Positions 1 to 64,000 of a stretch of 64,000 nt of DNA are shown piece by piece (positions within the stretch are counted from its first letter, which is position 1; each line of letters opens with the position of its first letter). The notes beneath the pieces were generated by a model. It did not search any database and had not been told where the DNA came from. It saw nothing but the letters and a program-made list of their open reading frames with translations. A program made the translations under genes and the position numbers. Origin of the DNA: an uncultured Spirochaetota bacterium (GTDB lineage: Bacteria > Spirochaetota > Spirochaetia > SZUA-6 > Fen-1364); the NCBI GenBank assembly GCA_963781885.1, contig CAWAHW010000004.1, forward strand, positions 704,001-768,000. The letters are read 5' to 3'.

Positions 1-1
1 G

Positions 2-241
2 GAGTATCGCCGCACGCGATGGTTGGTGGTCAACGGGGCGGGCATCCTCCCCCAGTACCAGAGGCTTGGCGGCAACGCGCTTCTCTATTACATGCTGGAA
101 AAGATCGCAAAGCAGAAGAGATTTCTCTACGTGGACGCCGTGCAGATCGCCGAAACGACCGAGCTGATGCTGTCCGACCTTGGGACGCTCGGCGGAAAGA
201 TCTACAAAGTGCACCGTCTCTACCAGCGCGACCTCATTTGA
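2..241 (+). CDS. C-terminal part of a putative GNAT-fold protein (runs off the window start)
   Basis: Frame is open from the window edge; GILPQYQRLGG resembles the acetyl-CoA-binding Q/RxxGxG motif. Confidence 0.5.
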   Translation, partial: EYRRTRWLVVNGAGILPQYQRLGGNALLYYMLEKIAKQKRFLYVDAVQIAETTELMLSDLGTLGGKIYKVHRLYQRDLI

Positions 242-340
242 GCCGGAACAGAGTCGGCGCTACGTTTTGCTGTTTCTTCAAGCCTTATGGATGCCCGGAT
301 TGACAGCAGAATGCCATTCTGAACAGAATCGACGACTGAT

Positions 341-1312
341 ATGACCGACGAAGATGTCTTGAATCAAAGCCGATACGAGCCGCTCATCGAGCAGATGATC
401 GCCAACTCTACCGGCGCGCCGATAGTGACCGAAGAGAACGTTTTCCAGCCGGGCAGACCGGCAAACAAGCCGCTCGTGCACGAGATCATCAAGGATTTGC
501 TCCTGCCGGGCAGCCGCATCATCGGCAAGGAAAACCTCATCGAGCTTCACCGTCTGGCCAAAAAGAAGAAGCCCTGCCTGATCCTCATGGAGCACTACAG
601 CAACTTCGACATCCCCTGCTTCTACGAGCTGCTGGAAAGGTGCGGAGAGGGCTACCGGCAGGCGGCAGAGGCGATCGTCTCCATCGCCGGGGTCAAGCTC
701 AATGAGGAGAGCAAGCTCGTCCTCGCCTTCACCGAGGTCTTTACGCGCGTGGTGCTCTACCCGTCGCGCGGCCTGGAATCCATCGCCGACCCCAAGACGC
801 GCCGGGACGCCGAAAAGAGGCGGGCGCGGCTGAACATTGCCGCCATGAAGAGGCTCATGTCCCTGCGCAAGGAAGGGAGGCTCATCCTCCTGTTCCCGTC
901 CGGGACGCGCTACCGCCCGTGGGACCCTTCCACCGCCCAGGGCCTGAAAGAGATCGACACCTATCTCAAGTTCTATTCCCACATGGTGCTCGTGGCGATC
1001 AACGGCAACACGCTCAAGCCCAATCCGCACGGCGGCATGGACGAGGACTTCCCGACACGGGACGTGATGATCTACACCGTCCAGGGCGTGCAAAAGTGCT
1101 CCGACTTCCGCCGCCGGGCGCTGAAGTCCTCCCCGCGCGACGCCGATCCCAAGCAGCACGTGGCGGACTCCGTCATGGCCGCGCTGCGGAAGGTGCACGA
1201 CCGCACGGAGACCGCCCGCCAGCGTCTCCTGGAGGAGCTGCGCGTCCGGGCGCGGGCGGGCGGGGCCCATCTTGCGACGGAAGGGCCGGGCACCGGCGGC
1301 CCTGCCGGCTGA
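341..1312 (+). CDS. Glycerol-3-phosphate / 1-acyl-G3P acyltransferase (PlsC superfamily)
   Basis: HxxxxD motif (EHYSNFD) and LFPSGTR block. Confidence 0.85.
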   Translation: MTDEDVLNQSRYEPLIEQMIANSTGAPIVTEENVFQPGRPANKPLVHEIIKDLLLPGSRIIGKENLIELHRLAKKKKPCLILMEHYSNFDIPCFYELLERCGEGYRQAAEAIVSIAGVKLNEESKLVLAFTEVFTRVVLYPSRGLESIADPKTRRDAEKRRARLNIAAMKRLMSLRKEGRLILLFPSGTRYRPWDPSTAQGLKEIDTYLKFYSHMVLVAINGNTLKPNPHGGMDEDFPTRDVMIYTVQGVQKCSDFRRRALKSSPRDADPKQHVADSVMAALRKVHDRTETARQRLLEELRVRARAGGAHLATEGPGTGGPAG

Positions 1313-2158
1313 ATGAATCCGCCGCTTGCGGCCTCCGCGCGACCCGCTCCGCTCCGCGAGCTTCCACCCGCGATCCGGCAGGGTGTCGCGCACCTTTTCA
1401 CCGACATCGACGACACCCTCACGACGGACGGCATGCTTCCCGCCTCCTCCTATGGCGCGCTCTGGGACCTTGCCGCGGCGGGGATCCGGATCGTCGCGGT
1501 GACGGGAAGGCCGGCGGGCTGGTGCGATCACATCGCGCGCATGTGGCCGGTGGCGGGCGTGATCGGCGAAAACGGCGCGTTCGTGTACCGCTACGACCGA
1601 AAGTCCCGCCGCATGCGAAGGCTCTACGCCTCCCCCGAGGTCGGTTCGCCCGATGAGCGGGCGGCGCTCGCCGCGATTGCCGCGCGCGTGCTGCGCGAGG
1701 TGCCCGGCACTGCCGTCGCGGCGGACCAGCCCTTCCGCGTCGCAGACTTCGCCATCGATTACAGCGAAGACGTGCCGCCCCTTCCCCTTTCCCAAGCGGA
1801 CGCGATCTGCCGCATCCTGGATGAGGAAGGGGTGCATTTCCGCGTCTCCAGCATCCACGTGAACTTCTGGAAGGGCGACTTCGACAAGATGGGCGGCGTG
1901 CGCTGCTTTTTCGCGGAGGAGGGGGCGGACCCGGAAGCGATGATGGACAGCGCCGTGTTCATCGGGGATTCGCCGAACGACGAGCCGCTCTTTGCGGGCT
2001 TCCCGCACACCATCGCCGTCGGCAACATACGCCGGTTTCTCGGTCGCCTGACGCACCTGCCCGAGTATATCGCGGAGCAGGACGGCGCTGCTGGATTCTG
2101 TGCCGCCGCGGCCCTTTTCATCGAGGCACGGGGCGCGCTCAGAACGGCAGGTTGCTGA
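1313..2158 (+). CDS. HAD-IIB family hydrolase
   Basis: DIDDT motif I, VTGR motif II, GDSPND motif IV. Confidence 0.88.
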   Translation: MNPPLAASARPAPLRELPPAIRQGVAHLFTDIDDTLTTDGMLPASSYGALWDLAAAGIRIVAVTGRPAGWCDHIARMWPVAGVIGENGAFVYRYDRKSRRMRRLYASPEVGSPDERAALAAIAARVLREVPGTAVAADQPFRVADFAIDYSEDVPPLPLSQADAICRILDEEGVHFRVSSIHVNFWKGDFDKMGGVRCFFAEEGADPEAMMDSAVFIGDSPNDEPLFAGFPHTIAVGNIRRFLGRLTHLPEYIAEQDGAAGFCAAAALFIEARGALRTAGC

Positions 2159-3038
2159 GACTGCACTCCATGATCTGCGTCACCGGCTCGAAACCCACCG
2201 ACTGGAAGAAGTCGGAGAAGCGCAGCGATTTTCCCGCGAGCTCCAGCGTCAGGAGCTGCATGCCGCGGCCCCGCATACTCGTCAGGAATTGACGCAGGAG
2301 GCTCTCCCCAAGCCCCGTGCCCCGCAGGGCGGGCGTCACCGCAAGCTGCACGATGTGGACCGCGTGCTGTTCGATCACCCCCCAGGCAAAACCTGCGAGA
2401 TCCGCGGCCGGGGTCTCCGCGATGAGAACGGGAGCATTCTCCTCCCCTGCCGCGGGAAGTCCGTCCCTTCGCTCGGCGTAGCGCTCCTCCAGCCTTGCCG
2501 GGGACTCGGTGGGGAACTGCTCGAAGAAGGCGTCCCGGTCGAGCTGTCGCACCGCTTGCGCCTGTGCCCCGATGCCCCAGGAGAAGGAGAAATCGCTCAT
2601 CACGAGCTCATCGGTCTCCTCCAACTCCACCGGAAGCTTCGCCAGACCGCGTGCCTCGCGGTTTGCATTGTACCAGCTCACGATGATGCCCTGCAGGCGC
2701 CTCTCCTTGTAGGCGAACCAGAGCTTTTCCATCTCCTTGTTCTGCTTCAAGGCATCCTTGAAGGCGCGAAACACACCCTTGCCCATGGTGAGGGCGTGGG
2801 AGAGCTGCTCGCGGTAGGCAGGGTTGTCCAGGGACGTCACGAAGCTCTCCATAAGGTGAAAGCCCTCCGCGGAACCCCAGCGGGGAAGCGGCACGCGCCC
2901 TTCATCCACGCCCTCCGCGGGAGGGCCCTGCCAGGGAACGAGCTCGCCGGAGTCAATATTCACGGCGAATCTCTGCTTCTGGTCCTCCATGGCAAAGGCG
3001 ATCTTGTCCACCATCTGCGGCGTGAGCTCGAAGTTCAT
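2139..3038 (-). CDS. GNAT acetyltransferase with N-terminal UPF0158-like domain
   Basis: N-terminal FHLMESFV..GKGVFRAFKDAL; C-terminal LAVTPALRGTGLG acetyl-CoA motif; start taken at MNFEL. Confidence 0.75.
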   Translation of the reverse strand: MNFELTPQMVDKIAFAMEDQKQRFAVNIDSGELVPWQGPPAEGVDEGRVPLPRWGSAEGFHLMESFVTSLDNPAYREQLSHALTMGKGVFRAFKDALKQNKEMEKLWFAYKERRLQGIIVSWYNANREARGLAKLPVELEETDELVMSDFSFSWGIGAQAQAVRQLDRDAFFEQFPTESPARLEERYAERRDGLPAAGEENAPVLIAETPAADLAGFAWGVIEQHAVHIVQLAVTPALRGTGLGESLLRQFLTSMRGRGMQLLTLELAGKSLRFSDFFQSVGFEPVTQIMECSLSNLPF

Positions 3039-3206
3039 ATGGCCCATTGTAGGGCATGCCCGCCGGCGGCGCAACCCGGCCACCGTCGCGGGCGGCATTC
3101 CGGGGGCCACTGTACCTCGCACGGCACCCCGTTCGGTGAAGTGGCATTTGCAGCGGGGCCACGCATTGACACCATCCCGCCCCCGTCGGCATACTGAGGC
3201 ATGTGA

Positions 3207-4565
<1,359 letters not shown>

Positions 4566-4583
4566 GGGCGGAAAGACAACTGG

Positions 4584-4606
4584 GGGGCGCCGATGGCGCC
4601 CCTTTT
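4584..4606 (+). terminator. Rho-independent terminator of eno
   Basis: GGGGCGCC-gat-GGCGCCCC stem followed by TTTT. Confidence 0.8.
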
Positions 4607-4677
4607 CATTTGAGCAGCGCGAGGGCCCGGGAAGGTGCAGAGCTTCACCGGGCCGCCCCCGTCGGGGGCACGGAGGT

Positions 4678-4956
4678 TCAGAGAGGGGGGGATGCCTGGA
4701 GCAGGCTCCCGACGGCGTTCCCGGCAACGTTGATGCCGATCAACGCGGCAAGACCCATGACCCAGAAGATGACGGCCATTATCTTCAGACAGACAGAAAG
4801 CACCCTCAGCATGGTGTAGGGGCTCCCCTCGTCGTGGTCCCGGCGTGAATTGATGGCGATCTCGCGCAGCGCCAGGGGCTTGTCGGAGGATGCCCAGATC
4901 ATGATCCCGATGAGCACGAACAGTATGAAAAGGAACTGGGAGACTAGAAAAACCAT
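4678..4956 (-). CDS. Small two-TM membrane protein
   Basis: GGAGGTGA RBS before MVFLVSQF; two hydrophobic segments. Confidence 0.65.
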   Translation of the reverse strand: MVFLVSQFLFILFVLIGIMIWASSDKPLALREIAINSRRDHDEGSPYTMLRVLSVCLKIMAVIFWVMGLAALIGINVAGNAVGSLLQASPPL

Positions 4957-5109
4957 TCTTTCACCTCCGCGTGAATCACCTGTACCAAAGTCTAATGCCC
5001 GGAAGGCTCCTGTCAAGGAGGAAATCGCATTTTGCGTCGGCCGGGCCGCTTTTCCCACCCCTCGGTCCCATGCTACTCTCTGCCGATACTGGAAACGAGG
5101 GGAACAGAC

Positions 5110-5247
5110 GTGATCTATCTCATCTACAAAGACGGCGAAATACTGGTGGAGACGGACGACCTTGACTACGTGAAAACCTACGTCACCCAGAACCAGGAAT
5201 GCTCCGTGCGCGATGCGCGCACGGGAAAGAAAGTCCCGCTGGAATAG
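5110..5247 (+). CDS. Small hypothetical protein (45 aa)
   Basis: GAGGGG RBS, GTG start, protein-like composition MIYLIYKDGEILVETDD. Confidence 0.6.
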   Translation: MIYLIYKDGEILVETDDLDYVKTYVTQNQECSVRDARTGKKVPLE

Positions 5248-5258
5248 ATGCCGCGCGC

Positions 5259-5371
5259 CGCAGCGGCAAAATGCCGCGGAGTACCGCAGCGACAAAATGC
5301 CGCGGAGTACCGCAGCGACAAAATGCCGCGGAGTACCGCAGCGACAAAATGCCGCGGAGTACCGCAGCGAC
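5259..5371. repeat. 26-bp tandem repeat, about 4.3 copies
   Basis: Unit CGCAGCGACAAAATGCCGCGGAGTAC at 5259, 5285, 5311 and 5337 plus a partial copy; no spacers; lies between convergent genes. Confidence 0.95.
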
Positions 5372-6078
5372 TACAGCGCCCGGTATTCGATGCTCCCATC
5401 GGCGTGGCCGATGAGAAGCTCGGGTTTCTTCTTCGTAAAGAGGCCGTTTTCCAGCACCCCGGGGATCAGCTTCAGCTCCTCTTCCATCCTGCGCGCGTCG
5501 AAGGCCTCACGGAACGTCACGTCCAGGAGAAGGTTTCCGAGGTCAGTGACCACGGGCCCGGCCTTGCGCAGAGCCATGCGGAGGGTCGCCTCGCCGCCCA
5601 TCTCGGCGACGCGCGCGCTCACCGTCGCAAGGGCGTCCACGACGATCTCCATCGGTATCGCGAAACGCTCGCATAGCCGCTCGCTCAGCTTCGTGTGGTC
5701 CACAATGATGACAAGGCGCCGCGAGGCATACGCGGTGACCTTCTCCCGAAGGAGGGCCCCTCCCCCGCCCTTGATGAGGTTGCGGTCCGGGTCAACCTCG
5801 TCGGCACCGTCGATGACGAGGTCGAGTCCCGCGGAGAGCGCGCTGTCGTTCAACGTGGCGAGCGGAATGCCCAGCCCGCGAGCCTCCAGCTCGGTCTGGA
5901 GGCTGGTCGCCACCACGTGAATCCCGCGCAACGCGCCGGCCGCCATGCGCTCCGCGAGCCTGCGCGCCGCCCAGATGGCGGTGGATCCTGTCCCCAGCCC
6001 CAATCGCATGCCTTCCGTGACGAAACGGTCAACGGCCTGCGTGCCCAGCAGCCTTTTCACGTCACTCAGATCGCCCAT
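5371..6078 (-). CDS. rpiA: Ribose-5-phosphate isomerase A
   Basis: GLGTGST, DGADEVD and KGGGGALLREK motifs. Confidence 0.97.
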   Translation of the reverse strand: MGDLSDVKRLLGTQAVDRFVTEGMRLGLGTGSTAIWAARRLAERMAAGALRGIHVVATSLQTELEARGLGIPLATLNDSALSAGLDLVIDGADEVDPDRNLIKGGGGALLREKVTAYASRRLVIIVDHTKLSERLCERFAIPMEIVVDALATVSARVAEMGGEATLRMALRKAGPVVTDLGNLLLDVTFREAFDARRMEEELKLIPGVLENGLFTKKKPELLIGHADGSIEYRAL

Positions 6079-6120
6079 GTGCCGCCTTTCCGTTGCATTG
6101 CCCTGCCAGCACCTTATACT

Positions 6121-7269
6121 ATGAAACGGAGCACGCATACAGTGGAGACGCCTTCCATCCTTTCCCTCATCTCCTTTCCCGAATTCCTCGACCAGGTGCA
6201 GGACGGCCTCTACGTCGTCGACACGGAGAGGCGCATCGTGTTCTGGAACAAGGCCGCCGCGGAGCTCACCGGCTTCCCCGCCGCCGAGGTCGTCGGGCGG
6301 ACCTGCGGCGACGCGGAGCTCGTGAACCACCGCACGATGAGCGGCGAAAGCCTGTGCTCCGGGGAGAACTGTCCCCTCCTGCGCTGCATGCGGACGAACG
6401 CGGGGGGCACGGTGCCGCACCTGATCCTGATGAGCACGGCCAGCGGCAGACCGCTTCCCATCTCCCTCAGCGTCGGTCCCCTCCAGGCGCAGGACGGGCG
6501 CGCGGTCGGGGCGATCGCCCTTTTCCGCGGCATGCGGGAGGAATACCAGCAGCGGAAGCTCGCCGTGGAGATCCAGAAGCGCACCATCACGTCGCACGGG
6601 TTCACCCGCAACGGAATCAGGGTCGACACGATGTACGCGGCAATGGAAGAAATCGGCGGGGATTTCCTGGAGGCATTCTTTCTCGACGAATCCACCCTGA
6701 TTGCCACGGTGGCGGACGCCACGGGGCACGGCATCTCCGCCTCCCTTTTCACCATGGTGTACAAGACGCTCATGCACTCCTCCTTTGCACAATCCCGGGA
6801 GCCCGGCGCGGTCCTTGAGAGCGTCAACCGCGGCTTTCTCGAGACGGCAGGCGTGGACGGCTTCTATGTTGGGGCTTGCCTCGTGAGCTTCGATGCCGGC
6901 GCCCGGCAAGGGCGATACGCCGCGGCGGGTCATCCCCAGGGGCTGCTTTTCGCGCCGGCGGCGGGCGGCTATCGCCTGCGGGACCGGCTGGGGGTGCATT
7001 CCCCCATGTTGGGCATGGTGGAGGCGGCCCGCTATGCCGGTCTGGGCTTCCAGCTCGCCCCACGGGAGTTCCTGCTCCTGTCATCCGACGGCATGCTCGA
7101 ATCCCCGTGCCGTGACGGGAAGCAGTTCGGCATCGCGGGCATCGAGGCCTTCTTCTCACACTACGCCGGCACGGCGCCCCTGGAGGACCTCTTGGCCGAG
7201 GTGCGGCGCACGAGCGCCTTTCTTCCCCTCGCCGACGACGTGAGCGCCCTCATGCTGACCTCTCTCTGA
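6121..7269 (+). CDS. PAS-domain SpoIIE/PP2C serine phosphatase
   Basis: PAS segment (IVFWNKAAAELTG); IGGDF, VADATGHG, SDGMLE and DDVS PP2C motifs. Confidence 0.9.
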   Translation: MKRSTHTVETPSILSLISFPEFLDQVQDGLYVVDTERRIVFWNKAAAELTGFPAAEVVGRTCGDAELVNHRTMSGESLCSGENCPLLRCMRTNAGGTVPHLILMSTASGRPLPISLSVGPLQAQDGRAVGAIALFRGMREEYQQRKLAVEIQKRTITSHGFTRNGIRVDTMYAAMEEIGGDFLEAFFLDESTLIATVADATGHGISASLFTMVYKTLMHSSFAQSREPGAVLESVNRGFLETAGVDGFYVGACLVSFDAGARQGRYAAAGHPQGLLFAPAAGGYRLRDRLGVHSPMLGMVEAARYAGLGFQLAPREFLLLSSDGMLESPCRDGKQFGIAGIEAFFSHYAGTAPLEDLLAEVRRTSAFLPLADDVSALMLTSL

Positions 7270-7377
7270 GGCATCGCGGCCCCTTGCCGCGGGAGGAGCT
7301 TTCTCCTATAGTGCTCATCCTCCATGCGCCACGGCGATTGCGGGCATTTATGGCCCCTTGTGCCGATACTCAAATCG

Positions 7378-8007
7378 GTGAAAAAAGCGGTCGTGCTCCT
7401 CTTCTTCCTCGCCGCAGCAGCGGCGATGGCCGATCCTGACATGCAGGGGCTCGCCTCGTGGTACGGGGGCAAGTTCCACGGTCGTCTCACGTCCAGCGGC
7501 GAGATTTTCGACACCAATACCATGACCGCTGCGCACAAGTCCCTGCCGTTCGGCACCATGGTGAAGGTCACGAACCTGGACAATGGGGCGACGGCGATCG
7601 TCAGGATCAACGACCGGGGGCCCTTCGTGGAGGGCCGGATCATCGATCTCTCGCGCGCCGCCGCCGATGCTCTGGGCATGGTCGGCATCGGCGTCGCGCA
7701 CGTCTCCCTGGAGATCGTGGGCTTCGCCTCTGACAAGGAGCTGTACGCTATCCAGGTCGGCGCCTACGGGCTGGAAAAGAACGCCGAGAAGGCCCGGGCG
7801 GCGCTGGAGGCGGCGGGATTCTTCACTTCCATGGAAAAGACCGCGTTCGGGATCGCGCGCGTGCTTGTCCGCGGAGTGGCCGCCAAGGATCTTCCCGACG
7901 CGCGCAAAAAACTGGAGACGCTCGGATTCGCGCAGTACCTCGTGAAAAAAGAGAAGGTGGAGTCGGCCCGGATCGCGCAGGAAAGCGCCGCCCCCGCCGT
8001 CCCGTAG
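7378..8007 (+). CDS. rlpA: Septal ring lytic transglycosylase RlpA family protein with SPOR domain
   Basis: [23 protein letters not shown] and IDLS motifs; C-terminal IQVGAY SPOR domain; signal peptide. Confidence 0.93.
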
Positions 8008-8078
8008 ACGCGTCGACCCGCGCATGGATTGCACAGGCGCCGCAGCACAGCTATCATGACCGCAACGGCGTACACGAG

Positions 8079-8561
8079 ATGAAAAGCCTTCAGCGCACAA
8101 TCGGATGGAGTCTTGTCGGTCTGGGCGCGGTGAGCGTGTTCGTCGGCGCGAGCCCCCTCTTCCATGCCGTCATCGAGCCCCTGATCGCCGGCGGGCTCCT
8201 GTTCATCGCCGGTGCATGGATGCTTGCCGGTAAGGAGCTGCGCGGCACGGTCCGCAGAGGGCTTCGCACCGCCCGTGATACGCGCTTTTCAACGCGCCGT
8301 TCCCGCCTTCGCGGACCCGGCCCACAGATCGATCCGTTGCTGCCGGTACGGATCCTCAAGCTCGCGCGCGCGCACGGAGGCGTCCTCACCATCGCAGAAG
8401 TCGCCATTGAGCTGAACGTTCCGCTGGAGCACGCGCGCGCCGGAATCAGCGAATGCGTGCGGACGGGCAACGCCGTGGCCGACTATGACATCCCACGCGG
8501 ACACGAGCTGTACCGGTTCCCCGAGCTCACCCCGGGCCCGCCGGATCAGCATCCCGATTGA
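8079..8561 (+). CDS. Hypothetical membrane protein with C-terminal winged-helix-like region
   Basis: Two N-terminal TM helices; ILKLARAHGGVLTIAEVA segment. Confidence 0.65.
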   Translation: MKSLQRTIGWSLVGLGAVSVFVGASPLFHAVIEPLIAGGLLFIAGAWMLAGKELRGTVRRGLRTARDTRFSTRRSRLRGPGPQIDPLLPVRILKLARAHGGVLTIAEVAIELNVPLEHARAGISECVRTGNAVADYDIPRGHELYRFPELTPGPPDQHPD

Positions 8562-8586
8562 CAGCAGGATGTGCCGCCGGTAGAAT
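8558..8586 (+). promoter_or_regulatory. Sigma70 promoter of tRNA-Arg
   Basis: TTGACA-N17-TAGAAT just upstream of the tRNA. Confidence 0.8.
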
Positions 8587-8599
8587 CACGCGTCATTCC

Positions 8600-8673
8600 G
8601 CCCCAGTAGCTCAGCTGGATAGAGCGACGGTTTCCTAAACCGTAGGTCAGATGTTCGAGTCATCCCTGGGGCA
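8600..8673 (+). tRNA. tRNA-Arg (anticodon CCT)
   Basis: Acceptor stem GCCCCAG/CTGGGGC, D arm AGCTCAGCTGGATAGAGC, anticodon arm ACGGT-TTCCTAA-ACCGT, T loop TTCGAGT. Confidence 0.97.
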
Positions 8674-8676
8674 AAC

Positions 8677-8703
8677 GTAACTCCTTATTATAAAAGGAGT
8701 TAC
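8677..8703. repeat. AT-rich inverted repeat at the element junction (att-associated or terminator)
   Basis: GTAACTCCTT-N7-AAGGAGTTAC directly after the tRNA. Confidence 0.7.
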
Positions 8704-8785
8704 TCCAGATCGCCACCCGAAAACGGGCGCGTTCTCAACTCACTATGAGATGGATTGTGAGATAAATCCATCGGAAGGGAGTGGG

Positions 8786-10240
8786 ATGCGCCACGATCAG
8801 TTCTCTTTGCATCGCCGCGGCGGAATTTGGTATGTGCAATTCTACAATCCACACACGCACCGATATCTTACGGCGCGCTCCACCGCAGAGTCCAACCGGA
8901 ACGCTGCCCTTCTGAAGGTCGCAGCTTGGACACGAGACGGGGTGCCCGATTCATCCCGCGGCGCCCGGCGGCTGCGGGAGCTGCTGGACCTCGACTTGGC
9001 AATTTCCATCATCCGAAGCGCACCGCTCACCGTTGATGACGCCGGCAGGATAGTTCAGGCTTTGAAGGATCGCGACTTGATACGAGACGCAACGGTAGGT
9101 ACCGGCCCTGTGTCGGAACCCCTGATCACCTTTCTTGAGCGTTTCTGGGACTATGAACAGTCGCCATATGTGCGAGAGAGAGTTGCTCATGGCCAGCGAA
9201 TCAGCCGCCGCCATTGCCGCGAGGCGAGCATCCGGCTTGAGTGCTACTGGAAGCCGTACTTCGGGAAAGACAAGGCACTTTCGGAAGTCCGCAAGTCTGA
9301 CATCAACACCTTCTCCCTATGGCTGAAGCAAGACAAGGGGCTTATGGGTACCACTGTGAACAATGTCCTTTCGGCGGGGACGGTTCCCCTCCGCTGGGCG
9401 GCAAGAAACGAGGTCATCTCAAGGAACCCAGCTGAGGGACTCATGGGCTTCTCGGGCAAACATGTGAAGCGGGGCGTCCTCACTGATTCAGAGGTCGAGC
9501 AGCTCTTCGCGCTTGCTTGGCCCGACAAGCATTCAAAGATTGCCAACATGCTGGCAATGAGCACGGGGCTCCGAGCCGGGGAAATACTCGCGCTGCAAGT
9601 TCGAGACATTGGAGATGATCGCCTCTACGTCCGCCATACGTGGAACAAATGGGATGCGTTGAAGGGCACCAAGACGGACAAGGAACGGACAGTGCCGATC
9701 ATTCCGTCAATCAAGACTTCCCTCCTCGACCTTGCACGGGGTAATCCCAACGAGGCAGGTCCGAGCACCTTCATCTTTTGGTCTGTCTCCAACCCTGAGC
9801 GGCCCATGGAGCCTGATCGCCTTATCGACGGCCTCCGTGCAGCTCTGCTGCGCCTGAAGGTAAGCGAGAGCGAAATGAAAGATAAGCCAAAGGTCAAGGC
9901 CGCGAAGGAGTACTGGAAGCGCCGTCTTGTCGTGTTTCATTCCTGGCGTCACTACTTCGCAGCACGCATGGCGGACCACCTCGACAAGAGAAAGGTCATG
10001 CTCGCCACAGGTCATTCCGACGGAGCTGTCTTCGATGCCTATGCAGACCACAGCAACGAACAGGTCTTTCACGAAGTGGAGAAAGCCGCGACCGACGTAT
10101 TTGGGAAACTTCTCCATTTTCCGGTAGTGGCAGCTGAGACGAATGATGCAGAGGAAAAAAGGTTGTCCGGGGCACGGTCGAAAAAGTTGCCGCCTCCGAG
10201 TAGCCCGAGAGGGCGGCCTCGTGCGATAGCCAGAAGTTGA
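8786..10240 (+). CDS. Tyrosine recombinase / integrase
   Basis: TGLRAGE, FHSWRH and TGH..AY catalytic residues; adjacent to tRNA. Confidence 0.93.
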   Translation: MRHDQFSLHRRGGIWYVQFYNPHTHRYLTARSTAESNRNAALLKVAAWTRDGVPDSSRGARRLRELLDLDLAISIIRSAPLTVDDAGRIVQALKDRDLIRDATVGTGPVSEPLITFLERFWDYEQSPYVRERVAHGQRISRRHCREASIRLECYWKPYFGKDKALSEVRKSDINTFSLWLKQDKGLMGTTVNNVLSAGTVPLRWAARNEVISRNPAEGLMGFSGKHVKRGVLTDSEVEQLFALAWPDKHSKIANMLAMSTGLRAGEILALQVRDIGDDRLYVRHTWNKWDALKGTKTDKERTVPIIPSIKTSLLDLARGNPNEAGPSTFIFWSVSNPERPMEPDRLIDGLRAALLRLKVSESEMKDKPKVKAAKEYWKRRLVVFHSWRHYFAARMADHLDKRKVMLATGHSDGAVFDAYADHSNEQVFHEVEKAATDVFGKLLHFPVVAAETNDAEEKRLSGARSKKLPPPSSPRGRPRAIARS

Positions 10241-10375
10241 GGGAGAGGGGGGCATTTCCCACGCATGGACGGTACCCGCTTGCCTTTGTCTATGCACTGA
10301 CCGAGTACAGTGCTATTCTCCGCAGTAACAGCCGCAAGCGTTTGCATTCCGAACAATGTGAAAGGAGAAATCACA

Positions 10376-11451
10376 ATGAAGAAGACGCTCCTTTCTTGCG
10401 CCGTGCTCGTTGCAATCATTTTCAGCTTTGTCGGCTGCTCCTCGCCAGGGGGAGAGAGAAGACGACAACGACGACAACGACGACACAGCCGAACACAACG
10501 GTCTACGTAGGCGGCGTTAACTCATCGGGAGCCGCAGGATTCTGGCATGGTGCCGTCGGCAGCAGTGACCCTAACTGGGTCACCTGCGATGCCAGCGGCG
10601 TCGGCCGAAGCGTCAACTCGATTGTAGTCTCAGGCACGACAGTCTACACATGTGGCACTGGCGCATCGGGAGCCGTCGGCTACTGGTATGGCGCAATAGG
10701 CAGCGCCACTCCCACCTGGGTCCCCTGCGATAGCAGCGGCAGTGCCAGTTCGATTGCAGTCTCGGGCACAACGGTCTACGTAGGAGGGGTGAACTCAGCG
10801 TATGCCGCGGGGTACTGGTATGGCACGGTCGGCAGTAGTAATCCCACCTGGGTTAACTGCGCAAGCGTCATCGTCGTCGGCCTCAGCAACGGCTACGTCA
10901 ATTCGATTGCACTCTCGGGCAGCACACTCTACGCAGGCGGCTATAGGCTAAATTGGGGCATCGGGTACTGGTATGGCCCAGCCGGCGGCGGCTCAAACTG
11001 GGTCACTTGCGCAAGCAGCGGCGGCGTCAGCTCGATTGCGATTTCAGGCACCACAGTCTACGCAGGAGGCGGGAACGCAGGGTATCCCGCTGGGTACTGG
11101 TATGGTGCAGCAGGCAGCCCATCATGGGTCACCTACGAGAGCAGCAGCGGCAGTGCCAGCTCGATTGCAGTCTCGGGCACAACGGTCTACGTAAGCGGCG
11201 TGAACGCATCGGGAGCCTCAGGGTACTGGCATGGCGCAACAGGCAGCACCACTCCCACTTGGGTCACCTGCGAGAGCAGCAGCGGCAGTGCCAACTCGAT
11301 TGCAGTCTCGGGCACAACGGTCTACGTATGCGGCATGAACGCGTCGGGAGCCTCAGGGTACTGGTATGGCACGGTCGGCAGTAGTAATCCCGCCTGGGTC
11401 CCCTGCGACATCGGCGGCAACGTCTACTCCATTGCAGTGGTAACCCAATAA
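10376..11451 (+). CDS. Lipoprotein with seven ~45-aa beta-propeller-like repeats (one frameshift near 10450)
   Basis: AAGGAG RBS and MKK..FVGC lipobox in one frame; Thr linker and SIAVSGTTVYxGG..GYWYG..W repeats in another. Confidence 0.75.
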
Positions 11452-11562
11452 GAGGCGAGGTCAACCAATAAAGAGTGGCGCGGCATCAAAGAGGATGGAG
11501 GAGCAAGCCCCTCCCCTTTCATGAGCAACCCCTCTCCAGGGTAATGGCAAATCCTATGAGAG

Positions 11563-11931
11563 TTACCTTTCGATGGCCGATCGATCCGATCCAGTGCGGC
11601 TGGCATCCTTTGCGCGAAGGGGTTCCTGCACGAGCTGCTTCTGGACCGCGTCAACTGCGGCCTTATAGCCAACCCGCATGGATACTGCTTGCTCAAACTT
11701 CGACTGCGGCATTGACCATGCCTGTGAGCTTTCCATCATTTGAAGCTGATTTCGCATGAACTGAACGACATCCGTTCCTAGACGGACGGCCTTCCCCGCA
11801 TCCACTCTTGCCTGTTCAAGGCCTTTCTTCTGGGCGTCGTACAACGCTTGCATATGCGCCTGGCCCTCCCAAAGTTTCCTCCCTTCAGCGACTTTGCGTT
11901 CTACCTCAGCCAAGGCGTTCTGGAACTCCAT
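11563..11931 (-). CDS. Hypothetical helical protein
   Basis: Last gene of a tightly spaced minus-strand operon; AGGGG RBS. Confidence 0.65.
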   Translation of the reverse strand: MEFQNALAEVERKVAEGRKLWEGQAHMQALYDAQKKGLEQARVDAGKAVRLGTDVVQFMRNQLQMMESSQAWSMPQSKFEQAVSMRVGYKAAVDAVQKQLVQEPLRAKDASRTGSDRSAIER

Positions 11932-11944
11932 AGTCGTGCCCCCT

Positions 11945-12265
11945 TTAGGAAGAGCCCATCTTCTCAAGCTCGTGGAGTAGCTTGTAGTACCCGATGGAAA
12001 ACGCCATTCCCTTCTTGAACTTCACAGGATCCCCCCAAGGATTGGAATCCAACCAACGAAAATACCGTTGCTTCAAAGTCTGACAGATGAAGGCGTGATT
12101 GCAGCCCTTGCCCGCCAGCTTGTGAAGAGTCGTTAGGGCGTCTTCCAGCCCCTTCTTTTCGTAGCATTTGTATTCCCGATAGCAGTCGTCCGCGTCCTTC
12201 TCGAGTTCCGAGCTGGCATTGAACCGAAGCAGTGTCTCGAGTGCATCATAGAGGTACACCAACAT
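11945..12265 (-). CDS. Hypothetical protein
   Basis: Operonic ORF with RBS. Confidence 0.65.
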   Translation of the reverse strand: MLVYLYDALETLLRFNASSELEKDADDCYREYKCYEKKGLEDALTTLHKLAGKGCNHAFICQTLKQRYFRWLDSNPWGDPVKFKKGMAFSIGYYKLLHELEKMGSS

Positions 12266-12271
12266 CGTCCC

Positions 12272-12697
12272 CTATGCGAGAATCCGGCTTAGAAACACCT
12301 TGAGCGGCAACTGATCGAACGGGAATGATGAATGCTTGGTACTTCGAAGGGGCCATCTGCGACGAGCTTTTCTTTCGGCATCCAGCCAATTTGAAAAGAC
12401 ACTGCCCGACTCATCAAGATACCGGATCTTATGGTCTGGGCCTGCATCGTCCAAAAACAGAATCTTTACACCAGTTCGTGATTCCACAATCTCGCCCCAC
12501 CTCAGTCCGCCGTCGTACAGCACGACGCCGCGGCCGTTCGGGTATGTAACAAGGGCTCCGAACTGCTCGCCATGTGGAATCACCGTGCCAGCCTCACAGC
12601 CGCCTATGTTCATGGCTATTCCTGTCCAATCTTCAGCCGTTTCCGCTTCGGGGGTGGGAGCAGACAGTTCTTCCGCCGGAGTTCGATGAAAGATCAT
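12272..12697 (-). CDS. Hypothetical protein
   Basis: Operonic ORF, beta-rich composition. Confidence 0.55.
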   Translation of the reverse strand: MIFHRTPAEELSAPTPEAETAEDWTGIAMNIGGCEAGTVIPHGEQFGALVTYPNGRGVVLYDGGLRWGEIVESRTGVKILFLDDAGPDHKIRYLDESGSVFSNWLDAERKARRRWPLRSTKHSSFPFDQLPLKVFLSRILA

Positions 12698-12735
12698 CCG
12701 GTACTGCCCGTCAAAAGTTGAGGATCGGTTCGCCT

Positions 12736-13095
12736 TTAAGGAAATGCACCACGGCCCAGAACAACCATGGCGCTCGCCAGTACGTCATTCCAACGATGAA
12801 AGCGAGCGGGATCAGGATCTCTATCAGGCCAAGGAAGATCCGTCCGAGCAAGTGGCCCCAAGTTGGTCCAGTGTAGGGATTCTGGATGGTGATTCTTCCC
12901 GGCTCGTTTGTAGGCAGAATGGCGACTCATCGCCACGGAGTTCCCACCACCTGGGCCAAAGTGACGTAGAGTCGCTTGCCCATCAGCTTTGGCAGGGGGC
13001 GGCAATACGCCATCAGCGGGTTCCCGGGGTTTCACAGATAGTTCGTCCAGTTCAGCGTGATTCTTTTCCGTTTCGTTCATGACCGAGAGCTCCAT
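12736..13095 (-). CDS. Hypothetical protein
   Basis: GGAGG RBS before MELSV; first gene after the consensus promoter. Confidence 0.5.
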   Translation of the reverse strand: MELSVMNETEKNHAELDELSVKPREPADGVLPPPAKADGQATLRHFGPGGGNSVAMSRHSAYKRAGKNHHPESLHWTNLGPLARTDLPWPDRDPDPARFHRWNDVLASAMVVLGRGAFP

Positions 13096-13192
13096 CTTCG
13101 AACCCTCCTGGTATCCTAACCTTTTCCGCGGGTTTCTCTTGTCGGACAGCAAGCATGAAGTGCATCTTCGCCAAACTTGCCATGCAGAATAT

Positions 13193-13221
13193 ATTATATC
13201 CGATTGCTTTATATTTGTCAA
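13193..13221 (-). promoter_or_regulatory. Consensus sigma70 promoter with operator-like spacer
   Basis: TTGACA-aatataaagcaatcgga-TATAAT on the minus strand. Confidence 0.9.
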
Positions 13222-14646
13222 ATGCAATTCTATAGCGAGTGCAGACTATCTGTGCTGACTTGTCGAGTTTCGAACAGCACGGGTGCCCAGATCGCTTTCT
13301 AGCGAGATCTGCACATCTCCTTACGCCCTTTTTCAAAAGAGCCACGCTCGGGAACGGCAAAACGTATTTGCTGAGACCGCCATATCAGTTTCCCAGTTAT
13401 AGTCAACGAGCGGCATCTTAGAGCCTGTGCGAACGGCTTGTCTCGCTGCACTGCAAACGTTACGGCATTCGCGAAGTCACGCATGTGCCCCAAGGCTTTC
13501 ACGAAAGCATCGGTCATCCATTCTCCCATCACTTTGTTGGCCACGCCCGGTCCGAGGTGTGATGATTGGAATCAGCGCAATTGCTGTCGTGTCCCCTCAG
13601 GTCTTCCTGCGTGCCTTGCTTACGCATAAAAAAAGGAGAGGTTCTTCTCTTGGGCGATGCCCACCGTGCTCGTCGACCCCTCCATGACAGACCCCTCCAT
13701 GATAGGTTGACAAGGAGTAGACCGTCACTATCAAATGATCCTGTACTTGATAAAGTGGTTTTTATAAGGAAGGAATAGATGCCGAGCGAACCGCATCTTG
13801 AACACCAGACGTTGCCAATCAAGCAGCTAGTTGAGGACTACAGAACTGGTCGCATAGTAATCCCAGAGTTCCAACGAGAGTACGTTTGGCGACCGGGCAA
13901 GGCTGCTAAGTTGATTGATTCCCTTTACCGAGGATTTCCGATTTCCTCTTTACTGCTATGGCAAAGCAACGAAGAAACAAGAGCTCGTAGGGCATATCCG
14001 CGACCTCAACGATCGCCTTTGATAAACTGGCTAATTGACGGTCAGCAAAGGATAATAACTCTTTCGCGAGCGTTGAATGGAGATGAGGGAATCGACGTTG
14101 TTCTTCATCCGGAGCACGACGAATTTCGACTTGCGAATGCAGTCACGCGCAAAGATCCAAGCTGGTTCCGGGTCTCGGAGCTTTGGGATGACAGCATTTA
14201 CCGCAAGGTCAGGCACAACATAGACGGTAGAGTTGACAGTGCCAAGATAGAAGAAAAATTTGACAACGTCCGGAAAATTCTGGACTACGCTATACCCCTG
14301 GTCCGCATGGTAGACCATAGCTTCGATAACGCGGTGAACGCTTTTACTCGAATCAATACTTTAGGCGTTCGATTAAAGGCAGAGGATATCGAAAGTGCCA
14401 AAATTGCAGCGCGCCATTCGGGATTTGTTGCCGATGAAGTCGCACCCTTCCTTCATAAGCTGCACCAGCAAGGATTTCGAAGATTGAACATCATGCACCT
14501 TTTTCGTGCCTGCGCCTTTGTAGCTACGCCTGACGGTCGCAATCGAACGCCGCTCCACGAAATGAAGAAGCAAGAAGTGCTCTCAGCGTGGAAGAAGACG
14601 GAAATAGCAACTGAGAAGGCGATCGGACTTGTCAGGAGCGAGCTAG

Positions 14647-16390
14647 CCCGCATTTCTCACACCTATTATCTTGCAGATGCTGTTTGACTGGCCTGATCGA
14701 GAGATTCTTCGTTATTGGTGCGCAATAGGGCTGTTCCGAGGACCATCGGTGGCTGATTGAGAGAACGGAATTAAGACGTCGTTAGTGTATGCATAGCCCC
14801 AACTGGCTTTGTAGTTGGTTTTGGGCATACCTCTCCCTGAAAGCGACCTTTTCAATGCGCGCCAAGTGGGATTACTTCAACACTGCAAGCGATACGCCCG
14901 CTGAAGGTTTTCAAGAATTGTTCCAAACAGGATCTGATCGGGATAGCCGCTGGCCATGCTGATCGAAACTCGCCGCACGCTCAGGCGAACCTGCGCTCCG
15001 ATCTTCAGTAGCTTAAGCCGCATGGTTTGGCAGGTGGCTTCTGCCATTCGAGTTCCCCGAAGGCCAACACTGCGCAGTTCGTTCATGATCACGTAGGCCA
15101 GAGAGGAGAACCACAAGCGTATTTGATTCGCTCTCATCGTGGCCGAGCTTGTTCTGTCGGCAAACAGATACAATTGCTGTTCCTTGATTCGGTTTTCCAT
15201 TTCTCCACGCGCGCAGTAGATCTTTTCGTAGAGCTCCTGAGCCTGGTATTCCTCAGAGCTGAGGTTGGTAACGACGAAGCGAGGGTTCTCTCCCTTGTCC
15301 ATGTACTCCGCTTTGCCCACCACCCTTCGGCTTCGAGTCCAGCTACTGCGCGTGCGGTAGGAGAACTGGATGAACCGTCGGGATGCCCTACCCGTGGTGG
15401 CCCAATCTCGCTTGGCTTTCTTCATCGGGCGGGTGAGCTTCTTCAGGAGGCGCTTGTTTTTCGCCAGTCCCAGCAGGTATTTCACTCCATGCGTCTCGCA
15501 CCATTCCATCAGCGCCTCTCGGCAGAAGCCGCTGTCACCTCTGAGCAGGATCTTCACCAGCGGCCACTTGTGACGGATAACCTTTACTAGCCTTTCCAGC
15601 ACCTGCACGGATCCCGCGCTGGCGTCGATGTCGGCTTTCCTCAACTGCGCCCACAAAAGGTGGTCCCCGCAAAAGACATACAGGGGCAGATAGCAATAGC
15701 AGTCGTAGTATCCATGGAAGAACCGCCCCTCCTGATTGCCGTGAAGCGGGTCGTCGGTAGCGTCAAAGTCCAGAACCAACATTTCAGGCGGCTTCTTGGT
15801 GATACGAACGAAGGTATTCACGAAGAACTCTTCCAGTTCTTCCATCTCGGCGATGATCTTCTTGTATCGGGGTCGCTTGCTCAGAAGGCTGCCAGCAGTC
15901 TCCAGCCGATTGAGGGTACTCTTTCCAGCAAGAGCCTTGCCGCGATCGCGTGCATCCCGTCTATTCTTGCCCTCCACATCCTGCTTGCCGCACAACAGTG
16001 CCAGAAGGGGGTCGGCACGCAGCAGGTCATGATCGTTGAGGTCCTCGTTTCCAAAGCACAACCCATAGGTGCGCTGCGCGACCAGTTCCGCCACACTGTG
16101 TTCGACGAAGCGAGGCTTTCGCAAGTCGATGAAGCATGATGCAAACCGCGAGATGAACTGCTGACCAAATTCGATTTCCCGCAAGAGCAGCCCCCCGGCG
16201 TCGGATGTGATGTGGCCGCCATCGAATGCCGAGATGACCTTCCTGCTTCTCCATATCTTGAAATGAGAACTGCTTTGAAATACAGTGTGTCCGCATCGTT
16301 TGGCCTTTCTGTTTCTCGGTATTTTGTTTGTGGCAAAACATTTATACCGGAACGAAAGGCCATTTTCAATTCAGGTGTGAGAAATGCGGG
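14647..16390 (-). mobile_element. IS1380-family insertion sequence, 1744 bp
   Basis: Perfect 18-bp terminal IRs CCCGCATTTCTCACACCT; CTAG target duplication at 14643-14646 and 16391-16394. Confidence 0.95.
14877..16296 (-). CDS. IS1380 DDE transposase (frameshift near 16245)
   Basis: FDGGHITSDAGGLLL, LDFDATDDPLHGNQE, RGDSGF and RGEMENRIKE motifs. Confidence 0.93.
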
Positions 16391-17202
16391 CTAGGTCTTG
16401 TGGACATGAATATCCTCTGGTCCGGCGCGTTAATTGTTCCTTTGATAGCGACTTGCGCTACCATGTCGCCGCGCGACCTTGAGTCTAGGGAACTCGCCGG
16501 TTGGCTGTCGCTTGCCGCTCTTTGCCATCGATACAGCGGCGCAAGCGAGTACGCACTTGAGCAGGACTTGCGCGCATGTCGCAGCTCGGACCCCGTTGGT
16601 TCGCTCCTCACCAATTTAAGGATCATTCGCTCGCTCATAGCGCAGCCAAAAGACTTTTCTGGCGCGCTTGGAGACCGAGGTGGTATACTTGCACTTTATG
16701 TGGCTTGCATGAATCGGGGCTTGCGCGATTTCTATACCGGCGGCAAAATCCTGCTTCAAGGAAATGTCGATCAGCACCATATTCTCCCGCGTGCACAGTT
16801 TCCAAACACGAAGCGCTCCTTTGCAGACAACGTTGCAAATATCGCATTTATTACTGGCGCGGTTAACAAATCAATAGGATTGACCGGGCCCAAGGTGTAC
16901 CTAAAATCCATCAAGGCGCCAATTCTGAGAAGCCAGTGCATACCCGTAGACGATCGCCTATGGAGGATCAACCAAGCCGAGCTTTTCTGGAGAGCCCGAC
17001 GAGTACTTCTTGCGGATTCATTCAATGAGTATATTCGGAAGTCGCTCCCTCAGCGCCATCTCTGAAGGAGGCTGATACTCACATCAAGAAGAACTCTCTT
17101 CTATGTTGGATGATTCTTTGCACAGATAACTCTATCTTGTAAAGCAAGAACCCGTGCGGACCATTTTGGCGGCAGTAGGCGTTGGCGCATTGGAGCGTGA
17201 GA

Positions 17203-18173
17203 ATGGGTCCAGAACCGTTTGATCAATACAACCGCGAATCTGAAGTTGAGTTGGGCGGCGACAGGTATTTGGTGCGTGACAACGGTGCGGTGTACCGCTG
17301 GCTCAGGCCGGGTCGTCGGAGGAGCCGCTTCGACGAAACCTGGACATTTGGAAGACGAGACAAGGTGACGGGATATATGCACATTGGGACTCAGTTCGTT
17401 CACCGTATTGTCGCCTTTGCCTTTCTCGGTCGCCCTCCTTCCGACAAGCATGTTGTAGATCACATTGACACGAATGGCAGCAACAACCGTCCTGAGAACT
17501 TGCGTTGGGCAACCCGGCTGGAAAACGTGCTACGTCACCCAAGCACGCGCAAGGCGATCATCCTCGCCTACGGATCTCTTGGAGAAATTCTTTGAGGACC
17601 CCAGTGCGGCCACCGGGCTCGACCGAGGCATAGAATGGCTGCATTCTGTTTCGAAGGAGGAGGCCGAAGGCAGTCGGCGGAAACTCCAAGAGTGGGCGGA
17701 ATCCGATGGACGCCCCAAAGGCGAGGCTCTGGTCAGCAGGGTGTATGGCATTCGCCAGCCAAGCCCTCCTATTCCAAAGACAGTGCCGGACAGAGAATCA
17801 TTTCACTCCTCTCGCCCTGCAACGCCGATGGAAGACGCCGACGGCCTTTCCAAGTTGCCCCAGCGCACTCGGGCCGCACCCGCTAGCGGAGTACTTGCAG
17901 AACCTAAGTTCGGGTTCTGTCTTCACACGCGATGCGTATAAAGAAACTTCAGTAGTAGTGGCCGAACTTGGCAACGAACTGCTCAGTGTACTAGTGAGGT
18001 CAGGTAACGAGGACCCGGTAAAGCCGTTTGCCGTTACCAAGATCACAGTTGAAGACGGGAAGTTCGTGCACGAGGCCGTCGGCACGTTCTTCGACCTGGA
18101 TAGCGCAAAGCGGGCTTGCTTCGAGTTGCTTGGTATTGCGCCCCCGGGACAGATAGTTGACGATCGCCTTTAG
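17203..18173 (+). CDS. HNH endonuclease domain protein (frameshifted)
   Basis: VHRIVAFAF..VDHIDTNGSNNRPENLRW; continues in shifted frames to 18173. Confidence 0.75.
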
Positions 18174-18186
18174 GGGCCGCAACTTG

Positions 18187-18299
18187 CATCTATCGTTTGG
18201 ACCTCTCCGCCTTAACGCCTTATTTGGGTGTCAATTTGGTTCGCAGGAACTGGCAACTTGGTTTCTGATTCGGGGCAGGAGGTCAACTCCATGTTAGAA
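18187..18299 (+). other. Degenerate attC-like site
   Basis: GTTTGGACCTC..GAGGTCAAC stem with bulged bases, 5-bp spacer TCCAT, core GTTAGAA. Confidence 0.5.
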
Positions 18300-18315
18300 G
18301 GCGCAAATTCTGTGG

Positions 18316-19453
18316 GTGGAAGTGACAGTGAGTGAACCGTCAGACGAGTTCCAGGAGATCGCACACTGCGGCGGGAAGTTTTACGTCGACGTGCGCACAG
18401 CCCATGACGGCCACAGGCAGGCCGCATTTGGCGTGCGACACTCACGTCCTACTCCCGCAGCGTACTTCGGGATTTACGTTCTCCCGCAGGGGATTCCGAT
18501 AGGTACTTATGACCTTTTCGGCGAACCAAGGTCGCCATCTTCCGACGCCTTCCCGGTTTTCATCGGTGCTGATGCCAGGCAGATGTTCGGCCGTCAGTGT
18601 CCCGTGTGCAAAGGCTACTGGCGTTCAAGCGCTTCTCCCGAACGCTGGCCCATGACATGCGCCTACTGCGCCTTCAAGTCATCAACCCATGTCTTTTTAA
18701 CGGCAGACCAGCGGCGGTACATTCAGGCTTGCAGCGAATTGGTCCTGAAAGCGCTTGATAGTGACAAAAACGGCGAGTCCGTAATCGACATGGATGACGT
18801 CGCGGATGCGATAGGTAAGGAGGCGGCCAAGCCGCCTCTTTACTATTCGGAGCGAAGCCAACAGAACAACTTCAAGTGTCACGGATGTGGTTCCAAGACC
18901 GATATTCTAGGCCGCTATGGCTACTGCTGCAATTGTGGCATGCACAACGGCCTCAACGAACTCATCAAGGTGGTGGGCCAGGTTAGGGCTACCATCGCCT
19001 CTCCGGCGGATTACATCGCATGCCTGAAGCGCATTGTCTCCGAATTTGACAGCTATGCACGGCAGATCAAGACAACTATGTCTCCGAATCCCCATGACGC
19101 CTCGTCGCAGGTCTGAGTGGGAACGGAAGCTGTTCCATAACCTGCTGCAGCGGGCTGAGGAGCTAAAGATCGCATTCGATATAGATATCCTCAAGGGTAT
19201 TTCGGTTGACGATCAGGCCTTTGGGTCTCGCATGTTCATGCGTCGTCATGTGTACGAGCACAACGGTGGCGAAGCAGACGAAAAGTACATCGCCGAGAGT
19301 GGAGACACTTCCGTGAAGCTAAAACAGGCTCTCCGAGAGACGCAGGAATCCTCAAACAAACTTGCTGAACTCATCGCAAGGATCGGCGCTAACCTCCACA
19401 ACGGGTTTCACTCCATCTTTCCCATTGAGAAGCGGGCCGACAAGGTGTCATGA
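18316..19453 (+). CDS. Multi-CxxC zinc-binding protein with C-terminal HEPN-like motif (frameshift near 19070)
   Basis: Four CxxC pairs; RHVYEH (Rx4H) in the C-terminal fragment. Confidence 0.7.
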
Positions 19454-19463
19454 TCTACGCGCC

Positions 19464-19579
19464 ATCTAGCAAATCGCTGAAGCATTTCGCGAAGACGCCA
19501 GATAGCCGATGGAGCGCAATCCGGGCGAACTGTTGACTTGGTTGTTGGTTCGGCGTGTCTGCTTAGCTCTATGCTATTT
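19464..19579 (+). other. attC-like site (integron cassette recombination site, degenerate core)
   Basis: ATCTAGC-N5-GCTGAAGC ... GCTTAGC-N5-GCTATTT; L boxes pair with one extrahelical G. Confidence 0.65.
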
Positions 19580-19654
19580 TTGCTCAGAGCGTTCGTGAGC
19601 ATCACGTTGCGTAGGATTGGGGTAAGTGGTAGCGTTTACTGAGAAGGAACTATC

Positions 19655-20555
19655 GTGGGGGACTCATCCATCCAACAAGATGCAAGCATTCCGAAATTTC
19701 CTGAGTTCACTGAAGCGGAGATCGAAGGGCTGCAGTCTATGCGGGATCCCATGCCAGTCTTCTACAAGTGGTATAAGTATGTCTGCCAAGATCTGCCGCT
19801 TTGTCGTCTCCATTGAGAGAGACTCCCCGGCATTCCGAAGTGTCCCTTCACTGCATTACGCAGTCCTCGTGGGCCTCCTAAACAGGTGCTCTCGACTAAT
19901 GCTGTCTTGCCTCAAGTTATCGCAAGAAGGTTACTATGGCGAAACAACCTCTATTCTCGATCGCTGCATATTTGAGTCCGCCGTGAAGACAATGTGGCTG
20001 TGCGCGATTGGCACAGAGGATGCGTTCAGACGGTTTGTAGCGGACGGCCTAAAGACGCAGCTTCTCTACAAGCAGATGGTTGAAGACCATATTACGGATC
20101 AAGGTGGCAAGACTACACGCATGGACCAGACCACACTCGCCTCGATCGCAAGATACTTCACCGAAGTTGGAATTAGCGAGGATGAGGTCCGAACCATCCC
20201 AAAGATGCCCGATGAAGCTTCCATCATTCGGAAACTCGGGTTCCACGACATGTTCTATCTTGCAGGGCAGAGAATCGGCTCCCATCACGTTCATGGATCT
20301 TGGCCGAGCCTAATCTATCACTACGTTGGGATGAGGAACGGCGAATTCTACCCCAAGGATCACAGGAGCGAGCCGCACGTTAATCAGTTCTATTTCACAT
20401 CTCGCATCGTACTGTCTGCCTGCATGTCCTATGTGGAATACATGATCCCGCTGCCTTCTGATCGGAAGGCAATAGGTAACATCCTTAAGTACGCCCGAAG
20501 GGAGTTGGATAAGCTCCTGGCCAGCATTAGTGCAGCTGAAATGGTGCAAATCTAA
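19655..20555 (+). CDS. DUF5677-like (HEPN-related) protein (probable frameshift near 19783)
   Basis: ILDRCIFE and GSHHVHG motifs; stop codon lies within an ATCTAAC inverse-core-like site. Confidence 0.65.
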
Positions 20556-20665
20556 CAAGCCAATTGAAGGATTTATCGATAAAAGCATATAACGACATGT
20601 CATGCTGAAGCAAAATCGACGCTGTTGACGTCGGAGGCCGTTGCACGGCGGAGAGCAAGGGGGTC

Positions 20666-20899
20666 ATGTCAATGGACGTAGAGGTGAACGCCATACGGGA
20701 GTCCGACCTTCGGAAATTCCTGCTCGGTACCGACCTCCACGAGCGGATTGAGTCCGGCCTTGCCAGATGCAAGATATGCGGGAGTACCGTTCGCTGGGAC
20801 GATATCGGGGCAGTGCGGATCGAGGGCGGTGCACCCGTTGTTGTCTGCTCGAATGGCGACTGTCTTGTTGTGGCGGGGGCAAAGCAAAGAGATGGATGA
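20666..20899 (+). CDS. Small zinc-finger protein
   Basis: CKIC..CSNGDC; overlaps the start of the next gene. Confidence 0.7.
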   Translation: MSMDVEVNAIRESDLRKFLLGTDLHERIESGLARCKICGSTVRWDDIGAVRIEGGAPVVVCSNGDCLVVAGAKQRDG

Positions 20900-22729
20900 A
20901 ATACTTGGCTATGTTCTATTCGTCCTAAAGTATGGCTGGGGCGTCATTCCGATCATTGGGATTCTCCTGCTTATCGCGAAGACCGGAGCGAATAGAGAAG
21001 CTCAAGGAAGTCGTTCTTTTTCCGTTATTTCGATTGTTTAAAGTGGGGACAAGGCAGTATATCGCCGCAACGGTCGCCTACGCAGCGACTAGCTTTCTTC
21101 AGGAAAATCTGCGCAAAGTGCTGAAATCCATTCCGAACATCCGCGTTAAGATACGGTGGGTAACCTCAGATACTGACCCTATCCTTAAGAGTGACGGTTC
21201 TCTGCTCATTTGCCTTCGCGAGACCGATGACCAAACGCGAAACATCATTGCGGCAACCCAGGCAACGCTACCGCATGTGATCTTCCCGGGGCTTCGCCCT
21301 CAAGTAGACAAGTATGCCGTTGCGTCCATAGATACTCACTATTCTTCGCAAGCTGTCGCTTGCGCTGGGCAAGTACGCATACCCGACCTTCGCAAGGTAC
21401 TTCCTCGGACCGCTCGTAGAGACCGACGATAGGGTTCGTGAGCTTTTCGGCAAGCTGGCAGAAGTTGACAACTCCGGAACCTTTGTGGCGGTGCTTCTTG
21501 AAGAGATGAATCAACTCTCCGAGCTTGCAGTTGCCAATGGCGACCAAACGAACAGAACCGACGAGGTGGTGAGTTTTATTGAGTACTTGTTGGAGGAAGC
21601 CAGGAGGGGACCCGGTGAGGAGATTCGACTTGGCTATTCCTCGCGCGCCTTCAAGGTTGGCATGATACTGCTCGCGAAAAGTTGGAAAGCACAACTCGAA
21701 GGGGTAAGGCCCTACCTCAATCGGCTAGATCGATACATTACGGGCCGGGTTCGACTCGATTTACGTCATTGCGTACTCCCAAGCATTCCAATTCTACGGC
21801 AAGCTGCTTACCGCCATTCAAGGGGACGCCCGTGTCAACCTTGTAGCCGATTCGACCGTTGCTGCAACCACCGACGGACAGCATACGCCCAGGCGCATCG
21901 CGCTGTTTAGGCGAGTCCCTATGTTTGTTGACCAGTCATTCCTTGACAAAGCCACTTCATTAGGGCTTACAGTCGGGAGTCGCGTCCGTGGCAAGGTTTT
22001 GCAGGCCGCCAAGGACCACGTACTCGTCGATGTACTCGGCTTGAACGGGATGCTCTTGCGGCGCAATTGCTCGTGGAGCCAGGTTACAGACTGCTCTGCC
22101 ATCTTCGAAGAGGAAACTGAAAAGGAGTTCGTCATCGCCAGAATGACACCGGTAGGTGTCAACTGTTGCTAACCGGCAGAACCGAAGAGTCAGACCCGTG
22201 GAGGGCTACGCAGCCTCCTGGGGTAGGGCAACGGATCCAAGTCGAGATTTACTACGCCGCGCCACATGGATGTCGCGCACTTACCGAAAACCTTTTGGAA
22301 GTGTTCATCCCTGGGGAGAGATTGATTGGCAAAATTTGCCAGAAGCCGAATTGGCAGGTATCGTCGGCAGCAGCCGGCTTGCTGAGGTCATATCGCACGA
22401 CGCCGAATCACGATTGATAATTGCAAGCGCAACCAGAACTACGGTAAAGTCCATGGCCGGCTATTGTCGCACGATACCCTCCGGGCACAACTTTCCGCGG
22501 CAGAGTGATCGGCGTTGACTATACTGCGGTGCAGGTCAGGATGCCTGGAGGCGAGGTTGGATTGCTGCCGCGGTCATCAATGTTGAGAGCCAGATTCGAG
22601 TACACGGACTTCGAAAAGACCGTCGTAGTTGGCCAAGGTTTAGATGTGGTAGTTAAAAGTATAAGCACTTCGAAGCGCAAGATTCGTCTAGAGTTACAGC
22701 GTAATCTTGAGGATGAGAGGTCACGGTAG
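20892..22729 (+). CDS. Membrane-anchored protein with three C-terminal S1 (OB-fold) repeats (several frameshifts)
   Basis: N-terminal TM helix; VGSRVRGKV..VLVDV..G.L..SW, DPW..VGQRI and GRVIGV..GLLP..VGQ.LDVVV S1-like repeats across consecutive ORF fragments. Confidence 0.7.
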
Positions 22730-23318
22730 ATCTATTCGGTCTTTTTTGACCGGGCTTCAAGATAGCAAAGCGCTAGAGCTATCAGATGAAGTTCGGAACC
22801 GCAAACTGCTCATTCAAAAAGTGCTTCCCTCGAATTAGGCGCCCCGCCGCATCACAATCTGCCCGTTATCGCCAACGGCCGGCACCTTCGGTATCTGGAC
22901 CGAACCTCTCTTCAGTGTTAACCGAAGTAGGCGTGCCTTCGCCGCCGGACTTGACTGGCATGCGCGGATGAGCCGTGTCACCTAAATCGTAAGCAAGCCC
23001 AAGGGGTGGAACGGTCTAAACAAAGCGAGGATGGAACCCCCGCAATGAGTCTGCAAGAGCCGGCTCGCCCCCTGTCACCATGAAGCGAATCAGAGGAGTT
23101 CGACCTTGCAGGACATCGCAGAACCTTTGATTCTCGGTGAGCCGGGTTTTTGCTTCAATAGACATATGCGACGGGCCGGTCGTCATCAACATACACGACC
23201 GAGGCGACAAGAATCGTTGAGGGCCATGTTCGCACCCGTCACTCCGATCAAGCAAAGACTAGCTGCGAAATTGACGTCAATATGCTATAAAGAAGTCACC
23301 ATAATTGTTGGAGGATCT

Positions 23319-26300
23319 ATGCCCGCCGTCGCGGCCTCGAACCTGCCCCGGATCGGCCTTAACGCCTATCTCCGTTCGCGTTGGGGGATAATTACCAACG
23401 TTGAGCCCTTCGATACACGAGGACCCGAGGGGATTCTCCACGTCGTTACCATAGAGTACGGAGCATCTGACGGTGGCGGAGAGGACATGGTCGTCTGGGA
23501 ACGGGAAGGCGACGCACGAGTCCTCGAGATCAGCAGGATTGGAGACCTCTCGGGCACCAAACCAATGGATCCTGAGGATCATGCGGCCATGATTTCCGCG
23601 GCGCGGTGGAACGCTCTCACGCCCTTCTTGTCCCCTTTCTCCCCGAATGAGCGTGCGAGGAATCTCGCTTCCAGTCCCCTCTTTGGCGCGGTGCAGAGCG
23701 AGGACTACCAAATGGTTCCGCTCCTTCAAGCGCTGTCCATGGAGCGCATATCGCTCCTCCTTGCGGACGATGTGGGCATAGGGAAGACGATCGAGACGGG
23801 GCTTATTGTGACTGAGCTGTTGTTGAGGAGGAAGATCCGGCGCGTCCTCATCCTGACTCCCGCGAGCCTCAAGTCGCAGTGGAAGGAGGAAATGAAGGAG
23901 CGCTTTAGCCTTGTCTTCGATGTCATGGACCGCGACGAAACTGCCCGCTTCCGTCGAAGCCAGGGACTCGATGCAAATCCATGGCGGCTTCTTCCTCGAA
24001 TTATTGCGAGTTACTACTATCTCCGTCGACCGGACGTCCTCGAGCAATTCCTATCCACCTGCCGCGACGCAATAAGACCTGGCGGAGAAAGCGGTAGGCT
24101 TCCCTGGGATCTCCTCATAGTGGATGAGGCTCACAACCTCATGCCAGTTCCCTTTGGTGAGGAGTCGGACCTCACGAAGATGCTTCGGGAGATTGGACCC
24201 TACTTCGAACATAAGCTCTTCCTTACCGCAACACCGCACAATGGCCACACTAGAAGCTTTACCGGTCTTCTCGAGCTCCTTGATCCCGTTCGCTTCGTAC
24301 AGAAAAGCGAGCTTTCTGAAACAGAGCGTTCGCTCGTCAAGAACGTAGTCGTTCGGAGGCTCAAGCGTGAGATCAACGCTCAAGATCGCGCCGCAAAGCG
24401 CCCACAACGATTTGTAGATCGGAGCGTCTCGCCGGCTCCTGTATACTTGAGCCCAGCGGAGAACAGACTCTACGCAGCCTTTGATGCTTTCCGCTCGTCC
24501 ATGAAGAGGCTCGTGAGATCCGCGGGAGTCGAAAAGAACCGGGTAGGTGCCTTCGCTGTAGAGATACTGGCGAAGCGCCTTCTTCCTGCCCATTCGCCTT
24601 TGCTGATTCTTGGTTCCGGATGGTGCGGAATCTTCATGTTGAAACGGACATTGGTGAATCTCGGTCGTTACAGACGAGGCGGTCAATAGAGCGAAGCGAG
24701 ACCTGGATACTGAAACCGAGGACGATCAAGAGAAGACCTCCCGAGAAGGCTTTGCGAGCGCGACCGTGGGCGCCTGGCTAAAGCCCTGGGCCTCGCAGCT
24801 TAAAAGCGAGATCGATGAGATTGGCGCAGCGATCGCGGCATTAATATTGATTCCGCCGACCCAATCGAGGCGCCCGAGGACAGCAGGATCGAAAGGCTCA
24901 TTGAGACGATTGAAAGCGAACTCCGTGAGGGCGACTCCTGGCGAGACGATGAGAGGATGATTGTATTCACTGAGTACAAGACTACTTTGGACTATCTGCA
25001 ATGCGAAGCTGTGGAAGCGCTACCCCGAGGATCCAAAGCGTATAGCGCTTCTCTACGGAGGAAGTGATCCGAGCATGAATGCTAAGCGGCGAGACGAAAT
25101 CAAGCGCCGCTTCAACGACCCCGCGATCCTGTCCGTATACTTTTGGCCACGGACACCGCAAGCGAAGGCCTCAACCTCCAAGCGACAGCCCATAGAGTCT
25201 TCCACTTCGATTCCCTGGAACCCTTCGCGGCCTCGAGCAGCGGAATGGCCGCCTCGATCGTCACGGCCAGGCTCGCAATGTAGTCGTCTATCACTTCACC
25301 TGCGAACAGAACCTGGACCTGACCTTCCTTGCCGGAATCGTCGTCAAGGTTCAGCAGATTCGCGAAGATCTGGATCAATGGGGGAAGTCTTTGATCAGGG
25401 CATTTCAGCGTCGCCTCCTGGACGGAGAGGAAGTCCAGACTGTAGTTAGCGATCTGGAGCCTCGACATCCAGCGCCGTAAGGCCGAAACAATGTGCCTGT
25501 GGGAAGCTAATGCTCGGTAGATGGCGATATCGCACGATACCGTTCCGCTCTGGGCTTCACCCCAGAAGCATTCAAGCGTTCATCGATCGGGCCATGTCCG
25601 GGAAGAGCGCTCCGCCATCCGCGTCTGACAGGGCCTGAAAGCTCAGGAAGTATCGCCTCAAGCTTCCTCTGCCGGTCGACTGGAAACGTCTCATAGAGGA
25701 TGAGATAGCCGATCCTAGAAAGCAGGGCAATCCCGGCTTTAATATTCGATGGGATGGCATGCGTGGAGCAGATACATGGAAGACCTCTCTTCAAAGTGCC
25801 TGCGGACGCAAGACTCCTACATCTAGGGCATCCCCTCGTCCGGGAGGCCTTGGCCGTCTGGTCTCGACGTCGATACGAGGCCTGGGTAGACCGCAGCGGC
25901 GGCGCTGGGCCATGGACAGTTCATCGTGGGAAGTTGCCTGCCGGGGACCCGAGCAATGATCGGATTACCGTAGAAGAACTTGCCGTGAATGAGCTTCGGG
26001 AAGCATTCCATCATTGGGTACGCATCTGGGAATGCCCAATAGTGGCCGGCGCCGATGGGCGATCTGCGAATGTTGGGACGCCGCATCCTCTATCACGACG
26101 CAGGATGGAATGGATGCGACGCTTCCTCGCCGGGGGTTCCACGAGAACCTTATTAAGGGCGCGGGACATATTTATGGACATCGAGGATGATATTGCCAAG
26201 GCGTTCGCCTCGATCCGCGACAGACTTGATTCCGCACTCAAACCGCTCCTTGCCGAGGCTACTAAAGAGGAAGTTGGAAAGGAAAAGCAAAGGCTTGACG

Positions 26301-26614
26301 CACGGATCGCTGAGATCGATATCGCGATGCGAGATGCAAAAGTAGAGGCGATCGCGAAAGAGCTCGAACAACTTGTGGCGGACGGAGAGACTTGGCTCTT
26401 TGAGGAGATAACGAGGGACGAGGCGGAACGCAAACGGCGGCTTGAGGAAGAACTCGAACTCAGGAAGCGTCGTTATCGCGAGCTGCGCGAGTATCTCAAA
26501 AACGAACGGGAACGCCTTATCAAAGAGGTTCTGCCTCGCCGCTTTGCCCTTTCAGGAGGCGTACAGGCATTTCCCGTGGGAATTGAGATCATCCTTTCAG
26601 AGGTCTCGCAATGA
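23319..26614 (+). CDS. drmD: SNF2-like helicase, DISARM DrmD type (frameshifted)
   Basis: LLADDVGIGKT, VDEAHN, LTATPHNG, VRRLK, ASEGLNLQ and IPWNP motifs; coiled-coil C-terminus. Confidence 0.85.
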
Positions 26615-29600
26615 CTGACCACAACCATACCGACCAGATTTGGTGGAACTCGCTAAATCACGGGGGGCTTGTTCTATCCCCCGCGCAAGTAAGGAATCTA
26701 GACGAGGAAGTCGATAGTCTTCCGCCACTTTCCGACTACGCATATACGAAGCTCAAGAACGCCAGTCTCGCCCAAAGGGACGACTGGACAAGTCCGCCTG
26801 CCATTGTGCTTGAGGCGCTCTGGAACGTTATCCTTAGAAAGGGATCCGATGGTTGGATTAACGCGCCAGATGCAGGTTGGTCAATCGAATCAGTAACCGG
26901 GCGTATCGTAAAGCCGTGGCGTGTGTACGGCAAGGACGGACTGATCCTGCCAGTATTCCTAACGGACAAGACCGAACGTGGATCGGGGAAGCCTCTTTCA
27001 CGAAATCGACGTTTTATCGCCAGGGTCCTCGAGTGGCAAAGAAAAAAGGGCCTGCGCTTCGCCATCGCGACAAATGGGGCCCAGTGGCGTTTTATCCACG
27101 CCGGACCCGACTATGAGTCGTTCACCGAATGGGATGAAAGCCTTTGGTTCGAGAAAGGGCAGGCCGGAGCCCAGATCGACGCCTTCCGTGTCCTCTTCGC
27201 CGATCTCCCGCGGCTTTACGAGCTGGCAGCGAATGCCAAGGCAGGCCAGGGCGAACTCTCCCGGGACCTGGGAGAACGGATCAGACGGGGTGTGGAACTC
27301 CTTGTCGGGTCATCCGGAGAACGCTTCGAGGATTTCGCGAAGGATGATGACGGACGTCGGGCCGTCTACCTCGCGTCAGTCAGAATCGTTATGCGGCTCA
27401 TCGTCATCCTTTTCTCGGAAGCTCGAGGGCTCCTCCCTCGGGACAACCCGGTTTATGCAAGGAGCTATAGCCTAGAAGGTCTTCGTGACCAGTTACATAG
27501 GAGGCTGGGTCGGAAGGATGGAAGCCTTCGGAGTGGGCGGAGCGCCTGGCCGCGAGTACTGTCGCTCTTCCGCTTGGTCTATTCGGGAAGCCGACACGCG
27601 GCACTTCCGATGACAGCTTACGGCGGGGGACTTTTTGAGCCGGGAAGGGCTGAGGCCGAAGATGCCACCTCTCGGGCTTTGGCGGCTTTTGAGGATGTTG
27701 CGCGACCTCTCGCAGACGCGGACATGGCGCAACTCCTTGACCTCCTTTGTTTTGCCACCTATCGCACGCGTCAGGGCCGCGGCTCCATCTCGGTCAAGGC
27801 GCCCGTAGACTTCTCCGACTTGTCAAGCGAGTACATTGGCATACTGTACGAGGGCCTCCTCGATTTTGAGCTCAGACGAGCTGAAGCAGCCGATGCTGTG
27901 GTATTCCTAAATGCCGGCGATCAGCCAGCCCTCCCACTTTCCCGTCTTGAGGGAATGTCGGATAAGGAGATAGAAGCGCTCTTCAAGGAGCTGGTGAAGG
28001 CTGCAAAAAAAGAAAAGGTTGGAGAAGACATCGAGGAAGAAGATCCTTCCGCGGACGCGGACACTTCGGAGGATGAAGAGGGCGCCGAGGTCGAAGCCGC
28101 GGGAGGGAATGACGAAGAAGTCCCGGAACCGGTTGAGGATGAGGACGATGAAGCTCCAATTGATGAGCGGTCCGCCGAAGACCTCGCGGCCGATCGGATT
28201 AGGGGCTGGAAGCTTCGTGCTGCTTTTGCGCTGGAGCCTAAAGAAGCGCAAGACTGAATCCGACGCAAGCTTTCAGGAGCGGATAGAGCGAGCGACGCGA
28301 TCCGTGAGTATCCGTGATGTCCTACCTGGCGAGTGGTATCTCGTGCGCTGGGGCGGGACGCGGAAAGGCTCCGGTACTTTCTACACGCCTCCGGGCCTCG
28401 TAGCGCCGACAGTGCGACGGACACTCGAGCCCATTCTCTATGAAGTGAGTGGCAAGGCGAAACGGCCGAAGATACCCGAAGCCATCCTTTCCCTCAAGGT
28501 CGCGGACATCGCAATGGGTTCAGGCTCTTTTCTCGTCGGGGCTCTTCGGGAGATAGCGGATGCTCTTCTTGAAAGCCTCTATCATTCACCGGCGACTATC
28601 CTCGCGCGAGGACGGTACAATCTGCCGCCTTGCGGACGGCGGCGATGCGGGAATCATGGATGACATTATCCCTCTCCCCCAGAGCCATGACGCCTTTGAA
28701 GATCGCCTTCGCGGCAGGCTCAAGCGCCATATTGCTGAACGCTGCATCTATGGTGTTGATATCGATCCCCTTGCGGTGGAACTCGCCCGCCTTGCTCTCT
28801 GGGTAGAGACAATGGACTACGAGCTTCCCTTCACCTTTCTGGACCACAAGCTCAAGGTCGGGAACAGTCTCGTCGGCTGTCGCTTCTCGTGGCTTGGGCA
28901 TTATCCGCTCAATGCGTGGAGCAGAGAAGGCCCTGATAAAGAACACCCTTGGACAAAGGCGTACAAAGAGCTTTTGAACGGGAGCGTGAAGCCGTCGATC
29001 TGTACCTGGCTCGAGGCAGAGCAGGGACAGATTCTCATGTTTCAGGAGTACACGGCCCTGCGGAGCAAGGTCCACACGGAGGGCATGGCTGCCTTTGCCG
29101 AGCTTCATGCCCTGCCCGTATGGCAGGCGGATGAGCGACGGAAGAGTATACCACGAAAAGATAGTGGCAAACGTTGCAGTCCGCTCGCTCAAAGACCAAC
29201 TCGATCTATGGTGCGCCCTGTGGTTTTGGCCACCTGAGAAGTTGGGCGCAGCCCCATTTGCGGGCGACCTGGCGCGTCCTTCGGCTAGAGGCTCTGGAGA
29301 TTGTGCGTGAGCTTGCCCGCGAAGGAGCGCTTTTTTCCACTGGGAGCTTGAGTTCCCTGATGTGTTCACGGGGAACGCAGACGGGTAAGGCATACCTGGA
29401 TTCGACGCGATCCTGGGGAATCCGCCTTGGGACGTTTGGAAGCCGAATTCGAAAGAGTTCTTCTCCAACATCGATCCTCTGTACCGGAGCTACGGAAAGA
29501 CCGCTGCGGAGGCGAAGCAGAAAGAATATTTCGCATCCTCCGCCGCGAGAAAGGCGGAGTGGGACGGCTATCGTGACCGCTTCAAAGCCATCTCGAACTG

Positions 29601-31481
29601 GACTTCTCTTGTCCGCAATCCCTTCGGCGATCCGAATGTATCTGACAAAGGAAAGCTATCGCTAACAAAGTCGACGGTGAACAGCGAGCTCAAACATGAA
29701 ATATGGCGTTCCGCTCGAAGGCGGGCTGTTGGCTACGTTGATCCAGCGCCACTCTTCTCTCGGCAGGGAGGCGGCGATGTGAACAGCTACAAGCTGTTCG
29801 TTGAGCACGCCTTCCTTCACCTGCGATCTGGCGGACGAATGGGTTACATCACCCCCAGGCGGGCATATACGCAGACTCAGGGTCGGACGAGCTGCGGGAG
29901 ATGCTTCTCAAGCGCGGATATTGGGACTGGCTCTTCGGTTTCGAGAATCGCGACAAGATCTTCCGACATTCATCGTCGCTTCAAGTTCTGTGCTTTCATA
30001 ACGGGCAAAGGGGAGACAACCGAATCCGTTCGCGTCTCTTTCATGAACCGCGCCCTCGAAGCTTGGGACACTGGGGCATCAGATCCATGACCGTGGCCCA
30101 GGTAAAAGCATTTTCTCCAAAGTCGGGATCCTTCTTGGAATCCGTGGGAAGCGCGACCTCGCGATTTTGGAGAAGATATACGGCAATCCTAACGTAGTTC
30201 TTCTGGGCGAGGAGGCGGACCAAGGATGGGGACTAAAGTATGGCACAGAATACCACATGACGAATGACGCCAAGCTTTTCCGCCTATCGCCAAGTGGGAG
30301 GAGAAAAGCTATCGCAGCGATGAGTATGGACACTGGCTCAAGGGCGATTGGCAAGCTTATACGGGTCCTGACGACAATTTGGGAAGACCCTCTGACCCTT
30401 CTCAACGCGAAGCAGGGACTGTCCTCTCACAGGATAGAAGACACATCCTCAACCTGAATAGCCTCGAAGACGTGGCGTTGCCCCTCTACCAAGGCGTCAT
30501 GATCAACCATTTCGACTTCGCGGTGAAGTCCTACGTATCCGGCGCTGGCAACCGCGCCCAGTGGGCCGAGCAGGCACGGGTCAACGACTCATCCGCCCTC
30601 AGTTCCTTATTGGAATGAGGATGAATGAATACAACTTCGGTCAAGTCAAGGTTGTTTTTAGGGCGATATCGAATGCCACAAATGAAAGAACCATGATTGC
30701 TTGCTCAATCACCGGACTTGCCATTTGGGCATTCGCTATCACGATATACAGTGCAATACGGGAATCCGTTCGCGTTCTCAGGCATGCTTTCTTCTCTTGT
30801 ATTCGACTCACTACTAAGAATCCATTTACTGGCACGAATGTAGAGCCGGTTCTTACTTGATGAAATTCCCGTAATCAAGATGGATATGGCAAAAAGCATT
30901 GGCGAGCTTTCGCAAAAGCTAAGTGCAACCCATATAGCCTTTGCATCTTGGAGCGAGACTCCTCCCTCTGCCTGGCTCACAGATCCGAATCCCGGGCGCA
31001 GGCTCGCGCTGAGCTCGACGCTCGGGTAGCACTCCTTTACGGCCTTGATGAAGATGACCTCTCCTACATTCTCTCAGACTGCGAGCACCCGGCGGACAGC
31101 CTAAGTCAGAAGGCTTTTGCTCGTGGACTCGACCCACGTGGCTTCTGGCGTGTGGACAAAGAGCTGCGGCCAGAAGAGCGTCATACAGTACGGACGCTCA
31201 GAACCTTCGAGGCGATCAAAGAAGATACACATATGGAGACTTCGGTGAAGCGGCACAACAGCATGGCCGCGGACGCTTCCAAAGAGCGTGAACTTGTCCT
31301 TGCGCATCGGAAGCTCATCGCCAGGATCAGGGGATTCGGGCTGAGAGATTTGGTACCGACGGTTCCGAAGGCAACGAAGGTAACGCCGGATCTACCTGCA
31401 AGAAGAGGCAGGGGCTGTTGTTTTGATACCCATAACTTGAGACAGGAGGATTTATGGCATCGCGCTACATTTCTTCGCTAA
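26611..31481 (+). CDS. Large N6-adenine DNA methyltransferase, Eco57I/DrmMI-like (frameshifted)
   Basis: IGILYEGLL, RKGSGTFYTP, DIAMGSGSFL, IYGVDI and GFDAILGNPPW motifs. Confidence 0.85.
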
Positions 31482-33058
31482 ATGATGACGAATACAAGAA
31501 ATTGACGCAAAAGCTGCATGAGATTCAGGCAGGATCCTGCTTTATCTGTCAGAAAGCCATTGATTTGGCTATACATGAAACGAACATTGATCATATTGTT
31601 CCCCTCGCCGCAAAAGGAAAGGATGCAGAAGAGAATTTCGCCCTTGCCCACGATGCCTGCAATAAGTCAAAGCAGGATGCAAATCTCCGCATTGCTCGTG
31701 TGTTGCACCGGCTAAAAGATATTCAGGAGACCGTACAGGCAGAAGAGGGGCGTTCGGCATCTTTGAAAGACGTGCTCGCCGCCTTTGGCGGCGCTAAATA
31801 TGCGTTCAAATACCGGATCGAAGAGGACAGACTTATCTATAGTTTCGGCGATATCGGGGATACCGACATTCGGTCAACTGCTGTTATCGACAAAATTTCC
31901 AACGAAAAGACATGCTTTCTAAACGTGCCACTCGCCTACATTCATCATGATTCTATTATCAATCCGCGCGGCATCAACAGCTCGATATCTTTGCTTGTGA
32001 AAGAGTTTTACAAGGGCAATCCACAGCTTCACCTCACCCTTGCCCGTATGAATGACGGGCAGATTCAGGTCTTCGATGGACAGCACAAAGCAGTAGCCCA
32101 AATTATTCTTGGAAATATGGAACTTCTGCTGCGAGTATTTATTTCACCGGTACTCAATAGACTTACCGAAACCAATACAAACGCGGGAAGCACGCTGAGA
32201 CAGATTGCATTCGATAAGTCGATCATGCGTCAATTGAATAACACGCTCTATTATGAGCGAATCCGTAAGTACCAAACGGATCATGGCCATTCCGAAGATA
32301 CTTTTGATTTTTCAGAATCCCAATTGGTGGAGTATTTTAAAGGCGAAAACGTCAATATCAAGAAATACATCATTGACAGCCTTAAGCATTCCATTACCTA
32401 TTCGAAAGAAAACCACCTTAAAGATTTCATTGATTTTGAGGGCAAAGCTAAGGAGTTGCCTATCTCCTATAGCGCTTTTGAAAAGACCTTTCTTACTACA
32501 TTCATTGATCCGAAACTTATCTTAAGTACAAATATCTCCTATAAAACTGATGAGGGCGCCAATCCTCGCGAGCTTGAAATCACCCAACTCGTGAAATTGA
32601 TGAATATCGTTGCGAACGTGATCTACATCAACAAATTCGATCCAGCCGTCGGTGTCGCACGCATCGAGCAGCGCATCATCGACAAGAAGGATGCTGAAAT
32701 AACTGACGATCATCTCGTCGCGTACCGAGTGAGCAAGGAAGAGATACTGTACAACTGGCTGCAATACCTCAAGAAGGTGATCGAAAGCTATTTTGCCAAT
32801 ATTGGAAAGCTGTTCGATTCAAATCGCCTGTTCCAGCAGCCCTTTCCTGAGCAGCTCTGGAAGAATATCGAAAACTTCATCAAGTCCTTAATTCTGCTTC
32901 CGCTGTGGAAAGATAGGGGCAAGGCAAGCACCTTGTTTTCTGGCAAGAACACGTACGATTTCTGGAGAACAGTATTCGATGTAGCCCGCACGCCGGATGG
33001 TGTTCTGGTGTTGGCGAAGCCCCTCAACTACATTGAGATGATCAAGAACGATGAATGA
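31454..33058 (+). CDS. HNH nuclease fused to a DGQH (ParB/DndB-like) domain
   Basis: CFIC..IDHIVP..N..AH..CNKSK HNH; INPR and FDGQHK motifs; intact, more AT-rich than neighbours. Confidence 0.8.
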   Translation: MASRYISSLNDDEYKKLTQKLHEIQAGSCFICQKAIDLAIHETNIDHIVPLAAKGKDAEENFALAHDACNKSKQDANLRIARVLHRLKDIQETVQAEEGRSASLKDVLAAFGGAKYAFKYRIEEDRLIYSFGDIGDTDIRSTAVIDKISNEKTCFLNVPLAYIHHDSIINPRGINSSISLLVKEFYKGNPQLHLTLARMNDGQIQVFDGQHKAVAQIILGNMELLLRVFISPVLNRLTETNTNAGSTLRQIAFDKSIMRQLNNTLYYERIRKYQTDHGHSEDTFDFSESQLVEYFKGENVNIKKYIIDSLKHSITYSKENHLKDFIDFEGKAKELPISYSAFEKTFLTTFIDPKLILSTNISYKTDEGANPRELEITQLVKLMNIVANVIYINKFDPAVGVARIEQRIIDKKDAEITDDHLVAYRVSKEEILYNWLQYLKKVIESYFANIGKLFDSNRLFQQPFPEQLWKNIENFIKSLILLPLWKDRGKASTLFSGKNTYDFWRTVFDVARTPDGVLVLAKPLNYIEMIKNDE

Positions 33059-33122
33059 TGTGGAAAAATCGTCATGGAGGAGCGGGCTTGAGCGGCCCAT
33101 CACGTCCAAAGAGGAGTCGTAA

Positions 33123-36100
33123 TTGATTAATCCCATCTCATTCACAGAAGAAGTCATCTCCGATTTTCTCAAGTATCAGCTTTCTACCTACCGCTTCTCC
33201 GACCCCGACCTTTATGCCCAGATGAGGAAGCTTCTCAACCTTAGCGAGACTCGCGCGTCGCCACTCCTGAAAGGGCCCTATATAAGCCTGTCGCGAGTGT
33301 TCCGACAGGGAGCCACGCTTGACCAGCTCGCAGCGGGAGGAATTCTGCATCCTGGTATTTCAACTATATCCTCCTACCCGCGTACGTATGCTCACCAAGA
33401 GAGGGCGATCCGCGCGATTACTTCTGGTAAACACACAATCGTAGCCACGGGTACTGGCTCGGGAAAGACGGAGTGCTTTCTCTATCCCATCATCAGTCGA
33501 TGCATGAGGCTCCGGGATGAAGGCGTCCCCCCGGGAATCGTCTCGGTCATTGTGTACCCAATGAACGCGCTTGCGGAAGATCAAAGAGTTCGCCTTCGCG
33601 AGCTTCTCGTTGGCACGGGCGTCAGCTTCGGCATGTATACGGGCCATACGCCGGAGGATCCTGTCGCCACCTCCAAGCGCCTTCCTCCCGGTAGCTCGAG
33701 GGCCGTCTATATAGCTGAGCTTGAAAGAATGCGGCGAGAGAATCCGGAGGGGCTGCTTTATCCTGCCGAGGAGCGGACATCGAGGAGCGAGATGCGCGAT
33801 CCCGTCACGGTTCCGCGCATCCTTCTCACGAACGTCAAACAACTCGAGATCCTGCTTACCCGCGGCAAAGATACGTCCATGTTTACTGATGCCAGACTCG
33901 AGTATCTTGTCTTTGACGAAGCCCATACCTTTACGGGCGCTCTGGGTGCCGAGACCGCGGCCCTTATTCGCCGTCTCAAGACTTTCTGCGGCAAAGGACC
34001 TGAGGATACAGTTTGCATTGCGACTTCCGCAACAATCGCCGACCCTGAGAAAGGCGCGGAGGCGGGGCGCGATTTTGCCGCACGCTTCTTTGGGGTGGGC
34101 CGAAATCTGGTCGAGCTTGTGGGAGAAGAGATATGAATCGGAACACGCGGTATGGTCGGAGACCCTGAGCGAGACGCCATCACCCTCTGATTCCCAAGAA
34201 ATACTCAAAACTATTCTTAAATCCCTCACTGTGCTTGAAGGGCAGGAAAACGAGACGACCGCCTTGATGGCGTTGGGTAGCGCTTGCGCTGCCTTGTTCG
34301 GTCGTTCTGTTGCGTACAAGGAGAACTGGCGTGAAGAACTCTATAGGGATATGGTCCGATTCAGGGTCCCCTATCAGCTCGCGGAGAAAGTAAAGTATCC
34401 CCTAGATATTCGAACCTTGCGGGATTCCTTCAAGCCCATTCGGAAAAGACCTTATTTCTGAAGAGGAGATCCTTTCCTGGTTCGCACTCGGAGCCGCCGC
34501 ACGAAACCAGGGACGCCCTCTGTTCCGACCAGTTGTTCACAACTTTGTGCGCGGCATTGCAGGCGCTCAGGTAACCCTCGATCCAGCGACAAGCAAACCA
34601 ACGTTGTTTTTGTCTGGCGAGGATCGGACAAACGCCGGCGATACCCGTTTCCCTTTCCCCGTAGTTGTCTGCACAACCTGCGGGCAGCACTACTTCAAGC
34701 ACTGGATTGCTGGTCTTGAGCCGCTCCCGGCTGGATTCGGCGGGGGCAACCAGACTGCTCATGGCCAGCATTGGGAGCATGTTCCAAAAGAAGAGGGCAC
34801 GGTGCTGTACCTGTTCGACCGGATTCGGGGGGAAAGTGAGGCCGAATCCGATGAGGAAGAAGAAGAAAGCAGAAGCCATGGCACCACAATCAGGTCGGTT
34901 CCGCTGTACGTATGTTCGGAGTGTGGTCTCCTCTCTGATCATGAACCAGATACTTGTCCGAGCTGTGCCCGTTCGGGATGTTTCGCCCGAGTAAACGCGG
35001 TTCTTCAAAAGGATAACAGTCGGGGAAGCTTCCATCGCTGCGTCTGCTGCGGGAAACGGGGCAACTCCCTCTCAGGACGGTACAGAGAGCCGGTGAGGGA
35101 AATCAAGGCGATCACCGCGCCGGATATACACATCCTCGCCCAGAGCATGATCCAGAATCTCGAACGGCGACGGCTGCTCGTATTTGCTGATAATAGGCAG
35201 GACGCCGCCTTCCAGGCGGGGTGGATGAAAGATCATTCACGTCGCTATCGTTTCCTCAACCTCACCCAAGCTGAGCTGAAAAAGGGGCATGCGGCCCTTG
35301 GCGATATCGTCCATGATTTGGATAATCTTTTTGATCGGGACAAGAAACTCTCATTCTCGCTACTTCGCGAGGTATGGGAATATGCTCCTTTCAATGACTC
35401 ACCCAACAATCACCGGAAGGAGAGAAGCACCTATATTCGATTGCAGCTCCTTCGTGAGTTGACTCGTCCCGCGCGCGATGCTCAGGGCCTGGAGGCTTGG
35501 GGGCGACTTTGTGTGCGGTATAAGGGCCTCGATACGGATCAGCTTTGGACGCGTGACTGGGCGTTCGCTCTTCACATTCCACCTGAAGAGCTTATAAACG
35601 ACTGTTCGCTTTTTCTTGATAAGCTCAGGAGAAGCGACCGCTGCGTTTTTGACAAGCCGACGATGCTCTACACGCGCTTTATCGAGCGAGCCGACCCCTT
35701 CGTTCAGAGGGGCTATATCCCCAACATGGACTTGATGCCAAAAGTTGTGAAACTGAGGCATGAGGCAAATGACAAGAAGAACTACACCATTCAGTTGATT
35801 CCCCAGCGCGGTCAGAGCTCGTTCTCACAGATGGCGAAGAAGTGGGGCGTGCCATCCGCGCATTTCAGTGACTTCACTGAGAGCTTCTTTGGTCTACTCA
35901 TTTCGAAGGGTATCCTTGTTCAAACCGATGTCGAAGGCAGAAGGGGCACACCGATCCCGGGGGCCTCAGGCTACCAGATTAATGGGGAATCGCTCGATTC
36001 TCGAGCATGGGGAAAAGGCGTACCGCTGCTCAACCTGCCATCAGATTCATACGCGTGCGTCGACAGGAATGAGATGCGTCGCATGGAACTGCGAAGGATT

Positions 36101-38549
36101 GCTCATTCCTCGCGAGACGGACGCCGATGATTTTGACCTGATGATGCTGGATCGGGAGGTCGCAATTCTCCACCCCGAAGAGCATTCCGCTCAGGTTCCC
36201 GCCAGCGCGCGAGAGAAGCTTGAGCGGGAATTCAAGGACGAGCGCCTCGAGATTCCGAACACCCTAGTCTGCACCCCGACTCTGGAGATGGGCGTTGATA
36301 TTGGGAGTCTTGATTGCATCCTGATGCGCAATATGCCGCCCTTGCCCGCAAACTATTGGCAGCGCGCTGGAAGGGCCGGGAGACGTCACAGGATTGCGGT
36401 TGATATCACCTACGCCCGACCTGCCAGCTTCGATCAAGCTTACTTCAAGGACCCCCTAAAGTTGCTTATGGGGACCATTGATCCGCCGAGTTTTAACCTA
36501 CGGAACGAAAAGCTCATTGAGAAACATGCTCACTCAGCGGTGATAGGATGGTTCCGAAAGACGGCTGAGGATCGAAAGACTTCTGCTGATGGCCGAGCAC
36601 GCAGTACTAGAAACCCTTGTGACATCATTTCCTTCGAGGACTGGCGACTATGTCTTTACGGATGATCACATCGACATGACGCCCCGCGATTTTTCCCCCT
36701 GGCAACCCTTATAGCTGAGCATCGGACGCAGCTCCTCGGAATGCTCGAGCATACATTTACGGATACCTGGCCGCCTGAGGATGCAGAATCCGTCACGGGA
36801 GGGGTTCTTGAATCGGTGCTTGATGCTATGGCTGAGGCGCTCAGCGAAACGGTTCGAAGGCTTCTGGAGCGAGTTGCCTGGGCAAGGCGGGAATTGGATC
36901 GAATCAATAGCGCATTCACAGACACCGCGCTCTTCGATCCCATCGATAAGGTCATCAAGTACCGCCTGGAACGATTCCTTGCTCAATTGCGACCAGGCGC
37001 TAGAAATCAGAGTACCGACTTCATCTCGGAGGATTCATATACCCTTTCCTATCTTGCCCTTGAGGGATTCTTGCCTGGATACGGCCTGGACACAGGCACC
37101 ATCCTTGGAGAGTACTCCTCTAGCGGCGTAGGGTTCTCCCGAGCGTTATCCATCAGGCGAAGTCCAGCAGTCGCACTCAGAGAATTTGCGCCAGGTAACC
37201 TGCTATACGCTTTGGGAAGCAAGTACATCCCAAGGCGTTACCATCTCGGTGATAAGCCGCCTCTCTCTTTCAATTACGACCCGGAGACATCCGCAATCGT
37301 GGAGGAGGGGCAACCCGACAATTCCTTTGCGGCACAGGTTGCCGGGCAGATCTACAGCCTGGAGCTTCAGGACACGGAGATCCTTCACTTCTCGACAATC
37401 AGCGATGAAGAGGATTACCGGTTCTCTATGCCGTCGGAAATACTCGGAATGTCGATGGATTCACATGAAGGAGGCGCTTCGTATCGTTCGGGTATCCGGC
37501 AATTACACCTACTCAAAAACTACCAGTTCCGCCTGGTGAATCTCGGGCCGGGAATGCTGGTTGACGGCTCCGATATTTATGGTTTCCCAATATGTCGTGC
37601 CTGTGGTTACAGCACTTCGCCATATTCTTCCGACGCGGAGAAGAGAGCTTTCTGGGAGAGGCACTTCCAGAAGTGCCAACAGCCGCCTGGCATTCCCTAT
37701 GCACTTCATATCGAGGGCTTGGCCGATGTCCTTCTATGGCCGGGATTCAAAACTCCCCTTGATGCCTATAGCACGGTAGAAGCCATTCGCAAGGGCGCCG
37801 CGGTTGTGCTTGATATGGAAGAAGATGATCTTCAGCTCCTTGCCTTACCGCAAGGAGGCGAGTATACGATGATGTTCTACGATCCGATGCCTGGGGGTTC
37901 AGGACTGCTGAACCAGATAATAGCAAAGTGGGAACTCGTTCTGCGAGCTTCCCTTGTGATCGTAGAGGAATGCCCGAGCCGTTGCGAGACTGCTTGTATC
38001 GATTGTCTGTATTCGTACCGAAACAGCCAATACCATAGGTTCCTCGATAGGAAGAAGGCGGCTGACCAAATAGGGGAAATGCTCCAAGCGGGAAAACTTC
38101 AATTTGAGATGGATATCCCGCAGAAGATACCTCAGGCCAAGGGCGGCGCCCAACCTCTGAACAATCCGGAAGCACGTCTTCGCAAGTTACTCATCAAGGC
38201 TGGCCTACCAGACCCGGAGGCCCAAAAGACCATCACGCTCGGAGGAGGCCTCGGAGCAACAATACCGGATTTCTACTACCATTCGCCGAACGATCAGATC
38301 GAAGGAGTCTGCATCTATCTCGACGGCATGCACGGGTCCATCCATGGAAATGATTTACAGGCCAAACTGGATGCGCGAAAGCGAAGCGGTCTGGAGAGTC
38401 AAGGATACATGGTCGTCGTCATTACATTCACGGAGCTTGCCGATCGAGACTCATTAAGTGGAAAGTTCTACAGGATCGCACGCGCCTTGATCGGAAAAGC
38501 GGAGGCTGATCGCATTCGGAATTCAAAATATTGGTTTGAGCAAGAGTAG
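33123..38549 (+). CDS. Large DEAH helicase with DUF1998 Zn domain and C-terminal Vsr/PD-(D/E)xK-like nuclease, YprA/DrmAB-like (frameshifted)
   Basis: TGTGSGKTE, YPMNALA, FDEAH, TPTLEMGVDIG, QRAGRAGR, YDPMPGGSG..C.C..AC..CL and IPDF..YLDG.H motifs. Confidence 0.88.
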
Positions 38550-38627
38550 GCGGCGGATGAGTGGTTGGACGTGGACGGCAAAATGGGAAGTAAATGAATG
38601 AGGAGAATGTTATACGCCAAGTTGGTC

Positions 38628-39686
38628 CTACTCCGTCGCCCCGTAGCGCTTTAGAAGTGCGATCATGACAGCGGATTTGGCATAGTCGAGCGGCGTCTTC
38701 CCGGTGGCGTCTTTTGGCTGAACCTTGCAGCCCGCCTGCAGGAGTAGTCTGGCGGCGGCAAGGTTTTCCATGTCTGCCGCTATATGCAGTGGAGTGCGCC
38801 CAGCGCCGTCAACTCCGGAGACTAGCGCACCATTCTGGAGTAGCGCCACCAACACTTCAGTGGCGAAGTCCGTGCCACGGATAGCTTGATATGCGTGCGC
38901 GGTTGCGTATACGGCCAGATGGAGGGGCGTGGTATACCCCAACAGCATGCTGATTCCGGGAAGGTTTGGGTTTGCTCCGTGTTGAATCAGCATTAGCAGC
39001 GTTCGAGAGGTATCCGCAGTGAATTGCAGGACATCTAGGACCGCAATCAAAGGCGTCTTTCCGTCAGGATTTGCATAATTGACCGGGACACCCAATTCCA
39101 GCAGCTGTTCTACCCTGGGCGCGTCGGCTCGGTCTGCATAATAGATCAGCCTAAGCCGCATAGATTCGTTCTGGGAGACTCCGACCGCGCCATGCTGTGT
39201 GAGTAGGGTAATGATCTTTTCGGCTCCGCGCTCCGTGGCCAGTTGGATTGGGCTCATGTTGAATGAGTTCCCGATGAGTGCATTCGGCCATGAGGTGGCA
39301 CTGGCTCCGAGATCCAGCAGCGCAGCTACGATGTCGGGTTTGTTGGACGCTATTGGGAAATAGAGAATCGTTGAGTCTACCGCCTGAAGCTTGACTCCAT
39401 GCTTGGCCAGGTACTGGATCGCCGACACCTCTCCCGCGTACTGTTCGAGGTTGCGCTCGTAAGAAGCCGTCAGGACAAGTGAACCGATGACGGACATGCC
39501 ACCGGTGCTGCCTCCGGCTTCCACGTGGTTGACATCTCCGCCCGCCTCGACGGCTACTATTATGGCATTGGCGTCGAAGGCATCGTAGGACACTGCGCGG
39601 ACCAAGTTTGCTGTCTGTACATCTTGCGAAAAGCCTAGGGAACACGACACGAGAAGGAATACGAATATGGTCATTTCCTTGCCCAT
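38628..39686 (-). CDS. Secreted ankyrin-repeat protein
   Basis: Signal peptide; GKTPLI, TTPLHLA, GRTPLHIAA and GKTPLDYA repeats. Confidence 0.88.
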   Translation of the reverse strand: MGKEMTIFVFLLVSCSLGFSQDVQTANLVRAVSYDAFDANAIIVAVEAGGDVNHVEAGGSTGGMSVIGSLVLTASYERNLEQYAGEVSAIQYLAKHGVKLQAVDSTILYFPIASNKPDIVAALLDLGASATSWPNALIGNSFNMSPIQLATERGAEKIITLLTQHGAVGVSQNESMRLRLIYYADRADAPRVEQLLELGVPVNYANPDGKTPLIAVLDVLQFTADTSRTLLMLIQHGANPNLPGISMLLGYTTPLHLAVYATAHAYQAIRGTDFATEVLVALLQNGALVSGVDGAGRTPLHIAADMENLAAARLLLQAGCKVQPKDATGKTPLDYAKSAVMIALLKRYGATE

Positions 39687-40233
39687 AGGATCCCTCCAGC
39701 ACAGCAGTTTTCGCCCAACGGGACGACGCAGTCTTCTTGGCGCATAACATGTGGATTGAGTTTTTTTATCATCATCTCTGGCTATTAACCCATTTCGCAC
39801 CACATTCGTGCCTTCCCTAGGGCATTACCTCTGCAATATTGTCCCTTAATTAGTATCATTTTGGCAAGATACCACTATGCTTGGTCGAACTACTTATGTA
39901 TCCGGCTCTGCACTCTTTTACTCTGCGCGACCGTGACTCTGCCTAGATTCTACTGCTTTGTCGATGAATCCTAAAGAGGGAGGGGTTGGGCACAGAGGAC
40001 GATAATAGGCTGCAGGGCAGAGTTCGCATGCAAACAAACCTGCTCGTGGCGGGCCGCAGACGTACGATCTCGGGCTCTGCAGTGTTGGGCATGCCCCCGA
40101 ACAGGTCCTTGACCGCCTTGATACTTCTTGGGATGCATAAGGGCTGGTCTGCATACAAACTTGGGAAGCACTCGGCCAAGACAGCAAATCTACGTGTCGC
40201 AGCGACTATTTTCCATACATATTCCTCCCCCAC

Positions 40234-40683
40234 CTATGGCATGCCGCCTTCCGACTGCGGCACGTCCGGACTCTGCGGCGTCCAGTCCGCCGCCGCATTT
40301 CCCTGAATCATCCGGTCGTTCTCATCCTTGTACGCCATGATGATAACAGCCCCCACACACTCAGCACCGAAGCTCACATCGCGCTGCTCTTTCGCCTTGA
40401 ACACCTGCCGCAACTGGCCTTTTGTTTCAACAGTCTTATTCGACGCCGCATCAAAATGCTTGCCTCGGACATCCCAGACGGCCGTTACAGAATAACCGTT
40501 TGAGTTGGACCACACTTCCCGCGCGGCCGTATCCGCTCGCACGAGTTTCATTCCGTACAACTCTTTTACGGCCGGGACGTCGCCCGCCGCGGTCGACGTC
40601 GACTGCGCCCGGCCAAGCTGCACAACGCCAAGCAAAAGAACGGCAAACACTGCCGCTGCTATCACACTGACATTTCTCGACAT
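40234..40683 (-). CDS. Secreted hypothetical protein
   Basis: GGGGAG RBS; signal peptide MSRNVSVIAAAVFAVLLLG..AQ. Confidence 0.65.
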   Translation of the reverse strand: MSRNVSVIAAAVFAVLLLGVVQLGRAQSTSTAAGDVPAVKELYGMKLVRADTAAREVWSNSNGYSVTAVWDVRGKHFDAASNKTVETKGQLRQVFKAKEQRDVSFGAECVGAVIIMAYKDENDRMIQGNAAADWTPQSPDVPQSEGGMP

Positions 40684-40766
40684 AACACTCCCCCTGTCGC
40701 AAACAAGTATATCATTCCTCCGGGCCTCCGGTGGAATGAACGTGGGGAGCTCGAGCGGCAACAATC

Positions 40767-41030
40767 TTAGTTCATTCGCGCCCGTCTCTCCCGCTCAACG
40801 ACCGCAGCGGTCTCGAGCTTCTTGAGCCAAATTACGGCTTCGCGCAATCCGACAATGCGTCCGTCACGAAACCGCCGCCGCTCTCGGCTCATCCTGGCCG
40901 GTGTCGCCAGCTGCAGCCGCAGCCATTCTTGCAGGCCTTCAATCGCCGGTGAGTACTCTGACCTCACCTTCGAGCGAGACTCGCTTCCAGAGATCAGCAT
41001 CCGCGTGCGCGCACTTACAGCGTCCTTCAT
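40767..41030 (-). CDS. Small basic hypothetical protein
   Basis: GGAGG RBS before MKDAVS. Confidence 0.45.
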   Translation of the reverse strand: MKDAVSARTRMLISGSESRSKVRSEYSPAIEGLQEWLRLQLATPARMSRERRRFRDGRIVGLREAVIWLKKLETAAVVERERRARMN

Positions 41031-41937
41031 TTCGGGATCCTCCCTGCGAACTAGTACGGCGTATCTGTTCGTTTGACTTGACCCCACCGCTCTCCCGCCA
41101 GGCGCGAGCTCGCGTGCCGATCGAGGACGTCGGCGCGCTCGATCGGGCCAGGGCGAACACAGTACGCACCCCCGCCCACCGCTCCGCTGCCCCCCACGCT
41201 CGGGGTGCGCCCCCAGGACCTCGCGCGGCCGTCCCCTCCCGATCGGCCGCGCCCTCCCCAACACCAAGACCGCACCGATCGGGCTGCAGCCGGTCAGCTG
41301 CCCTGCAGGGGAAACGCGTCCCGCTGACCGCACGGCCTGCCCTGCGGGTGTTCTATGCACCCTCGGTCAGTCCGTGCGGTGGCCATCGGTACACTCGCGC
41401 AGCGGGCCTGACAGCGGCCGCCCGGGTGGCTTCGCCTCGAGGCGGCCACGTTTTCAGGGGGTAGCTGTACAGGGGGGAGGCCCTGAAAACGCGCTGCAGC
41501 CCCGCCACGCGCGTCCCCTGCAGGAGTTTCTTCGAAACAACGCCCGATCGGCGCTCCAGCGTCCCCCTTCCCCCTCCGCGGGGGAGACATTCGCCGCGTG
41601 GACGCGCGAGGGCTCCGCGCGCTCCGCGTTCTTGCTCCGCAGCTGGGATCCACCCCCACCACCACCCTCCCGCCGCCCCCTCGCAGGGGTGCTCCACGGA
41701 AAAGAGGATCCCGGATCCACGATCACAGCTGGCCAGCCGGCTTCACCAGGTTCGGGGGATCCCCGGGCGAGATCTCCAGGACCAAGAGGGCGGGTGAAGG
41801 GGTGATCGCGCGGAGGTCTCCCATCGGAGCGGAAGACCGACGATGCGCGGGTGTTCGACGTTCGACGACCGAGAAAGAGGCGGGTGATGCCCTTCGGGCA
41901 TGAAGAAAATATTAACACAACTTTTACAATTCCCTAC

Positions 41938-41966
41938 TTGACATATTGCCGACCGTGGTCTATATT
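41938..41966 (+). promoter_or_regulatory. Sigma70 promoter
   Basis: TTGACA-N17-TATATT upstream of the sigma-like gene. Confidence 0.7.
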
Positions 41967-41987
41967 TATGACACGGAGGATGCAAGA

Positions 41988-42776
41988 ATGAACAACGAAG
42001 AAAGGGAACAGACAGAACGGTGCGGCATGACTTTTGAGCAGGCTGGATTGCAGACCTACCAGTACGGCCTTCGCAAGAGTCGCGGCGACACCGACAAGGC
42101 GGCTGACTTTTACCTTCGCATGGTGCCGATGATTCGCCGAATGTTTGACCGCTACATCGACAAGGGCGCCCCTTTTAGCTCGTACTTGTTTCGTACTTTG
42201 AAATGGCAGTGGTATAGCTTTGTCACGGAGACGGCTATGCGGCAGAATCAAATAGCCGTTGCAGACACCGCAGAAGCGTCGCACAACACGCCGCCCCACG
42301 AGATTGCCGAAGCCGTCCAGCCCCGCATTGATTTGAAAAAGACCGGCGCAACGGAACGGCGTGGCCTGTTCTACCTTGCTCTGTCACTTCCTGAAATCGA
42401 CAGCGACAAACTCGCCGAGATTTCCCGGGTGTCTGGCGTACCGGTCAAAGAGATAGTGTCCCATGCGGACGCACTCACGAAGGACTACGCTCGTGCAGAT
42501 CGTTTCCGCGCACGCAGAGACAAGGCTTTCGCACGGCTTCTCGCGATTGACTACCGCATTGCCGACGAAGTTGACCCCGAAAAAAAGGCGCGGCTGGCGA
42601 AGGAGCGCGACGCGATAAGGCGCAGACTGCACAAGGCGAATGAACGGCTTGCCAAAACCAAGACCGCCCCAACTCACGCGGAGATAGCGCAGGAAGTGGG
42701 CGTTCCGAAAGGCACCGTTGACAGTAGCGTTTTCTGGCTCTTGCGCTCCCGCACGAAGCAGGACGCAGAGAAATGA
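41988..42776 (+). CDS. Sigma-70/ECF-like protein
   Basis: Region-2-like FSSYLFRTLKW; C-terminal HTH THAEIAQEVGVPKGTVDS. Confidence 0.7.
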   Translation: MNNEEREQTERCGMTFEQAGLQTYQYGLRKSRGDTDKAADFYLRMVPMIRRMFDRYIDKGAPFSSYLFRTLKWQWYSFVTETAMRQNQIAVADTAEASHNTPPHEIAEAVQPRIDLKKTGATERRGLFYLALSLPEIDSDKLAEISRVSGVPVKEIVSHADALTKDYARADRFRARRDKAFARLLAIDYRIADEVDPEKKARLAKERDAIRRRLHKANERLAKTKTAPTHAEIAQEVGVPKGTVDSSVFWLLRSRTKQDAEK

Positions 42777-42991
42777 AGAAACAGGAGGACTTTATAGCGA
42801 CCGTCTGTGAGGCGGTCGCTATGGTTGAGCCGCAGACGGAACGAGCCGAGCTTTGGTTGACACAGCACTTTCGTCCCGAAGAATTGCACATTGGCTTTTT
42901 GTTCATCGAGCAGAGCCGACTATCCGAACTTGTGCAGTCAATCCTTGCCGCCGAGCTTTCCGTATTCCTCCTTCGGCATCGCCCGTCTTGA
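42773..42991 (+). CDS. Hypothetical protein
   Basis: ATGA overlap with the sigma-like gene. Confidence 0.45.
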   Translation: MKKQEDFIATVCEAVAMVEPQTERAELWLTQHFRPEELHIGFLFIEQSRLSELVQSILAAELSVFLLRHRPS

Positions 42992-43329
42992 CCAAGGCTT
43001 AGTCGAAACAGAACTCCTCCGTGCCCGGGCGCGAGCTGCCGCTCGGCCCTGGTTGTCCACAATCGCGGCTCGGGTGTTTGGGCACCCTCGCGAAAACCGC
43101 TCATGATGGACAACCAGCCCGAGCTCGCGGGCCGATCGAGGATGTCGGCGAGCTCGCCATGCGGACCCTGGCAGTCGCGCTCGAAAATCTCGACGACAAT
43201 CGCGCACAACAGCTCGTCCTAAGTTATTGCAATACCGCTGCCCGACTGCGGGCCAGGCGTTCAGACGAATCGAAAGAACAATTGCCATAATCAGCACCAC
43301 GGTCTATTATTCTGTAAAGGAGACGCTGT

Positions 43330-43530
43330 ATGGCAACCGTGATACTACTTCTCATCATCGCCGTTGTCCTGGCAGTCCGTATTCTGCGCTTTCTACTGAG
43401 AGCTCGTCTGCTCTTGTCGGTTGCTTCCGCGCGGCACCTTCGAAAAACCTTCCGATTTTTCTACGGCGTTCGACGGACGGTCAAATGGAGAAACACAATA
43501 CGCACTTTCAGTGCGGAGGGCACTGTATGA
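43330..43530 (+). CDS. Small membrane protein
   Basis: AAGGAG RBS; hydrophobic N-terminus. Confidence 0.5.
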   Translation: MATVILLLIIAVVLAVRILRFLLRARLLLSVASARHLRKTFRFFYGVRRTVKWRNTIRTFSAEGTV

Positions 43531-43853
43531 TGATTACCAGTCCGCAACTCGCCGATAGACTCGGCAAGTCGCGCAAAACCGTCGCGATGTACTGCCAGAA
43601 ACTCGGCATACCAAAGCTCGGAAGCATCTATGCAATGACGGAAGCGCAGGCCGCCCAGGTTGAGGCAGTCATGCATGAGCGGTCGGGCCGACCGCCTGGT
43701 CCGCAACCATGGATAGCCGAAGGCATTACACGTCAAGCCTGGCACTGGCGACAGAAGAAGCGTGAGCAGCCGCCAGAGGAAGCCACTACGAACCCCAAGA
43801 AAGGAAAAACGGCCACGGCCCCGCAGAAGAAGATCCTGAAACGCAAGAAGTAA
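43527..43853 (+). CDS. Small HTH DNA-binding protein (excisionase-like)
   Basis: TSPQLADRLGKSRKTVAMYC HTH, GRP hook, basic tail. Confidence 0.6.
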   Translation: MMITSPQLADRLGKSRKTVAMYCQKLGIPKLGSIYAMTEAQAAQVEAVMHERSGRPPGPQPWIAEGITRQAWHWRQKKREQPPEEATTNPKKGKTATAPQKKILKRKK

Positions 43854-43937
43854 ATGCTAGGCCTTTTGGGAACGCAATCTGACGAGTCTTGCATAATCCG
43901 ATAGTCGCCTGCGGCCACCTATGGCGCCTTCAAAGAT

Positions 43938-43965
43938 CAAAAAGTATCGCCGGCGATACTTTTTG
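43938..43965. promoter_or_regulatory. Perfect 28-bp palindrome, parS candidate 1
   Basis: CAAAAAGTATCGCCGGCGATACTTTTTG; core repeated at 44194 and 51563. Confidence 0.65.
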
Positions 43966-44193
43966 TCCGGGTCTGAGGGACGTGTAGGACAAGATAAAGG
44001 GTGTAAACGATTTTTCCTAATTCCTTTCTATATATAGAATTGAACTGTTAGCAGACTTTGTTTGTGTTAACAAAGTTTCGCTAAACCTTTACATCATAAT
44101 GAATTGGCTGTTAACACTTGCTTTCTTGTTGTCCGCTCGCTTTCACATCGCTCTATCGATGCTCTTGCTCAAGTTGGAACACCGCCTGGTCGA

Positions 44194-44211
44194 AGTATCG
44201 CCGGCGATACT
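44194..44211. promoter_or_regulatory. Palindrome, parS candidate 2
   Basis: AGTATCGCCGGCGATACT. Confidence 0.65.
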
Positions 44212-44357
44212 CGTTTACGGAAACTCCATCCTGCTCATAGTCGGAAGGAGTTAGGTGATCGGCCCGCAACGGCCCTCCGACAAGCGGACCCGCGTGTTTC
44301 ATAATCATAAGTTGTGCAACAGTCGTAAACCGACGGGTTGACAGGAGGGTGGCCAGG

Positions 44358-45384
44358 ATGACGGAGCAACGTGCCGGCAGGGCCTCCGCGCGAGACTCAC
44401 CTCGAGCGCCGCGTCGCCCAGCTCGCCGGGAGATGCCCGAGATTGCGGACCTCACGCCGGCCAGGTCGACAAGATCGCACAGGGCGTCGTCGTGGACGAG
44501 CTGAAGGCCGAGATGCGGCGGGCGATCGTCGCCGAGCGTGTTGACTGGCAGGCGGAGCGGGAAGCGTTCCTCAGCGATGCCAAGAGCACGCACACGCCGG
44601 AGGCCTACGGCGGGCCCTGGATCACCTCGGCACATGGCTCGAGCTGCACAACCTCCCGGCGGCGAACCTCACACCGCGCCTGGCCGACGATTTCATCCGG
44701 GACATGCGCGCAATGAGTGGAAGGACGCGGACAGCACGCGCCTGGTCGTGTCGGCCTGCAGCTCTTCTTCACATTCCTCGAGCGCCGCTTCGATGAGATC
44801 CGCAATCCCTTCCGGGATCCCGAGCTCGGCCGCGTCGACATGGACCGAGGCGGTGATCCCGACCGCCCGGAGCTGAGGTCCTGGCAGGCGGAGCCCGCCC
44901 TCGCCGCGGCCCTGGCGGTGGCCATCGAAACGGGGCTCCGCGTCGGAGGCCTCCCGGGGCTCAACGTACGGGAGGACGGGACCTGGCACACTGTCTCGAA
45001 GGCGCACCGCCTTCAGTCCGCGGAGCCGCTCTCTGCAGACGTCTGCAGCGCCTTTAGAGTCGCGCGGCTGGATCCCCGCCGGCCGTTTGACCCGGAGAGC
45101 TTCCCGCGAGGACCTGGACGGGTGGACGGAGAGACAAAGGGCAGCCCGGAGCGAGCTCCTCATCGCGTGGCTGAAGACGCGGCTCGCGCGGCTCTGCGCG
45201 CAGCTCCATGACGAGAGGGAAGATCTCCGCGGTCTACTCATGGCACGACCTTCGCCATGCGTTCGCCGAGCGGAACGCCGGCCGCGGCCTGGTGTGGCTG
45301 CGGGACCGGCTCGGGCACTCCAGCGTGAGCGTGACGGAGCGCTATCTGCGGAACGTGTTGAACGTGGACACGGGGAAGATGTAG
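44358..45384 (+). CDS. Second tyrosine recombinase (multiple frameshifts)
   Basis: ETGLRVG, YSWHDLRHAFA and LGHSSVSVTERYL motifs. Confidence 0.8.
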
Positions 45385-45395
45385 CCAGGGCCGCT

Positions 45396-47496
45396 TCAAT
45401 TCCGACCGTTGTCGGGTCGCCAGCCTTCCAGATACTTATCCACCAAAGCAAGGAGTGTAGTATCGTTCGGCTGGCTGATGGCCTTGAGGCGATCCAGTCT
45501 ACATCTGAAATTTTCCAAACTGCCGAACAGGAGCGATCATGGGATCCCACTGGAGCTGTTTGCGAGCGCGGATAGTCCGGCTGTTGGCCCCCTGACTCCG
45601 AGTTTCGCTGACCGCCGATCGCAAGATGGCGAGAGTGAGTTGCGGCGAATCTGGAATCTCGAATGGAGGCTGGCTACCTTCAGACCCTTCTCGCGCAAAA
45701 TGCAGCAAGCGGAAGAGATCCCATTCCGCCGCCAGAGCCTCGGCGGTTGCGCCTCGAATCTCTGCGCGGAGGCCGCGCTCGAGGTCCAGTGCAGCTGCTT
45801 CGGATATGAGCTTGTGCCCCGTCCCGTCACGGTGGCCCACCATGCCGATCAGGTCCAGTTTCCCGGATAAAGCCGCGACCTCTGGCAGTATCTTCCGAAC
45901 CGAGGCTTCAATTGCTTCAGCAGCTCCGGCCGGACCGCACGAGTCGATAGACTACTCGCCCAACAATAAAACGAGAATCGAACTCGAACATTCCAAGGGG
46001 ACGCTGCGGGATGGCAGGGATGATGTTCAAGAGAGCAATCGCTCCGGGTTCAACGTGCTCGAGTCGAAAGTTGTCCTGGAAGGTCTCCAAAGACGCGATC
46101 ACATCCTGCAGGCGCTCCGGGGTCGAGCGAGCGCAAATATTTATCGAATGCGGCCCTTGTCAGCCATCGTGCCAAATGCCTTGCCGGAATCATAGAAAGA
46201 CAAGAGGGATTCGCCAGGAATCCGTTCAATGTAGAGTCCGAAGATTTCTTCGTTTGCGACTCTGCGCGATTGGAGCCACCGGGCGCGGAACTCGCCACCG
46301 TAGTGGATCGCTCCGATATGCCGGTCCGCAGCAAGGAATACTCGATGGATCAGCGAACGAACGACGTATCCCTTATCCCCAGCTTTCTCGATGAGGTAGT
46401 TGATAGACGTCTTTAGGTGCTTTGGATCAGACATGTCTCCGTATCCCCCCCAAGTCGTTGTGAGAGCTTCCGTTGTCGCATGAAGCAGTCCGAACACGTC
46501 CGGCAAGAAAAGACGGATCGCCTCAAGAGCCATTACGTCAGCGAGCTCGATTTGCCCTTCGAGGGCCACCACCGCGCCCTTGACCGCCGCAGCATACTTT
46601 CGAACGTCGCGCATATTCCTTATGAGCGGTTGCACTATCTCCGTGAAGATGTCCGGCCAGAGCGCTTCGTTAAATGGCTCCATTTTTTGACCCGAAAGTG
46701 CGTTGTCTATCGCCGCGAGAGTCTGGCGCTGCAGGACTGCCGGCGGAATAGCGGGAAGGTCAAGCGATAGCTGCAGTATTTTCTCCAGATAGTCACGGCC
46801 TGGGACTCCTTCTTCGGTGAGCGCGATCTCAACCCGCTTCCGATCAAAGGCAACGATGTAGATAACGTTCGGAAAGTTTGCGGTCAACCTGATCAGCCTA
46901 AAGATGTCTCGGAGCTCAGAGGTAGACAAACGGTCGATATCATCCAGAACGACGACAATCGGACGGTTGAGCTTGAGCAGGCTTCTTCTCAAGTCTCGTT
47001 CTTTGGTTTGCGACGCCAGTCGTCATCCGTCCGAAGATCTTGCTTGCCAACTTCACCAAGGCTCCGAGGATGCCGGTCCACGGACCGGCAGGCGAGAGCG
47101 CCTCAACACCTGTGAAGATCTCGCCGTATTCCGCAATTTCCCGAGCGATCGCCTTGAAGCCGGGACGCAGCCGGAGTTGGGTCGTGAGCTCGTTGAAGAA
47201 TGAATCCATAAGCTGTTCCGTGCCGCTGAACATCCACGGATTGAAATCGAGAACAAGTATCCCAGAAGCGTCCAGCTCAATGCGGGCCAAGTTGATGAAA
47301 GAGGTTTTCCGGACCCCCAACTGCCAAGCACTCCGACCACTGCACCCTCATTTGCATCCATGGAAGCGATTTGGCGAGCGAATCGCCGGGCAGAATGAGC
47401 TCTGCCCAGCGCATCATCCTGGAGCCGCCGAATTGGGTTGTCATTCGGAACGATCTTAGCGTCTGTGTTCTTGGGATCCTTGTGAAGGTCGTTCAT
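45396..47496 (-). CDS. KAP-family P-loop NTPase (frameshifted)
   Basis: DNPI..DALGR, GSWGSGKTS, FNPW, VVVLDDIDRL, YLEKILQ and NMRDVRK motifs. Confidence 0.88.
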
Positions 47497-47661
47497 AGCT
47501 TGCTCTCCGCTCCAACTTATTGTGATCCACACTGAAATAAGGCAGACGGCTCCAGTTCAGAGGGGTCGAATCATTTTTCTTCTTTCGAACGAATTCGTCC
47601 CCGACGAGCACACCCTATACCCGGTGAGAGTTTGGTACAAGGGAAAAGCCCCGTCGTCCAG

Positions 47662-47766
47662 CGGCACGCCTTCGCAAAGCAAAACGCCGAGGCGCGGCCT
47701 GATATGGCTACGAGACCGTCTCGGGCATTTCCAGTGTCAGCGTGACGGAGCGCTATCTGCGGGAAT
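47662..47766 (+). pseudogene. Orphan 3' fragment of a tyrosine recombinase, homologous to about 45253-45355
   Basis: Encodes RHAFAKQNA..RGLIWLRDRLGH.SVSVTERYL versus RHAFAERNAGRGLVWLRDRLGHSSVSVTERYL. Confidence 0.85.
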
Positions 47767-47880
47767 TTTCCTAGGGCCCGCGGCGGACCGGCGCCCCCGC
47801 ACGGGTCGTGTGTCATAGGATGAGCTGGTCAGCGCGGGGCTGGAGGCGGGGATCCTGGCGTGCTCAGCGGGAACGATAGC

Positions 47881-49097
47881 TCAGACTAACCATTCCGCGT
47901 CTTGAATTACGGCCACATGATCGCCCTGCGCCCACCAATGCATGACTTTCATGTGCCTATCCTGAGAAATGACCAATGCGACACAATCCCGGTTCTGAGC
48001 GACGAACCGAGCGGCTGACTGGTGCCGTGTCCCGCCAACCTCAGATATCGGACTCAGCTCCGCATTCTGTTCGGCAGGAAGCGAACGAAAGATGCAAACG
48101 CTTTTCGCAACGTCCGCTTCAGTGGCTATTTTCGCTCCAAAGCCCAAGACTCCTAAATCCTTAGTAATCACAAGAGCGCCATCTACCCGTGCCAGTGATG
48201 CAACGCGACGGATTTCTGTCGGCAAGTTCCAAGCATCAACGGTGAGCGCACTCGAGAAGAATATTCTTGCTTCGTCGGTGATCCCCGCTTTTTTCAATTC
48301 TTCGAGCATCTTTCCGCCAGAAAATTGTCGCGTAAGGTTCTGCCTAATTGCGTCGTGTAGCGACAGATCAGGTGTTGCGAATCGATGAACAAATGGATTT
48401 AAGGACTCCGACCACGCGTCAGCTTCCCCAGGAACGATCAGGACGGTCCCGCCGTGCCCATCGCCGAGGATCAGCCTTCCAAGCTCTGCAAGGGTGTGGC
48501 TTTCTTGGCCTACTGCCTGAGTTTCAAGCATGTTATCAGGGGGAAACTGCTTCTTTAGAAGATTCAGCAGTATCACTTGTAGGTCGATACCCGTTCCTTC
48601 GACTATTGACATTGAATCTCGTTTGAAAACTGCGAACGTCTTGTAGGGGCCAAGTCCAACGCGCACTGTTCCAGGATCGGGCACCTCGAGAAGGACGCCG
48701 TCCGTCTGCATGCCCCCGCGTCTGCCGAATCCCCAAATCCTTAGTTCTTCAAGCGATCCATCAACGAGCAGGCAGCCTCCTGGAGGGGCGGCTGGGGCAA
48801 GCCTTTCGATTTGCGCCGCATCGTACGGCACCATCTGACCAAAGGCTATTGCACCAAGCACTTTCCCGGGATCCGCGACCGCGACAGAGAACGGGTCGGC
48901 CGCCCTTCATCAAAACTCAGGCCAGCCCAGAAAGCCGTGACGATGAGATCTGTAATCTGTTTCTTGCTGAGGAGTCTTCCCGAGCCAATAGGCGGGGGCG
49001 AGATCTTCACAAGATGGGCGTGTTGAGCGTGAAGCTTGTCGATACATTCGCCGCGGACTTCAAAGCCAAGAAACTGGTAGCCTTCTTTCACTTTCAT
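47881..49097 (-). CDS. Diadenylate-cyclase-like (DisA_N/DAC) protein with N-terminal DACNV-like sensor (frameshift near 48870)
   Basis: GHGGTVLIV, VDGALV and GTRHQSAA..VISQD DAC motifs; AFWAGL..DEGR N-terminal motif. Confidence 0.8.
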
Positions 49098-49788
49098 TGC
49101 CAGTATCCTACTCCTCACACAATCGCCGCCCGAGTATGCGATTCCCGATTGAGGTTTTTCGAGCTTCGAAATCCTTTCCGCCGAGATTCCCGTCCTGCCA
49201 GTCTCGATAGAGATCCCGAATGTCGTTGATGAGATCTGTGTACCGATTGGCCATCGTGGCGACTACCCCGCCTATCACATCTCCGGAGGAGAGCCGGAAG
49301 ATTCGCCACAATACCGATCTTTTCGAGTGCCCAATCACAGAAATGGATTCTCTGCCATTCCGAACAAGTGCACTGAAGCTTGATCGGTTGAACAGCAGCA
49401 ACAAACTTATGCTTTCCATCCGGACTTCCGAATATACAGCTGACTGCCATTCTTGCTCCCCTTTTCTTGGAAAAATGAGATGATTTCTGAGAAGAACTAC
49501 CCGTTTCCCTATCTTTTTTGACATAACCTTAAATACTCTGTTACGGCAAGTCTATATGAATAGTAGATTTGGGTACATCGGAGTATGCGAGTGGGGAATC
49601 GAAAACGGCCCTAAAATTCTCGCGTGATGATTCTCAGCGACCCAGCGGAAAGTTGCCGAGGCAGTCGCGACCACAATGAGCGACAAGGGGCTCGAAGTCA
49701 AACTCCAGCATAAACGGAATGTGCGTACACTCGCCTTGTAGAGCATGCTTGAGTTCGGAATGCGCTACATGTTCCATGGAGACAGCAA

Positions 49789-50088
49789 CTAATCTCCGAT
49801 GTATCCATAATCTTGAATGAGCATGTCTCGAATTGTTTTCAAGTCTTCCTTGCTCGGCCCTCTTATGATTCCAAAAAGCATTGGGTTATCGGCATCGGAC
49901 AACCGGGTTCCAGCGTGTCCTGGCAGGAGAACAATGCTATTGGGGATTAAACGACACTTGGTCTTGGCATCCTGTGAGTCCTTTTCGATTTCTTTCCAAC
50001 TCCCGGCGTAGCAGTTGAACCAATGGTAGCCGCGCACTGCACTGTCTTGCTCGATGGCTGTAACTCGTTTTTGGCTTTCGTCTTCCAT
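49789..50088 (-). CDS. Hypothetical protein
   Basis: 99-aa ORF of protein-like composition, same strand as the DAC gene. Confidence 0.5.
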   Translation of the reverse strand: MEDESQKRVTAIEQDSAVRGYHWFNCYAGSWKEIEKDSQDAKTKCRLIPNSIVLLPGHAGTRLSDADNPMLFGIIRGPSKEDLKTIRDMLIQDYGYIGD

Positions 50089-50236
50089 GGGAGGTCAATC
50101 TACTACGATTGAGATCAGCCGATCAACAACCCGCTGATCAACGCAGGTTCCTCCTCCATAAAATAGACTTGTCCCCCAACAATTATTTATTGTCAATTGC
50201 TTGATATTTAGCTTTCTACGTGATCTCTCTATTCGT

Positions 50237-51530
50237 ATGAGACACTTCTCTTTCAGGACAGCCGATTCCTTCGAACCCTCACTGCCAGCGGTGCGTCGCC
50301 CGAGAAAAGATTCTGGGGCGAGTCTGTACCGACTGTTCAGGCAGATCAACAGAGGCTTCGGACGTCACTCCGGCGGCGCCTCAGGTTCATCCAAATCGGA
50401 CAGCGACCGGCGGCAGCGGTGCATCGTCAAGGTAAGATATAGTCTCGGTGCAGGCTCTTTGCGAGCGCACCTCTCATACATCCAACGGAAGGGCTCGGGG
50501 AAGGATGGAGAGAAACCCGAACTATTCGGCAGCTCAGAGAAGTCCGAGCTGACCTCTGGCGAGGTGGGTAATCTGCGTCACTACCGCCTTGTGATCTCCC
50601 CTGAGAACGCCGAGGACTTGCCTCTACAGGTGCTTGCAAAGAAGCTCATCCATCGCATCGAGTATGATACAGGATACTCGTCTCTCCTGGGTCGCGGCCA
50701 TTCATGAGAATACCGAGCACGCCCATATTCACCTTGTGATCGGCGGCCAAGACAAGAACGGCCTTGAGGTTTCATTCAGCCGCAAGTACATATCCTCGCA
50801 AATGCGCGAGCACACCCGTAACATCCTTACCGAAGCCCTCGGGGAACGTCGGCCCATCCCCGAAGAGGAGCGCGTAAAGAAAGAGATCAAGGCTAATCGC
50901 TTCACAAGCCTCGATGAAGCAATCCAGATGGCTGCCAGGGCTGGCAGGCTATCGGTGAAGGCATTGCGAGTAGTCACTATGCCCGCAAAAGCTGATGCGG
51001 CCGTCGCCCGACTCAAGTTCCTTGAAGAGGTGGGGCTTGTGCACCGCGAAGGTCGCGATTATCACCTTGCAGCCAACTGGCAAGATTCGCTTGAGGTCTC
51101 GCGTCGGTTCGCGAGCTATCTTGGGGCAGCCAAGCAACTGAAGTTCACACCGCCCAGCCTTTTGCGTCTCTATTCTCCTGAAAAGGATGGCCGTATTGTA
51201 GGGCGGGTCAGCGCCATAGGACGGATCGATGAGCTTTCCAACAATAACTACATCCTTCTTGAGTCCATCGACGGACGAGCGTTCTATGTGCCACTTTTGC
51301 GAAGGCCGCAGGGAATCTCGGTCGGGGATTCAATCGCAATGATGAAATCACTTGAAGCCGGCTCCACCGCGCGCGGAAAACATCGGTCATCACCAAGCGG
51401 CCGACCATCTACAGCTTCAACCTACATGAGCCTTCTGGATGTACGCTATGCAAAACTGCCCGATGAGAAACTCAAGAGCGAGCTTACACGAGTTGGGGAG
51501 AAACGAAGCGGCTTCGGGCTTCAGCTATGA
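50237..51530 (+). CDS. MOBP/VirD2-like relaxase, DUF3363 type (frameshift near 50680)
   Basis: QRCIVK, HLSYIQRKG, RLVISPE and HENTEHAHIH (HUH) motifs. Confidence 0.9.
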
Positions 51531-51562
51531 CAACCTACTGGTAGCGCCGCGCTGGGCTTTAA

Positions 51563-51586
51563 AAAAGTATCGCCGGCGATACTTTT
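51563..51586. promoter_or_regulatory. Palindrome, parS candidate 3
   Basis: AAAAGTATCGCCGGCGATACTTTT. Confidence 0.65.
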
Positions 51587-51614
51587 CAAAGGCTTTAGTC
51601 TCGGTGTTTTTTTG

Positions 51615-51643
51615 TTGCACAATATAAAGCAGATGTATATAAT
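51615..51643 (+). promoter_or_regulatory. Promoter of the virD4-trb operon with shared operator
   Basis: TTGCAC-aatataaagcagatgta-TATAAT. Confidence 0.8.
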
Positions 51644-51673
51644 TCGCAAACAAGGCACCTGAATAGGTCTGGA

Positions 51674-53804
51674 ATGCAAAGCAACATCCGCAAAAAGCCG
51701 AAGCCCAACTCAAATGTGAACCAGACCTTCGCTGTCTTTCATAAGGCCATTCCCTTGGCGCTCATCTTTGCAGGCCTTTGGGTCTCCACTCAGGCCTTCG
51801 CTGGAATGTGCAACTATTCATCCGTCCTTGGCCCTTGCTGGTTTCGCTACGGTCCTACGCCTGTCTATCGCCCGTGGATGCTGCTCGCCTGGGCCTACAA
51901 GTTCGCAAGCTGGAAGCCGGTGCATGAATACCTCTACCAGGCCAGCCTTTACCTTCTGGTCTTCTCAGCAATAGCGCTGGTGACCTATTTGGTCTTGAGC
52001 TTCTTTCGCGGCCTCAGTTCCAATACCGACAACCTCTACGGTACGGCCCGTTGGGCAACCGTTCGCGACCTGCGCCGTAACGGCCTACTCTTCGGCAAGG
52101 GCGTAATTTGCGGCCAGACCGCCAAAGCCGTTCTTCGGGCTGACGCCAAGACCGGCACCACGAAGTATCGCCTCCATCGTTCTGCCAGGATTATCAGCCA
52201 TGCAGGTGAGACCTCCACTCTCATGGTCGCCCCAAGCAGATCAGGCAAAGGCGTGAGCACGGTGATCCCCTCCCTTCTCTCATGGCCAGGCAGCGTCATC
52301 GTTTTTGATCCAAAAGCTGAAAACTGGCACATTACCGCGGGGTTCCGCCGCGCCTTCTCTCACACCCTCCGCTTCAGCCCCGTGCTCAAGGATTCAGTGC
52401 ACTTCAACATCCTCTCCGAGGTAAGGCCTGGTGAGAACGCGGTTCGCGATGCTGAGATCATCGCCGACATCCTCACCGCTCCCCAGGATGAAAGTGCGGC
52501 CAAGGGTGAGAACCAACAGCACTTCATCGACACGGCGAAGAACCTGCTCACGGGTGCGATATTGCACGTGCTTGCCTCACCTGAAATCAGGAACAAAACA
52601 CTCGGCGGGGTGCTGGATTTTCTCTCATCCTCTGCTTTGAATGCCGATGGCAAAGAGGACTTCGGTGCCGGCATCTGCAAACAAATGATATTCGGCGAAC
52701 ACCTTGGTGATTTGCACGCCGTTATCCAGAGCATCGGCAATCAACAGCTTGCGCGGGCGGATCGCGAGCGCTCGAGCGTTTTTTCTACCGCGGTCCGAGC
52801 AGTTCAGACCTTCAAGGATCCTCTCATCCGCAGAAACACATCGGAGAGCGATTTCACTCTCGAGGACTTCGCAAATTCAGCAAGCCCCATCTCATTGTAC
52901 CTGACCGTGCCCTATTCGGACATCGACCGCCTTTCCTCACTTCTGAGGCTACTCATATCCTTTATCATTCGACGTTTCGCAGAAGGTGAAACGCGCTACG
53001 GCGAAGTGAAGCTAAAGAATCGTATTCTTTTCCTTCTGGATGAGTTTCCCATTCTTGGCAGCTTTCCCTTCCTGGAAAAGACCATGGGATTGCTCACCGG
53101 CTATGGAATGTCTTTTCTTATCATCTGCCAAAGCCTCCAGCAGATCATCAAGCTTTACGGGCCGAACAACTCTTTCCTGGAGCACTGCAAGACTTGGATC
53201 ACCTATGCGCCTGGGGACCTCAATAGCGCCAAAACCTTTTCCGAGGTGACCGGCAAGGAGTCGATATGGAAGGAGAGCGTTTCAACAAGCGGCAGCAAGT
53301 TTGCCGTTGGCCTATCGCATCTGAACCTAAGCGGCAATGAGGTCGAGCGCAACCTCATCAATCCCGATGAGATCATGCGACTCCCGCCAACAGATCTGCT
53401 CGTTTTCGCACACGGTATGCCACCCTACCGTGGTAAGAAGATCATCTACTACCTTGACTCCCGCTTCAAACGCTTCGTTAACCTCCCTACCCCCGAGACG
53501 CGAGACGATATCCTCAGCGAGCTTCCACCAGCAACTTCTTCACGTAACGCTTGGAGCAACCTTGCAGACGAGGATTATGCAATCACTGAAACTCTTGAAG
53601 GTGGCGCCAGAGCGTATTCCCCTCAGAATGCAGGAAGGCGCTACTGGTAGCACCACGGGTGCCCTTGAGGTAAGTCCCGAGGTGATGCTGCACCCCGAGC
53701 AGTACTTTCCCCCGGATCCATTTGCAGGGGAAGCCTCCGGCGGTGAGAGTGATCCCGAGCTGGTCGACTCCCCCTTTGGACCGATCCACAGGGGAGAACT
53801 ATGA
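51674..53804 (+). CDS. virD4: Type IV coupling protein VirD4/TraG (probable frameshift near the 3' end)
   Basis: YGTARWA, APSRSGKG, DPKAEN, LLDEFP and QSLQQI motifs; N-terminal TM helices. Confidence 0.95.
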
Positions 53805-54253
53805 AGCGACGTTCTCCTACCACCGTAGTCGGTGTACGAATTGAAGATGGGCTTCTCACGCGAATCGATGATGTCGTTAGGTCGAACGGGAACTACAAAG
53901 ATCGATCTCAATTTCTTGGTGCAGCGCTTCGCGAGAAGCTTGTCAAAGATTTTGAAGATTCAGAGCTCCAGGCTATAGCGCTAAAGAAGATATCAAAGGA
54001 CATTCGCGTACTGGATGACAAGCTTTCGACGTTCATGGAACTTTTTGGAGAGTTCATTTTCGCCTTTTTCATGAGCAGCGCTCCCCTCCCCCTGGATGAC
54101 AAGAAGAAGCTCGCAGCCATTGCGATCCCCGCCAAAAATCAGTACGAGGCTTTCATAGAAAACTTCATCGACAAAACCAAGAAATCTTCCATAGGCCTGC
54201 TATCCAGGCTAGCCGCAGACCTGATTGAAGAGCAGAGCGAAAGTCATGGCTGA
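53801..54253 (+). CDS. Ribbon-helix-helix / CopG-like protein
   Basis: VVGVRIEDGLLTRIDD..DRSQFL.AAL; typical position between traG and trbB. Confidence 0.75.
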   Translation: MKRRSPTTVVGVRIEDGLLTRIDDVVRSNGNYKDRSQFLGAALREKLVKDFEDSELQAIALKKISKDIRVLDDKLSTFMELFGEFIFAFFMSSAPLPLDDKKKLAAIAIPAKNQYEAFIENFIDKTKKSSIGLLSRLAADLIEEQSESHG

Positions 54254-55202
54254 GAGTTCTACCCTCTACCGGCGACAACTCGCCAACCTGGACGAAGACC
54301 TCAAGCCCATCATGGCGGAACTTCTTGATGAGCGCGTGACCGACATCATGGTGAATCCCGGAGGCGAGCTATGGGTAAAAAGGTTCGGCGAGACTACTAC
54401 TTTCAGCGCCAGGATCATCGAGCGAGAAGCAATACTGCGGATCATCATGTCCACCGCCGCCTTGATCGACAAAAAGGTTACCAAAAACGATTGGAACTTG
54501 AGCGGGGTCATACCCAAGTACAACGCAAGGATCGAGGCTTTCATCGAGCCGACCGTCACCTCGCCCACATTCTGCCTGCGCAAGCCTACGCTCCTAACGC
54601 TCTCCCTTGCCGACTATGTCAGGGCTGAAAGACTGAGCCTCGCCCACCAAGCGATCATCGTACAGGCGGTCAAAGACCGCAAAAACGTTCTCATCGGCGG
54701 GGGCACAGGTACCGGGAAGACCACCCTCCTTAACGCCATCATCGGCGAGATAGCCCGCCTGCGCCCCGCGGATCGCCTTTACATAGTAGAGGACACCCCA
54801 GAGATCAACTGCAAGGCCCCCAACTTTGTCTCCCTCGTTGTACCCCCCAATGAGTCGATACGGGCGGTTCGTTCGGCTCTCAGGTATAAGCCCGATCGCA
54901 TCATCTTCGGCGAGCTGCGCTACGGTGAGGTGGCACTTGAATGGCTAAAGGCAAGTGCAACCGGACACCCCGGGGGAATGTGTACCCTCCATGCGGACAG
55001 TGCTCAGCGGATGCTCCCGCGCATGCGAGATCTTCTTCTTGAATGCTTCAGCACCACGGTGCCCTTGAACATCATCTACGAAGCCATAGGCCTGTGCGTA
55101 TACCTGAAAGAGATCCCGGACTTCGGCCCGCGGGTCGTTGAAGTGGCGGAAGTGTTGCCCGGCCTAGATGCCGGGGGCAATTTCCAATATACAACCTACT
55201 GA
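54246..55202 (+). CDS. trbB: TrbB/VirB11 conjugation ATPase
   Basis: GGTGTGKTT, VEDTPE, LRYKPDRIIFGE and TGHPGG.TLHA motifs. Confidence 0.93.
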   Translation: MAESSTLYRRQLANLDEDLKPIMAELLDERVTDIMVNPGGELWVKRFGETTTFSARIIEREAILRIIMSTAALIDKKVTKNDWNLSGVIPKYNARIEAFIEPTVTSPTFCLRKPTLLTLSLADYVRAERLSLAHQAIIVQAVKDRKNVLIGGGTGTGKTTLLNAIIGEIARLRPADRLYIVEDTPEINCKAPNFVSLVVPPNESIRAVRSALRYKPDRIIFGELRYGEVALEWLKASATGHPGGMCTLHADSAQRMLPRMRDLLLECFSTTVPLNIIYEAIGLCVYLKEIPDFGPRVVEVAEVLPGLDAGGNFQYTTY

Positions 55203-55216
55203 AGGAGGGGTATCAG

Positions 55217-55534
55217 ATGCCCGAAAAGAGTCTTGTTCGGCGTGTTTTCTCGGTTGGTATCTTCTATTTCCTGGCTGCTGCAGCAACGACCTATGCTGCG
55301 GACATCACCGACTCACTTGGCCTGGGATCGAAGCTTGACGATATCGTCAATATCTTCAAAAGCAAACTGATCCGGGTCATACTGATCGTTGCGGTGGGCG
55401 GCTGCGCCATCGGCCTCATCGTCAACAAGGACAACGAGGCGATGAAGAAGCGTTTCATGATCATAGGCGTTGCTGCAATCATCCTCTTAGGCGTTCAAGG
55501 CCTTGTGGATTTCATCTGGACTCCCAAAGGATAG
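55217..55534 (+). CDS. trbC: TrbC/VirB2 pilin-like protein
   Basis: Signal peptide plus two TM helices; follows trbB. Confidence 0.75.
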   Translation: MPEKSLVRRVFSVGIFYFLAAAATTYAADITDSLGLGSKLDDIVNIFKSKLIRVILIVAVGGCAIGLIVNKDNEAMKKRFMIIGVAAIILLGVQGLVDFIWTPKG

Positions 55535-55548
55535 TCCTGCCCCGCCAC

Positions 55549-55601
55549 GGCCTGCCGCTCGCCCCGATTGTGCAGAACAAAGGCGCGGCAGGCCTTCTTT
55601 T
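55549..55601 (+). terminator. Hairpin (terminator/attenuator) after the pilin gene
   Basis: GGCCTGCCGC..GCGGCAGGCC followed by TTCTTTT. Confidence 0.55.
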
Positions 55602-55612
55602 GGAGGAAGAAC

Positions 55613-55876
55613 ATGGAAAGCGAGCAAGTTACTGACTACCCCTGGAAGGTGCACCGATCCCTGTTGAGACGGGATCTTGTGGCAGGGGTATCCCGTGTCA
55701 CCTTTGCCATCATCATCTCACTCACCGTCTATATGGTGTTTGGCGTACGGCAATACTGGTTTATAGCCGTTGCAGTGATCCTCTACGTCGTCTTGCGCGC
55801 ACTGACCAAGTCTGACGAGTACCTGGTGGAGATCATCCTCGATTCCCTTCTACTTCCAGATGACCTTTACCCATGA
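55613..55876 (+). CDS. virB3: VirB3/TrbD family protein
   Basis: VHRSLLRRDLVAGV, two TM helices, KSDEY. Confidence 0.8.
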   Translation: MESEQVTDYPWKVHRSLLRRDLVAGVSRVTFAIIISLTVYMVFGVRQYWFIAVAVILYVVLRALTKSDEYLVEIILDSLLLPDDLYP

Positions 55877-56006
55877 TATGATAGGCGTAGAGCAAGGGCG
55901 GGCAACAAAAGTGTCCTGGGATGGTTCAGCCTGGGCTGTGCATGGGCTGCAAACCCCCTTTTGTTGATCTTTACGCTTACATACGATGCGGTCGATAGGG
56001 TAATCG

Positions 56007-56447
56007 GTGACAAAAGCAGTTGCATTCCTTGATCAGCTTGCAAGAACACGCAAGCTCTTAAGCTTTTCAAAGAACTACAAGCTGTCCTACGTCTATCTAT
56101 GGCAGCTCAAAACTCCAAAGACCGACTCCAAGGGCAAGCCCCTAAAGGATCCTAAGACTGGAAAAGTCGTTTATCGACGTAACCCATCCTTTAAGGTCAT
56201 TAACAGACTGAAAAGCGCTATCCCTACCGAACACTGGTACGAGGAGGCAACTGTTTCAGTTGAGGAGGAGTATGCCTCCCGATCAAAGCGCTCGAGCTCA
56301 AGTGATACCTCGATGAAACATTTGTGGCTCCTGGCCGACGACCCTTTCTGCGGTGTCGTCTCGGCCTACGATTGTGACCCTGAGCTTGCCGTGCATTCCG
56401 GCAGGTTTTCCTCTCCGACTCTGCCCAAGATCATACTTGACTTCTAG
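56007..56447 (+). CDS. Hypothetical protein, possible Cro/XRE-like HTH
   Basis: FSKNYKLSYVYLWQL..RNPSFKVINRL weakly resembles an XRE HTH with an insertion. Confidence 0.4.
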   Translation: MTKAVAFLDQLARTRKLLSFSKNYKLSYVYLWQLKTPKTDSKGKPLKDPKTGKVVYRRNPSFKVINRLKSAIPTEHWYEEATVSVEEEYASRSKRSSSSDTSMKHLWLLADDPFCGVVSAYDCDPELAVHSGRFSSPTLPKIILDF

Positions 56448-56490
56448 TTCGCCTGGGCTTACAACAATATAAAGCAATTGCTTTATATTG
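56437..56490 (+). promoter_or_regulatory. parA promoter with perfect 26-bp operator palindrome
   Basis: TTGACT-N17-TACAAC then CAATATAAAGCAATTGCTTTATATTG (56465-56490). Confidence 0.8.
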
Positions 56491-56500
56491 GAGGAAGCCT

Positions 56501-57229
56501 ATGAAAACAATCACCATTGGAACGATCAAGGGTGGAGACGGCAAATCCAGCCTCTGTATCCTCCTCTCCCGCTACCTTGCAAGCATCGGCAAGCGTGTGC
56601 TCACCATCGACCTGGACATCCAAAACTCTACTTCCTACAGCCTTCTGCCTGATGGCGATCCCGACGGACGGCATATCGTACGGGCGATTATCGAAGACAA
56701 TATCGCAAGCCAGACCATCTCACTCGCCCCATGCCACTTCCTCGTTCAGTGCGACTTCAAGCTCACCCAACTGCGAACCATGTCCGCCCAGACCATCAAG
56801 GCATGCCTTTCAAAGGTCAGCGGCGATTACGACTTCTGTCTCATCGATACCCCACCCAACTACGACAACATCGTTATCAGCGGCATGACAGCTTCGAACC
56901 TCATTATTCTCCCCGTGATGCTCAAGAACTCCTTTTCGATAAAGGCAAGCCGCTTCGTTCGAGAGGCGCTGAGCGTAGATGCACCGCACCTCGCGGAGCG
57001 TCTATTTGTCCTTTACAACTTCTTTGAAGCTGACGGGGTCGGTGAGCAGTACGTGGAGCAGTTCCAGGCTATCCATGGGAATGCGTTTTTCAACACACGC
57101 TTCCCAAAGACTGCCCAGGTCCGCCGCGCCGTGGACTACCACCAGCTACCGACGAACGCGTACAGATTCAATGTGCTCTTCCCCGCCCTTCAGGCCCTAG
57201 CACACGAAGTCATGGAATGGTTTGAGTGA
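56501..57229 (+). CDS. parA: ParA family ATPase
   Basis: KGGDGKS deviant Walker A, IDLDIQ, IDTPP. Confidence 0.92.
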   Translation: MKTITIGTIKGGDGKSSLCILLSRYLASIGKRVLTIDLDIQNSTSYSLLPDGDPDGRHIVRAIIEDNIASQTISLAPCHFLVQCDFKLTQLRTMSAQTIKACLSKVSGDYDFCLIDTPPNYDNIVISGMTASNLIILPVMLKNSFSIKASRFVREALSVDAPHLAERLFVLYNFFEADGVGEQYVEQFQAIHGNAFFNTRFPKTAQVRRAVDYHQLPTNAYRFNVLFPALQALAHEVMEWFE

Positions 57230-57242
57230 GCGAGGCAGATGC

Positions 57243-58124
57243 ATGCCGCCAAAAGGAAAGCTTCAAATAGGTTCGAACATTGGAATCGACAAAGAGCAGG
57301 CCTACAAAGAGAGAATCTCAGATCTGGAAAAGAGCCAGGTGCATGAGATTCCGCTCGTCCTCATTGATGAAATTGAGAACGTCCGAAGCTGCTACGATGA
57401 AGATGGCATCAAGCAGCTTGCCGCTTCTATCGAAAAGAGAGGACTCCTACAGCCTGTGATCTTGAGCGAAATGGGAACACGCTACGGTATCCAGGCCGGC
57501 CATCGGCGTGTGCTCGCATTCAGGCTTCTGGAGCGCGAAACCATCCCTGCCCTTGTGAGGCCTTCACCTGAAATGCTTGCTGAAATCCAGTTGATTGAAA
57601 ACATCCAACGAGAAGATCTCTCACCCGCGGATCTTGAGATTGCGGTCACAGCTCTGGCCGAAAGCAAAGGCTCGCAGGAAGCGGTCGCAGAGCTTCTCAA
57701 GAAGAGCAAGCAGTGGGTAAGCAACGTGATCGCCGCTGCCGATGTTCGTGAGGAACTCAGCCCAATACTTGAGCAGCATGGAGTGAAGGGCTCACTGCCC
57801 TCCGGTCATCTGAGGGACATAGCCGCCCTGCCCAAGAAAGATCGCGTGAAAGCCGCCAAAGAAGCCATGGATAACGGCGGCGGCAAACGTGACTTTCGCG
57901 CGGCCGCGCAGAAGGCAAAGGAAAGGCGAGCACATTCAGCGCCCAATGCAAAGCCTGAGCACATTTTCACCCTGATCCTGACGGCTGAGAGGGCGCCGGA
58001 TGGCTCGGTCACGTTCAAACCAGAGCTCACTGGAGAGGCAAGCCCAGAGGTCAAAGCTCGCTTTGACTCCTTCTGCGAGGAGGTTAAAAGCCTTCTCATC
58101 GCCAAGAGCACCGCTGCAAGTTGA
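57243..58124 (+). CDS. parB: ParB family CTPase / DNA-binding protein
   Basis: GLLQPV, AGHRR, ENIQREDL and following HTH. Confidence 0.92.
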   Translation: MPPKGKLQIGSNIGIDKEQAYKERISDLEKSQVHEIPLVLIDEIENVRSCYDEDGIKQLAASIEKRGLLQPVILSEMGTRYGIQAGHRRVLAFRLLERETIPALVRPSPEMLAEIQLIENIQREDLSPADLEIAVTALAESKGSQEAVAELLKKSKQWVSNVIAAADVREELSPILEQHGVKGSLPSGHLRDIAALPKKDRVKAAKEAMDNGGGKRDFRAAAQKAKERRAHSAPNAKPEHIFTLILTAERAPDGSVTFKPELTGEASPEVKARFDSFCEEVKSLLIAKSTAAS

Positions 58125-58190
58125 TTCCCTTCGCGCTCATTCCTCTTGAAGCGGATGCTGACGCAATCTCCTTGAGGTAAGGATGTTCAA

Positions 58191-58328
58191 ATGGCCAATC
58201 AGTTTTTTCACCGTCCTCGATTCCAGCAGCACTTGCCGGCAATCATTAGAAGACTCATTCTCATCGCCGCAAGTCTCGCAATCGCATACTACGTCCTTTC
58301 GACGCTTTTCACAGGCCTAGCGCAATAG
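58191..58328 (+). CDS. Small single-TM peptide (45 aa)
   Basis: AAGGA RBS; MANQFF..LILIAASLAIAYYVL. Confidence 0.45.
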   Translation: MANQFFHRPRFQQHLPAIIRRLILIAASLAIAYYVLSTLFTGLAQ

Positions 58329-58374
58329 CATCGTCGCCCATGAGACGAGTTATCGATCCTACAGTGACAGCTAC

Positions 58375-58818
58375 CTATGGCATGTCTTCACGAGGCTTCA
58401 GCTCCTGCAATAGCGAATACTTTTGAATCGTCAGGAGGTAGAGCTCCTTGACCATGTAGAGGCGAAAGCTTCTGTAGGGAGTGAGCATACCAAGCTGGGA
58501 CCAGAAGGCTTGCGGAATCTGCTCAAGATCTCCTATCTTTTCTCGAAGCTCTCGAATGGCTTTCCTCAACCGGGCCACTTCCGCCCCGCGGACCGAGAGA
58601 AGGATTTTGAAGTCCCCTTCGATGTTTGGCAGGAAATCCTTCTGCCTTCTCTCGCTTCGAAGAACATAGCCTCTACATTCTCCAGGGTAGTAGTAATAGG
58701 CTGGGATGATTCGTCCTTCGGTGAAAACGAAATCCGTTCCCTCAGCTTCATCGCCACATGCGTCGATAAACATGGAAACTGGATCACTCTTGGCAGTTGG
58801 GTGGATTCGTAGCTTCAT
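58375..58818 (-). CDS. Hypothetical protein
   Basis: 147-aa ORF divergent from the ardC operon. Confidence 0.6.
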   Translation of the reverse strand: MKLRIHPTAKSDPVSMFIDACGDEAEGTDFVFTEGRIIPAYYYYPGECRGYVLRSERRQKDFLPNIEGDFKILLSVRGAEVARLRKAIRELREKIGDLEQIPQAFWSQLGMLTPYRSFRLYMVKELYLLTIQKYSLLQELKPREDMP

Positions 58819-58827
58819 GGTTTATTA

Positions 58828-58856
58828 TTGCGTTCTGCTTTATTTCAGTGTACAAT
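58828..58856 (+). promoter_or_regulatory. Promoter of the ardC operon
   Basis: TTGCGT-N17-TACAAT; spacer holds TGCTTTATTT, a reversed operator half-site. Confidence 0.65.
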
Positions 58857-58869
58857 AGTTTTGGCTTGA

Positions 58870-59259
58870 ATGGCAGCAATGAAATTCTCTAAAGTACGTT
58901 CTGAGGGCACCTTGAGTATCAGATTGCGATTCACTGGCCCGCCGAAAGGAGAGTCTATGAGCTTCACCAAAAAATCGGGCACCGCGGCCCGTTTCACACA
59001 CCTTGCAGGACAGCAGCTCACCGACGAGCATGGCAAACCTTTTATCAACGACACCATCGATGGTGACACGGGCGCGATACTACGTTTCAAGAACGGTTAC
59101 CTTGACGGAGGAAAACTTCCTGCCATTGAATGCGACGATGCCCACATGGAGTTCTACAAGGACGGACAGTTGCATCGAGAGGATGGCCCCGCTGTGGTAT
59201 CCGACTACGGCAAGGTCAAAGAGTATTGGAAGAATGGCCGCCGCGCCTCAAATCCGTAG
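58870..59259 (+). CDS. Hypothetical protein with LHREDGPA-type beta repeats
   Basis: FYKDGQLHREDGPAV..EYWKNG repeat pattern. Confidence 0.65.
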   Translation: MAAMKFSKVRSEGTLSIRLRFTGPPKGESMSFTKKSGTAARFTHLAGQQLTDEHGKPFINDTIDGDTGAILRFKNGYLDGGKLPAIECDDAHMEFYKDGQLHREDGPAVVSDYGKVKEYWKNGRRASNP

Positions 59260-59280
59260 CACCTTGAGAGGACAGCCATT

Positions 59281-60102
59281 ATGACGATCAATCATGACGA
59301 TGATGCTTTCACCAGAGATGTCGCCTCCCGGATAAGCCGAATGACCCTTGAAGGGAAGGCGCCCTGGCTCAAGGACCACCCTGCAGGCGCCGCAGAAGTC
59401 GCCTACTACCCCTTCATCGACCCCGCGGCTATCTACACTGGAGTCAACGCCGTTCTTCTTGATCTTGTCGCCGCGGAACGCGGCTTCAAGGATCCCCGCT
59501 GGATTCCCATGGCCATGGCGGAGTCAAACGGACTCGCTCCCAAATACGGTGAAAAGCCGGTTTGCCTTGCGTTCCGCAACAGGTTTGTCGAGGTCACGGA
59601 TACAAATCCCATTAGTGGAACTATTGCATCGGCCCTTTCCGACGGTGCAAAGCGGATCAGCTACTACTATGTCTACAATGCCGAGCAGATTCGGGGCATG
59701 CCTCCATTACAGAAGGAACGGGATACAACTCTTGTCAAGATGAAGACGCAAAACGCACTCAAAAACACTGGCGCGAAGCGCACCTCAGAGCTGATCCAAT
59801 CCTTTTCCAGCCAATTGCCCAGCCACAATTGCGATGCAAAAGAGACGCTGGCCGCGATTGCAAAGTACCGACTTGCTTGCCAGCTGCGCCTTCCTTACAA
59901 GGCTGAGGTCAACCTTGAAAAGGTGCGTCGTGAAGTTCAGAAAAAAGATCAAGACTCTCTCCTTCGTGCCGCCTACTATGCGGCAAACGATGCCTCCATT
60001 GCGACCAATCCCGGAAAGGCTTTGGTTGTAGAGCCGCGCAGAACCATTCAGAGGGATCCAGAATTATCGCATCAAAGAAGCTCGCGCGGTATCGAGCGTT
60101 AG
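59281..60102 (+). CDS. ArdC-like ssDNA-binding domain protein lacking the protease motif
   Basis: APW, YTGVN..L, DPRW and VYNAEQ motifs; no HExxH. Confidence 0.75.
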   Translation: MTINHDDDAFTRDVASRISRMTLEGKAPWLKDHPAGAAEVAYYPFIDPAAIYTGVNAVLLDLVAAERGFKDPRWIPMAMAESNGLAPKYGEKPVCLAFRNRFVEVTDTNPISGTIASALSDGAKRISYYYVYNAEQIRGMPPLQKERDTTLVKMKTQNALKNTGAKRTSELIQSFSSQLPSHNCDAKETLAAIAKYRLACQLRLPYKAEVNLEKVRREVQKKDQDSLLRAAYYAANDASIATNPGKALVVEPRRTIQRDPELSHQRSSRGIER

Positions 60103-60129
60103 CCATACACCTTGCTGCAGAGGTAGATC

Positions 60130-61110
60130 ATGACTGCAAGCGATGCAGGAAGCCCTCGACTCTCGTATCCAGAAAAAGTGACCCAGCGTATCATCGAATG
60201 TCTTCAAAAGGGTACGGCTCCGTGGATACGTCCGTGGGAAGCAGGAAGCGTACCGGACCGTCCCTATAATCCTGTTTCCCAGACCATCTACCGCGGGCTT
60301 AACACTATCTATTTGAGCGTTGCAGCGATAGCGAACGGGTATAACGATCCTCGTTGGATGACCTTTCTGCAATGCAATAATAAGGGTTGGAATGTCCGAC
60401 GAGGCGAGCACGCTGAAACCATTTGCTATTTCTCCCGCACAACGACAAAGACAGAAGAAGATCCTGACACCCACGAGAAAGTGAAGCGCGCCTATCGCCT
60501 GGATCGTCCCATTTTTCGCTACGCCTGCGTGTTCAACGCATGCCAAGTCGAAGGTATTGAGCCGCTTGATCGTGGATCCATAGAGCTGAAATTTGATTCC
60601 CTTCAGAAGGCAGAAGAACTCATACGGTCTCACAATCCTGCCATTATCCATGACCAAAACGACGCATGCTTCTATAGGCCCTCCACCGACTCCATCCATC
60701 TGACCCCGATGGCTCAATTCAAGTCGCAGGATCTTTACTACGCTACCGTGCTCCACGAGATGGGCCACTGGACAGGACATTCAACCAGGCTTGACCGGGA
60801 CATCTCGAATCTTTATGGCACCCCGGCTTACGCCCGCGAGGAATTGCGTGCCGAGATCGCCTCATACATGCTCTCATCAGATATCGGCATCTCGCACGAT
60901 CCGAGCAACCACGCCAGCTATATCGCTTCATGGATTGAGGTCCTAAACCAAGACAAAACCGAGATCTTCAAAGCTTCCAATGACGCGGAGAAGATACTCC
61001 ATTTCATAACAGGCCCGGGTAGGAGCATCGACAATTCGTTGGAGGATACAATCGAGAGCCCTGATCGAGTAGCTATGGAAAGATCGAGTGTTTTTGAAAT
61101 CGGGGCATAA
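60130..61110 (+). CDS. ardC: Antirestriction protein ArdC (ssDNA-binding + metallopeptidase-like)
   Basis: APWIRPW, YRGLN, DPRWMTF, LHEMGHWTG, YAREELRAE and SYIASW motifs. Confidence 0.93.
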   Translation: MTASDAGSPRLSYPEKVTQRIIECLQKGTAPWIRPWEAGSVPDRPYNPVSQTIYRGLNTIYLSVAAIANGYNDPRWMTFLQCNNKGWNVRRGEHAETICYFSRTTTKTEEDPDTHEKVKRAYRLDRPIFRYACVFNACQVEGIEPLDRGSIELKFDSLQKAEELIRSHNPAIIHDQNDACFYRPSTDSIHLTPMAQFKSQDLYYATVLHEMGHWTGHSTRLDRDISNLYGTPAYAREELRAEIASYMLSSDIGISHDPSNHASYIASWIEVLNQDKTEIFKASNDAEKILHFITGPGRSIDNSLEDTIESPDRVAMERSSVFEIGA

Positions 61111-61203
61111 AGCAAAAGGCCGCTTCAGCCTTGACGAGTACCGGCTCTTAGGGCAAGTGCTTGGGTTGGCTCAGGACATTCCAGATTCGGATATGTCCCA
61201 CCA

Positions 61204-61923
61204 TCAAAGCTCCATGCCGCCTCGATCACGATCAGAACGCCTGACGATACTTTCATCGCTCAATTGCTTGCTCAAAATATCAATACTGGGGATTGGAAAC
61301 ACCTGAGAAGCCCTGGCGGCCTGGACCCGAAGTTCTTCACGAACCTTGGCTTCAACCTTCGCCAAATCGCCATCTTCATAGAAGGTTAACGCCCGCAGGC
61401 ACTCTGCCGGAGCGAATGCAGAACCATACATTGCCCTCGCCGCTCCAAGCCCTTGACTCAAGCTCGATCCGCCACGCAAGAGTTCGGCGATGTCGATGTA
61501 GTCCTTGGCCTCTGCTCGCTGCATGATTACTTTGAGTTTCGTCGCCAGGAGATCAAGCGGCGATGCGACCAAGAGAATGCCATCACTGGTCTGGCTTGGG
61601 GCACCAACCCGCCCCATACCCAAGTCGCCAAAGAATGACAGCTTCACGTTGCCAGGTTCGGTAAACAGGGAGAGGGAGTTCTTCTCATCCTGAACGACAT
61701 GAAAAGCAATGCCGGATTTTTGCAGCTCATGATGGATAAGAGTTTGATTCAATTGCCTGTCTGTGAAAAAGTCGAAATCGATCGATGCGCGATGTCCACA
61801 CCACAGGGCGACAGCGGTGCCGCCGTACAGAACGAGGCCGTTGGTTTTCGTCCACGCCAAGGCAGGCCAGATCTGTTTTTGGGTTTCAGGCAGTATTTCC
61901 GAATGCTCTTTGAATGAGGTCAT
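61204..61923 (-). CDS. AbiEii-family nucleotidyltransferase toxin
   Basis: LYGGTAVAL.GHR.SIDFDFF and KL..R...KDYID motifs. Confidence 0.9.
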   Translation of the reverse strand: MTSFKEHSEILPETQKQIWPALAWTKTNGLVLYGGTAVALWCGHRASIDFDFFTDRQLNQTLIHHELQKSGIAFHVVQDEKNSLSLFTEPGNVKLSFFGDLGMGRVGAPSQTSDGILLVASPLDLLATKLKVIMQRAEAKDYIDIAELLRGGSSLSQGLGAARAMYGSAFAPAECLRALTFYEDGDLAKVEAKVREELRVQAARASQVFPIPSIDILSKQLSDESIVRRSDRDRGGMEL

Positions 61924-62207
61924 GAGACTCTCCGCAAAGGCAAGGGCGGCAAGGTAGCATCTGATAGTCCGTTAAGCAGGTATTGCCAGTATGACCAGGA
62001 GCGAGGACGGAATTGTCCCGCCTCGGCATTTTGCAGCGTCTGACGCAGCGCATCCTCACCAACGATACCCACTAGTTTGTGAATATCCTCAAAAGTGCCG
62101 ATGTCCATGATCCGGGCGATGACCCGCTGCGGGTATTCCATGGCCTCTTCCGGTGGAAGCCACCAAGTATAGCTTCTTGCCAGCTCAAGCAGTCTTGGAT
62201 CACTCAT
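61920..62207 (-). CDS. Putative cognate antitoxin
   Basis: YTWW..RVIARIMDIGT..W.YW pattern; ATGA overlap with the toxin. Confidence 0.75.
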   Translation of the reverse strand: MSDPRLLELARSYTWWLPPEEAMEYPQRVIARIMDIGTFEDIHKLVGIVGEDALRQTLQNAEAGQFRPRSWSYWQYLLNGLSDATLPPLPLRRVS

Positions 62208-62419
62208 TTCTTTGTACCCGCGTGATCCGGGGGCTTGTTCGGATAGACGGTAAATGATCCGTCTTTGTTTTCCCTGATGTAGGCCGTCATGCCTTTCACG
62301 AGGCCCAGAGAGCGCACCAAGTCAGCAGGGAGACTCATTCGCATAGATTGTGCAAATGTGCCATTATTCGCTTGGAAAGTAGAGGCAAACAGACCTGATT
62401 CTGTTTTTGATTTCCCCAT
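62204..62419 (-). CDS. AbrB/MazE-like DNA-binding protein
   Basis: SMRMSLPADLVRSLGLVKG..Y..DG.F.V.P swapped-hairpin pattern. Confidence 0.75.
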   Translation of the reverse strand: MGKSKTESGLFASTFQANNGTFAQSMRMSLPADLVRSLGLVKGMTAYIRENKDGSFTVYPNKPPDHAGTKK

Positions 62420-62425
62420 GATCGT

Positions 62426-62454
62426 ATAGTACCCGCTGCCTATCGGGTTGTCAA
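62426..62454 (-). promoter_or_regulatory. Promoter of the AbrB-TA operon (leaderless geometry)
   Basis: TTGACA-N17-TACTAT ending 6 nt before the ATG; ACCCG..CGGGT inverted repeat over the spacer. Confidence 0.7.
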
Positions 62455-62551
62455 GGCGAGGCGCGTCAAGTATCGAATCAACGATCGCAAAGAGCGGGCA
62501 AGAATATTTTTGGATTCGTATGCCAAGCGAAACCAGGCCAGACCTTCCCCA

Positions 62552-64000
62552 TCACCCAAGCTCCTGCTCAATTCCACTTTTTCCATAGGAGGCCACAGGA
62601 TCGCGTGCCCTGGAAAGGTCCACTTCTTTTCGTAGCCTCACAGCAATGCCGTTGAAGATATAAAACCGCCTTACCCTTTCTCTAACGCCGCTCAAACCGC
62701 CTTCGCCACCAAGATACTTCTCAAGCCCCGAAGCTGTGATCAGGTAGGCCCCGTACTTCACTCCCTCCGGCTCCAATATCTTTTTTACAAGGACATCTCC
62801 AGCACAGATAGTGCCCTTGTTTCTCACATATGAACCGGCAAGGCCATCCCCATTCCCCTCGATCCAGGTCGGTCCTTTTTCGTCAAAGTCCCGTATTGCC
62901 TCTTCTACGATATTCATTGCCCTTTCGGCTCGAAGGCATTCTTCGTTGAGCGCCTTTTCGAGGTTCGCAATAATCATTCCAGGTAGTTCAAGTCCATAGA
63001 GATTCTTTGTCTTTTCCAGAACTTGCTCTACCGTAGTGAGGGCTTCCTCGTCCTTTCTCGGCATCATGACCGTCACGATGCTATTGAGATATCGTTCTAT
63101 CTCCTCACTTACCTTATCCGCGGGCCATGTTTCAAGGCCTTCCCAATCAATTCGACAGTCTTCGCTCCTGTCTTTGTTTTTCTCGTTGTGCTCCTGGATG
63201 GCCTGGACTACCACTTTGTAACGTGCTTCCTTTTCATTCAGTTCTGCGGTTTTGCTGAACTCACTCGATGCCATTTTTTCAAGTCCAGGCCTGGTCGACA
63301 CCCTGCTTTTCAGCATCTTCTCTTGGTAGTCCAGCTTGCCGTCCATGCCCTTATAGATAGAATGGTGAAAAGATCGTATGAGGCCGATGGGATCTGAATC
63401 CACCCTTATATCCGAACCATAGGCATAGAATGTGGCTTTCACATATATTTCAGCAAGGTGATTTTCCCACAATCCGTTTACGCGAACCATGACTGGGTAG
63501 CCCGCATAGGTTCCTACCACTTTCTCAGCCTCTTTTTGGCTTGCCCGTGCCTTCTCATTCAATAGCTTCGCTTCCCTCAATATCTCAAGCCCTGCTTCCC
63601 GCCTTTCCCCGTACTCTCGCCCATTTATGACCATGATGAACTCTTCCCCTTTTGACTCCGGCGCCCTCAGGGATATGTCCTTCCTTATCTTCTCGGTTTC
63701 TTCTTTGAGCCGCTTGGTCTCAGAGGGCAGCAGACTCAGTTGACGCGCGGCGCTTGCCACTTCGTTTCGGAATCCCTTCTGAAACGATTTTAGCTTTTTG
63801 ACCGCATGATCCAGCTCAATCGCCTCTTTCATCAGAGGATTGTCTATCGAAAGCTCTTTCACGCTGCCGTAGTAGTTTTCTTCTATCTCCCGCGTGGCCT
63901 TGTCCGAACCATCCATAACTTGGCGAATGGCGATAGCCTTTGTTTCCAAGACATTCCACAGGCCAGTATCCAGCGATCCCTTTGTCACCATGTTATACAC
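62552..64000 (-). CDS. C-terminal part of a large SNF2-helicase/methylase-type (DarB-like) protein
   Basis: VTKGSLD..LW..LETK...IRQVM and NPLMKE..ELD motifs, coiled-coil tail; runs off the window end. Confidence 0.7.
   Translation of the reverse strand: MYNMVTKGSLDTGLWNVLETKAIAIRQVMDGSDKATREIEENYYGSVKELSIDNPLMKEAIELDHAVKKLKSFQKGFRNEVASAARQLSLLPSETKRLKEETEKIRKDISLRAPESKGEEFIMVINGREYGERREAGLEILREAKLLNEKARASQKEAEKVVGTYAGYPVMVRVNGLWENHLAEIYVKATFYAYGSDIRVDSDPIGLIRSFHHSIYKGMDGKLDYQEKMLKSRVSTRPGLEKMASSEFSKTAELNEKEARYKVVVQAIQEHNEKNKDRSEDCRIDWEGLETWPADKVSEEIERYLNSIVTVMMPRKDEEALTTVEQVLEKTKNLYGLELPGMIIANLEKALNEECLRAERAMNIVEEAIRDFDEKGPTWIEGNGDGLAGSYVRNKGTICAGDVLVKKILEPEGVKYGAYLITASGLEKYLGGEGGLSGVRERVRRFYIFNGIAVRLRKEVDLSRARDPVASYGKSGIEQELG

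Follow-up and report, generated by a model that had tools for sequence, protein, structure and literature searches.

Probable pseudogene relic of a second Xer-like recombinase between putative defence genes in a mobile island of an uncultured Spirochaetota bacterium

Integrons combine the integrase IntI and its site attI with attC cassettes, which are bounded by attC and stand in one orientation beside attI. SCCmec-type stacking takes place at the rlmH 3' end, where incoming units bring the terminus of the target gene with them and accumulate behind it, leaving repeats that are short, have fixed limits and belong to a host target. Accretion of integrative elements is described for the tandem ssrA islands of Dehalococcoides (PMC3146451) and in an IME review (PMC5704250), and the SSV-type suicidal integrases of archaea are described as regularly giving rise, on integration, to separate N- and C-terminal integrase pseudogenes (PMC7253208). 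Our non-exhaustive literature search found papers on accretion and no report of a recombinase gene that acts as its own attachment site.

The locus described here lies in a 64,000-nt stretch, hereafter the window, of an uncultured Spirochaetota genome (GCA_963781885.1, contig CAWAHW010000004.1, positions 704,001 to 768,000). An initial annotation had proposed that cargo units made of a recombinase 3' end plus a gene recombine into the catalytic motif of a resident recombinase gene, regenerate it and push older cargo outward. The layout on which this idea was built, a recombinase, a convergent KAP gene, a copy of the recombinase tail and a convergent DAC gene, was recovered with all four parts at the places claimed:

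43938..44240, no strand: leader of the recombinase module, conserved and containing a perfect palindrome twice
44358..45384, plus strand: full-length Xer-like tyrosine recombinase gene, with 11 frame breaks in this assembly
45396..47532, minus strand: predicted gene for a PifA-like KAP-family P-loop NTPase of the abortive-infection type, convergent with the recombinase gene and present as several frames
47662..47762, plus strand: fragment of a second recombinase-family allele, about codons 302-335 of 344; probably a pseudogene relic, carrying two 1-nt insertions and lacking the natural C terminus
47881..49118, minus strand: convergent gene for a putative DACNV sensor domain and DAC (diadenylate-cyclase-like) domain, broken once in its frame
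49108..49524, minus strand: 138-aa open frame with no family match in Pfam, PADLOC or NCBIfam
49468..49634, plus strand: conserved non-coding element of about 150 nt, marking where the backbone of the transfer module (relaxase, coupling protein etc.) begins
50201..51530, plus strand: relaxase gene in two frames (Pfam DUF3363 above cut-off, MobL and Relaxase below)

The recombinase is a member of an integrase family of about 344 aa (homologues P0001-P0014), in which the close homologues P0001-P0004 and others carry both PF00589 (Phage_integrase) and PF02899 (SAM-like N domain), the Pfam domains of a tyrosine recombinase. Its residues HDLRH...LGH...RYLR, invariant in alignments A2 and A3, supply what we take to be the HxxR, second H and nucleophile Y of the tyrosine recombinase catalytic motif. 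Because the window gene is in pieces, its C-terminal piece scores 22.9 bits with Pfam Phage_integrase, under the cut-off of 27.1; the NCBIfam models nearest to the family are XerC, XerA and XerD, with scores far under their cut-offs. A frameshift-tolerant alignment to P0002 gives 295 identical residues among 334 aligned and assigns eight of the frame breaks to a missing base and three to an extra one. Comparison with short-read contigs from four public runs (shallow contig sets from one study) identified letters present in the window and absent from those contigs at 45385, 45533, 45932, 46983 and 47761, of which 45533, 45932 and 46983 fall inside the KAP gene. Eleven breaks in a gene with 88% residue identity, together with these missing letters, point to assembly errors for many of the breaks outside the tail copy, and on these sequence comparisons many of the frame breaks across the window are probably of this kind.

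Upstream of the gene, the palindrome core AGTATCGCCGGCGATACT occurs in the leader at 43943 and 44194, with a 28-nt palindrome spanning 43938-43965 (inverted repeats I3 and I22). The leader from 43984 to 44240 is 78-88% identical in L006, L009, L011 and L013, and the same palindrome pair, spaced by 287-289 nt, stands upstream of the recombinase gene in L006, L009 and L011; a third copy lies at about 51566 of the window (C4:755566), after the relaxase gene.

Downstream, the last open frame of the KAP gene ends at 45396, 11 nt past the recombinase stop codon. The gene scores 81.6 bits with Pfam KAP_NTPase against a cut-off of 20, and matches to the PADLOC PifA model (E 2.7e-29 and 1.1e-11) mark it as a putative PifA homologue. 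Short-read contigs of runs X1 and X2, which come from other samples, carry the same KAP gene (about 1% different), with the same junction, behind a different recombinase allele that has 6 differences in its last 63 nt. The X1/X2 allele differs past RYLR up to the stop codon (45366, 45372, 45381), and the near-identical KAP gene follows; as the divergent allele reaches the stop codon, KAP and allele were not joined by a crossover inside the motif. The four public runs, shallow contig sets of one study that cannot show absence, revealed no joint, circle or deletion.

The second cargo gene scores 22.9 bits for DAC and 20 bits for DACNV in the window frames, each against a Pfam cut-off of 27. It has 527 homologues, mostly of about 400 aa with PF21751 and sometimes PF02457, among which full-length proteins reach 69% identity and a best E of 1.6e-143. 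By predicted protein similarity the window gene clearly belongs to this DACNV(+DAC) family of about 400 aa, and a PDB sequence search with the DAC frame returned no match. The non-coding element beyond it has copies 70-86% identical in seven relatives, plus others elsewhere in G000, and no match in Rfam; synteny between the window and G779:C28 runs from 49446 to about 61150. The tail copy lies in the variable cargo that separates the recombinase gene from the transfer module, in a large island that begins at a tRNA-Arg. Compared with relatives, the cargo DNA has no KAP or DAC homologue at the DNA level.

The tail copy itself (contig 751662-751762) is the sole other match to the recombinase DNA on the contig, at 82% identity and E 1.1e-19; the repeat families D1 and D2 show 86% and 94% identity. 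A 21-nt block, GTGACGGAGCGCTATCTGCGG, at VTERYLR is exact in both copies and thus present twice in the window, and two matches were seen in none of 100 shuffles. Read codon by codon over the 33 codons from RHAFA to RYLR, gene and copy have 19 identical codons, 10 synonymous differences and 4 residue changes, bearing out the initial description of the differences as largely synonymous. That description of the copy needs correction elsewhere: similarity had been drawn to 47766, whereas it is clear only to RYLR at 47762, the family's last nine or so codons are absent, and two 1-nt insertions relative to the gene break the frame. Two short-read contigs assembled independently (X1 record 7, X2 record 12) show both insertions as well, and they span the copy with no differing letter and a single gap, at 47761. 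The missing end, NVLNxDTGKM-stop, is kept in all seven other tails of the subgroup, namely the full genes of L004, L005, L006 and L013, the window gene, and the orphan tails L167 and L173. Upstream, faint similarity may reach about 35 nt farther, across a 15-nt gap. No third tail was found within the window, a six-frame profile search of the whole window gave no N-terminal counterpart, and the tails contain no tRNA-like sequence. Identity of the copy with the adjacent gene is 82%, and with the alleles of L004, L006, L011 and L013 it is 77-81%; being equally distant from the adjacent gene and the other alleles, the copy represents another allele and not a local duplication.

Homologous loci place this arrangement in context. 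A full gene followed by one or more same-strand tails 1-2.3 kb downstream is found in 3 of 39 full-length genes (the window; L166; and L027, where the nearer of two tails is in frame and has a stop codon), with weaker cases in L135 and L177, and the other 36 have no clear family tail downstream. Repeated tails recur, as the initial annotation had anticipated. They do not share one starting codon, an outcome that the initial annotation had itself named as refuting its model: the 11 5'-cut tails of the window and its relatives have 11 different starts, at roughly residues 190, 205, 245, 253, 255, 278, 285, 300, 302, 316 and 320. Several tails are inactivated: L166 has its catalytic Tyr changed to Cys, L175 contains a stop, L172 is frameshifted and L167 lacks DLRH through a deletion of exactly those 12 nt. 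The starts of the window and L169 tails, both at the HxxRH motif, are no more than two codons apart; like the exact loss of DLRH in L167, this sits uneasily with a relic reading. N-terminal or internal family fragments also occur, for example in G783:C32 (positions 5-64, 33 nt from the 150-nt element), G347:C249 (with an internal deletion) and L183/L184. The 'tail' of L170 was not counted as an orphan; it forms the terminus of a longer frame that encodes a different type of integrase and has phage-like surroundings.

As had been predicted, the cargo behind the recombinase differs in every homologous locus; by translation it presumably includes a DUF5678-like protein with an aspartyl protease, Vsr, an IS30-like transposase, an RNase H-like protein and a primase-like protein. 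Copies within one genome of another genus have the gene and 110-140 nt in common and then about 4-10 kb that differ, and three copies in G568 sit in repeats longer than 16 kb. The family has no conserved neighbour genes, except a convergent island integrase 3-6 kb downstream in three loci. In one relative a 44-nt tRNA-Arg repeat flanks the 12.2-kb island as a whole and does not flank its sub-units. Around the window units no att-type direct repeats were found that would prove tandem integration, a further observation at odds with a relic reading.

The survey covered several collections. A first contig scan with A2 produced 149 pattern matches, none confirmed; a second, with A3, produced L032 as the only true family locus, the other 72 loci being generic integrases. 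Plasmids searched in protein mode gave no family match, viral contigs gave a single distant match (26% identity, left out), and metagenome contigs gave 11 loci, mostly with just 0.5-2 kb downstream, too short for an array test.

We favour, with somewhat better than even confidence, a pseudogene origin for the tail copy. It would derive from a second member of the Xer-like recombinase family that had diverged independently, of which an internal piece from the C-terminal region survives as a relic in a much-rearranged stretch of a mobile island. The copy is a fragment and has decayed, it is equally distant from all alleles, and the relatives vary in both breakpoints and cargo. We infer the order of events and the route of arrival: an integrative conjugative island would have received recombinase-bearing modules more than once at a hot spot for cargo, each module bringing neighbouring genes, here the putative PifA-like KAP NTPase and the DACNV-DAC gene, and an older recombinase gene would then be trimmed to a stub by deletion or an illegitimate join. 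Arrival could have been site-specific, with integration next to the stop codon, or could have relied on illegitimate recombination assisted by homology. The mostly synonymous differences would follow from both alleles having diverged as working genes before one was truncated. Two observations pull the other way: a gene plus tail for 3 of 39 full-length genes is more orderly than random decay alone predicts and hints at a directed process, and the same junction behind a different allele in X1 and X2 fits repeated site-specific joining at the stop codon.

A sharper version of the relic explanation, which it does not contradict, is a landing pad at or just behind the stop codon, where whole recombinase-bearing elements would integrate beside a resident copy in tandem accretion, the older gene later being cut and its cargo grounded. 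Allele similarity ends at the stop codon in five loci, X1 and X2 share their junction, and G779:C11 has two full family genes on one strand, 8.2 kb apart. Yet at about 20% coding divergence intergenic DNA is unalignable anyway, which makes a stop-codon break between distant alleles weak evidence; the two G779:C11 genes come from different subgroups and lack DNA similarity, and so are uninformative on att sites; and neither a common motif nor att-like repeats were seen behind the stop codons of seven tails, nor an att-like direct repeat at the units. We regard this version as unlikely. The original proposal, in which cassettes that lack a recombinase and consist of a tail mimic and a gene undergo site-specific recombination with the recombinase 3' end, regenerate the gene and push older tails and cargo outward, much as in an integron or SCC element, we hold to be decidedly improbable. 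It would suit the same-strand tails behind full genes in the window, L027 (two) and L166, the variable cargo downstream, the HxxRH starts of the window and L169 tails and the 21-nt identical block at VTERYLR. Against it stand tail starts scattered over about 130 codons, the lack of a clear tail behind most full-length genes, and an allele/cargo switch that in X1/X2 falls at the stop codon and not inside the motif. Inactivated tails, N-terminal or internal fragments, and a window copy that is cut at both ends and frameshifted likewise speak against units recombining into HxxRH...RYLR; the window copy also lacks the natural gene end that the model requires as the former gene terminus. Nor is the recombinase an integron integrase (TIGR02249, 29 bits against 265 for the L027 gene and no match for P0002). 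Very improbable, finally, is an SSV-type ('suicidal') attachment site inside the gene, whereby integration would cut the gene in two and strand its tail at one end of the inserted element. In L167 and L175, orphan tails do stand at the border between chromosomal genes and a small foreign gene set, pointing inward, but an N-terminal part is missing from the window and from the 7-10 kb beside these two tails, the split points are not fixed, the tails hold no tRNA-like sequence, and the full gene upstream of the tail in the window is the opposite of the expected order.

If the relic reading is true, defence genes pile up in a conjugative-island hot spot while the recombinases that carried them decay, which is not a new principle. 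A broader reading, which we consider unlikely, posits a directed capture site directly behind the recombinase stop codon, at which the recombinase would repeatedly join modules with or without a recombinase while older recombinase genes shrink to tails; the outcome would be a recombinase-anchored, defence-rich cargo array, carried by islands and conjugative elements in soil Spirochaetota and in other bacteria. In this reading the perfectly conserved palindrome pair of the leader could be the real recombination or control site. If true, this would be a second, integron-independent route to gene arrays by a tyrosine recombinase. For annotation, the tail fragment should carry a pseudogene label, and many other apparent pseudogenes here are probably assembly errors.

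Among known systems, integrons are alike in placing a tyrosine recombinase gene beside variable, often small or defence-type genes. They differ in that the window repeats are coding-sequence relics and not attC hairpins, that boundaries are not fixed, and that the cargo lies downstream of the gene, with KAP and DAC convergent with the recombinase. The L027 gene also scores 18.9 against 435 with NF011946, which P0002 does not match either, and in general repeat searches the sole repeats were recombinase-coding fragments. SCCmec elements resemble the initially imagined units that pile up behind the end of a target gene; here the repeat limits vary, as the 11 starts among 11 tails attest, and the window copy lacks the true gene end. 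SSV-type elements, as described in PMC7253208, use one set position within the gene and carry its N and C parts as a pair, one at each element end. Neither feature was found here: N parts are missing in the window, L167 and L175, and split points vary. The cargo has its own counterparts: the KAP gene matches the PADLOC model for PifA, the abortive-infection KAP NTPase of the F plasmid, and the DAC gene falls by similarity in the DACNV family, although both appear split in this assembly. Also comparable are the CIME/ICE/IME accretion of streptococci and the tandem ssrA islands of Dehalococcoides. Their repeats are att sites of fixed extent, formed by tRNA, tmRNA or host-gene 3' ends, whereas the window repeat is a piece of the recombinase gene with variable limits, and no att repeats were found; what the two arrangements share is a stack of foreign modules in which older recombinase function has been lost and leftovers remain at the borders.

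The chromosomal part of the window, at ~64% G+C and with genes for enolase, ribose-5-phosphate isomerase and a SpoIIE-type phosphatase, is bounded by tRNA-Arg(CCT). This tRNA gene and the integrase gene that follows it mark the onset of an island in which the G+C content falls to ~53% and which extends over at least 96 kb to the contig end; a second copy of the tRNA-Arg end was not found in the remainder of the contig. The defence-type genes of the island encode GmrSD, an SNF2 helicase, an Eco57I-like methylase and a DEAD-box helicase with an MZB domain, and from ~49.4 kb a transfer module carries genes for a relaxase, a VirD4-type coupling protein, a VirB11-type ATPase, ParA/ParB and ArdC. 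Immediately left of this module lie a recombinase gene and a second, partial copy of its 3' region (the tail copy), in the layout that the initial annotation had correctly described:

G000:C4:704001-768000 (source genome:contig), window
8600-8673, tRNA-Arg(CCT), boundary between chromosome and island
8750-10237, integrase gene, 496 aa, directly after tRNA-Arg(CCT)
within 23106-38546, SNF2 helicase gene, in pieces
several frames between 25754 and 30087, Eco57I-like methylase gene, in pieces
spread over 33123-38546, DEAD/Helicase_C/MZB helicase gene, in pieces
44358-45384, recombinase gene, encoding a tyrosine recombinase of a well-conserved ~344-aa family (homologues P0001-P0014)
end at 45396, minus strand, KAP NTPase gene, convergent, 11 nt past the recombinase stop, matching the PADLOC PifA model
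47662-47762, plus strand, tail copy
47881-49118, minus strand, DACNV-DAC gene, convergent, member of a large ~400-aa family

Proteins P0001-P0014 combine a Phage_integrase domain with a SAM-like N-terminal domain, and the nearest NCBIfam models, XerC, XerA and XerD, score far under cut-off. The same genome encodes an intact second family member of 352 aa (G000:C1:430143-431201, minus strand), with a convergent island integrase 5.6 kb downstream and no tail copy; this recombinase-cargo-integrase layout is seen again in homologous loci L027 and L181. In the window, the recombinase gene sits at the end of 5 kb of raised G+C (40000-45400, up to 67%) within the low-G+C island, where the open frames have no family matches except a weak sigma-70 region 4 hit. 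Farther left, a frame for the GmrSD N-terminal domain (13779-14684) is directly followed on the opposite strand by a DDE transposase gene (14880-16184), and the GmrSD restriction gene may thus be interrupted by an insertion sequence.

The recombinase, KAP, DAC, relaxase, methylase and large helicase genes are all split. Frameshift-tolerant alignment of the recombinase with P0002 gave 295 identities among 334 aligned residues and 11 frame breaks (eight with a base missing, three with a base extra, several within short homopolymers), and so many breaks beside 88% residue identity are unlike natural decay. Contigs from public short-read runs lack one window letter at no fewer than five sites, 45385, 45533, 45932, 46983 and 47761 among those listed. 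We infer that most frame breaks are long-read errors, less securely in the recombinase gene, where the short-read contigs covering 44358-45150 derive from other alleles. The large defence-type genes lying in pieces at 23106-38546 probably reflect the same single-base assembly errors.

Searched against its contig, the recombinase matches only one further place, the tail copy (82% identity, E 1.1e-19), and the two share an identical 21-nt block that codes VTERYLR; no shuffle yielded two such matches. Of 33 codons compared, 19 match exactly, 10 show synonymous changes and 4 encode another residue, which bears out the earlier remark that the copy differs largely at synonymous positions. This pattern can be explained by divergence between alleles while both genes worked, since alleles within the family are ~20% apart, chiefly at silent sites, and the copy is 82% identical to the neighbouring gene versus 77-81% to the alleles of L004, L006, L011 and L013. 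Two single-base insertions break its frame. They are real, because contigs from two other runs of one study (X1 record 7 and X2 record 12) span the copy with one gap, at 47761, and no other difference; at that site the assembly has probably gained a G in error. A terminal NVLNxDTGKM and stop are kept in all seven other tails of the subgroup (four full genes elsewhere, the window's gene and two orphan tails), whereas the tail copy diverges immediately past RYLR and is therefore cut at both ends. Weak similarity continues for ~35 nt upstream over a 15-nt gap, which points to loss of the HDL codons from the HxxRH motif too. Given its equal distance to several alleles, the frame-breaking insertions, the missing end and the gap in the upstream similarity, the tail copy is, as far as sequence comparison can tell, a decayed fragment of a different allele and not a working spare end.

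Relatives were surveyed through 39 full-length family genes (one in the window, six in metagenome loci and 32 in same-phylum genomes) by a six-frame search with the family profile A3, most genes' own tails being searched also by blastn and tblastn. A clear same-strand family tail follows three of the 39 (the window, L027 and L166) and none was found behind the other 36, counts that may be low, since the frameshifted copy in the window itself escaped the profile search at its 18-bit threshold, as other broken tails may have done. L027 carries one tail 1.1 kb off, in frame with a stop and 71% identical in nucleotides, and another 1.6 kb off, limited to GQDNAAVTERYLRSLRLK; in L166 a tail whose catalytic Tyr is changed to Cys follows, at 1.6 kb, a family gene that is more distant. 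Weaker cases are L135, where the last 71 aa of an integrase of another type lie 1.2 kb downstream, and L177, with a 20.5-bit match 5.6 kb away. A search of all 25 genomes of the bacterial family also revealed orphan tails with no full gene nearby, seven of which were read (L167, L169 and L171-L175; L172 is frameshifted, L167 lacks the four DLRH codons, and L175 has a stop and changed motif residues). The initial annotation had predicted repeated tails starting at the same codon; the 11 tails, four behind full genes and seven orphans, start at residues ~190, 205, 245, 253, 255, 278, 285, 300, 302, 316 and 320.

Breakage also takes other forms. Contig G783:C32 (L157/L187) retains only positions 5-64 of a window-type recombinase (to ~codon 65; 83% nucleotide identity to window 44379-44553), G347:C249 carries a family gene with an internal deletion, only middle pieces are present in L183 and L184, and several N-terminal pieces were found, some of which contig ends may account for. 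The family thus appears, from these sequences, to be often broken in many ways and not cut at one codon. In L169 (G777:C9, 9095-9226), the orphan tail and 244 nt past its stop show 84% identity with L176 (G779:C11), where the corresponding tail and downstream flank belong to a full gene of another genome, so the conserved unit reaches 244 nt beyond the stop in that subgroup; on one side of this orphan is a PAS sensor kinase gene of the chromosome, on the other an island with reverse transcriptase and AbiE genes.

The transfer-module backbone, common to the window and G779:C28, begins at window 49446 with a conserved non-coding 150-nt element, and the variable stretch ahead of it comprises the recombinase, KAP, tail copy, DAC and a 138-aa frame. 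In G783:C32, the recombinase stub lies 33 nt from this element, with homologues of window 39.5-43.2 kb upstream; recombinase module and element are neighbours in two genomes, and the intervening DNA has been lost in one. The element (49468-49634; L156-L162; L169:13440-13585; G000:C2:992400-992537) is 70-86% conserved in seven relatives, is multicopy in some genomes and has no Rfam match. In five relatives it is extended by a GCAA-loop hairpin with changes on both sides of the stem (ATCC/GGAT, GCCC/GGGC and others), and then by the T-arm-like GGGTTCGA; in the window and G779 the relaxase module follows instead of the hairpin. A structured leader, a small RNA and the end of an element are all candidate identities.

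A perfect 18-nt palindrome, AGTATCGCCGGCGATACT, occurs at window 43943-43960, 44194-44211 and 51566-51583, at G000:C2:1243990 and 1244259, and in L006, L009, L011 and L169, letter-perfect across elements whose genes are only ~80% alike. It is mostly paired, 250-340 nt apart, in the recombinase leader, with one copy behind the relaxase gene. At 43938-43965 it grows to 28 nt, two 11-nt arms flanking a central 6 nt, as in dif/lox-type sites. Contigs from runs X2 and X3 match the window at 44180-44213 only, both flanks differing. The palindrome may be an operator, a bidirectional terminator or the true recombination site.

Similarity between the window and close alleles is confined to 43984-45391, i.e. 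a ~370-nt leader and the gene, and downstream each locus carries different genes, which, judged by their translations, would encode a DUF5678-like protein with an aspartyl protease, Vsr, an IS30-type transposase, an RNase H-like protein and a primase-like protein. In one genome of another genus, two copies share the gene and 110-140 nt before several kb of difference. The expectation of variable cargo behind the recombinase therefore holds as a family trait. Little weight attaches to similarity that ends exactly at the stop codon when the alleles are distant, because intergenic DNA would be unalignable at ~20% coding divergence. More telling is a more recent case at the recombinase-KAP junction, which a contig spans in both X1 and X2: the final 63 nt of the recombinase differ at six positions (three past RYLR, at 45366, 45372 and 45381), the next 165 nt at only two, and the KAP gene and tail copy by ~1% or less. 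Allele-like divergence thus gives way to cargo-like divergence between 45381 and 45479, which places the switch at the gene's end and not inside the catalytic motif. On a larger scale, in L027/L032 44 nt from the 3' part of tRNA-Arg are repeated 12.2 kb away from this tRNA, and the enclosed interval holds an island integrase, small cargo genes, both L027 tails, the family recombinase and a Dcm-restriction-Vsr set; a convergent island integrase lies 3-6 kb downstream of the family gene in three loci.

The best-supported reading, which we hold to be reasonably probable, is that recombinase-bearing modules came to this island hot spot on more than one occasion, where the older recombinase gene was trimmed to a stub between cargo genes. 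Arrival may have been site-specific, beside the stop codon, which as a separate and sharper claim seems unlikely, or by homology-assisted illegitimate joining. The initial annotation had envisaged cassettes of recombinase tail plus gene that recombine into the catalytic motif, regenerate the recombinase and push older cargo outward. This proposal is weakened by the scattered tail starts, a tail copy without the natural gene end, a switch at the gene's end instead of the motif, and the 36 of 39 genes without a clear tail, and we regard it as improbable. Still, a directed process of some kind is kept alive by three observations: full gene and then tails on the same strand in three loci, two tails that begin at the HxxRH codons, and the same junction repeated behind a different allele. 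A split of the recombinase gene of the SSV type, as defined in PMC7253208, would predict paired N-terminal halves and a fixed split site; no such half was found in the window, L167 or L175, the split points vary among the tails, and this origin is very improbable.

By NCBIfam integron-integrase models, which score far under cut-off for the L027 gene and do not match P0002, the locus is not an integron. Among known processes, the tandem accretion and decay of integrative elements comes closest. The locus adds a new instance of a scar type that is already known, here from a recombinase family that is uncharacterised.
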